Source: an uncultured Actinomycetes bacterium
GTDB taxonomy: Bacteria > Actinomycetota > Actinomycetes > S36-B12 > CAIYMF01
DNA: 32,000 nucleotides
Reading direction: 5' to 3'
Assembly (NCBI GenBank): GCA_963843975.1
Contig: CAWJMG010000001.1
Location: 780,001-812,000 of the forward strand
This document shows positions 1-32,000 of this stretch, piece after piece (position 1 is the stretch's first letter; each line of letters begins with the position of its first letter). The notes beneath the pieces were generated by a model. The model searched no databases, had not been told where the DNA came from, and saw only the letters and a program-made list of their open reading frames with translations. The translations under genes and the position numbers were made by a program.

Positions 1-695
1 GCTACCGCGATGAGCGTCTCCACCCAGGTCTCCACAAGCGGCCAAGGAACCCGCACAAGGCTTCCCAGGTCGGGGTTGACCCCGAGGGCCGGACTCCCCA
101 CCGCGTCGACCAGCTCCAGACACGCGGCCGCGCGGTCAAGGAGGCTCAACTCGTTCATCTCCAAGGAGAGCGAGACGCCGTGGATTTCCGCGTGAGCGGT
201 CAGCACCCCCACCAGACGGACGGCGCGCGCCCTGGTGTCCGCCGAGTGCTCCAGAGGTCCGTTCACGCGCAACCAGGGCGGCTGGACGTCGCCGGGAGCA
301 ACTCCCGCCCCGGGGCCGTTGTGCAGTCCGATGCTGACGACCGGTGCGCCGAGGCCGACGGCGTTGTCGATCGCCCGCCGTCCTCGCTCGGCCGACCTGT
401 CGACGGCGACGTCATCCTCGACGGTCAGGTCGATGACTGAGGCGCCCACGACCTCGAGCTCAAGGCGGTCCAGCGCAGAGCTCAGGGCACGCACAGCGCT
501 CGAGTCGAGCCGTGCCAGCGGAGTCCACAGGTCGCTGAGGTCCACGGCCGAGTACCCCGCGTCACGCAAGAGGCGCAGGTACCCCACGATCGCCTCGACA
601 TCGGCAGCTCCGCCCGGCGGGCGACCGAGCGAGGCGAGCAAGCCGGTGGATGCCGCGACCGTGGGGACACGTGGGGCGCCGCCAGCGGCACTCAT
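1..695 (-). CDS. Sugar phosphate isomerase/epimerase (xylose-isomerase-like TIM barrel), partial; C-terminus lies beyond the left window edge
   Basis: Own minus-strand translation from ATG at 693-695: MSAAGGAPRV...AIVGYLRLLRDAGYSAVDLSDLW...LGAPVVSIGLHNG...IHGVSLSLEMNE...LGVNPDLGSL. High GC3. ATGA start/stop overlap with the upstream lactonase gene. Absent from the ORF track because there is no stop inside the window. Confidence 0.7.
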   Translation of the reverse strand, partial: MSAAGGAPRVPTVAASTGLLASLGRPPGGAADVEAIVGYLRLLRDAGYSAVDLSDLWTPLARLDSSAVRALSSALDRLELEVVGASVIDLTVEDDVAVDRSAERGRRAIDNAVGLGAPVVSIGLHNGPGAGVAPGDVQPPWLRVNGPLEHSADTRARAVRLVGVLTAHAEIHGVSLSLEMNELSLLDRAAACLELVDAVGSPALGVNPDLGSLVRVPWPLVETWVETLIAV

Positions 696-1546
696 GCTGA
701 GCCGATCAGGCGTGGGTAGTGCAGCGGGAGGCCCGGAGCCGGGGCCGCCACCTCGAGGATCTGCGATCCCGACAGCGCCGAGATCGCCACTCGGTCCAGC
801 GATGTGCCGAAGTACGAAACATTGGCCGGCGACTTCAGGGTGATGCCGACCGGGTCGTCGAGGTAGAGCTCTGCATCGGTGCTTCCCGGTGCCACGTAGA
901 GCAGCTGGTGCGGGTAGTAGCAGGCGACCAGCATGCCGCCCGAGGCGTCGGCGGCGATGCCGTCGGGGGTGACGGAGCCGAGGTGCACGAGGTCCTCGAG
1001 CTTGCCGCCGGAGTAGCGAGAGATGCCGAAGCCGAAGCTCTCGAGCAGGAGGACACCCCCCTCAGCGTCGAGGCACAGCCCGTTGGGGAAGTTGAGAGGC
1101 CTGCCGACGTCCATCACCTCCCCGTCGCCTCCGTGCGGGGGGATGCGCACGAGTCGACCGGTCGGGTTGTCGGGGTCCTCGGCGCCTGAGTCGCTCAACC
1201 AGAGATTGCCGTCGCGGTCGAACGCGCAGTAGTTCGGCACCGTGTAGCCGACGCCTGCTGCCGATTCGGACCACACCGACACGACGCCGTCCTGCGTCAC
1301 GCGGACCACGTTGCGAGCGATGACGTTGCACGCGTATAGGTTCGACTCGTCGTCGCAGCACAGGCCGAGGACGATCCCGTCGACGTGTGCGATCAGCTCC
1401 TTGGTGCCGGCGTCGGGGTGGATTCGGTAGATGTCCCCGCTGCAATCGCCGGAGTAGAGGGTCCCGTCGGGGCCGGTCGTGACCGACTCCGGCCTGTCCA
1501 GGCCTTCGGCGACGACACGGACGTTCCCACGCGCCAGGATCACCAT
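692..1546 (-). CDS. SMP-30/gluconolactonase/LRE-family lactonase
   Basis: C-terminal 284 aa of track ORF 692..2443; the N-terminal part of that ORF is Arg-rich shadow sequence. Real start is ATG 1546 (MVILARGNVRVVAEGLDRPESVTTGPDGTLYSGD...) with GGAG just upstream. Beta-propeller lactonase-like motifs are present (FPNGL, PDGIAADASG). Confidence 0.85.
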   Translation of the reverse strand: MVILARGNVRVVAEGLDRPESVTTGPDGTLYSGDCSGDIYRIHPDAGTKELIAHVDGIVLGLCCDDESNLYACNVIARNVVRVTQDGVVSVWSESAAGVGYTVPNYCAFDRDGNLWLSDSGAEDPDNPTGRLVRIPPHGGDGEVMDVGRPLNFPNGLCLDAEGGVLLLESFGFGISRYSGGKLEDLVHLGSVTPDGIAADASGGMLVACYYPHQLLYVAPGSTDAELYLDDPVGITLKSPANVSYFGTSLDRVAISALSGSQILEVAAPAPGLPLHYPRLIGSA

Positions 1547-1548
1547 CG

Positions 1549-2394
1549 TCAGACTCCGTTCGTCGCCGGCGCGGAGGCGCGGGCCTCGAAGTACACGCGA
1601 GAACTGGTCGGGCTCCCGATCTGCATGCCGCCGTCGACGACGACGTACTCCCCTGTCACACCGTCGGAGAGGCTGGACGAGAGGTACAGGACCGTCTTGG
1701 CGATCTGCTCCCCGGTGGTCATCCGCCCGAGCGGGATGCGGCCCTCGGCCTCGCGGGTCGCCGACGGATCGGCGGACCTCATCAACGGGCCGTCTACCAT
1801 GCCCGGCAGGACTGCGTTGACGCGAATACCGTCGCGGGCGAACTCGAATGCCGCGTGCCTGACCAGGCCGAGGACCCCGCTCTTCGCGGCCGTGTATCCG
1901 ACTCCGGCGTGCGTCGACATCCGGATCGATGCCAGCGATCCGACGGCGACGATGGCGCCACCGCCCCGCGCACGCATCGCCGGTTGCGCGGCCTTCACCA
2001 CGTTGAAGGCCCCGGTGAGGTTGAGCGTGATGCTCCGCGCCCAGGCGTCGGCTGACAGCTGCTCGATGGGCTGGGCGGAATCCGCGCCGGCAGGGCCGCC
2101 GGCGAGGTTGACTGCGATGTCGAGGCCGCCGAGGAGGGCGCACGCCTCGTCGATCACCGCCTGCACCGAGCCGAGGTCTGTCACATCCATCGACCGCGCC
2201 AGGACACGGACCCCGAGAGCATCGACCTTCTCGCTGACAGCCTCGAGCGCTTCGGCGTGCAGGTCGGTGAGAACGAGGTCGGCGCCACTTCGCGCGAGCA
2301 CCTCGGCGGTGGCGCCGCCGATGCCACCGGCCGCTCCGGTCAGCATCGCCACCCGCCCGGCCAGCAGCGGGGCATCGAGCGCCGCAAGGGACAT
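1549..2394 (-). CDS. SDR-family oxidoreductase
   Basis: 281 aa with Rossmann motif TGAAGGIGG, catalytic YTAAK and a PG motif. GAGGAG RBS lies before ATG 2394. The stop is 2 nt before the lactonase start. Confidence 0.9.
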   Translation of the reverse strand: MSLAALDAPLLAGRVAMLTGAAGGIGGATAEVLARSGADLVLTDLHAEALEAVSEKVDALGVRVLARSMDVTDLGSVQAVIDEACALLGGLDIAVNLAGGPAGADSAQPIEQLSADAWARSITLNLTGAFNVVKAAQPAMRARGGGAIVAVGSLASIRMSTHAGVGYTAAKSGVLGLVRHAAFEFARDGIRVNAVLPGMVDGPLMRSADPSATREAEGRIPLGRMTTGEQIAKTVLYLSSSLSDGVTGEYVVVDGGMQIGSPTSSRVYFEARASAPATNGV

Positions 2395-2651
2395 GGAAAC
2401 TCCTCAGCCGGCTGGTGGAAAGGTGCAGGTCACGAGGCCGCATCCCTTGCTGCGACTACGAATTCGAGGAGCCTGACATGGAACCGCGGTTGCGTCTTGC
2501 ACGACGACGACGACTGTCTTGTCACCTTGCGCCTGATCCGGGCAGGCGCACGAAGGCGTGAGGCGAGCTGCTCCGGCCCGCAGGTGGCACTCGGCCCCAG
2601 GTCGCGCGAGCGCGAGGTGGACGGCAACCTGAGGTTGATGCCGTGACGCAG

Positions 2652-2682
2652 TGCGGGCCCGGCGAGAGTCGCCGGGCCCGCA
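2652..2682 (-). terminator. Intrinsic terminator hairpin after the binding-protein gene
   Basis: Perfect 13-bp GC-rich stem tgcgggcccggcg/cgccgggcccgca with a 5-nt loop, 16 nt downstream of the stop at 2698. No U-tract follows, which is common in actinobacteria. Confidence 0.6.
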
Positions 2683-2697
2683 CTGGTGGATGAGCCG

Positions 2698-3784
2698 TCA
2701 CGGCATGACGGGCTCCTCCTTGAAGTCGTACGTGTTCCAGAGTGCGTCCATCTCGGCCGGGGTGAACAGGCCCTCGCCGCCCTCGGCGGTCACGACGTCG
2801 AAGCCCGTCGCGGTCAGATCGCCGAACGTGGCGCCGTGGCGCACGATCTGGTCGAGCACCTGAACACCCTGATAGCCCCAGCCGTAGTACTTCTGGCCCA
2901 CCAGCCCGATGGCGAGGCCGTCGCGTACCGCCGCGAGCCTCCGGCTGGATCGTGTCGAAGGCAACGACCGTGAGCCCACCGTTCTTCACCCTGTCAACCA
3001 GCGTCGGCAGGTTCGACGACTCGACGAGGAACGGCCACGGGCCGTCGAAGTAGAACCCATTGATGCTCGGGTCGCCGCGCAGGGTCGACTCGACCGCGTC
3101 CACCGACTTGGGGACGTCGTCGTTGCCGGCGACGGTCGTGGCGATCTCGTAGTCGACACCGGCGGACTTCAGCGCGTCCTCAAAGCCCTTGTCGCGCTGG
3201 GTGAGGTTCTCGGAGCCGAGAACCCCGGTGAGGATGGCGATCCTCTGCTTCCCCTTCCCCTTCACCGCCTCGGCGTACATCTGGCCGGCGATCTGACCGC
3301 CCTTGAAGTTGTCCGAGCCCACGTAGGTGAGGCGCTTGCTGTCGGGGCAGTCCGAGTCGAACATGATCACGGGCACGCCAGCATCGATGGCGGCATCGAC
3401 CGCGTCGCACACAGCCGGGCCGAGGCTCGACACCATGAGCCCGTCGACCTTGCGCTGCACGTACGACTCGATGAGCTGCACCTGCGCGGCAGCATCCGGA
3501 GTGCTCGGTGCCGTGACCTCGACCTTGATGTTGCCGATCTCCTTGGCCCGGTCCTCCATGCCGGTCTGCGCAGCAGTGACGCCGGCATTGCCGAGGGCCT
3601 TGAAGATCGCGACGAACGTCAGCTCCTTGTCAGCGGGCGCGGAGGATGCCGCCCCTGAGGACGTCGGGGCCGAGCTTGACGTCGTGCTCGTGCTCGAGCT
3701 GCCGCACGCAGCCAGCGAGAGCGCTGCCAGCGCGACGGTAGCGATTGCGGTGCCGGAGCGCCGCGCGGTGCGTACCGATTTCAT
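2698..3784 (-). pseudogene. Sugar ABC transporter substrate-binding lipoprotein (RbsB-like), reading frame broken by +1 near 2934-2945
   Basis: The N-terminal part is in the frame of track ORF 2522..4852. It reads MKSVRTARRSGTAIATVALAALSLAACGSSS (signal peptide plus lipobox LAAC) through ...LTVVAFDTIQPE. The C-terminal part is in track ORF 2698..2979 (LAAVRDGLAIGLVGQKYYGWGYQGVQVLDQIV...). GGAG lies 6 nt before ATG 3784. Removing one base restores FDTIQPELAAVRDG. Confidence 0.75.
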
Positions 3785-3843
3785 ACTCATCTCCAATCGT
3801 TCGCGACCGAGTGGCCGCGCTGGGGGTTTGGGGTGGGCGCACG

Positions 3844-4852
3844 TCAGCGGATGGCCGACCTCGCGCGCAGCTTGTCGATCACGACGGCCAGGATGATGAC
3901 GACGCCGATGACTACCTGCTGCCAGAACGAGTCGACCCCTAGCAGGGCCATGCCGTTGCGGACGATGCCAAGAAGCGCCGCTCCCCAGATCACGCCGACG
4001 ACGCTGCCGATTCCACCGAAGAAGCTGGCACCGCCGATGACGGCGGCGGCGATGATGTCGAGCTCGTAGCCGAATCCGATGTTGGCCTCCGCGACGCCCA
4101 GGCGTGCTGTCAGGAGCACGCCGGCGATTCCTGCGAACAGGGCCGAGAGCACGAAGGCGAGCGCGATGATCCGACGGACGCGGACTCCGGAGAGCCTCGC
4201 GGCCTCCTCGTTGCCGCCGATCGCGTACATCTGGCGACCGAGGACCGTCCGGTTCATGACCCACCACATGATTGCGGCGAGTACGAGCATGATCCAGACC
4301 GGAACGGGGAGGCCGAGGACGAATCCCTTGCCCAGCTGCTTGATCGAGGGATCGATGTCCGAGATCGGGTAGCCGCGGGTGATGGCGACATCGAGGCCAC
4401 GAACGACGTTCAGCATGCCGAGCGTGACCATGAAGGACACGAGACCGAGGCCTGCGACCAGCGCCCCGTTTACCACGCCGACGATGGCGGCGGCCGCCAG
4501 ACCGCCGAGGACTGCCAGGACCGGCGACACCTGGTGGCTCGAGAGGAGCGCCGCGACGATCCCGCCGAGCCCGATCACCGAGCCCGAGGAGATGTCGATG
4601 CCGCGGGTCAGGATGACGAGGAACTGGCCCATGGCTGCGATGGCGATGAACGAGAAGCTTGCGGGCGACGAGCGTCAGGTTGTCCACCGAGAGGAACTGC
4701 GGACTGGCGAACGTCAGGAACACCGACACGACGACCACCGAGATGATCGCTCCCGCCGAGGGCATGGCGACGATCCGTGCCGCGACCTCCCGGGCACGGC
4801 TCGCCGGAGCGAGAGGCTGGGACGCACCAGCGCCTGGTGCCTGGGTCGTCAT
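3844..4852 (-). pseudogene. Sugar ABC transporter permease (RbsC/CUT2-like), reading frame broken by +1 near 4655-4674
   Basis: The N-terminus MTTQAPGAG...VVVSVFLTFASPQFLSVDNLTLVARK is in the frame starting at 4852, with an ATGA overlap on the ATPase stop. The body ...FIAIAAMGQFLVILTRGIDISSGSV... is in the frame of track ORF 3844..4632. The body frame has TGA at 4675-4677, so the break is confined to 4655-4674. Confidence 0.75.
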
Positions 4853-6375
4853 GTCGTGAGCTCCATTCGGCTGGCGAGTTCGAAGATCTTTCGGGCGCTG
4901 ATCTCGTCGGGCTCGAGGACGCCCTGTACGCGGCCCTTGGCCATGACGGCGATCCGGTCGCTCATTCCGATGAGCTCCTCCATGTCGGAGGAGATGAGCA
5001 GGACCGCAACCCCTGACCGTGCGACGTCGTCGATCACCCGGTAGATCTCATGCCGCGCACCTACGTCCACCCCGCGCGTGGGCTCGTCGAGGATCAGCAC
5101 GCGCCGAGGACTGAGCATCCACTTCGCCAGGACGACCTTCTGCTGGTTGCCGCCGCTGAGCGTCCCGACGGACTGACGGTGCGATCGGGCTCGTATCCCG
5201 AAGTCGGCGATCGCCCTCCGCGCACGATCGGCCAGATCGCGGAGAGAGATCACTCCGCCGCGGCTCCAACGAGGGAGGTTGGGCAGGGAGAGGTTCTTCT
5301 CCAGGTCGAACCCTAGGACGAGCCCGTCCTGCTTGCGGTCCTCCGGGACAAACCCGAGACCGGCCTCCACCGCGTCGCGCGGCGCTCGGATCTGCTGCTC
5401 CAAACCGTCGACGCAGATCGAGCCTTTGCTCCTTGGGTCGCATCCGAAGATGAGGCGCGCCACCTCGGTGCGGCCCGCCCCTACCAAGCCGCCAAGGCCG
5501 AGGATTTCGCCGGACCGGACCGTGAGTGCGACGTCCTCGACCATCCCGCCCCAGAGCCCTGAGACCTCCAGTACGGGCGCACCGGGCGACTCCCGCTTGT
5601 CCGGGAACAAGGCGGTGAGCTCACGGCCGATCATCGCGTGTACCACCGCGTCACGTGTGACGGCGCTGTCGTGGGCGTTGAACTCCGACACCTTGGCACC
5701 GTCACGCATCACCACGATTCGGTCCGCGACCGAGAACGCCTCGGCGATCCGGTGCGTAGTGATGACGATCGCGTACCCGGCGCCGCGCAGCCTGCGGATC
5801 AACGCCAGCAGCGCCTGCGCCTGCTCCTCGGGCAACGAGCTCGTCGGCTCGTCCATGAGCAGCACCTTGACCTCGTGCTGGGCCAGCGACTTGGCGATCT
5901 CGACCAGCTGCTGCTCCGCGATCGACAGGCGACGCACCAGGGTCCGCGGGTCGGCGAGCGAACCGACCTCGTCCAGGGCCTCGCGCGCCTGCCGGATGCT
6001 CGTGCTCCGGTCGACGACGACACCGAGCGCTCCCTTCGGCTCACGACCGAGAGCGATGTTCTCCGAGATCGACAGGTTCCCCACCAGGTTCAGCTCCTGG
6101 TGCACCATCGATACGCCGTGCCGCCGCGCATCCGCCACGGACTCGATCGTCACGGGCTCGGAGCCCATGACGATCTCGGCGTGGTCGGCTGAGTAGACGC
6201 CGGCTAGTACCTTCATGAGCGACGACTTGCCGGCGCCGTTCTCACCCAGGAGCGCCACGACCTCGCCCCCACGCAGGTCGATGTCGACGTCCTTCACGAC
6301 CCGGACTCCGTTGAAGGCGACCGTCACCCCGCGAGCGCTGAGGACCACGGGGAGGTCGAGGTCAGTCTGCGTCAT
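4849..6375 (-). CDS. Sugar ABC transporter ATP-binding protein (duplicated ABC domains)
   Basis: 508 aa and intact. Walker A motifs GENGAGKSS and GLVGAGRTE; signature motifs LSIAEQQ and LSGGNQQK. Confidence 0.95.
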   Translation of the reverse strand: MTQTDLDLPVVLSARGVTVAFNGVRVVKDVDIDLRGGEVVALLGENGAGKSSLMKVLAGVYSADHAEIVMGSEPVTIESVADARRHGVSMVHQELNLVGNLSISENIALGREPKGALGVVVDRSTSIRQAREALDEVGSLADPRTLVRRLSIAEQQLVEIAKSLAQHEVKVLLMDEPTSSLPEEQAQALLALIRRLRGAGYAIVITTHRIAEAFSVADRIVVMRDGAKVSEFNAHDSAVTRDAVVHAMIGRELTALFPDKRESPGAPVLEVSGLWGGMVEDVALTVRSGEILGLGGLVGAGRTEVARLIFGCDPRSKGSICVDGLEQQIRAPRDAVEAGLGFVPEDRKQDGLVLGFDLEKNLSLPNLPRWSRGGVISLRDLADRARRAIADFGIRARSHRQSVGTLSGGNQQKVVLAKWMLSPRRVLILDEPTRGVDVGARHEIYRVIDDVARSGVAVLLISSDMEELIGMSDRIAVMAKGRVQGVLEPDEISARKIFELASRMELTT

Positions 6376-7370
6376 ACGTCACGCCGACCTGTCGCCGGAT
6401 CTCGTCCATGATCCGCATCGTCTTCAGGGTGAGCGCGTGAGGGACGACGGGGCTCTCGAGCTTCTCCTGCAGCCACGCATCGAGCCACCTCGAGCGCTTG
6501 GAAGCGCCAGCCGAGACCGCCGTCCACCGAACCCGAGAAGTCGGTGAAATCAGCACCGCCGGCCGGGTTCCCTTCACCGAACTTCACGACGCGCAGATCC
6601 GTCGGGATCATGTAGTTGTAGCCGAGCTCGATACGCCCTGCGGTGCCGTTGATGCTGGCGCGGTTCGGCAGCTCGGAGGACAGCGACGTGGTGACCACGC
6701 CGTGACGTCCCGCCTCGTCTCGGATCACCGCAGAGGACTCGGCATCGACACCGGTCGACGTCAAGGTGCCCAGCGCCTTGATCTCGAGGTCGTCGCCGAG
6801 GACGCCGGCGACCAGAGCCACCGCGTAGATGCCGAGGTCGAGGAGCGCCCCACCGCCGAGCGCCCGGTCGTACAGACGGTGCTCAGGGTGGGTGGGGTCG
6901 AAGCGCAGGCCATGGTCGGCGATGACCGAGACGACGTCACCGATCACGCCCGAGTCGAGAAGCCTGCGCACCTCGACCATGTGGGGCAGGAACCGCGACC
7001 ACATCCCCTCCATGATGAACACGCCGCTTTCACGAGCGAGGCTGAACAGTGCCTCAGCATCGGCAGCGTTGAGGGTGAACGGCTTCTCCACCAGGACGGG
7101 CTTGCCGGCACGGATCGCGAGCTCGGCGACACGGCGGTGCTCGCTGTGCGGAACGGCGACGTAGACGAAGTCGACGTCCGGGTCAGCGACCAGCTCCTCA
7201 TACGAGCCGTAGGCGGCTGCGGCACCCTGGGCGTCGGCGAAGGCTTTGGCCCTGTCGATGGACCGAGATCCGACCGCAGTGATTCTGGCGGTGTCCGTGA
7301 GGCTGAGATCCTGGGCGAACATCCCCGCGATAAAGCCGGTGCCGAGAACACCCCAGCGCTGGTCGGACAT
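6362..7370 (-). pseudogene. Gfo/Idh/MocA-family oxidoreductase, reading frame broken by +1 near 6457-6473
   Basis: Start ATG 7370 (MSDQRWGVLGTGFIAGMF...EKPF...) with AAGGAG 7 nt upstream. After ...FQALEVARCVAAGE the annotated frame turns into Arg/Pro-rich sequence and stops at 6372. The family-typical C-terminus LESPVVPHALTLKTMRIMDEIRRQVGVTY lies in the +1 frame (track ORF 6362..6577). Confidence 0.75.
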
Positions 7371-7664
7371 CAATGGCTCCTTCGGTCGTGGGTTCCACCC
7401 AGGGGCTGACGTCGCCCGGAGTGGCGTGATCTCGGTTCCAAGGCTCGCCGTATCCGCGCGCAGACGCTTGCCTCGGCGCGACGGCATGTTGATTGTGCGC
7501 GTCACCTTCCCCGCGGGGCGGTGGCACCCGGCGGAGGGCTGGAGTCACGGCGTGGTAACGGAGAACCGACCCGCGGATCTCGCACCGCCGTAACCGCTTC
7601 CAGGCCGACTCGACCGCAATCCCCTCTGCGCAACGGGTCGGACGCGCGACAGGTGTGACGACGC

Positions 7665-8306
7665 TCAGAGGTCGACGGAGGTCTCCAGGGCATGCCCGGT
7701 GGCGGCACGGACGTCGTCGACGGTGACGCCGGGTGCGGTCTCGACCAGGACGAGGCCCTCGGAGGTGACGTCGATGACGGCGAGGTCGGTGATGATCCGG
7801 TCCACGACAGCCTTGCCCGTCAACGGCAGCGAGCACTCGTCGACGATCTTGTGGGTGCCGTCCTTGGCGACGTGCTCCATCATCACGATGACCCTCTTGG
7901 CGCCGTGGACGAGGTCCATCGCCCCGCCCATGCCCTTGACCATCTTCCCGGGGATCATCCAGTTCGCGATGTCGCCCGATGCGCTCACCTGCATGGCGCC
8001 GAGGATCGCGGCGTCGATGTGACCGCCGCGGATCATCCCGAACGACGTGGCCGAGTCGAAGAAGCTCGCGCCCGGCAGGACCGTGACGGTCTCCTTGCCC
8101 GCGTTGATCAGGTCGGCGTCGACCTGGTCGTCGGTCGGGTACGGACCGGTGCCCAGGATGCCGTTCTCCGACTGCAGCACCACGGTCACGCCCTCGGGCA
8201 GGTGCTGGGGGACGAGGGTGGGCAGGCCGATGCCGAGGTTCACGTACTGGCCGTCGCGCAGCTCGAGGGCCACGCGGGCGGCGAGCTCGTCACGGGTGAG
8301 CGCCAT
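7665..8306 (-). CDS. scoB: 3-oxoacid CoA-transferase subunit B
   Basis: 213 aa: [30 protein letters not shown]...SENG...GGAMDL. Closely resembles mycobacterial ScoB, recalled from memory. Confidence 0.9.
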
Positions 8307-8309
8307 GGC

Positions 8310-8438
8310 TCAGGCCTCCTCGGCGGTATCGGCTGCGAGGGCCTCGCGCCATTCTTGGACGAAGTGGATCCACTCGGCGATCTCGATCTCCTCGAGATCG
8401 CCGAGCTCGACGCGAGGCTGCTCGCGGTCCCTGGTCAC
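8310..8438 (-). CDS. Candidate 42-codon acidic small ORF between scoA and scoB
   Basis: GTG overlaps the scoA stop (GTGA). Product: VTRDREQPRVELGDLEEIEIAEWIHFVQEWREALAADTAEEA. 36 of 42 codons end in G/C by my count, and first positions are G-rich. The stop is 3 nt before the scoB ATG. No homology is recognised. Confidence 0.3.
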   Translation of the reverse strand: MTRDREQPRVELGDLEEIEIAEWIHFVQEWREALAADTAEEA

Positions 8439-9205
8439 GGCGTGACCGAGGTGGTGCGGCGCTCGATGCGCTTGGTGGCGACCTGCTCGGGGGTGAGGGC
8501 GACGACGCGCTGCACGAAGACGCCCGGCAGGTGCACCTGCTGCGGATCGATCTCGCCCGGCTCGACCAGTCGCTCGACCTCGGCGATCGTGACCCGGCCC
8601 GCGGTCGCGGCGAGCGGGTTGAAGTTGCGGGTCGCCTTGTCGAACACCAGGTTCCCGTGCCGGTCCCCGAGCGACGCGCGCACCAGCGCGAAGTCGGTGG
8701 TGATGCCCCGCTCCAGCACGTACTCGCGCCCGTCGAACTCGCGCGTCTCCTTCGCCGGGCTCGGCACCGCGATGCTTCCGTCCGCGGCGTACCGCCACGG
8801 CATCCCGCCTTCGGCCACCTGAGTCCCCACACCGGCCGGGGTGTAGAACGCCGGGATCCCCGCACCACCGGCGCGCAGCCGCTCGGCCAGCGTCCCCTGC
8901 GGGATCAGCTCGACCTCGAGCTCCCCGTGCAGGTACTGCCGCTCGAACTCCTTGTTCTCCCCCACGTACGACGAGATCGTGCGCGAGATCCGCTTGGCGA
9001 ACAGCAGCACCCCCAGGCCCCACTCGTCCACGCCGCAGTTGTTGCTGACCACCCGCAGGTCGTCCGCGCCCTGCTCGAACAGAGCCTGGATCAGCACCGA
9101 GGGGATCCCGTTGAGACCGAAGCCGCCCACCGCGAGCGACGCGCCGCTCGGGATGTCCGCGACCACGTCAGCAGCCGAGCCGACGACCTTGTCCACGACC
9201 GACAC
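8435..9205 (-). CDS. scoA: 3-oxoacid CoA-transferase subunit A
   Basis: 256 aa: ...VGGFGLNGIPSVL...SNNCG...SYVGENKEFERQYL.GELEVEL.PQGTLAERLRAGG.GIPAFYT. The start could instead be the second GTG at 9196, giving (M)DKVV as in mycobacterial ScoA. Confidence 0.9.
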   Translation of the reverse strand: MSVVDKVVGSAADVVADIPSGASLAVGGFGLNGIPSVLIQALFEQGADDLRVVSNNCGVDEWGLGVLLFAKRISRTISSYVGENKEFERQYLHGELEVELIPQGTLAERLRAGGAGIPAFYTPAGVGTQVAEGGMPWRYAADGSIAVPSPAKETREFDGREYVLERGITTDFALVRASLGDRHGNLVFDKATRNFNPLAATAGRVTIAEVERLVEPGEIDPQQVHLPGVFVQRVVALTPEQVATKRIERRTTSVTP

Positions 9206-9535
9206 CGCCTTTCAGGCATTCCACCGAGCGCTTTGACGTGTCCGGTCGGACGGGCAGAACCGCACCGTCGCCGACGCCACCGGGAGCCGGAGCCACGGTC
9301 GGCCTCTGAAGACTCACACTCCGCACAGTCCACGTCTTGCGTACATCCGACGACCCACTTGTCGCCGCGCGCCGTGGGTGGGCCGGGCCACCTGGGGAAG
9401 GTGTTCACGGTCTATGCGGCGGCGGAGTCGTCCCCCGTGGCAAACCAGCTTCCCGGCTCCCGGCGCTGCTCGTGCTCTTCGCCGACCTGGTCCGCTGCGG
9501 CCGGTCCACGTCGACGGCCGTTGAGCCGACCCCTC

Positions 9536-10144
9536 CTAGCTGATGCCGAAGCTCGCCAGCTGCTCGGGCGTGCACGGCGTGCCGTCGCGGCCATCCGGCA
9601 GCTGGACCCTCTCGCCCTGGGCCACGGGCTCGAACCGGCTCCCGACCCGCAGGATGCAGCTGCCCTCGTCCGAGCTGACCGCGTTCGCGTCGTTCGAGTA
9701 CGTGCCGAACATCAGGATGCTCACGTAGGCGTACTGGTCGCCGACCCAGCCGGGCAGGTCGGCGTTGCTCATCTCCGCCTCCACCACGACGTACGGCGTG
9801 CCCTTCTCGAGCCGCATCTTCGGCGTGGTCACCGTGATCGAACGGCCCTGCTCGACGTAGCGCAGGTCGAGCCCCACCGCCTCGGACAGAGTCACCGCGT
9901 CGCCGGGCATCTGGCCGTAGCCCACGCGCTGCATCTGCGTGAAGGCCGTCAAGGCCTGCGCCTGGACCACAGCCATGAAGGTGCTGTCGCGCTCGGCTGT
10001 CGCGGCGCGGCGGTAGGTGTACGCCGAGGCCAGCAGGCCCACGACGAGAGCCGCCACGACGCCGAGGGCGATCAGGCGGCGCCGGCTCCGTCGCTGCGCA
10101 GTCGCGGGCTCCGTGCTGATCGGCGCTTCGGTGTCGATGCTCAT
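9536..10144 (-). CDS. Hypothetical single-pass membrane-anchored protein
   Basis: Track ORF 9536..10192. The preferred start is ATG 10144 (MSIDTEAPIS...). It has a basic stretch RRSRRR followed by the TM segment LIALGVVAALVVGLLASAY. High GC3. Confidence 0.6.
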   Translation of the reverse strand: MSIDTEAPISTEPATAQRRSRRRLIALGVVAALVVGLLASAYTYRRAATAERDSTFMAVVQAQALTAFTQMQRVGYGQMPGDAVTLSEAVGLDLRYVEQGRSITVTTPKMRLEKGTPYVVVEAEMSNADLPGWVGDQYAYVSILMFGTYSNDANAVSSDEGSCILRVGSRFEPVAQGERVQLPDGRDGTPCTPEQLASFGIS

Positions 10145-10222
10145 GACGAGTTCCCCATCTCCGGCCTGACCGGCCGTCCGCCCATGATGCACCGGCCCGC
10201 GGCCCCTGCGTGGCGTTCAGGC

Positions 10223-10522
10223 TCAGTCGATCATTCCCGCGAAGGGGCCTTCGGGCTCGGTCGCCGGTGCCTCGTCAGGCTCGGGGTTGTCGAGCTCGTA
10301 GAGGTCGGCGCGGTCCGAGCGCAGCACCGCGAGCAGCACTGCGCCGCCGGCGAAGATGTTCCCGAGCCAGAACGCGATCTGGCCGAGCATCGACTCGAGG
10401 ATGAGCCAGGTCGTGTCGTCGGACTGCACGCTGAACTGCGGGCGCCCGATCCACTGGATGGCGATGGCCACGGCGTACGCCGCGATGGCCGCCCAGACGA
10501 ACCGCCACTGGTACCTGCTCAT
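10223..10522 (-). CDS. Hypothetical small integral membrane protein
   Basis: 99 aa with hydrophobic segments (FVWAAIAAYAVAIAIQWI; IAFWLGNIFAGGAVLLAVL) and an acidic tail. Nearly all codons end in G/C. Confidence 0.6.
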   Translation of the reverse strand: MSRYQWRFVWAAIAAYAVAIAIQWIGRPQFSVQSDDTTWLILESMLGQIAFWLGNIFAGGAVLLAVLRSDRADLYELDNPEPDEAPATEPEGPFAGMID

Positions 10523-10584
10523 GACTCCCCCTCACCGGCTCGGCGAGCCGTCGCCCCAGCATGCCGTGGCACGGCCGGAGTTGT

Positions 10585-10620
10585 GGTCACGAGACTGCCC
10601 TTGAAGGGCGCTTTGTGACC
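10585..10620 (-). terminator. Candidate stem-loop terminator
   Basis: Outer stem ggtcac/gtgacc encloses inner stem gccc/gggc. It lies 15 nt downstream of the stop at 10635. Confidence 0.4.
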
Positions 10621-10634
10621 CTCAGGGGAAGCAA

Positions 10635-11711
10635 TCAGTGGCGGAGGCGGCGGGCTGCGTAGGTGGCGCCGACGGCGGCCAGGAGGACGGCGGCTGCGGC
10701 CAGGGCCAGGCGCAGCGGTCCGGGCCCGTCGTCCGTCGAGGCGCTGCCCGGGGCGTCCGACTCCTCCGGTGCCGCGGTGGTGGCGCTCGGGGCGTCGGTC
10801 GGCGTGCCGGTCGCGGCCGGGTCGGTCGGCGTCGGGGTCGCCGACTGCTCGGCTGCCTCGATCGGCACCAGCAGGAGCCGACGGTCGCGCTCGGAGGCCA
10901 CGACGAGCGCCGAGCCGTCACGGGTGAACGACACCGCCTCGCCCTGCGGCTGATCCGGGAGCGAGAGCGGCGTACCGGCACCGATCGACTCGGCCGACAC
11001 CGGGGCCGCGTGGAGCGTCGCGGAGAAGTAGTCGCGGATGACGTAACGGCTGCCGTCCGGCGACATGGCCGCATCGGTGACGAGCCCGCCGACCTGCGCG
11101 ACCCGCTTCGCCGTCGTCACCCCGGACGTCGAGAGCGGCACGCGGTAGACCGCGCCGCGGGCGAGCTGCTTGGTCACGACCCACACCTCGGCGCTCGTGG
11201 GCGACACCAGGATCGCCTCGGCGTTGTGCGGCTGGTCGGGGTAGGTGAAGCGGTACGTCGTGGCCTCCACCTGCTGGTCGACGAGCTTGGACGGCTCGAG
11301 GATCGCGTGCAGCCGCACCTCGGGCCAGACGTCGTTGTTGTCGCCGATGTCCGCCAGCCACAGCACCTTCCGGCCCAGCGGGTCGACGCCGGTGCCGATG
11401 GCCTCCATGTCGCGCGCGCCGATGTTGCGGATGCGCACCCGCGCGAGCACGTCGCAGGTCGTCCCGTCGAGCGCGTAGATGTAGGGCCCGTTGCCGGAGT
11501 CGGCGTGCACCCACCACACGCCGTCGTGCTTGGCCGACCACGTGATGCCGCTGATCTCCTCGAGCCGAGAGTCGCTGATGCGGCAGATCACCTGCGGGTC
11601 GTCCGCGGCGTACGCCGGTGCCGCAGCCGTCAGCGGCAGCGCCACCAGGGCAGCTGCGCCAAGCACACGGCCCATCCTGCGGCGCGGTAGCCCGAGGTCA
11701 CGCCCGTGCAC
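10635..11711 (-). CDS. Hypothetical secreted protein with a C-terminal membrane anchor (beta-propeller-like)
   Basis: Signal peptide MGRVLGAAALVALPLTAAAPAYA-ADD; an alternative start is ATG 11675. A Pro/Thr/Ala-rich linker is followed by the TM segment LALAAAAVLLAAVGATYAA and RRLRH. Confidence 0.7.
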   Translation of the reverse strand: MHGRDLGLPRRRMGRVLGAAALVALPLTAAAPAYAADDPQVICRISDSRLEEISGITWSAKHDGVWWVHADSGNGPYIYALDGTTCDVLARVRIRNIGARDMEAIGTGVDPLGRKVLWLADIGDNNDVWPEVRLHAILEPSKLVDQQVEATTYRFTYPDQPHNAEAILVSPTSAEVWVVTKQLARGAVYRVPLSTSGVTTAKRVAQVGGLVTDAAMSPDGSRYVIRDYFSATLHAAPVSAESIGAGTPLSLPDQPQGEAVSFTRDGSALVVASERDRRLLLVPIEAAEQSATPTPTDPAATGTPTDAPSATTAAPEESDAPGSASTDDGPGPLRLALAAAAVLLAAVGATYAARRLRH

Positions 11712-12951
11712 CGTCGCGCGCCTCCGCGAGCTGGGGCTCGATCCGCGCGGCCAGCGCCGGGCGGATCGACCACTCCTGCACGAGCCGGTCGTAGTCGGCC
11801 AGGTCGGCCGCGGTCGCCGGTGCCCCGGTGCGGACGGCGCGCAGCAGCAGGTTGCGCGGCGTGTGCTGGTCGCTCACGAACTCCACGGTCTCGACGCGAT
11901 AGCCGACGATCCGCAGCAGGGACGCGCGGATGCCGTCGGTGAGCACGTCGACCATCCGCTCGCGCAGCAGTCCGTAGCGGGCGAACAGGCCGAACGGCGA
12001 CGGCGCGGAGGCCTTGGTCACCTGGGTCTGCAGGTCGTGGTGGCAGCAGGGCGCGGCGAGCACGACCGGCGACTGCCACCGCACCGCGCGGGCCAGGGCG
12101 TCGTCCGTGGCGGTGTCGCACGCGTGCAGCGCGATCACGACGTCGGCGCGTGGCTCGTCCGCGGCGTCGGCGATCGTCGCCGCCTCGAAGGTGAGCCCGT
12201 CCGCCCACCCGAGGCGCTCGGCCAGCGCGGTGTTGCGCTCGCGGAACGACTCGCGCAGGTCGACGCCGTGCACCACCACGGGGATGCCGCGCACGCGCGC
12301 GAGCCAGACGTACGCCCCTACGGTGAGGTAGGCGTTGCCGCAGCCGAGATCGACCACGCGCCAGGGGTTCTCAGGCGTCGGCTCGGGCAGCGCGCGAGCG
12401 ACGCGGGCATCCTCGACCGCGCTCTCGAGCAGCTTCACGAACTGCTCGACCTGGCGGTACTTGTCCATCTTGGTCGGCTTGAGCCTGCCGAGGGAGTCGG
12501 CGACCCCCACAGCCATGAGGTACGCCTTGACGTCGGGGTGCTCGACGTCGAGCAGCCGCGGCTTCACGCGGTCGTGCGCGACGGGCACGTCCTCGACGGG
12601 CTCGACGCGGGGCGCGCGGTGCACCTGCGCGTCGCCCTTCTTGGTGATGCGCACCTGCACGACCTCGGTGCCGGTCTCGACGTGCCAGTTGCCGAAGCCC
12701 TGCTCGAGCAGGGCGTCGACGACGGCCGGCGCGGCGTCGGAGTCATGGTTGGCCGTGTGCGCCTGGCGCTCGTCGTACGTGACGACCTGCAGGCGGCGTC
12801 CGGCCTTGATGCCGACCGGTCGCAGCTCGGCGCGCTTCCACTCGAGAGGGACGCCGCGACGTCGACCGGCCGCCACCGCACGCACGAGGGTGGAGTCGTC
12901 GAGCAGCAGCGCCCGCACCTCGGCGCGAACGTCGGGCCAGGGAGCGGCCAC
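11698..12951 (-). CDS. Class I SAM-dependent methyltransferase-like protein
   Basis: 417 aa with a VVDLGCGNAYLT glycine-rich SAM motif. GTG start immediately follows the upstream stop. Confidence 0.75.
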   Translation of the reverse strand: MAAPWPDVRAEVRALLLDDSTLVRAVAAGRRRGVPLEWKRAELRPVGIKAGRRLQVVTYDERQAHTANHDSDAAPAVVDALLEQGFGNWHVETGTEVVQVRITKKGDAQVHRAPRVEPVEDVPVAHDRVKPRLLDVEHPDVKAYLMAVGVADSLGRLKPTKMDKYRQVEQFVKLLESAVEDARVARALPEPTPENPWRVVDLGCGNAYLTVGAYVWLARVRGIPVVVHGVDLRESFRERNTALAERLGWADGLTFEAATIADAADEPRADVVIALHACDTATDDALARAVRWQSPVVLAAPCCHHDLQTQVTKASAPSPFGLFARYGLLRERMVDVLTDGIRASLLRIVGYRVETVEFVSDQHTPRNLLLRAVRTGAPATAADLADYDRLVQEWSIRPALAARIEPQLAEARDGARA

Positions 12952-13728
12952 CTACGAGGTCGCCATCAGGAGTCGCTCGCGCAGCAGCCGCAGCGCGGTC
13001 TCGTCACCGGTGGTCGCGATGCCGTGCTCGCCGGGGCGGCCCCACAGGTGCAGCACCATCCCGGACGCCGGCCCGGCGACGAGCGCGTCGGCCTCGCCTG
13101 CACCGCCGACCACCTCGACGCTCGTCGGGTGCAGCGTGACGGTCCACGAGTGGTCGTCCGCGGCCACGAGCACGCGCTGGCCCGTGGCGCCCGGCTGCGC
13201 CGGCTCGTCGCCCCAGTCCCACGTCAGCCAGCCCAGCAGCTCGTCCACGCCGTCCGCCGCGAGGTCGCCGGGCACGTCGCCCGCGCCGTCGGGGCCGTCG
13301 GTGGCCGACTCGGCGTCCCAGCGGTGCACGGTGGTCTCCTGCGCCATCCGCCGGTGCCAGAAGCCGACGGTCTGCTCCTGCGGCCACCACGCGTAGGTCG
13401 GCGCGTCCTCGGGCCGTGCGGCCAGGAGGTCGCGCAGCTCGGCGTACGCCGCCCGGATCTCGTCGCGCACGTCGGCACCATCGGCCACCTCGCCCCAGGC
13501 GTCGGTGCGCTTCGGCGGTGCGGCATCGGTCTTCAGCACCACGATCTTGTGGCGGTAGACGCCCAGCACGTGCGACAGCAGCGCCGAGACGTCCCAGCCC
13601 GGGCAGCCGGGCACCTCGGCCGCCAGGTCGACGGACGCCTCGAGCATCGCCTCGAAGTCGGCGTCGAGGTGGGCGAGGTACTGCTCCGTGGTCAGGCGGG
13701 TGCCGTCGAGGCTCGGTTGCGGGGTCAC
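12952..13728 (-). CDS. DinB-like / mycothiol-dependent maleylpyruvate isomerase family protein
   Basis: 258 aa. N-terminal DinB-like helix bundle pattern (YLAHLDADFEAMLE...HVLGVYRH...HRRMAQETTVHRWD). GTG start with AGGA 8 nt upstream. Confidence 0.75.
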   Translation of the reverse strand: MTPQPSLDGTRLTTEQYLAHLDADFEAMLEASVDLAAEVPGCPGWDVSALLSHVLGVYRHKIVVLKTDAAPPKRTDAWGEVADGADVRDEIRAAYAELRDLLAARPEDAPTYAWWPQEQTVGFWHRRMAQETTVHRWDAESATDGPDGAGDVPGDLAADGVDELLGWLTWDWGDEPAQPGATGQRVLVAADDHSWTVTLHPTSVEVVGGAGEADALVAGPASGMVLHLWGRPGEHGIATTGDETALRLLRERLLMATS

Positions 13729-13804
13729 GTGCCGATCCTGCCACCCGCGGCGGACCCCGGGCCCCGGCGATAGCGCTGACTCGCGCCCGGCCTCCGCCTA
13801 GGGT

Positions 13805-14371
13805 GTGCCCGTGATCCGACGACCGTCCGGAGCCGAGGGTGCGATGCCCGCCGGCGCGATCGTCGTCGTCTCCCTCGTCCTCGCAGCCCTCCTCGGCCTC
13901 GCCATCGGCGCGGTGTGGGGGCTCGCCGGCGGTTCTGGCTCGCCCTCGGCGTCGGCCTCGCGGACGTCCACACCCACGACCGGACCGACGACACCGAAGC
14001 CCACCTCGGACGCGTCCACCGGCACCTCGACGGATCCGACCCCCACCGAGTCGTCGGCGCCCCCCACCGCGCCCGGGTCGGTGCCGCCCGCGCCCGACAC
14101 CACCACGACCTCGGCCGACGGCTGGCGCCTCGGCTCGTGGCGCATCACCAACACCGCCGGCGCGCTCGGCGTCGACACGACCGCGCGCAACACCTCGACG
14201 GGCACGCGCAGCGCCGACCTGATCCTCTACGTCTACGTCAACGGCGAGCACATCGCGACGACGACGGCACGCGTGACGGACGTGCCCGCCGGCGAGACCG
14301 TGCCGGTCAGCTTCACGGGCAACGACCCGTGGAAGGCCGGGACGAAGATCCTGCTGCTGCAGGTCGGCTAA
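13805..14371 (+). CDS. Hypothetical membrane-anchored protein with a Ser/Thr/Pro-rich linker
   Basis: 188 aa with the TM segment AIVVVSLVLAALLGLAIGAVWGL, an STP linker and a small C-terminal domain. The start is uncertain (GTG 13805 or 13811, or ATG 13844). Confidence 0.65.
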   Translation: MPVIRRPSGAEGAMPAGAIVVVSLVLAALLGLAIGAVWGLAGGSGSPSASASRTSTPTTGPTTPKPTSDASTGTSTDPTPTESSAPPTAPGSVPPAPDTTTTSADGWRLGSWRITNTAGALGVDTTARNTSTGTRSADLILYVYVNGEHIATTTARVTDVPAGETVPVSFTGNDPWKAGTKILLLQVG

Positions 14372-14376
14372 GCGCG

Positions 14377-14445
14377 TCAGCGCTGCAGGTACGCCGCGAC
14401 CGCGACCAGCACGATCGAGGCGGCGAGGACGCCGAGGGTGACCAT
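14377..14445 (-). CDS. Candidate 22-codon transmembrane micro-ORF
   Basis: MVTLGVLAASIVLVAVAAYLQR. Every codon ends in G/C. An in-frame GTG at 14466 would give 29 aa. It is too short for the ORF track. Confidence 0.3.
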   Translation of the reverse strand: MVTLGVLAASIVLVAVAAYLQR

Positions 14446-14505
14446 GCGCCGGGTCCTGGGATCCACGTCGGCCACCCTACGTCGCGGCTCGGATAGCCTG
14501 CGCAC

Positions 14506-14781
14506 GTGAGCACCGAGCAGCCGTCCGGCACCGAGCCCGTGGAGCCCGTGGCCCCCGAGGTCGCGGTGCTCGACGTCGACGGCGTGGGCGCGATCGCCGC
14601 CGGAACGATCGCGTGGACGGTCGCCCTCGTGCTCACGCTGGTCTTCCGCGGCCCGCTGACCGACGCCGGCAACGGCTGGTGGACCTGGGTGTGCCTCGCC
14701 GGGGCGCTGCTCGGCGCGCTCGGCCTCTGGTACGTGCGCCGCCGCCGCGACGCCTACCGGCGTGCGGCCGCCACGGCCTGA
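14506..14781 (+). CDS. Small two-TM membrane protein (DUF2530-like, tentative)
   Basis: 91 aa with a GTG start, two hydrophobic segments and a basic tail RRRRDAYRR. Confidence 0.6.
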   Translation: MSTEQPSGTEPVEPVAPEVAVLDVDGVGAIAAGTIAWTVALVLTLVFRGPLTDAGNGWWTWVCLAGALLGALGLWYVRRRRDAYRRAAATA

Positions 14782-14787
14782 TCCGAC

Positions 14788-15924
14788 CTAGAGGTCGTCG
14801 GGGTCGATGTCGAGGACGTCGGCGAGCTCGGGGTCCAGCGCCGTCTCGCGCTCGTCCGCCTGCTCGTCGTCCGCATCGTCGGAGTCGTCGGCGTCCTCGC
14901 CGCCGTCGGAGTCCTCGAGGTCGTCGAGGTCGTCCGCGACGTCGAGCAGGTCGTCGTCCACGTGGTGCGCGTCGACGAGAGCCTCGGGGTCGGCGAGCTC
15001 CTCGTCGTGGTTGACGTCATGGTCGTGGTCCAGCTCGGCGCCCGCCTCGAAGTCGCGCTCGGCGTCGAGGTCGGCCGGCTCGTCGATGACGACCTGCGAG
15101 GTGACCACCTCGTCGGCCGCGGCGTCGGCGACGAGCAGGCGCGCGTGCACCTCGACGAAGCCGTAGTCGTCGACCACGATCTCGGTGACGGGGATGCCGG
15201 TGCCCTCGATCTCGCGGACGCTCGAGTGCGCGCCGCAGCCGTACTCCAGCGAGACGACGGAGCCGTCGGCGCCGAAGGGGTTGGCGCAGACGCCGAAGGC
15301 CTGGCCGAGCAGACCGCCGATCGGCATGAGGAAGCCGCAGCTCGTGCAGGAGGCGGGTGCAGCCTTGGCCATCGCGGAGGCGGGGCCGCGGTCGCCGTCG
15401 TACCAGCGCTGGGCGGCGAGGTCGCGGCCGTGGACGGAGAGCACGCGCTCGCGGCCGAGGCCGAGCTCCCACTGCTCGGGGCGCAGCGTGGCGAGCGGGC
15501 TCGAGGGGTCGTCGAGCTCCTCGAGGAAGTCCTCGCCGCTGTAGCCGGCCTCGAGGCGCGGGTCCTCGGGCGACGTGGGGTGCAGGTCGCCAGGGCCGAG
15601 GTCGCCGGGGCGCACGCGCTCGTTCCACGGCACCCAGGCCGGCGGGAGGAGCGCGCCGTCGCCGGGCAGCAGCACGACCTCCGACACCGTGGCGGTGTCC
15701 TCGCCGGGGGCGCGGACGACGGTGACCGACCAGTGCCACCCGGCATAGGCCGAATTGGTGCAGGAGAAGAGGTGCGTGGCGAGGGCCGGGTCGGCGTCGG
15801 GCAGGACGGCGACGTGCTCGCCGACCTGCTCGGCCGGCGCGACCTCCAGCACCGCGGCGCGGGCGAGGTCGAGGGCGGCGGCGTTGCCGAGCACGGCGTC
15901 GAGGCCGAGATCCAGGGGTGTCAC
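14788..15924 (-). CDS. DUF3027-domain protein with a long poly-acidic C-terminal tail
   Basis: C-terminal part of track ORF 14788..16446. GTG 15924 has GAGGA 7 nt upstream. Conserved core: ...WVPWNERVRPGDLGPGDL...APASCTSCGFLMPIGGLLGQAFGVCANPF...GCGAHS. It lies next to a cold-shock gene, as is usual for this family. Confidence 0.8.
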   Translation of the reverse strand: MTPLDLGLDAVLGNAAALDLARAAVLEVAPAEQVGEHVAVLPDADPALATHLFSCTNSAYAGWHWSVTVVRAPGEDTATVSEVVLLPGDGALLPPAWVPWNERVRPGDLGPGDLHPTSPEDPRLEAGYSGEDFLEELDDPSSPLATLRPEQWELGLGRERVLSVHGRDLAAQRWYDGDRGPASAMAKAAPASCTSCGFLMPIGGLLGQAFGVCANPFGADGSVVSLEYGCGAHSSVREIEGTGIPVTEIVVDDYGFVEVHARLLVADAAADEVVTSQVVIDEPADLDAERDFEAGAELDHDHDVNHDEELADPEALVDAHHVDDDLLDVADDLDDLEDSDGGEDADDSDDADDEQADERETALDPELADVLDIDPDDL

Positions 15925-16082
15925 AGGGTCATCCTCGCCCACCCGGGCCCATCCGTGCCACGCGCCCCCGTCGGGCGGCGCGCCCGGACCGCGGCGCAGC
16001 GTGCCCGGATCGCCGACCGATGCAGCGAGGCCGCCGTCCCTCGCGGGGACGGCGGCCTCGTCGTGCTGACGGCGTTCGACGG

Positions 16083-16466
16083 CTACGCGTCGATGTCGTC
16101 GGCGATCTTGCGCAGCATCGCCGCGATCTGGCGGGAGTGCTTGTCGTCGGGATAGCGGCCCCGGCGCAGGGAGTTGGACGTGCCGTCGAGGAGCTTGATG
16201 AGGTCCTCGAGGATGACGGCCAGGTCCTCGGCCGGCTTGCGCGCGGCCTTGGCCACGCTCGGCGGGGCGTCCAGGAGCCGGATCGACAGGGCCTGCGGAC
16301 CGCGCTTGCCGTCGGCGATGCCGAACTCCACGCGCGACCCGGGCTTGAGGGCCTCGAGGCCGTTCGGCAGCGCCGAGGCGTGCACGAACACCTCGTCGCC
16401 CTCCTCGGTCGCGAGGAAGCCGAAGCCCTTCTCCACGTCGTACCACTTGACCTTGCCGGTCGGCAC
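16083..16466 (-). CDS. Cold-shock domain protein with a C-terminal extension (CspB-like)
   Basis: (M)PTGKVKWYDVEKGFGFLATEEGDEVFVHASAL. The GTG at 16466 is preferred over 16475; AGGA lies 10 nt upstream. Confidence 0.9.
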   Translation of the reverse strand: MPTGKVKWYDVEKGFGFLATEEGDEVFVHASALPNGLEALKPGSRVEFGIADGKRGPQALSIRLLDAPPSVAKAARKPAEDLAVILEDLIKLLDGTSNSLRRGRYPDDKHSRQIAAMLRKIADDIDA

Positions 16467-16624
16467 CGCACTCACGTCCTGTCTGTCGTCAGGAGACCCC
16501 CCGGGCCTCGTTGGCGTCCGCTCAGGCTATCTGCCCGGCCACGCCCGCCCCAACCGAGAACCGCCCCTCGGTCGTCACCGGAACGTCGTCGGTCCCCGCA
16601 CGTACAGTCGCCCCGTGGCTCCAC

Positions 16625-17058
16625 GTCGTTCGCCGGACCAGCGCACCCGCGCGCTCGCTCTCCCCCTCGAGCTGCCGGGCGCCACGCTCACCCACCCGTT
16701 CGGCGACGACGTCAACGTCTACAAGGTCGGCCTCGCGACGGCGACCGACGCCGGTGCAGGCCGGCACGCCGGCGGCAAGCTGTTCGCGATGATCGGCCTC
16801 TGGGGCGACCCGGGCGTCATCACGCTCAAGGTCGAGCCCGAGGTGGGGCCCACGCTCATCGCCGAGCACGCGGCCATCGAGCCGGGCTACCACATGAACA
16901 AGCGGCACTGGATCTCCGTCACCCTCGACGGCACGGTGCCCGACGCCGTGCTCCGCGAGCTGGTCGAGGACTCCTACGACCTCGTCGTCTCGACCCTGAC
17001 CGCCCGCCAGCGCTTCGACGTAGACCCCGACCGCTTCCCCCTCCCCGGCCGCCGGTGA
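16625..17058 (+). CDS. MmcQ/YjbR-family protein
   Basis: C-terminal part of track ORF 16174..17058: ...LPGATLTHPFGDDVNVYKVG...KLFAMI...ITLKVEPE...YHMNKRHWISV. The start is uncertain; GTG 16625 was chosen. Confidence 0.65.
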
Positions 17059-17128
17059 CCGCCGGCGGCTCCACGGCTGCTGTGGAACCCGGCACGTCGT
17101 GGTCGGTGGGGGTCCGTAGGGTGCGGGC

Positions 17129-18553
17129 ATGGCGAAGGTGAGGGTCCCCGGCTTCCGGTGCACGGAGTGCGGGTGGACGTCGCCCAAGTGGGTCGGGCGC
17201 TGCGGCGAGTGCCAGGCGTGGGGCACGGTCGCCGAGGTGTCGGCGCCGACGTCGTCCTCCGGGCTCAAGGCGCGCACCGACGGCGTCGCGCCCACACGAG
17301 CGGCGCGCCCGGTCAGCCAGATCGCCGAGGAGCACGTCGTGCGCTCCTCCAGCGGCATCGGCGAGTTCGACCGCGTCCTCGGCGGCGGCCTCGTCCCGGG
17401 CCAGGTGGTGCTCGTCGCCGGCGAGCCGGGCGTGGGCAAGTCCACGCTGCTGCTCGCCGTCGGTCACCACGTCGCCGAGAGCCTCGCCGCGGCCGACGTC
17501 GCGAGCCGGGGCACGGTGCTGTACGTCTCGGGCGAGGAGTCCGTCGAGCAGATCGGCGTACGCGCCCGGCGCATCGGCGCGGACTCCGAGCGGCTGCTGC
17601 TCGCCGACGAGAACGACCTCGCCACCCTGCTCGGCCACATCGAGGAGCACGACCCCGCGCTCATCGTCGTCGACTCGATCCAGACCATCGCGAGCGCCGA
17701 CGTCGAGGGCCGCGCGGGCGGCGTCGCGCAGGTCGTCGAGGTCACGCAGGTGCTCAGCCGCGTCGCGAAGTCGCGCCGTACGCCCATGCTCATCGTCGGC
17801 CAGTCGACCAAGGACAGCAGCATCGCGGGCCCCCGCGCCCTCGAGCACCTCGTCGACACCGTCCTCACCTTCGAGGGCGACCGTCACACGGCGCTGCGGC
17901 TCCTGCGGGCGGTGAAGAACCGCTACGGCCCGGCCGACGAGATCGTGTGCTTCGAGCAGGCCGAGGACGGCCTGCGCGAGGTCACCGACCCGAGCGAGCT
18001 CTTCCGCGAGCACCGCGACAAGCCCGTCCCGGGCGTCTGCGTCACGGTCACCATGGAGGGGCGTCGCCCGATGCTGGCCGAGGTGCAGTCCCTCGTCACC
18101 GCGGCCGCCACCCCCAACCCCCGCCGCGGTGTCAGCGGTCTCGACGCCGCCCGCGTCGCGATGCTCGTCGCCGTCACCGAGCGCTCGATCAAGCGCCACA
18201 TCTCCGACAAGGAGGTGTACGTCGCGACCGTGGGCGGGGCCAAGCTCGCCGACCCTGCGTGCGACCTCGCCGTCTGCCTCGCTATCGCGTCCGCGAGCCT
18301 CGAGCGGGCGCTGCACGGCGACGTCCTCGCGATCGGCGAGGTGGCGCTGTCCGGCGACGTCCGCCCCGTGCCCTTCCTCGCCCAGCGGGTGGCTGAGGCG
18401 CGTCGCCTCGGGTTCGAGCGCATCCTCATCCCGCGCGGCGGCAAGGCCAAGCTGCCGGCCGACGCCCGCGGCGGCATCGACGGCCCGCGCATCACCGAGG
18501 TGCACCACCTCGAGGACGCGTTCGGCATGCTCCGCCACCTGTCCGTCGTCTGA
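17129..18553 (+). CDS. radA: DNA repair protein RadA
   Basis: 474 aa with zinc finger CTECGW..CGEC, Walker A GEPGVGKST, KNRYG and a Lon-like C-terminal domain. Confidence 0.95.
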   Translation: MAKVRVPGFRCTECGWTSPKWVGRCGECQAWGTVAEVSAPTSSSGLKARTDGVAPTRAARPVSQIAEEHVVRSSSGIGEFDRVLGGGLVPGQVVLVAGEPGVGKSTLLLAVGHHVAESLAAADVASRGTVLYVSGEESVEQIGVRARRIGADSERLLLADENDLATLLGHIEEHDPALIVVDSIQTIASADVEGRAGGVAQVVEVTQVLSRVAKSRRTPMLIVGQSTKDSSIAGPRALEHLVDTVLTFEGDRHTALRLLRAVKNRYGPADEIVCFEQAEDGLREVTDPSELFREHRDKPVPGVCVTVTMEGRRPMLAEVQSLVTAAATPNPRRGVSGLDAARVAMLVAVTERSIKRHISDKEVYVATVGGAKLADPACDLAVCLAIASASLERALHGDVLAIGEVALSGDVRPVPFLAQRVAEARRLGFERILIPRGGKAKLPADARGGIDGPRITEVHHLEDAFGMLRHLSVV

Positions 18554-18730
18554 GCCAGGCGCGCTCCGGGCCACGAGCGAATGTCGTACGACGAGGCCTT
18601 CCACGTCTCGAAGGCGTATCGGGAGCGCCCGGAACGGCATCGCTCCCTCGTGCGTCGCTAGAGTGGCGGCGCCCGGGAGCCGCATCCAGCGCGTCGATCA
18701 GAGCCCGGGCGCGATGACCAGGGGGCACCA

Positions 18731-19828
18731 GTGGCCGGCGACAAGCGCGACGACGTCGATCTCGCACTCCGTGCCGCGATCGCCGCGGTTGCTCCCGGCA
18801 CCGTCCTGCGCGACGGGCTCGAGCGCATCCTGCGCGGCCGCACCGGCGGTCTCGTCGTCCTCGGCCACGACCGCATCATCGAGACGATGGCCTCGGGCGG
18901 CTTCTCCCTCGACATCGAGTTCTCCGCCCAGCGCCTGCGCGAGCTCGCGAAGATGGACGGCGCGGTCATCTGCGACCCCGACGCGACGCGTCTGCTGCGT
19001 GCCGCCGTCCAGCTGCTGCCGGACCCGAGCATCCCCACCGACGAGCAGGGCACCCGCCACCGCACCGCCGACCGCGTGTCCAAGCAGGCCGGCTTCCCCG
19101 TCGTCAGCGTCAGCAAGTCGATGAACACCATCGCGCTGTACGTCGCCGGCCGCCGGCACGTGCTCGAGGACTCCGGCCAGATCCTGTCGCGCGCCAACCA
19201 GGCGCTCGCGACCCTGGAGCGCTACAAGATGCGCCTTGACGAGGTCAGCGGCACGCTCTCGGCGCTCGAGATCGAGGACCTGGTGACGATCCGCGACGTC
19301 TGCGCCGTCGCCCAGCGCCTCGAGATGGTGCGCCGCATCTCGGCCGAGATCTCCGACTACCTCGTCGAGCTCGGCACCGACGGCCGCCTGCTGTCCCTGC
19401 AGCTCATCGAGCTCATCGCCGGCGTCGAGACCGACCGCCAGCTCGTGATCCGTGACTACCTCCCCGCCTCGGCGGGGAAGAAGGCTGCCCGCACTCTCGA
19501 GGCCGCGCTCGACGACCTCGACGCGCTCACCGCCACCGAGATGCTCGACCTCACGACGGTCGCGCGTGCGATCGGCTTCCCGACCGCCCCCGAGGTGCTC
19601 GACCAGGCCGTGAGCCCGCGCGGCTTCCGCCTGCTCGCCCGCGTGCCGCGCCTGCCCGAGGTCGTGCTCGACCGCCTCGTGGACCACTTCGGCGGGCTGC
19701 AGCGCCTGCTGGCCGCGAGCATCGACGACCTGCAGGCCGTCGAGGGCGTCGGCGAGACGCGTGCGCGGTCCATCCGCGAGGGCCTCAGCCGGCTCGCGGA
19801 GTCGAGCATCCTCGAGCGCTACGTCTGA
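18731..19828 (+). CDS. disA: DNA integrity scanning protein DisA (diadenylate cyclase)
   Basis: 365 aa with DAC-domain motifs DGAVI and GTRHRTA and a C-terminal HhH region. GTG start with AGGGGG upstream. Confidence 0.95.
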   Translation: MAGDKRDDVDLALRAAIAAVAPGTVLRDGLERILRGRTGGLVVLGHDRIIETMASGGFSLDIEFSAQRLRELAKMDGAVICDPDATRLLRAAVQLLPDPSIPTDEQGTRHRTADRVSKQAGFPVVSVSKSMNTIALYVAGRRHVLEDSGQILSRANQALATLERYKMRLDEVSGTLSALEIEDLVTIRDVCAVAQRLEMVRRISAEISDYLVELGTDGRLLSLQLIELIAGVETDRQLVIRDYLPASAGKKAARTLEAALDDLDALTATEMLDLTTVARAIGFPTAPEVLDQAVSPRGFRLLARVPRLPEVVLDRLVDHFGGLQRLLAASIDDLQAVEGVGETRARSIREGLSRLAESSILERYV

Positions 19829-19840
19829 CCCGACGCCGTA

Positions 19841-19858
19841 CGCCGCACCGTCGCGGCG
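19841..19858. terminator. Weak hairpin between convergent genes
   Basis: cgccgc-accgtc-gcggcg: 6-bp stem and 6-nt loop, between the disA stop and the stop at 19864. Confidence 0.25.
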
Positions 19859-19863
19859 AACGC

Positions 19864-20421
19864 TCAGGCGGTGACCGGGTGGTCGTCCGGGGCTGGCACC
19901 TGGCCCCAGGCGACGTCGCGGATGCCGAGCAGACTCTCCACCACGCCGCGGCGGTCAGCCGCCGCCAGCGACGACACGAGGGCCAGCAGCACGAGCCCTA
20001 CGCCGAGCGCGAGGCCGAGGCCGTCGTGCCGGATCGAGAGGCAGGCCAGGAGCACCAGGGCCAGGAGCGCCGGCCGCGCAGCGCGGCGCGGCCAGGCCGC
20101 CACCTCGCCCGAGCCGTCGAGCACGCGCAGCTCGGCCCAGGCCCACACGAGCCCGCTGCCGCCGCCCGCGGTGGCCATCACGGTGCCCATGAGCACGGAC
20201 AGTCCGAGGCAGACCCAGGACGCCCACGAGTCCCACTGGACTCCGAGCGGGTTGGACGGGTCCGGCCGCATCCCGACCGGTGCGATGACCAGCATCGACA
20301 CGACGAGCGTGCCGACGAACACGAGCGCGAAGACCGCGGCGGAGGCCGCCCACGCGAACGCGATGGCGCCGCGAGACGGGACGACGATGCCGACGACGGT
20401 GTGACCGGACGTGCCAGCCAT
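19864..20421 (-). CDS. Hypothetical polytopic membrane protein (about 4 TM; weak RDD-family resemblance)
   Basis: Preferred start ATG 20421 (MAGTSGHTVVGIVV...) with GGGGGAA upstream. Four hydrophobic segments. The C-terminus ...AADRRGVVESLLGIRDV recalls RDD proteins. Confidence 0.6.
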   Translation of the reverse strand: MAGTSGHTVVGIVVPSRGAIAFAWAASAAVFALVFVGTLVVSMLVIAPVGMRPDPSNPLGVQWDSWASWVCLGLSVLMGTVMATAGGGSGLVWAWAELRVLDGSGEVAAWPRRAARPALLALVLLACLSIRHDGLGLALGVGLVLLALVSSLAAADRRGVVESLLGIRDVAWGQVPAPDDHPVTA

Positions 20422-20500
20422 GATGGTTCCCCCTAGCCCGGGCCGCACGGCCCACATGCCGAGGATGCCCTCACGAGGGCTGTCCCGGAGGCCTTTCGGC

Positions 20501-21118
20501 TCAGGACTCGCGGCCGAGCACCGGCTCGCCGAGCCGCGGCTCGTCCCGGCGCAGGGCCTCGGCGCCGATGGAACGGGCATCGGGCAGCGCCACCACGACG
20601 ACCGGGTCTCCTCCGCCGACGGGCCGCACGACGCCACGTGTCCAGGACGGCAGCGTGTCAGGAACGTCCTCGGTCTCGGGCACCAGTTCGCCCGCGGCCG
20701 TCACGGTCACGACGCGATCGACCACGAGGCCGGCGTCGCGCCGGTACACCGGCAGCAGCACGTCGCCCGGACGCGTCCTGTCGGTGCGGAGGTCCACGAC
20801 GGGCACGGAGCGGCCGCGTACGTCGACCAGGGCCACCACGAGGCCGTAGCCCGCGCGCTCGTGGTCGGGCAGCAGCGTGAGCTGCGGCGCCCGCGTGATC
20901 TCGCGGACGTCGCCCACCGCCACGGCGAACGTGGTGCCGCCGACCGTGAACAGCACGTGCCCGCCGTCCTCGCTGACCGGCGTCACCGGCGCCTCGGGAG
21001 CCGCAGTCGCAGGAGCGGGAGCAGCGGGAGACGCGGTCTCGTCGGTCGCCGGTGCAGCGGGGGCCGGCCGTCGGGACGGCGACGGTGCGGGCGCGGCGGT
21101 GAACAGGGACACGGTCAT
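20501..21118 (-). CDS. cheW: CheW-like coupling protein with an Ala/Pro-rich N-terminal extension
   Basis: ATG 21118 overlaps the cheR stop (ATGA), with GAGGAGGG upstream. CheW-domain pattern: HVLFTVGGTTFAVAVGDVREI...LVDVRGRSVPVVDLR...AGLVVDRV. Confidence 0.8.
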   Translation of the reverse strand: MTVSLFTAAPAPSPSRRPAPAAPATDETASPAAPAPATAAPEAPVTPVSEDGGHVLFTVGGTTFAVAVGDVREITRAPQLTLLPDHERAGYGLVVALVDVRGRSVPVVDLRTDRTRPGDVLLPVYRRDAGLVVDRVVTVTAAGELVPETEDVPDTLPSWTRGVVRPVGGGDPVVVVALPDARSIGAEALRRDEPRLGEPVLGRES

Positions 21119-22515
21119 CCCTCCTCGGCGACCCGCCGGTCGCACTCGTCGGCGAGCCGGCGGCACAGGGTCACGAGCTGGGCGACGTCGCACCCGTCGA
21201 GCAGGTCGGCGAGGTCGGACTCCGGCGTCCCCGGGAGGGCGACGGCGGCAGCGCGGTACTCGCGCGCGGCGGCGGCGTGCTCGCCGCAGCGCGACAGCGC
21301 ACCGGCGAGGGCGAAGCGGGCGTGCCCGAGCTCGGGCGAGAGGTAGACGGCCTTGCGCAGCGCGACCAGCGATCCGGCGTCGTCACCCACGGTCGCGCGG
21401 GCACGGCCCTCGACCAGGTACGCGTCGACCTCGAACGGGCTGGCCGTGGCGGCCGACGCGGCCAGTCGCGCGGCCTCGCCGTACCTCGCCTGCTCCATCG
21501 CCTCGCGGGCGAGGCGCAGCAGGTCGGTGGCGAGATCGGGGTCGGGAACGTGGTCGGCGTCGTCGCGCGTGTGCGGGCGCGGGGGTGCGACGCGAGGCGG
21601 CGGCAACGGTCGGCGCGGGCGCGGCTCCGGCACCGGCTCGGGCTCCGGCACGCGGACGACGGGCACGTCCTTGCGGTAGGCGAATGCGTCGCCGAGGGTC
21701 ACGAGCGTGAACGAGTCGGTCACCTGCCAGAGCGTCTCGGCATGGCCGAGCACGAGGTAGCCGCCTGCACCGAGGACGCCGTGGAAGCGGCCCACGAGGT
21801 CGCGGGTGGTGTCGCGCGCGAAGTAGATGGTGACGTTGCGGCACACCACGAGGTCGACCTCGCCGTGCTCGAACGGAGGCGGGTCGGTGACGAGGTTGTG
21901 CAGCCGTACGTCGACGAGCCGGCGCGCCTCGGGGCTCACCTCGTACGTGCCGCCGACGCCGGGGGTGAAGAAGCGCGCGAGCCGCTCGGGCTCGGTGAGC
22001 GACAGCGACCGGCCGGAGTAGCGGCCGCGCAGCGTCAGGCTCACGGCCGACGACGACAGGTCGGTCGCGAGGATGCGGATCTCCGGTGATTCGGGCAGCG
22101 TCTCGGCCACCTCGAGAGCGAGCATCGCGAGGGAGTACGGCTCCTCGCCGCTCGAGCAGCCGGCGCTCCAGATCGTCAGGGCGCGGCCGCGTGCCACCGC
22201 CCGGCGCATGAGCTCGGGCAGCAGGCGGTGCCGCAGCGCGTGCATCTGCGGCGGGTTCCGGAAGAAGTGCGTCTCGGGGATGGTCACCTCGTCGAGCAGC
22301 CGCTGCCGCTCGTCGGCGCCCGACGGCGCGCTGATCCGAGCGAGGTAGGCGCCGAGGTCGGCAGCCCCCGTGGCGGCGATGCGGTCCGCGACGATCCCGG
22401 CCAGCGCGGGACGGCGGCTGCGGTCGAACACGAGACCGGCGGTGCGCGCGAGGAACTCCGCGAGGGCGAGGTGCTCGGAGTCGGTGAGCTCGCGGCTGAG
22501 GGCGACGGAGGTCAT
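21115..22515 (-). CDS. cheR: CheR-type protein-glutamate O-methyltransferase fused to a C-terminal TPR-like domain
   Basis: 466 aa: THFFRNP, IWSAGCSSGEEPYSLAM, ATDLS, VVCRNVTIYF. A Pro-rich linker (PEPEPVPEPRPRRPLPPP) is followed by about 150 aa of helical Ala/Leu/Arg repeats. Confidence 0.9.
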   Translation of the reverse strand: MTSVALSRELTDSEHLALAEFLARTAGLVFDRSRRPALAGIVADRIAATGAADLGAYLARISAPSGADERQRLLDEVTIPETHFFRNPPQMHALRHRLLPELMRRAVARGRALTIWSAGCSSGEEPYSLAMLALEVAETLPESPEIRILATDLSSSAVSLTLRGRYSGRSLSLTEPERLARFFTPGVGGTYEVSPEARRLVDVRLHNLVTDPPPFEHGEVDLVVCRNVTIYFARDTTRDLVGRFHGVLGAGGYLVLGHAETLWQVTDSFTLVTLGDAFAYRKDVPVVRVPEPEPVPEPRPRRPLPPPRVAPPRPHTRDDADHVPDPDLATDLLRLAREAMEQARYGEAARLAASAATASPFEVDAYLVEGRARATVGDDAGSLVALRKAVYLSPELGHARFALAGALSRCGEHAAAAREYRAAAVALPGTPESDLADLLDGCDVAQLVTLCRRLADECDRRVAEEG

Positions 22516-22516
22516 C

Positions 22517-23605
22517 TCACACCGCCTCGGGCACGGCGAGGCGGGCGACGGCGTCGATCACGGACGCAGCGATCTGGGGCAGCGGCAGCTCGACGGTGGC
22601 GGCCTCGAGCGCGATGGCGGCGGCCGGCATCCCCCAGACCGCGCTGCTGTCCTCGTCCTGCGCGATGGTGAAGGCACCGGCCCGGCGCATGGCGAGCAGT
22701 CCGGCCGCACCATCGCGGCCCATCCCCGTGAGCAGCACCCCGACGGCGCGCTCGCGGCAGACCTCGGCGACCGACCGGAAGGTGCGGTCGACCTCTGGTA
22801 CGTGGAGCTGGGCCGGGCGCGACGGCTCGACGCGCAGGCGGAGCGCGTTCTCGACGACGAGGTTGCCGTCGCTGGGGGCGACGACGACGTGCCCCGGACG
22901 CAGCCGGTCGCCCGACAGCGCGACGGACACAGGGAGGTCGACGACGCCGTCGAGCCAGCCGGCGAGGCCCTCGACGAAGCCCTCGGCCATGTGCTGCACG
23001 ACGACGATGGGCGCGGGAAGGTCCGGGGGCAGTGCGCCGAGGAGCGCGGCGAGCGCGGGCGGTCCGCCCGTGGACGCACCGATCACGACGACCGGCGTAC
23101 GACGGGACCCGGTGTGGTCGACGGGCCGCGGCGCCACGCCGTCCGCGGCGAGGCCGCGCTCGCGCAGCTTGCCGCGCGGGTGGGTGATGACGCGGACGCG
23201 GCTCGCGACGCTGAGGTGGCGGCCGAGCGCGCGGGAGAACGGGCCCGGCCCGAGCTGCTCGGAGGTCGGCGCGACGACGTCGACAGCGCCGGCCGCGAGC
23301 GCCACGTCGGCCTGCTGGGAGGCGGCGCCGGTGAGCACGATGGGGGTGGGGCAGCGGGCCATCACGCGCTCGACGACCTCGAGGCCGCCGACGCCCAGGG
23401 CGAGGTCGAGGAGCACCGTGTCCGGCGACAGCGTTCCGACCAGGACGACGGCGTCCTCGGCGGTCTTGGCCGCGCCGACGACCTCCACGCCCGTGAGCTG
23501 CAGGAGGTGGGTGAGGCGCGCGAGGCGCACGTGGGTGCCCGCCACGACGACGGTCGAGACCCGGCGCTCCAGGGCCCCGGGCGCGCCGGTGTCGGACGCG
23601 GTCAT
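22517..23605 (-). CDS. cheB: CheB-type protein-glutamate methylesterase with a degenerate receiver domain
   Basis: Catalytic motifs are intact: IGASTGGP (Ser), VVVQHM (His), LTGMGRDGA (Asp). ATG 23605 is preferred (GGGAGGGGG upstream); the track ORF extends to 23680. The stop is 1 nt before the cheR ATG. Confidence 0.9.
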   Translation of the reverse strand: MTASDTGAPGALERRVSTVVVAGTHVRLARLTHLLQLTGVEVVGAAKTAEDAVVLVGTLSPDTVLLDLALGVGGLEVVERVMARCPTPIVLTGAASQQADVALAAGAVDVVAPTSEQLGPGPFSRALGRHLSVASRVRVITHPRGKLRERGLAADGVAPRPVDHTGSRRTPVVVIGASTGGPPALAALLGALPPDLPAPIVVVQHMAEGFVEGLAGWLDGVVDLPVSVALSGDRLRPGHVVVAPSDGNLVVENALRLRVEPSRPAQLHVPEVDRTFRSVAEVCRERAVGVLLTGMGRDGAAGLLAMRRAGAFTIAQDEDSSAVWGMPAAAIALEAATVELPLPQIAASVIDAVARLAVPEAV

Positions 23606-23723
23606 CGACACGCGACCCCCTCCCGGCTCCGTGGTGGCAGCGCAGGCCCTCGGCCTGACGCCTTCTCTCCCGGGAGGCATCGTCAGGAAGCGGCGGGTCC
23701 TTGACCCGTTCGGGGGAACGAGA

Positions 23724-23978
23724 TCAGGCGGCGGAGCGGCGCACGTGGGCGCCCAGGGCCGCGCTGCACGAGCGGTAGGACAGCGCGGAGAAGCTCGATC
23801 CGGCCGACAGGATCGAGCACAGGCTGAGCACGGAGCCGATGGAGCCGACGGACAGCGCCGACCCGATCGACCCGATCGAGAGCACCGACCCGGTCGAGGC
23901 GATCGACAGCACGGATCCGGTGGAGGCGATCGACAGGAACGACCGCTCCGAGCGCCAGGACCTGCTGCTGTGCGCCAT
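23724..23978 (-). CDS. Candidate 84-aa serine-periodic (Sxx)n repeat protein
   Basis: MAHSSRSWRSERSFLSIASTGSVLSIASTGSVLSIGSIGSALSVGSIGSVLSLCSILSAGSSFSALSYRSCSAALGAHVRRSAA. 82 of 84 codons end in G/C. The ATG is 5 nt after the upstream stop and the ORF fills the gap to cheB. The first two 27-nt units differ only at 4 synonymous third positions. An antisense frame sharing the third position is also open, hence the moderate confidence. Confidence 0.45.
   Translation of the reverse strand: MAHSSRSWRSERSFLSIASTGSVLSIASTGSVLSIGSIGSALSVGSIGSVLSLCSILSAGSSFSALSYRSCSAALGAHVRRSAA
23763..23969 (-). repeat. 9-nt (TCN-NNN-NNN) periodicity containing degenerate 27-nt tandem units
   Basis: There are 23 consecutive triplet groups starting with a Ser codon. 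Four clear 27-nt units span 23826-23933, and CGATCG recurs at 9- and 27-nt spacing. Confidence 0.8.
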
Positions 23979-23983
23979 GGGCG

Positions 23984-24628
23984 TCAGGCCGCCGCGGTCA
24001 GCGCGAAGACCGACGCGTCGGAGGTGATCGCGCCGTTGCGCCCCACGAGCTTGTAGGTGCCCGCCTCGGCGATCGGCTGGTTGGCAGGGCAGCCCTTCTG
24101 GGACAGACGCCCGAGCCACGTGACGCCGACGGAGTAGCTCTCGCCCGGACCGAGCACGACGACGGACGACGACCCGCCCTCGTTGCAGTCGTCCGACGAC
24201 CAGACCTGCGTGGAGCCCGAGGAGATGATCAGCTCGTTGGCCTTGGCCCCGACGTCGCGCTTGCACGCGGACTTCGAGGTGTTCTGGATCCGCATCCGCA
24301 GCTTCGGGGTGGCACCGACCTGGTACGACGCGGCATCGGTCGACGCCGTCACCTGGATCTGGGAGTCCTTGCAGGCCCCCGTGCCGGACGACGTGCTCGC
24401 CGAGGGCTTGGCCGTGGGCGACGCGGAGGGCTTGTCGGTGGCGCTCTCTGTCGGTGCCGGAGTGGTGCTCTGGTCGGGCGTCGGGGTGGCGGTCGAGCTG
24501 CCCCCGCCGCTGAAAAACAGCGCGCGGATACCCAGCACGAGGGCGACCACGACGGCCAGGACGAGGAGTCGGCGTACCCAGTAGACGCCGGACCCCTTCG
24601 GACCCACCGGCTGCAGCAGCGTGCTCAC
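23984..24628 (-). CDS. Conserved membrane-anchored protein with an STP linker and a Cys-containing C-terminal domain (Rv3587c-like position)
   Basis: C-terminal part of track ORF 23984..25150, with a GTG 24628 start (VSTLLQPVGPKGSGVYWVRRLLVLAVVVALVLG...). It is divergent from mutY, as Rv3587c is in M. tuberculosis. Confidence 0.7.
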   Translation of the reverse strand: MSTLLQPVGPKGSGVYWVRRLLVLAVVVALVLGIRALFFSGGGSSTATPTPDQSTTPAPTESATDKPSASPTAKPSASTSSGTGACKDSQIQVTASTDAASYQVGATPKLRMRIQNTSKSACKRDVGAKANELIISSGSTQVWSSDDCNEGGSSSVVVLGPGESYSVGVTWLGRLSQKGCPANQPIAEAGTYKLVGRNGAITSDASVFALTAAA

Positions 24629-24688
24629 GGGGGCGACGCTACCGGGCCCGACCTCCCGCGCGCCGGACGGTGCGAGGATGCGCAGGTC

Positions 24689-25585
24689 ATGCCGTCCTCG
24701 CACCTGCACGCTCCGTTGCTGGCCTGGTACTCCGCGTCCGCACGCGACCTGCCGTGGCGCGCCCCCGACCGCACCCCGTGGGGCGTCCTCGTGAGCGAGG
24801 TGATGCTCCAGCAGACCCCGGTCGACCGCGTGCTGCCGGTGTGGCAGGCGTGGATGGCGCAGTGGCCGACGCCCGCCGCCCTCGCGGCCGAGACGCCGGG
24901 CGAGGTCGTGCGGGCGTGGGGCCGGCTCGGCTATCCGCGCCGTGCTCTGCGGCTGCACGAGGCCGCCAACGACATCGTGCTGCGGTTCGGCGGGCTCGTG
25001 CCCGACGACCCGGACCAGCTGCGCTCGCTCCCCGGGGTCGGCGACTACACCGCGGCGGCGCTGGCGTCGTTCGCCTTCGGGCGGCGGGCGGTCGTGCTCG
25101 ACACCAACGTGCGGCGGGTGCTCGCCCGGCTGCTCACGGGCGCCGAGCACCCGCGGCCGACCATCAACGCGGCCGAGCGGGCGCTCGCGGCGTCCGTGCT
25201 GCCCGACCTCGACGGCGAGGCCGCGCTCTGGTCGGTGGCGGTCATGGAGCTCGGCGCGCTCGTGTGCACGTCGTCGTCGCCGCGCTGCGACGCGTGCCCG
25301 GTGGCGGCATCGTGCACCTGGGTCGCGCTCGGCCGGCCGCCGTACGACGGGCCCGAGCGCACGGTGCAGAAGTTCGCCGGGACCGACCGGCAGGTGCGCG
25401 GCCGGATCATGGCGGTGCTGCGCGAGGCTCCGGGCGCGGTCGACAAGGTGCTGCTCGACGCCGTCTGGGACGACGCCGTGCAGCGCGAGCGTGCGCTCGA
25501 CGGCCTCGTGGCAGACGGGCTCGTCGAAGTGCTCGACGCCGGCCGCTACCGCCTGCCCGGCGTCGGTGGAACGATCGACGCATGA
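24689..25585 (+). CDS. mutY: A/G-specific adenine glycosylase MutY
   Basis: 298 aa: W..VSE.MLQQT, the HhH-GPD motif LPGVGDYTAAA and the Fe-S cluster cysteines C..SSPRCDACP....C. Confidence 0.9.
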   Translation: MPSSHLHAPLLAWYSASARDLPWRAPDRTPWGVLVSEVMLQQTPVDRVLPVWQAWMAQWPTPAALAAETPGEVVRAWGRLGYPRRALRLHEAANDIVLRFGGLVPDDPDQLRSLPGVGDYTAAALASFAFGRRAVVLDTNVRRVLARLLTGAEHPRPTINAAERALAASVLPDLDGEAALWSVAVMELGALVCTSSSPRCDACPVAASCTWVALGRPPYDGPERTVQKFAGTDRQVRGRIMAVLREAPGAVDKVLLDAVWDDAVQRERALDGLVADGLVEVLDAGRYRLPGVGGTIDA

Positions 25586-26056
25586 TCGAGAGCATCGGCG
25601 TCGAGACCCTGTCCGCCCAGAGCGTGGCCGTCGTGCGCGGGAAGGCGCAGGGCCACGAGATCGGCGACTTCGTGGGGGCGGCGTACGGCGAGGTCGTAGC
25701 CGTGCTGGGCGCCCAGGAGGCCGGCCCCACCGGCCCGCCGATCATCATCTACGCGCTCGGCGCCGAGGGCATGGACGAGTCCGGGCACGCGATGGTCTTC
25801 AGCCTTGCCGCCGGATTCCCTTGTGCCGCAACGTTCACCGCCAGCGGCCGGGTCGAGGCGGCGACACTGCCGGCCGGCGACGCCGTCGTGGCCGTCCACG
25901 TCGGCGCGTGGCCGGAGGCTCGGCGAGGCGTACGCCGCAGTCGAGGCGTACTTCGCCGAGCACGGGCTCTCGCGTGCCGGCGACCCATGGGAGACCTACC
26001 TCGACGGCCCTGACGCGGACCCGCACCGCACGATCCTCACCGCCCCCTGCCGCTGA
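25582..26056 (+). pseudogene. GyrI-like small-molecule-binding domain protein, reading frame broken by +1 at 25911-25922
   Basis: The ATG overlaps the mutY stop (ATGA). MIESIGVETLSAQSVAVVRG...AVHVGAWPE is in one frame. The family-typical C-terminus LGEAYAAVEAYFAEHGLSRAGDPWETYLDGP is in the +1 frame (track ORF 25805..26056). Confidence 0.7.
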
Positions 26057-26131
26057 GCGGGCGGCGGATGCTGGCACCACGTCCGGACGTCGAGGCGGGC
26101 TCCGCCCTGCCTCCGGGCGGGTTTCTCTGCC

Positions 26132-26154
26132 CTCCGCCCGGGGGGAGGGCGGAG
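26132..26154 (+). terminator. Candidate hairpin downstream of the GyrI-like gene
   Basis: ctccgccc-ggggggа-like loop-gggcggag: 8-bp GC stem and 7-nt loop, 76 nt after the stop. Confidence 0.3.
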
Positions 26155-26242
26155 ACCGCCGTACCGTGGCTGCAGAGGGCCGGTGCGTTGCGCTGACAGC
26201 ACCTAGGCTGCCGGAGAAGCCCGTGCACACCTGGGAGTCCCC

Positions 26243-27109
26243 GTGAGCGACGCACCCGCATCCGACCTTCCCGTCATCGTCACGGGGGCGTCATCCGGCA
26301 TCGGCCTCGAGACCGCAGTCGGCCTGGCACGCGCCGGCGTCCGCGTGGTCGCGACGGTCCGCGACACCGGCCGCACCGAGGCCCTGGACACCGCCGCCGC
26401 AGCTGCCGGCGCGAGCCTCGACGTGCGCCGCCTCGACGTCACCGACGCGGCGTCGGTGGACGAGCTCGTGTGCGGCGTCGTCGGCACGTACGGCGGAATC
26501 CGCGGCCTGGTCAACAACGCCGGAGCGGCCCACCTCGGCACGGTCGAGCTCGACACGATGGAGGCCATCCGCGACACGTTCGAGGTCAACTTCTTCGGCG
26601 TCGTGGCGATGACGCGCGAGGCGATGCCGCACCTGCGCGCGAGCGGAGGCGTCGTCGTCACGATCTCGAGCGTCGGCGGCATCGTCGGCCAGCCGTTCAA
26701 CGAGGCCTACTGCGGAGCGAAGTTCGCCGTCGAGGGGTTCATGGAGGGGCTCGCTCCCGTGGCCGCGACGGTGGGCGTGCGCGTCGTCGTGGTCGAGCCG
26801 GGGGCGGTCGCGAGCTCGTTCGTCGCGAACGCGGGCGTCGACCCCGCCGCGATGATCGAGGCTGCCGGCTCGTACGGCCCGGCCGCAGGCGCCTACCTGC
26901 AGCGCACGGCGGGCGCGTTCGCGAACGCTCAGAGCTCGGCCGATGCCGCTGCCGTCGTGGTGTCCGCCGTCCTCGATCCGGCCACGCCGTTCCGCGTCCA
27001 GACCTCGCCCACCGCCACCGGCTTCGTCGGCCTGAAGCTGGCCGACCTCGACGGCTCTGCGGTGCAGGGCTTCACCAGCTCCTGGGTCGCACCCGCCTCG
27101 ACCGGCTGA
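26243..27109 (+). CDS. SDR-family oxidoreductase
   Basis: 288 aa with a GTG start, TGASSGIG, NNAG and catalytic S...YCGAK. Confidence 0.9.
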   Translation: MSDAPASDLPVIVTGASSGIGLETAVGLARAGVRVVATVRDTGRTEALDTAAAAAGASLDVRRLDVTDAASVDELVCGVVGTYGGIRGLVNNAGAAHLGTVELDTMEAIRDTFEVNFFGVVAMTREAMPHLRASGGVVVTISSVGGIVGQPFNEAYCGAKFAVEGFMEGLAPVAATVGVRVVVVEPGAVASSFVANAGVDPAAMIEAAGSYGPAAGAYLQRTAGAFANAQSSADAAAVVVSAVLDPATPFRVQTSPTATGFVGLKLADLDGSAVQGFTSSWVAPASTG

Positions 27110-27125
27110 CGCCTCAGGCGCTCCC

Positions 27126-28391
27126 TCAGCCGGTGGCGCGCGCGGCCTCCGGCTCGACGCGTTCCCCGGTCGCCGCGCGGACCTCGGCGTACGACTCGCG
27201 CCAGAGGAGCAGCAGAGGGATCGCGGCCCACGAGACGCCGATCCAGCCGAGCCACGGCACGGCGGTGCCGAGCTCGTGCCGCGGCCACGCCGTCCAGGTG
27301 AGGAGGTATGCCGCCAGGACGGAGAGACGGGTCGTGCGGGTGCTCGGCGGCTGCAGCAGGTGCAGGACGGCGGGCAGCACCAGCACGAGGTCGTAGCTGA
27401 GGACGTGCGGCGTGACAAGGCCGGTCGTCAGCGCGACGAGCGCCCAGACCGCGCTGACCGCTGCTGACGGCCCACGGCGTGCGACGAGGAGCAACGCCAC
27501 GACGAGCACCGCACCGAGGGCGAGGCCGAGGGCCTGGGCGACCGATCCCCAGGCGGGCGGCACGAGGGACACCAGCGCCGACGGGATGCCGTGCATCATC
27601 CAGCTCTGCCCGACCTGCACGACCTCGTGGTAGCGGTCGGAGGTGAGGGCGTCGAGCCAGTCGACGACCCCCTGCGGCCCCGCCGCGGCCAACGACAGTC
27701 CGACGACACCGAGGGCCGCCGCCGCCCACGCGGCGAGCGCCGACCACCGGCGCTGCACGAGCAGCACCAGCGGGACGAGCACGAACAGCTGCGGCTTCAC
27801 CAGGCCGAGCGCGAGCACGGCGCCGGCCGCCGGGTCGCGGCCGGCGTCGAGCAGGCGAAGGCCCGCCACCCAGATGAACAGCAGCAGCGCGGAGTCCTGG
27901 CCTCCGCCGACGAGCTCGAGGACCGGCTGGCTCGCCACGACGCCGAGCACCGCGAGCCGCCACTGCGCGTCGGAGTAGCCCGGCAGCAGGGGTCGCAGCA
28001 GCAGCATCGAGGCAACCAGCAGCACGATCGTGATCGCGGTCCAGAGGACGCCGCTGGCGACGTACGGCAGCGCGGCGAACGGCAGGTAGAGCAGGGCGGC
28101 TGCCGGCGGCGAGACGAACCACGCGAGGTCGGGGCGGCCGCCGGTGACGGAGTCCTGCAGCGCCTGCTGCACCGCGGGGTCGTAGAGGTCGGACGCACGG
28201 CCCTCGAGCAGGAGCCTGCCCCCGGTCCAGTGCGCGAACCAGTCGGGCTGGAACACCGTGCCGATCGCGGTCTCGGGCAGGTGGCCAAGCGCGACGTTGA
28301 GAGCGGCCGCGACGAGGCAGAGCCCGACCACGATCCACGCGACCACCCGGACGCGCGCGGGCGTCAGCAGGCCGTCGACGTACGCCGCCAC
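27126..28391 (-). CDS. Polytopic membrane glycosyltransferase (GT87/DUF2029-like)
   Basis: C-terminal 421 aa of track ORF 27126..28961. GTG 28391 has GAGGAGG 5 nt upstream. There are more than 8 hydrophobic segments, in a pattern typical of mannosyltransferase-like DUF2029 proteins. Confidence 0.7.
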   Translation of the reverse strand: MAAYVDGLLTPARVRVVAWIVVGLCLVAAALNVALGHLPETAIGTVFQPDWFAHWTGGRLLLEGRASDLYDPAVQQALQDSVTGGRPDLAWFVSPPAAALLYLPFAALPYVASGVLWTAITIVLLVASMLLLRPLLPGYSDAQWRLAVLGVVASQPVLELVGGGQDSALLLFIWVAGLRLLDAGRDPAAGAVLALGLVKPQLFVLVPLVLLVQRRWSALAAWAAAALGVVGLSLAAAGPQGVVDWLDALTSDRYHEVVQVGQSWMMHGIPSALVSLVPPAWGSVAQALGLALGAVLVVALLLVARRGPSAAVSAVWALVALTTGLVTPHVLSYDLVLVLPAVLHLLQPPSTRTTRLSVLAAYLLTWTAWPRHELGTAVPWLGWIGVSWAAIPLLLLWRESYAEVRAATGERVEPEAARATG

Positions 28392-28614
28392 CGCCGCCTC
28401 CTCGCCGTACGCCGTCCCGACACGTTGCGGCCGTAGTCTCCCCGATGGCGGCGCTGCGCGTGGGCCGCGGCCCCTCACACGCCCGGGGCCGCCCTGTGGA
28501 CAACGGCCCTCGTGAATGCCGCGCTTGTTGCGCTCTGAGCGACGAAGTCCCCTACCGGGCGAGGGCTTCGCCCATCGTCGCCCGACGGGGGCCCACCCGT
28601 CATCGCACACGCCG

Positions 28615-28646
28615 GAGGGCGGCACACCTCTCGGTGTGCCGCCCTC
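28615..28646 (-). terminator. Intrinsic terminator of clpC1
   Basis: Perfect 14-bp stem gagggcggcacacc/ggtgtgccgccctc with a 4-nt loop, 20 nt downstream of the clpC1 stop. Confidence 0.65.
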
Positions 28647-28665
28647 GGGCGTTGTTCGGGACGGG

Positions 28666-31209
28666 CTAGGCGGAGACGTCTCCGGCCGGGGCGGCCGGGG
28701 GCTCCTCCGGGCCGGCGCCGACGGCCTCGACGATGTCGTCGATGGTCGGCACCTCGGTCTTGAGCTCGCCGCGGAAGTTGAACTGCCGCTCCGCGCCCTC
28801 GCCCTCGACGTCGACCACGACGATCGAGCCCGGACGCAGCTCGCCGAAGAGGATCTTCTCCGACAGCGCGTCCTCGATCTCGCGCTGGATCGTGCGGCGC
28901 AGCGGACGCGCACCGAGGACGGGGTCGTAGCCCCGCTCGGCGAGGAGGTCCTTGGCCGCACGGGTCAGCTCGATGCCCATGTCCTTGTCGCGCAGACGCT
29001 GGTCGAGCTTGGCCACCATGAGGTCGACGATCGTGACGATCTCGTCCTGCGTGAGCTGGTGGAACACGACGATGTCGTCGACGCGGTTGAGGAACTCAGG
29101 GCGGAAGTGCTGCTTGAGCTCGTCGTTGACCTTCTGCTTCATGCGCTCGTACGACGACTTGGTGTCGTCGGCGTTGGAGAAGCCGAGCCCCTGGCCCTTG
29201 GAGATGTCCCGCGTGCCCAGGTTGGTCGTCATGATGATGACGGTGTTCTTGAAGTCGACGACCCGGCCCTGGGAGTCGGTCAGGCGACCGTCCTCCAGGA
29301 TCTGCAGCAGCGAGTTGAAGATGTCCGGGTGCGCCTTCTCGACCTCGTCGAACAGCACGACCGAGAACGGCTTGCGGCGCACCTTCTCGGTGAGCTGGCC
29401 GCCCTCCTCGTAGCCGACGTACCCGGGCGGGGAGCCGAACAGCCGCGAGACCGTGTGCTTCTCGGAGAACTCGCTCATGTCGAGCGAGATCAGCGAGTCC
29501 TCGTCGCCGAACAGGAACTCCGCGAGGGTCTTGGACAGCTCGGTCTTACCGACGCCGGAGGGGCCGGCGAAGATGAACGAGCCGCCAGGACGCTTCGGGT
29601 CCTTGAGGCCGGCGCGGGTACGGCGGATCGCCTGGGACAGCGACTTGATCGCCTGCTCCTGACCGATGACGCGCTTGTGGAGCTCGTCCTCCATGCGGAG
29701 CAGGCGCTGGCTCTCCTCCTCGGTCAGCTTGAAGACCGGGATGCCGGTGGCGGTGGCCAGGACCTCGGCGATGAGCTCCTCGTCGACCTCGGCCACGACG
29801 TCCATGTCGCCGGCCTTCCACTCGCGCTCGCGCGTGGCCTTCTCGCCGAGCAGCTGCTTCTCCTTGTCGCGGAGCGAGGCTGCCTTCTCGAAGTCCTGCG
29901 CGTCGATCGCGCTCTCCTTCTCGCGGCGGACGTCGGCGATGCGCTCGTCGAACTCGCGCAGGTCCGGCGGCGCCGTCATGCGACGGATGCGCAGGCGCGA
30001 GCCCGCCTCGTCGATGAGGTCGATCGCCTTGTCCGGCAGGAAGCGGTCGGTGATGTAGCGGTCGGCCAGGGTGGCCGCCGCGACGAGGGCCGCGTCGGTG
30101 ATCGAGACGCGGTGGTGCGACTCGTAGCGGTCGCGCAGACCCTTGAGGATCTCGATGGTGTGCGCGAGCGTCGGCTCCTGCACCTGGATCGGCTGGAAGC
30201 GGCGCTCGAGGGCGGCGTCCTTCTCGACGTACTTGCGGTACTCGTCGAGGGTGGTCGCGCCGATGGTCTGCAGCTCGCCACGGGCCAGCATCGGCTTGAG
30301 GATCGAGGCCGCGTCGATCGCGCCCTCGGCCGCACCCGCACCGACGAGCGTGTGCATCTCGTCGATGAACAGGATGATGTCGCCGCGGGTGCGGATCTCC
30401 TTGAGCACCTTCTTGAGGCGCTCCTCGAAGTCACCGCGGTAGCGGCTGCCCGCGACGAGGGCACCGAGGTCGAGCGTGTAGAGCTGCTTGTCCTTGAGCG
30501 TCTCGGGCACCTCGCCCTTGACGATCATCTGGGACAGGCCCTCGACGACGGCGGTCTTGCCGACGCCGGGCTCGCCGATGAGCACCGGGTTGTTCTTGGT
30601 GCGGCGGGACAGCACCTGCATGACCCGCTCGATCTCCTTCTCGCGCCCGATGACCGGGTCGAGCTTGCCCTCGCGGGCCGCCTGCGTGAGGTTGCGGCCG
30701 AACTGGTCGAGGACGAGGGAGGTCGAGGGGGTGCCCTCGGCCGGGCCGGCCGACTGCTGCGGCTCCTTGCCCTGGTAGCCCGACAGCAGCTGGATGACCT
30801 GCTGGCGGACGCGGTTGAGGTCGGCGCCGAGCTTGACGAGGACCTGGGCGGCGACGCCCTCGCCCTCGCGGATCAGGCCGAGCAGGATGTGCTCGGTGCC
30901 GATGTAGTTGTGGCCGAGCTGCAGCGCCTCGCGCAGGGACAGCTCGAGCACCTTCTTGGCACGCGGGGTGAAGGGGATGTGGCCGGACGGGGCCTGCTGG
31001 CCCTGGCCGATGATCTCCTCGACCTGCTGGCGCACGGCCTCGAGCGAGATGCCGAGGGACTCGAGCGCCTTGGCCGCGACACCCTCGCCCTCGTGGATGA
31101 GGCCGAGCAGGATGTGCTCGGTGCCGATGTAGTTGTGGTTGAGCATCCGGGCCTCTTCCTGGGCCAGGACGACGACCCGGCGAGCCCGGTCGGTGAACCT
31201 CTCGAACAT
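28666..31209 (-). CDS. clpC1: ATP-dependent Clp protease ATP-binding subunit ClpC1
   Basis: Start ATG 31209 ([13 protein letters not shown]...) with GAGGAGAG upstream. Duplicated Clp N-domain repeats, two AAA+ modules ([16 protein letters not shown]) and a UVR-like middle region. Confidence 0.97.
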
Positions 31210-31259
31210 CTGCACTCTCCTCACACGAGCGGACGCGTTGCGACCGTTCTCGCAAGCCT

Positions 31260-31280
31260 AGCCCCGGGAGTCCCGGGGCT
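31260..31280. promoter_or_regulatory. Stem-loop in the clpC1 leader / divergent promoter region
   Basis: agccccggg-agt-cccggggct: 9-bp perfect stem, about 50 nt upstream of the clpC1 ATG. Its function is unknown. Confidence 0.3.
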
Positions 31281-31504
31281 CACCTCCGCAGAACCCGCCT
31301 GGCGCACAAGACGTTCCTTGCACCGTTACGCCCTCGGTGAACCGGGCCCGCCGCGCGGGGTCCGGGCGGCCCCCGTAGCGCCCGCCGGACGCACCCGGGA
31401 CCGGTCCGACGCGGACCGCCGAACCTTCGGCTCGCGCGGATCAGGGCCGGCGGCTCGGGGAGTCCTCCCACCCGGCGGGCCCGAGGTCCGACAGGATCGG
31501 CGCC

Positions 31505-32000
31505 ATGTCGGTCAGGCTGCGCCTCTTCCTCGCAAGCACGCTCATGCTGTTCACCGAGCTCATGCTCATCCGGTGGCTGGGCGCCAACCTGCTGCACCTG
31601 TCCTACTTCTCCAACATCGTGCTCCTGGGCTCCTTCCTCGGCATCGGTCTCGGCTTCCTGATCGCCAAGCCGGGCCGCGCCCGAGGCTGGTGGTTCGCCC
31701 CGGCCCTCGCCATGCTGCTGGTCGCCGTCCCGTTCATCCCGGGAGGCGTCGACCAGACCGGCAGCGACCTCATCTACTTCACGGCGGTCAGCACCGAGGG
31801 CTCGTGGCCGCCGGTGGTCACCCTGACGCTGGTGTTCATAGCGGTCGCCGCGGTGATGACCGGGCCGGCCGTCATGGTGGCCGAGTGCTTCTTCGAGCTC
31901 CCCCGGCTGGATGCCTACCGCTTCGACCTGCTGGGCAGCCTCGCGGGCACCGTCGCCTTCGCCGTGCTGTCGTACGCCGGCGCCGGCCCGATCGTGTGGT
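31505..32000 (+). CDS. Polytopic membrane protein resembling the N-terminal domain of spermidine-synthase-like proteins, partial (continues past the right edge)
   Basis: Own translation from ATG 31505: MSVRLRLFLASTLMLFTELMLIRWLGANLLHLSYFSNIVLLGSFLGIGLGF... High GC3 and no stop in the window. Confidence 0.6.
   Translation, partial: MSVRLRLFLASTLMLFTELMLIRWLGANLLHLSYFSNIVLLGSFLGIGLGFLIAKPGRARGWWFAPALAMLLVAVPFIPGGVDQTGSDLIYFTAVSTEGSWPPVVTLTLVFIAVAAVMTGPAVMVAECFFELPRLDAYRFDLLGSLAGTVAFAVLSYAGAGPIVW

Follow-up and report, generated by a model that had tools for sequence, protein, structure and literature searches.

A cheB-cheR-cheW block between disA and mutY in mostly uncultured Actinobacteria: a possible adaptation and coupling half, split off from an ACF-type pathway, with a degenerate CheB receiver

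Three genes coding for CheB, CheR with a C-terminal TPR domain and CheW are found between disA and mutY in a 32,000-nt stretch of DNA from an uncultured Actinomycetes bacterium, which was analyzed here at its full length and is called the window. We give about an even chance to the reading that this trio has been split off from an ACF-type (alternative cellular function; Wsp-like) pathway as its adaptation and coupling half and would now work independently of kinase phosphorylation. CheR-TPR fusions have been assigned to ACF pathways (PMC3447774), to which the present trio is assigned by this hallmark fusion and by the entry of a presumed orthologue in a published table, rather than by class-specific HMMs.

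As an initial annotation of this DNA had described, the disA–mutY interval contains six ORFs, all co-directional on the minus strand, and the trio lies inside this block (Table 1). The tight spacing that it had pointed out could also be read in the sequence: the cheB stop codon (TGA, 22519-22517) is separated by 1 nt from the cheR start codon (ATG, 22515-22513), and the cheW start codon (ATG, 21118-21116) overlaps the cheR stop codon (TGA, 21117-21115) as ATGA. CheA, MCP and CheY are encoded nowhere in the 32-kb window, again in agreement with the first description, and Pfam scans of its other GC3-supported ORFs were negative for HATPase, Hpt, MCPsignal and any further receiver domain.

Table 1. 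Features of the disA–mutY interval, with positions in the window
Feature	Position	Strand	Basis or remark
4-TM protein: about four hydrophobic segments, lineage-specific, 3' of cheW	19864..20421	-	no family match
cheW: disordered Pro/Ala-rich N-terminal extension (~52 residues) and CheW-like domain	20501..21118	-	Pfam, AlphaFold2/Foldseek
cheR with C-terminal TPR (residues ~326-430) after Pro/Arg-rich linker	21115..22515	-	Pfam, solved-structure matches
cheB: degenerate (pseudo-)receiver, linker and methylesterase/deamidase domain	22517..23611	-	Pfam
Putative promoter motif of sigma-28/WhiG type, upstream of cheB	23677..23704	-	-35 TCAA 23704-23701, 16-nt spacer, -10 GACGA(TGC) 23684-23677
84-codon Ser/Gly/Leu/Ile-rich repeat ORF, upstream of promoter motif	23724..23978	-	9-residue units from 27-nt tandem repeat
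Thr/Pro-rich protein, secreted or anchored, with N-terminal anchor; divergent to mutY	23984..24628	-	sub-threshold DUF4232

The comparison set consisted of 80 related genome loci at the species level, mostly from uncultured Actinobacteria, together with several metagenome contigs. The order mutY / cheB-cheR-cheW / disA-radA is shared by nearly every one of the 80 loci and by several metagenome contigs and persists down to 45% CheR identity, and CheW-like ORFs could be recovered also in most loci where tblastn had missed them; conservation in relatives, which the initial annotation had proposed to check, was thus confirmed. Neither a GC anomaly nor flanking repeats were found at the trio site, and these observations, together with the synteny in two clades, contradict a recent insertion, although the che genes had first been regarded as inserted. 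Judging from its distribution, the block is ancient and has been vertically inherited at the mutY–disA-radA site across two deep clades, and the comparison shows that it has been a separate unit since before the split between the Acidothermaceae/Frankiaceae-like and the Sporichthyales/'Nanopelagicales'-like lineages.

Partner genes were surveyed in 89 related loci besides the window, with flanks of up to 10 kb on each side (~20 kb per genome). Within this range, every locus has exactly one CheW-like domain, no CheY-like receiver other than CheB's own was found, and an MCP occurs near the trio in just two loci, both from Acidothermaceae MAGs; no locus of the window's clade has CheA, MCP or a response regulator within 10 kb of the trio. 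Save for the two MCP-bearing loci, the description of the trio as an orphan holds locally.

CheB is matched by Pfam CheB_methylest at 4e-59 and weakly by Response_reg (31 bits), and its scores are below the cut-offs of the NCBIfam CheB subfamily models (279 vs 342). The longest cheB ORF begins at ATG 23680; because this codon falls inside the -10 element of the conserved promoter motif and the related CheB gene calls are 362 residues long, in line with a start at GTG 23611 or ATG 23605, either of the latter two is the more likely start codon. The Ser/His/Asp esterase triad is invariant across every CheB aligned. The receiver of the window's CheB has AG in the position of DD, lacks the conserved Lys and shows a gap at the conserved Ser/Thr, with the D56 equivalent retained. 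Canonical receivers (DD or ED, then D, S/T and K/R) were found in 21 loci and degenerate ones (AG, AD, GD, GG or AA; no Lys) in about 60, among them the window; the latter form one clade in the CheR neighbour-joining tree, and the sister clade retains the canonical residues. This tree points to a single, ancestral loss of the phosphorylation pocket in the window's clade, in which CheR, CheW, the esterase triad and the receiver domain itself have all persisted since. The AdoMet-motif columns of CheR are invariant in a 12-sequence alignment. The initial statement that catalytic motifs are intact in all three proteins has to be revised for the CheB receiver.

The Pfam match of CheR is 3.8e-49, its scores are under the NCBIfam cut-offs, and P. 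aeruginosa CheR1 is its nearest relative of solved structure (1e-40; 7e-54 by family profile). The TPR of the window's CheR is weak by Pfam (TPR_16 and TPR_14, E ~0.006) with homologues that pass, and the region matches solved consensus TPR proteins with E of 1.4e-9 by single sequence and 1e-53 by family profile. CheW is matched by Pfam at 9.5e-10 (38.7 bits vs a cut-off of 23.5) and had no match in PDB by sequence; the top 18 Foldseek matches of its AlphaFold2 model (pLDDT 74, core above 80) are all CheW or CheA-P5 structures. The predicted fold is canonical, and the most conserved CheW motif, V/L-R-G...P-V-V-D-L-R, is intact.

The dN/dS ratios of the trio (0.07-0.22) are similar to those of mutY (0.17-0.19) and radA (0.09-0.12), being 0.07-0.14 for cheR, 0.13-0.22 for cheW and, within CheB, 0.11-0.14 for the receiver and 0.09-0.10 for the catalytic domain; cheB, cheR and cheW are all under purifying selection. 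One might suppose from the degenerate receiver, the sub-cut-off NCBIfam scores of CheB and CheR and the modest Pfam match of CheW that the trio no longer has a function and is decaying after the loss of the chemosensory system that it came from. This view, which had been argued against from the beginning, is extremely improbable and is effectively refuted already by the above ratios, the unbroken reading frames in nearly all 80 species-level loci, the invariant catalytic triad, the conservation of the degenerate receiver itself, and the maintenance of a promoter motif and tight translational coupling.

Upstream of cheB, the site TCAA-N16-GACGA is the window's single intergenic match to TMAA-N16-GNCGA, and the extended motif CTCAAG[G/C]-N14-GACGA[C/T] is found upstream of cheB in divergent loci too. 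According to the search rule for WhiG (T(A/C)AA-N16-GCCGA, CGA fixed, at most one mismatch; PMC12871210), 69 of the 80 loci have a match upstream of cheB, clustered 140-200 nt upstream of the codon for the receiver 'DD', and the background rate is 0.035 per 330 nt. By this match the motif fits a putative promoter for WhiG, which belongs to the sigma-28 family; it was missed in the initial annotation, as was the degenerate CheB receiver. In comparison with WhiG/FliA regulons (PMC12871210; PMC8325347), the motif agrees with the search rule, and the targets predicted in Actinomycetota include chemotaxis genes (PMC12871210), whereas position 2 of the -10 element is A, not C, in most loci, and the lineages studied here go unmentioned in the main text of PMC12871210.

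Late flagellar and chemotaxis genes are classically marked by a sigma-28-type promoter, and the trio might serve ordinary chemotaxis through a flagellar F-class system, with cheA, cheY and mcp located in another part of the genome within a flagellar cluster. Longivirga, the closest cultured relative, is classified in Sporichthyaceae, which includes the motile Sporichthya, and Acidothermus, an apparent carrier of the trio, has been scored as flagellated and chemotactic. We nevertheless regard this role as quite unlikely: CheR-TPR is a marker of ACF and not of flagellar systems (PMC3447774), actinobacterial F5 systems hold B and R within the cheA cluster, and a non-phosphorylatable CheB receiver would break the canonical feedback. 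Furthermore, a separate F5 set of Acidothermus cellulolyticus 11B is complete and includes a CheB and a CheR of its own next to CheA, while the consecutive CheB, CheR and CheW of this species (WP_011719060, 61 and 62, in the order B-R-W) are listed as ACF class, with the ACF CheA (WP_011720708) and a second CheW located elsewhere in the genome (PMC10746217 Table S3).

The initial annotation had favored a module that works without kinase and receptor and has taken on a new role as a reversible Glu-methylation/Gln-deamidation switch on a non-MCP protein; in this reading, CheW and TPR would be adaptors for the new target. The local absence of CheA, MCP and CheY in the window and its clade, where Acidothermaceae MCP orthologues were not found either, is consistent with this idea, as is a receiver whose phosphorylation residues were lost a single time and which has since been held under selection. 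In addition, CheW has diverged so far in the window's subclade that E. coli CheW does not detect it, and a conserved N-terminal peptide has been gained there on a disordered linker, which could mean that the partners of CheW have changed. Such a switch is still unlikely, because MCP is the one partner common to CheR, CheB and CheW in known systems and all three have been kept together, the CheW fold and motif are intact, the sister clade has a canonical receiver and the Acidothermus trio is listed with a CheA elsewhere, and the absence of partners covers just the ~20 kb surveyed per genome.

A neighbouring membrane or repeat protein, which had been proposed as the target, is also unlikely because these neighbours are not conserved with the near-universal trio. 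The 4-TM protein belongs to no Pfam or NCBIfam family, has tblastn homologues confined to the closest relatives (loci L001-3, L010-12 and L017), and shows dN/dS of 0.30-0.50; judged from this distribution, it is outside the conserved core. The 84-codon ORF, which belongs to no Pfam family and carries the tandem repeat at 23827-23944 (period 27, 4.4 copies), has homologues only in the same loci and L047, with dN/dS of 0.17-0.27. Its Ser codons alternate between the TCN and AGY families in L017 and L047, and therefore the minus strand and this frame are favored over an antisense shadow ORF; the Sxx peptide contains one Glu and zero Gln. The anchored protein, in the initial annotation a putative Rv3587c-like protein, whose sole Pfam match is the sub-threshold one to DUF4232 and which had no match in PDB or NCBIfam, was found in many loci and is missing from a large subset (e.g., L008/9, L030-32, L037, L039, L042, L048 and L055), and it represents background synteny outside the che module.

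In the preferred reading of a split-off ACF half, a WhiG/FliA-type sigma factor would transcribe cheB-cheR-cheW, CheW would dock on the coiled-coil tip of an MCP-type receptor encoded elsewhere in the genome, CheR-TPR would methylate Glu residues of this receptor, and CheB would demethylate them and may deamidate Gln. CheB activity would no longer be gated by CheA phosphotransfer, and may be constitutive or set by protein contacts via the pseudo-receiver. The two-domain architecture and the Ser-His-Asp triad are shared with canonical CheB of E. coli and Salmonella, whereas the window's receiver, without the Mg-binding Asp pair and Lys and with a gap at Ser/Thr, is a pseudo-receiver.

The Acidothermus ACF system resembles the present one in its consecutive B-R-W accessions apart from the ACF CheA, with orthology to the window's genes presumed rather than aligned, and Acidothermaceae MAG loci have the same placement of the trio between mutY and disA-radA. 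The cheA cluster elsewhere in the genome, which the initial annotation had named as the finding that would speak against it, is reported, as an ACF CheA at another locus, for Acidothermus rather than for the window's clade (PMC10746217 Table S3). Acidothermaceae differ in that the receiver pocket retains the acidic pair (ED), Thr and Arg, that no promoter motif was found under the search rule used, and that in loci L059 and L065 an MCP lies ~6 kb from the trio (Pfam-confirmed for L059); orthologues of the L059 MCP were found only in Acidothermaceae-like lineages and none in the window's clade. With ACF pathways such as Pseudomonas Wsp (WspC = CheR-TPR, WspF = CheB, WspB/D = CheW), the window's cluster shares a CheR with a short C-terminal TPR, a CheB methylesterase and a CheW encoded beside it, and a neighbourhood without a link to flagellar genes. 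It differs from them in lacking MCP, CheA and the second ACF hallmark, a multidomain response regulator, in a CheB receiver that, throughout the window's clade, would not be phosphorylatable in the canonical way, and in carrying a motif of the sigma-28/WhiG promoter type ahead of the operon.

The cheB-cheR(TPR)-cheW trio of the window is a real, conserved operon, and its best interpretation is that of the adaptation and coupling half, now split off, of a chemosensory pathway of the alternative cellular function (ACF) type. ORF and Pfam reading recovered the six co-directional minus-strand ORFs that the initial annotation had placed between disA and mutY (see the table below), with a single base between the cheB stop and the cheR ATG and an ATGA overlap of the cheR stop with the cheW start. 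In Pfam scans, the remaining GC3-supported ORFs of the window gave no kinase, Hpt, MCP (chemoreceptor) or further receiver domain. The observation of che genes lacking a local kinase and receptor is thus confirmed, because the Pfam domains, the junctions and this absence within 32 kb agree.

Features of the trio and its surroundings, in window coordinates
Feature	Position	Strand	Remarks
Anchored Thr/Pro-rich protein	23984-24628	-	ORF, first of the six in transcription order
84-codon Ser-rich repeat ORF	23724-23978	-	Tandem repeat of 27 nt at 23827-23944
Sigma-28/WhiG-type motif TCAA-N16-GACGA	23704-23680	-	69-75 nt upstream of the likely cheB start
cheB, longest ORF	22517-23680	-	PF01339 CheB_methylest, 4e-59
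cheR	21115-22515	-	PF01739 CheR, 3.8e-49
cheW	20501-21118	-	PF01584 CheW, 9.5e-10
Protein with about four hydrophobic segments (4-TM)	19864-20421	-	ORF, last of the six
disA	18731-19828	+	Bounds the six-ORF block
mutY	24689-25585	+	Bounds the six-ORF block

The Ser-repeat ORF, for which no Pfam or NCBIfam family was matched, is built of 9-residue Ser/Gly/Leu/Ile units such as GSVLSIAST and GSIGSALSV, and at the related loci L017 and L047 its Ser codons are swapped between TCN and AGY, which favours coding in this frame. Across from this ORF and the anchored-protein gene there are open antisense shadow ORFs whose GC3 exceeds 0.9 (23779-24027 and 24138-24584, both on the plus strand). These are probably not genes, the pattern being typical of high-GC genomes; the host is a high-GC actinobacterium and the window has approximately 73% GC.

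Judged by their scores, CheB and CheR are divergent members of their respective families. For PF01739, CheR scores 167 bits where the cut-off is 27, and it falls below the equivalog cut-off of NF007902 (105.8 vs 435); CheB is likewise below the subfamily cut-offs of NF009206 (279 vs 342) and NF001965 (257 vs 293). CheR aligns to the structures 1AF7 and 5XLX over its N-terminal and catalytic domains, and its C-terminal TPR domain (residues 326-430) clearly matches consensus TPR structures, although the window CheR matches the TPR families of Pfam weakly; its homologues pass. The residue equivalent to Arg53 in helix alpha-2 of E. coli CheR is unconserved in both clades described below and is therefore uninformative on the pseudo-receiver clade in particular. 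CheW passes PF01584 (38.7 vs a gathering score of 23.5), and its AlphaFold2 model, in which the core is confident, is predicted to have the CheW fold: the top 18 Foldseek matches in the PDB are all CheW or CheA-P5, with TM-scores up to 0.70 on the target. Residues 1-52 are modelled as low-confidence coil, consistent with disorder.

The nearest CheR homologues are metagenome sequences labelled Nanopelagicales, Actinomycetales or Frankiales, and an exact-sequence lookup of the window CheR gave no identical record. At identities of 89%, 66% and 52%, the contigs of the homologues all have cheB-cheR-cheW between mutY and disA-radA. A scan with one genome per GTDB species gave 422 relatives, and the best 80 of the 422 loci were analysed; these are almost all from MAGs, and the sole cultured carrier among them is Longivirga aurantiaca (Sporichthyaceae; 91% CheR identity). 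In tblastn searches with the window proteins, the order mutY / [anchored protein] cheB cheR cheW / disA radA was kept in nearly all loci, down to 45% CheR identity. CheW was missed by tblastn at seven complete loci, and a CheW-like ORF was recovered at six of these. Pairwise dN/dS against close relatives was 0.07-0.14 for cheR, 0.13-0.15 for cheB and 0.13-0.22 for cheW, and the reference genes gave 0.17-0.19 (mutY) and 0.09-0.12 (radA); a value of 1.8 for CheB against locus L010 was discarded as an artefact of ORF extraction at that locus. Because synteny is kept across loci and dN/dS is low, the trio is an old component of this part of the chromosome and is maintained by selection. The initial annotation had viewed it as an insertion into conserved synteny; it is instead an old fixed arrangement, and the explanation that it is a decaying remnant is effectively excluded.

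Several side observations were made at these loci. The sole adequately long locus in which a CheW-like ORF was not found is L066, from a Frankiaceae MAG, where an unrelated 377-residue ORF directly follows cheR in place of cheW (approximately 5588-6733). At L004, L006/L033, L015, L042, L058, L061 and L067, unrelated genes amounting to 2-9 kb, including those for a TetR regulator, a sulfatase, a Na/H exchanger and acyl-CoA metabolism, lie between cheW and disA, and even there the cheB-cheR-cheW block is uninterrupted. A mobile-element origin was considered and rejected: there is no GC anomaly, and repeats flanking the block are at the chance level. DisA and RadA were also dismissed as functional partners, the basis being adjacency alone, which is background actinobacterial synteny.

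CheB was aligned with E. coli CheB as the reference. The statement that catalytic motifs are intact holds for the Ser-His-Asp triad, which is without variation across every CheB aligned, and for the AdoMet motifs of CheR (ETHFFRN, WSAGCSxGEE and CRNVTIYF, unvarying in the alignment designated A1), but not for the CheB receiver. A phosphorylatable receiver has an acidic pair, a phospho-Asp, a Ser/Thr and a Lys; in the window CheB, AG stands where DD is expected, the Ser/Thr column is gapped and VDVVAPT offers no Lys, only the D56 equivalent being retained, while the sister clade is canonical. The canonical residues DD...D...S...K are found at 18 loci (Frankiaceae and 'Mycobacteriales' MAGs), with the variant ED...D...T...R at three Acidothermaceae loci. 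In the window, as at about 60 further loci, the acidic pair is replaced by AG, AD, GD, GG or AA, the Ser/Thr position is a gap and the Lys is absent, so that the phospho-Asp equivalent alone is kept. In a neighbour-joining CheR tree, the loci with degenerate receivers group together as one clade whose sister is the canonical clade, which points to one ancestral loss. Purifying selection on the degenerate receiver persists nevertheless, its dN/dS being 0.11-0.14 vs 0.09-0.10 for the catalytic domain. We conclude from these residues that CheB of this lineage is probably not gated by canonical phosphotransfer, because the receiver pocket residues have been lost in the window's clade.

The divergence of CheW runs parallel to the degeneration of the receiver: an E. 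coli CheW query performed best on CheWs of the canonical clade and missed most of those in the window's subclade, including that of the window itself. In CheWs of this subclade the extreme N-terminus is a conserved peptide, MSLFTAAP, joined to a variable, disordered linker rich in Pro and Ala, and some members carry a conserved C-terminal DEPRLG; CheWs farther out in the family are compact (approximately 136-140 residues) and have neither peptide. Either peptide could serve for docking, the TPR domain of CheR being one conceivable partner.

When the regions preceding cheB in close relatives were aligned, a conserved block stood out within variable spacers. In both clades this block, upstream of cheB, generalises to CTCAAG[G/C]-N14-GACGA[C/T]; elsewhere its matches are scattered at about the rate of shuffled sequence (3 Mb scanned on both strands). 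The actinobacterial WhiG consensus has been given in a 2026 preprint (PMC12871210) as T(A/C)AA-N16-GCCGATAA or CTCA-N16-17-GCCGAACT, searched with CGA fixed and one mismatch tolerated at -10 positions 1-2, and the WhiG regulon is, according to the same preprint, c-di-GMP-controlled in many Actinomycetota. The motif upstream of cheB fits the rule T(A/C)AA-N16-GCCGA within 200 bp of a start codon, and it is the only intergenic match within the 32 kb. A match to the WhiG rule is present in 69 of the 80 loci, in a cluster that precedes the 'DD' codon of the receiver by 140-200 nt, where the background expectation per 330 nt is 0.035 for the WhiG2-type rule and 0.061 for the WhiG1-type rule. A simple scan gave no sigma-70 promoter or intrinsic terminator, and there was no match to an Rfam family, including any riboswitch upstream of cheB. 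At the level of the motif, therefore, the trio has a putative sigma-28/WhiG-type promoter. Since the motif lies between the Ser-repeat ORF and cheB, the three genes, perhaps with the 4-TM gene, are probably a transcription unit of their own, with a predicted transcription start near 23670 on the minus strand. In addition, the ATG at 23680 is inside the -10 element of the motif, and the cheB start is therefore more likely GTG 23611 or ATG 23605, which fits the 362-residue cheB gene calls in 89%-identical relatives. A promoter of this type might also suggest an ordinary flagellar role for the trio; we regard such a role as improbable, and as less likely than a methylation switch acting without a receptor.

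The trio carries a WhiG/sigma-28-type promoter motif together with a CheB that is probably kinase-blind in the window's clade, and its likeliest substrate is, with about an even chance of being right, an MCP-type receptor encoded elsewhere. The initial annotation had proposed methylation or deamidation of a non-MCP target, possibly a neighbouring membrane or repeat protein. The 4-TM protein and the Ser-repeat ORF are confined to the closest relatives and the anchored protein is absent from many loci, so these variable neighbours are poor candidates; a switch of this receptor-less kind as a whole appears unlikely. In Acidothermaceae MAGs, an MCP of 492 residues is encoded at the related locus L059 (17694-19172, plus strand), approximately 6 kb from cheW and beyond radA, and another MCP at L065 (approximately 12796-13149). 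The L059 protein has an N-terminal hydrophobic, probably membrane, segment and a short MCPsignal domain, followed by a C-terminal extension of approximately 190 residues for which no Pfam family was found. It has about 70 orthologue clusters, all apparently from Acidothermaceae-like lineages among the matches listed; with no match from the window's clade among these, it was set aside as the cognate receptor there, as weak negative evidence.

To our knowledge, the adaptation enzymes of chemosensory systems are understood almost wholly as accessories of CheA-MCP arrays. A CheB receiver that is predicted to be non-phosphorylatable arose once in this clade and has since been retained, together with CheR-TPR and CheW, by strong selection while the clade diversified deeply; the pseudo-receiver trio is therefore a natural experiment on these proteins without kinase feedback. 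A conserved sigma-28-type motif would also place a module of ACF type within the WhiG regulon. Only tentatively can it be proposed that a large clade of mostly uncultured actinobacteria keeps pseudo-receiver CheB, CheR-TPR and CheW as a free-standing, WhiG-controlled methylation/demethylation switch, without CheA and possibly without MCP, on a new substrate class. The question is testable, because one carrier, L. aurantiaca, is in culture. We found no published description of the trio, its synteny, the pseudo-receiver or the promoter in the literature on actinobacterial and Frankia cheBRW, Longivirga, CheA-less systems and a CheW-domain survey.

CheR-TPR fusions have been analysed previously and are a hallmark of the ACF class (PMC3447774). 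The window CheR shares the C-terminal TPR domain, whereas the multidomain response regulator or hybrid CheA of ACF clusters was not found at the window or the related loci. Across the window and 89 related loci with flanks of up to 10 kb the CheB receiver was the only one and a second CheW-like (P5) domain was absent, and no CheY occurred within 10 kb of the trio in any locus. In a survey of flagella and chemosensory genes in actinobacteria published in 2023 (PMC10746217, Table S3), Acidothermus cellulolyticus is listed with an F5 system and an ACF system; the ACF CheB, CheR and CheW (WP_011719060, 61 and 62) are consecutive in B-R-W order, and the ACF CheA (WP_011720708) and a second CheW are located elsewhere. 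The initial annotation had regarded the trio as an orphan and named a cheA cluster elsewhere in the genome as evidence to the contrary; in this relative such a cheA is reported (PMC10746217). Loci from Acidothermaceae MAGs have the trio placed between mutY and disA-radA as in the window, and we therefore infer that the window trio is an orthologue of the split ACF module of Acidothermus.

Follow-up and report, generated by a model that had tools for sequence, protein, structure and literature searches.

Several described systems have a three-residue period with a fixed residue: collagen (Gly-X-Y), the polyglycine-II/PPII bundles of snow-flea antifreeze and the S4 helices of voltage sensors (RxxRxx, with 3(10) segments). 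Under a strict period of this kind, the fixed residue lines up along one face only at three residues per turn. The nonapeptide motif of the RTX beta-roll is GGxGxDxUx. Among small membrane proteins, ElaB, YqjD and YgaM of E. coli (DUF883) are C-tail-anchored, and GxxxG or glycine-zipper families such as PF04226 (Transgly_assoc; GlsB-YeaQ-YmgE) are thought to self-associate via their small-residue faces. To our knowledge, class III lanthipeptide precursors carry one or two S/S/C motifs after a leader and are always encoded beside a LanKC synthetase. The HXS anti-phage system has a His-Xaa-Ser repeat effector, HxsA, whose maturation is carried out by HxsD together with two adjacent rSAM proteins, HxsB and HxsC (PMC13128918).

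The window analyzed here, 32,000 nucleotides of contig CAWJMG010000001.1 from an uncultured Actinomycetes bacterium, contains an ORF for a protein with serine at every third residue. The best overall explanation is a real minus-strand gene of a new family encoding a self-associating, membrane-associated protein, a reading that we place somewhat short of an even chance.

The serine-periodic gene

The minus-strand ORF at 23724-23978 has 84 codons and its translation is MAHSSRSWRSERSFLSIASTGSVLSIASTGSVLSIGSIGSALSVGSIGSVLSLCSILSAGSSFSALSYRSCSAALGAHVRRSAA*. The gene, its parts and its neighbours are as follows.

23724..23978, minus strand: gene for a Ser-periodic small repeat protein (ATG at 23976-23978, TGA at 23724-23726)
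23763..23969, minus strand: Ser-x-x array of 23 triplets, residues 4-72 (translation and triplet statistics)
23940..23960, minus strand: N-terminal Trp/Arg cap SWRSERS (alignments A1 and A3 and position profile)
23880..23933, minus strand: tandem SIASTGSVL, two copies, residues 16-33 (sequence and family profile)
23769..23789, minus strand: C-terminal cap SALSYRS (alignment and position profile)
23979..23983, minus strand: 5-nt spacer between the upstream stop and the ATG (sequence)
23984..24628, minus strand: upstream co-directional gene, 214 aa (Pfam scan and gene call)
22517..23611, minus strand: cheB, response-regulator receiver plus CheB methylesterase (Pfam; a neighbour, not part of the feature)
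21115-22515, minus strand: cheR-TPR (Pfam; neighbour downstream of cheB)
20501-20986, minus strand: cheW (Pfam; neighbour after cheR-TPR)

The first-pass annotation had reported serine at every third residue over 23 triplets, and translation of the ORF bears this out. Serine accounts for 27 of the 84 residues and occupies residues 4, 7, ... 70, giving 23 consecutive triplets, a run that by our arithmetic has a chance of about 1e-28 at ~6% Ser. Triplet position 2 of the array is mostly V/I/A/L/F and position 3 mostly G/L. The two caps are the window versions of family motifs, (R/K)WS(L/I)(W/R)SE(D/G)S for SWRSERS and S(R)WS(L/V)(L/M)S(W/Y/H)RS for SALSYRS, and the protein ends in ...SCSAALGAHVRRSAA, without the tail helix of tailed relatives. 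A codon check agreed with the reported duplication of SIASTGSVL, the two copies having only four differences, all synonymous and in third positions (TCC/TCG, GGA/GGG, TCC/TCG and CTG/CTC). Within the family repeat S-h-L-S-I-[GA]-S-x-G, conservation is highest over SIASTGSVL, where the profile columns are 85-100% conserved.

The ORF does start 5 nt past the upstream stop, as had been noted. This spacer has no Shine-Dalgarno-like sequence, so the window gene is probably translationally coupled to the gene upstream. The companion statement that the ORF exactly fills the gap to cheB holds only loosely: 43 nt lie between it and the first in-frame cheB ATG, and the gap is 112-118 nt to the cheB start preferred by codon statistics and an independent gene call.

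Coding strand and selection on the peptide

It had also been cautioned that the antisense frame sharing codon position 3 is open, and this is true, from 23776 to 24027 with an ATG at 23839.

23839..24027, plus strand: open antisense frame MEPTDSADPIDPIESTDPVEAID..., not a gene (substitution pattern)

No Pfam or NCBIfam match was found for this plus-strand frame. GC3 is 0.96 in the minus frame and 0.92 in the plus frame and so cannot by itself choose the strand; the codon-usage log-likelihood was +22.8 for the minus ORF versus +10.3 for the plus ORF. An independent Logan assembly also calls the window ORF as a gene.

The orthologue of Longivirga aurantiaca (locus L003) is 89% identical to the window protein and has the same 84-codon ORF with start and stop kept. 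Between the two, the sense frame has 19 synonymous and 9 non-synonymous changes, F14I being the sole change in the core S6-S69, versus 7 synonymous and 22 non-synonymous changes in the antisense frame, where the start is lost (M39I) and the upstream stop becomes Tyr. Summed over 33 close family pairs, the sense frame has 623 synonymous and 404 non-synonymous changes and the antisense frame 411 and 617. Periodic Ser codons are mixed across the family (TCN 1719, AGY 166), and a homologue from Anaerolinea (54.5% GC) keeps SILSIASTGSVLSIGSIGS with AGT/AGC for 15 of 19 serines. The L003 counts, the 33 pairs and the AGY-coded homologue together uphold the proposal of selection on the peptide, and the per-strand substitution check favours the minus frame in every comparison, which settles the antisense caveat in favour of the minus-strand ORF first reported. 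Judged by these substitution patterns, 23724-23978 (-) is a real gene under purifying selection, and this part of the reading is solid. Note that in GC-rich genomes both strands of such regions stay open, and that, as here, the strand is decidable from switching between TCN and AGY Ser codons together with a low-GC homologue.

A large family of small actinobacterial proteins

We defined the Sxx/nonapeptide family by at least 15 consecutive Ser-x-x triplets, an S-h-L-S-I-[GA]-S-x-G unit and a Trp/Arg cap at either end. In the window protein these are 23 triplets, the units SFLSIASTG/SVLSIASTG/SVLSIGSIG and the caps SWRSERS and SALSYRS. A word-index search gave 326 matches to the family, at least 578 species genomes have a member (tblastn-confirmed), and the representatives of 50%-identity clusters number 1370 at E<=1e-3 and 735 at E<=1e-10, nearly all of 84-230 aa. 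Nearly all members are from Actinomycetota, the genera and classes including Streptomyces, Kitasatospora, Kribbella, Actinoplanes, Nocardia and Acidimicrobiia. The window protein is 49-63% identical to the 31 members of alignment A1.

Members begin with a short basic N-terminus and a Trp/Arg cap (RWSLWSE), followed by the repeats and a second cap (SRWSxLSxRS), and roughly half of them continue through a linker into a hydrophobic C-terminal helix and a cluster of Arg residues (RRRR). The repeats are ~7-8 copies of S-h-L-S-I-G-S-h-G (h is hydrophobic, mostly V/I/A), and repetition of this nonapeptide places Ser at every third residue over ~23 triplets. Arrays have a median of 23-24 triplets, with lengths concentrated at 23 and 26, which differ by one nonapeptide. 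In the family position profile Leu recurs every third triplet, and Trp and Arg are concentrated at both array ends. The arrays consist of 34% S, 13% G and 17% V+I, with Gly in ~36% of triplet position 3, few charged residues, and very little Pro (0.2%), Cys (0.9%) or His (0.4%).

The first-pass annotation did not recognize the family, and indeed no curated library searched (Pfam, NCBIfam or PADLOC) covers it. Scans of the window protein and relatives with these three gave no match apart from NCBIfam HxsA4 (NF038313; cutoff 55 bits), for which the window protein scored 14.5 bits and six relatives 17-23 bits. A PDB profile search returned only artificial (GS)n or Gly-Ser linkers and low-complexity segments, literature searches by motif and by Ser-X-X repeat led only to lanthipeptide and HxS repeat contexts, and any source that names a member labels it 'hypothetical'. 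The few long matches seem to be gene calls that were extended too far or fused and that carry unrelated domains. By motif content and alignment, the window protein is thus a tail-less member of a large, hitherto unannotated and mostly actinobacterial family of small proteins. That a family found in hundreds of actinobacterial species and kept by purifying selection should be missing from Pfam, NCBIfam and the searchable literature is one reason for interest in it.

Fold and membrane association

Our best guess is that the protein self-associates on or in the cytoplasmic membrane, a tentative proposal that we consider more doubtful than probable, the mechanism being weak. The uncharged Ser/Gly/aliphatic repeat would form a regular rod, and at or in the cytoplasmic membrane copies of this rod would pack on one another by way of their small-residue (Ser/Gly) faces. 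The Trp/Arg caps would lie at the level of the lipid head groups, and the C-terminal helix of the tailed relatives (roughly half of the members) would be a membrane anchor. In this picture a small, self-assembling protein would serve a structural or organizing role at the membrane, and would be no enzyme, signalling component or peptide precursor.

Several observations are consistent with a membrane location. A tail segment with a mean Kyte-Doolittle (KD) value of at least 1.6 is present in 89 of the 187 members having a tail of at least 17 aa. In the AlphaFold2 model of the tail-bearing protein P0077 (86 sequences; mean pLDDT 59.0) the tail helix, at ~90, is the only confident part. Pro and charged residues are nearly absent from the arrays, the 19-residue KD maxima of the arrays are ~1.6 (1.74 for the window protein; family median 1.58), Trp and Arg lie at the array ends, AlphaFold2 leans to helix in the second half of the array, and the window gene stands 5 nt after a membrane-protein gene. 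Other observations argue against it. On a Hessa-type scale the best 19-mer has the unfavourable value of +2.6 kcal/mol in the window protein and a median of +3.7 kcal/mol in the family. Confidence in the array is low (pLDDT 44-63; mean of 53.8 for the whole window protein, modelled with 87 sequences), and the window protein is without an anchor helix. A C-tail-anchor layout, with a single hydrophobic helix in the last ~30 residues and no signal peptide, is seen in about half of the family and not in the window protein. By textbook propensity V, I, G and S are residues of beta structure and turns more than of helix, and the RRRR that follows the last helix sits awkwardly with a two-pass hairpin topology. 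For the membrane hairpin that had been suggested earlier, the hydrophobicity is borderline and the AlphaFold2 models are uninformative. The earlier point that a strict three-residue period is ill-suited to an ordinary alpha-helix stands: from geometry, the 3- and 9-residue periods would spread Ser around an alpha-helix, which argues against an ordinary amphipathic or transmembrane helix.

The strongest competitor, although in our estimate an unlikely one, is a beta-solenoid, beta-roll or cross-beta (amyloid-like) rod in which the nonapeptide is a half coil and the serines form ladders. The protein would then be a soluble, cell-surface or fibre-forming structural element and not a helical membrane protein. 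The periods of 3 and 9 recall 18-residue coils of two nonapeptides, array lengths of 23 and 26 triplets are one nonapeptide apart, and Leu at triplet position 3 recurs with a frequency of 0.18 at a lag of three triplets versus 0.02-0.04 at other lags. The S, G and V+I content suits beta structure and turns, the insertion energy is unfavourable for a membrane, and defined caps at both ends are typical of solenoids. However, AlphaFold2, which can usually recognize solenoids, predicts neither a solenoid nor a beta-roll and leans to helix. There is no signal peptide for a surface location, and with hydrophobic residues at two of every three positions not all could be buried in a two-faced roll. 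Profiles for RTX and hexapeptide repeats (Hexapep, PF00132, [LIV]-G-x4) gave no Pfam match at E<=0.01, and there was no PDB match.

It is also conceivable, at about the same low level of likelihood, that the array has an undescribed regular architecture with three residues per turn or step. This may be a 3(10) or PPII rod with a Ser ladder, or a beta-helix with its hydrophobic residues outside, possibly membrane-embedded or self-assembling into fibres. If so, it would be a new class of structural repeat, spread through Actinomycetota in more than 1,300 protein clusters. A Ser period kept over ~70 residues in a nine-residue unit matches no standard secondary-structure period, and it is here that AlphaFold2 fails; a solved structure could show a new way to build a protein rod or a membrane assembly.

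Genomic setting

The 214-aa protein encoded upstream of the window gene comprises a hydrophobic segment at the N-terminus, a linker rich in Ser, Thr and Pro, and a Cys-containing domain that matches DUF4232 below threshold. Its counterparts in L003 and L090 are 65-69% identical to it, and the gene is present in all related che loci, with or without the Sxx gene. In the window lineage it is likely the operon partner of the Sxx gene. Across the family, clustering of the +/-6 kb neighbourhoods of 80 loci gave no conserved partner, the largest cluster (13 of 80) being a generic ABC ATPase, and a Pfam survey of the upstream genes was likewise heterogeneous with nothing conserved. No neighbour or fusion among the loci and long matches surveyed points toward any process. 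One subgroup, nine Streptomyces loci, has a PF04226 gene 67-95 nt downstream of the family gene.

Most family genes, like the window gene, come last behind an unrelated co-directional gene, which often overlaps by 4 nt or stands 5-60 nt off. Of 78 loci, 62 have a co-directional gene upstream (background 63%, p=0.002), which in 48 of the 62 is no more than 120 nt away. Of 77 loci, 50 have a convergent gene downstream (background 37%, p=1e-6), and the gap between the two stop codons is then often -4 to +7 nt; because the loci are phylogenetically non-independent, these p-values are inflated. Such positions, the wholly heterogeneous neighbours and clean presence or absence at one syntenic site would suit a small cassette of a mobile or selfish kind, such as one encoding a toxin-like peptide active on membranes, that inserts at operon 3' ends in tail-to-tail intergenic regions and persists there with no role for the host that involves its neighbours. 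The window gene is flanked by a perfect inverted repeat of 12 nt, but this repeat is not conserved in L003 and so is probably due to chance. Each 20-kb locus has a single array with no multiple copies seen, synteny is stable within genera and across Longivirga plus Nanopelagicales, and the peptide is under purifying selection. No antitoxin gene was seen and no Rfam RNA matched; tblastn against plasmid and phage collections gave no match, a test weakened by the low-complexity filter. We consider such a cassette improbable.

The suggestion of a Ser/Cys-rich modified-peptide precursor fares worse, since no modifying enzyme or other gene is conserved alongside and array Cys is scarce. More broadly, the protein could be a precursor or substrate for serial Ser modification, either a RiPP (lanthipeptide or rSAM type) or a target of O-glycosylation or phosphorylation. 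Serine at every third residue does resemble the His-Xaa-Ser repeats of HxsA, as the weak HxsA4 scores reflect; the class III lanthipeptide motif, S-x2-S-x2-5-C, has SxxS spacing as well; and a Ser/Thr kinase gene lies 1-3 kb off in nine loci, eight of them from closely related Streptomyces. The HxsA4 scores, however, are far under the cutoff and reflect Ser periodicity only, and the arrays are essentially His-free. Within 6 kb no rSAM, LanKC, YcaO, glycosyltransferase or other gene is conserved (the Pfam survey of upstream genes was also without LanKC), the rare Cys residues are not positionally conserved, and the proteins have neither leader/core organization nor a signal peptide. HxsA requires HxsB, HxsC and HxsD, a signal peptide and a peptidoglycan-binding domain (PMC13128918), and no HxsB/HxsC or HxsD neighbour is conserved among the 80 loci. 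Serial modification is in our view very unlikely.

Relation to the chemotaxis-like genes

A partner or substrate role in the Che-like module had likewise been put forward, and a dedicated partner, substrate or regulator of CheB-CheR-CheW would accord with the local synteny. The order 214-222-aa membrane protein, Sxx protein, cheB-cheR-cheW is kept in the window, Longivirga aurantiaca and a Nanopelagicales MAG, and across these three the Sxx protein is 72-89% identical, matching CheB at 68-87%. The wider survey does not support it. Among the scanned loci, che genes adjoin the Sxx gene only in the window, L001 and L003, with L090 one further, an adjacency confined to the Longivirga/Nanopelagicales lineage; no che gene lies within 10 kb in the 79 family loci scanned from other lineages. 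Conversely, four related che loci of other lineages (L088/89, L091/92, L093/94 and L095), syntenic for mutY, the membrane protein and cheB-cheR-cheW, have neither the Sxx gene nor a remnant of it. The window gene is also 5 nt from the upstream gene versus 112-118 nt from the likely cheB start, and its protein has no Che-type Pfam domain and no sequence resembling a Glu/Gln methylation site. From this distribution the Sxx family does not appear to be functionally tied to the neighbouring chemotaxis-like genes, and we give a dedicated Che role scarcely any weight. For the orphan cheB-cheR-cheW module of this locus, adjacency alone is insufficient ground for assigning a new partner.

Finally, the view that there is no minus-strand gene, the periodicity being a DNA or RNA repeat or the shadow of an acidic plus-strand ORF, is already refuted by the comparative data and its probability negligible: although the plus frame is open with high GC3 and another Ser-periodic frame of the window, 14870-14953 (+), truly is the antisense shadow of an acidic tail, the substitutions favour the minus frame throughout, the plus ORF loses its start codon in L003, the AGY-coded homologue has wholly different DNA, and RNA folding is no better than that of shuffled sequence (z = -1.63), with no Rfam match.

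Comparison with known systems

HxsA is the only protein with a curated model giving any match, and it is likewise a small protein with a three-residue repeat and Ser at a fixed position. HxsA, however, carries a signal peptide and a peptidoglycan-binding domain besides its five basic repeats, which contain His, whereas the Sxx proteins have ~23 hydrophobic triplets without His and lack both a signal peptide and rSAM neighbours. The class III lanthipeptide precursors (SapB/RamS and AmfS) are also actinobacterial and small, with SxxS spacing and hydrophobic residues between the serines; the Sxx family differs in its 23 serial triplets, rare Cys and lack of a leader or nearby synthetase. The RTX repeat is likewise a nonapeptide in which small residues recur at intervals of three and position 8 is hydrophobic, and by analogy ~7-8 Sxx units would give about four 18-residue coils. 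In contrast to RTX, the Sxx repeat is hydrophobic at positions 2 and 5 and has no Asp and no GG, and hence would have no Ca2+ site.

Likeness to collagen, polyglycine-II and S4 is one of analogy only, the fixed residue being Gly or Arg in those proteins and Ser in the Sxx arrays, where Gly fills only about a third of triplet position 3 and Pro is almost absent. The C-tail-anchored proteins ElaB, YqjD and YgaM have no sequence relationship to the family by Pfam, and the Sxx N-terminal domain is a Ser repeat and the window protein tail-less, but about half of the Sxx family similarly ends in a hydrophobic helix plus a few Arg residues, with no N-terminal signal peptide. The PF04226-type zippers have a period of 4, versus 3 and 9 in the Sxx proteins, and no sequence match to them, but both are small, hydrophobic and studded with Gly and Ser.

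The serine-triplet gene and its coding strand

Translation of the minus strand confirmed that Ser occupies every third residue for 23 consecutive triplets (residues 4, 7, ... 70) of a protein that contains 27 Ser in all.

23724-23978, minus strand, serine-triplet (Sxx) gene, 84-residue translation MAHSSRSWRSERSFLSIASTGSVLSIASTGSVLSIGSIGSALSVGSIGSVLSLCSILSAGSSFSALSYRSCSAALGAHVRRSAA

The Ser codons are TCG (13), TCC (nine) and AGC (five). The two copies of SIASTGSVL reported in the first-pass annotation indeed differ at four synonymous third positions, and the ATG lies 5 nt past the stop codon of the upstream gene. The description of the ORF as exactly filling the gap to cheB is only approximate, because 43 nt separate it from the first in-frame ATG of cheB and 112-118 nt from the cheB start that both an independent gene call and the codon model prefer. 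A perfect 12-nt inverted repeat (CGGCCTGACGCC / GGCGTCAGGCCG, at 23651-23662 and 23980-23991) flanks the gene plus its downstream spacer. By our estimate about 0.04 such pairs per 400 nt are expected by chance at this GC content, and conservation of the upstream arm does not extend to Longivirga aurantiaca.

The antisense frame sharing codon position 3 is also open, as had been cautioned, and since its GC3 is 0.92 versus 0.96 for the minus frame, composition alone does not decide the strand. The original choice of the minus strand was upheld by substitution patterns, Ser codon classes, a divergent homologue and codon usage. The window is syntenic with the L. aurantiaca locus (81-92% nucleotide identity), where the orthologous ORF likewise runs to 84 codons with start and stop conserved. 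The minus frames differ by 19 synonymous and nine non-synonymous codon changes and, with the sole exception of F14I, the latter are confined to the five N-terminal and fourteen C-terminal residues. The antisense frame has seven synonymous against 22 non-synonymous changes and loses its ATG to Ile. Summed over 33 close family-gene pairs from other genera, synonymous and non-synonymous changes numbered 623 and 404 in the sense frame versus 411 and 617 in the antisense frame. Both Ser codon classes are in use at the periodic positions of 80 loci (TCN, 1719; AGY, 166), with A, G, C and T as rare substitutes. The clearest single case is the homologue from an Anaerolinea MAG of 54.5% GC, which retains the peptide ...SILSIASTGSILSIASTGSVLSIGSIGSVLSIGSVGS... 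yet uses AGT/AGC for 15 of 19 Ser; the DNA is quite different and the peptide the same. Trained on eight confident window genes, a codon-usage model scored the minus ORF at +22.8 versus +10.3 for the plus ORF. Folding of the RNA showed no advantage over shuffled sequence (z = -1.63), and no Rfam family matched. On these sequence comparisons we regard it as firmly established that the window gene is genuine, that the minus strand encodes it and that its peptide is under selection. The last point, also part of the first-pass annotation, is borne out by the synonymous excess in the sense frame and by the AGY-spelled homologue.

A second frame with Ser at every third codon (10 triplets; 14870-14953, plus strand) lies within the DUF3027 gene (14788-15924, minus strand). 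It is the antisense shadow of that protein's acidic C-terminal tail, ...EDSDGGEDADDSDDADDEQADE..., and as a mirror of the window-gene case it is a useful negative control.

Extent and architecture of the family

A word-index search returned 326 relatives, a scan of one genome per species gave at least 578 confirmed family loci, and an exhaustive profile search gave 1370 50%-identity cluster representatives at E≤1e-3 (735 at E≤1e-10). The hosts include Streptomyces, Kitasatospora, Embleya, Kribbella, Actinoplanes, Nocardia, Cellulomonas, Janibacter, Microlunatus, Acidimicrobiia, Solirubrobacterales and Nanopelagicales, plus the one Anaerolinea MAG. Where sources give a name it is always 'hypothetical protein', and the word-index relatives carried no precomputed Pfam domains. 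Lengths run from 84 to 230 aa in nearly all members, and the small number above that seem to be gene calls extended too far or fused, with unrelated domains. The family is widespread, conserved and unannotated, with a highly unusual triplet/nonapeptide Ser repeat, and we place it outside every family tested. Family alignments and a position profile gave the following architecture.

Parts of the family proteins, from the N-terminus
Part 1: N-terminus, variable and basic
Part 2: first cap, (R/K)WS(L/I)(W/R)SE(D/G)S
Part 3: near-invariant block, S-x-L-S-I-[GA]-S-x-G-S-V-L-S-I-G-S-V-G-S-x-L-S-[IV]-G-S-[VI]-G
Part 4: second array half, more variable, Ser retained at 72-96% of periodic positions
Part 5: second cap, S(R)WS(L/V)(L/M)S(W/Y/H)RS

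The second residue of a triplet is V/I/A/L/F and the third G or L. Leu as third residue returns at every third triplet (joint frequency 0.18 versus 0.02-0.04 at other lags) and therefore the true repeat unit is the nonapeptide S-h-L-S-I-G-S-h-G, where h is a hydrophobic residue. The commonest array length is 23 triplets, and a second maximum lies at 26. The arrays consist of S (34%), G (13%), L (12%) and V, I and A (8% each), with 0.2% P and very low charge. About half of the members having a tail of at least 17 aa (89/187) contain a tail segment with a Kyte-Doolittle value of at least 1.6, and in the sequences inspected an Arg cluster follows the hydrophobic stretch. The window protein, its Longivirga orthologue and the family proteins P0150 and P0139 are among the tail-less members.

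Genomic position across the family

Gene positions were taken from a codon-usage gene caller at 78 loci (L003-L082 and the window). The upstream gene was co-directional in 62 of 78 loci (63% of adjacent pairs as background, p=0.002) and the downstream gene convergent in 50 of 77 (37% background, p=1e-6), both p values being optimistic because the loci are phylogenetically non-independent. In 48 of the 62 the upstream gene was within 120 nt, frequently with a 4-nt overlap, and the stop-to-stop distance to the convergent gene was often -4 to +7 nt. With these two biases, the family gene tends to come last among the cistrons of whatever unit hosts it. The upstream genes are mutually unrelated (among them DEAD/DUF3516 helicase, CPBP protease, lipoprotein, sulfotransferase, methyltransferases, DapD, sigma factor, MMPL, DedA/VTT, aminotransferases, APH, SDR and AdhE). 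The window gene, with its 5-nt upstream gap, fits the pattern. The pattern could stem from the gene inserting where tail-to-tail gaps are 'safe', from reliance on read-through transcription or from another cause.

Nine Streptomyces loci form one subgroup (L020, L022, L031, L032, L036, L040, L074, L076 and L078, ~10360-10730). In these a gene encoding an 88-90-aa PF04226 (Transgly_assoc / GlsB-YeaQ-YmgE type) membrane protein lies 67-95 nt downstream, and a 290-314-aa protein without a Pfam match (123 aa on the short L036 contig) is encoded upstream at -4 to +13 nt. Eight of the nine also have a Ser/Thr kinase gene 1-3 kb downstream; the ninth is L036, whose 2-kb contig does not reach that far.

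An Rce1-like/CPBP intramembrane protease gene (474-475 aa) is directly upstream in L002 (6616-8040), L005 (8578-10005) and L007, which are metagenome-derived actinobacterial loci, two of them labelled Actinomycetes MAGs. It runs into the called family-gene start in L002 and is separated from the family gene by 10 nt in L005 and L007. This neighbor might hint at processing of the family protein, but is not general.

Fold and membrane association

With family alignments as input, AlphaFold2 reached a mean pLDDT of 53.8 on the window protein and of 59.0 on the tail-bearing member P0077. The arrays were modeled as coil in the first half and low-confidence helix in the second, and the P0077 tail as helix (pLDDT ~90). 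A PDB profile search matched only artificial Gly-Ser linkers.

We tentatively favor, as the most likely reading, a protein that would self-associate at or in the cytoplasmic membrane. Counted for membrane association were the uncharged, proline-free arrays, the Trp/Arg caps at both array ends, the helix resembling a tail anchor that about half of the members have and, in the window, the membrane-protein gene just upstream. Hydropathy is borderline (Kyte-Doolittle 19-residue maximum 1.74 for the window protein, family median 1.58), and a Hessa-type scale (+2.6 and +3.7 kcal/mol, respectively) disfavors spontaneous insertion. This poor insertion energy, the nonapeptide unit and an array composition prone to beta structure and turns speak for the main rival, a beta-solenoid or amyloid-like fiber, which we consider unlikely.

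Geometry further constrains the possible folds. In an alpha-helix a period of three would rotate Ser by -60 degrees per triplet, so that Ser would surround the helix and leave no amphipathic face. The 18-residue double unit would make exactly five turns, placing Leu/Ile on two opposite ridges with Gly/Ser flanks, an arrangement suited to lateral helix-helix packing. A conformation with three residues per turn would have one face all Ser, one all aliphatic and one Gly/Leu.

The neighboring che genes

Between the mutY-like gene and disA the minus strand carries a block that includes the window gene and encodes, in order, a 214-aa membrane protein, the Sxx protein, CheB, CheR-TPR and CheW.

20501-23611, minus strand, orphan trio cheB, cheR (C-terminal TPR-like extension) and cheW, in the clpC-to-radA region (context 16000-31224)
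19864-20421, minus strand, hydrophobic 185-aa protein, directly downstream of cheW

The housekeeping run of the window comprises clpC, GT87, SDR, mutY-like glycosylase, disA, radA and DUF3027 genes; the clpC-mutY-disA-radA order is also found in other actinobacteria. No cheA or MCP gene was found among the window genes scanned. The 185-aa protein has no Pfam match and 71% identity in L. aurantiaca, and might be part of the che-like unit.

When every ORF within ±6 kb of the family gene in 80 genome loci was clustered all-against-all, no conserved neighbor emerged, the largest cluster being a generic ABC ATPase (13 loci). CheB, CheR and CheW gave tblastn matches on family loci only in the window's own contig (L001) and L. 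aurantiaca (L003). Reciprocally, contigs of CheB homologues were inspected for the Sxx gene. The arrangement of mutY, a 209-226-aa membrane protein and cheB-cheR-cheW recurs in at least seven actinobacterial lineages, and the che loci that carry an Sxx gene are those of the window, L003 and a Nanopelagicales MAG (L090; 92 aa, 72% identity, 20 nt past the upstream gene). Matching loci that lack the Sxx region, named in the first-pass annotation as evidence against its own proposal, were looked for and found: L088/89, L093/94 and L095 have a 148-242-nt gap with no remnant, and L091/92 has a divergent sigma-factor gene pair in that position. Since the family occurs without che genes and the che module without the Sxx gene, the proposal of a Che-module partner or substrate is unsupported. 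The most plausible reading of the adjacency to cheB is synteny inherited together with the upstream membrane-protein gene.

Two of the Sxx-less gaps between the membrane-protein gene and cheB share a conserved stretch (as translated, ...VNGGS*RSRNHR... at L088 ~3905-3945 and ...VSGGS*RSRSHR... at L093 ~2905-2945), which could be a cheB promoter or leader element.

Comparison with known systems

Of the curated models only NCBIfam HxsA4 (His-Xaa-Ser repeats) responded, and its 14.5-23 bits fall short of the cutoff of 55. HxsA is a secreted, basic, peptidoglycan-binding effector that carries five HxS repeats and depends for its maturation on HxsD and the adjacent rSAM enzymes HxsB and HxsC (PMC13128918). 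Identity with HxsA was rejected, as the score is below the cutoff and the family has none of these features. Class III lanthipeptides, whose SxxS spacing the family shares, require Cys, a leader peptide and also a LanKC synthetase, all of which are lacking here. The suggestion of a modified-peptide precursor is unsupported. RTX nonapeptides, hexapeptide beta-helices, collagen and PPII bundles have only repeat arithmetic in common with the family, and none of these repeat types gave a profile match to the family protein. The nearest functional analogies, without homology, are tail-anchored small membrane proteins and glycine-zipper proteins, and it is a protein of glycine-zipper type, PF04226, whose gene adjoins the family gene in the nine Streptomyces loci.
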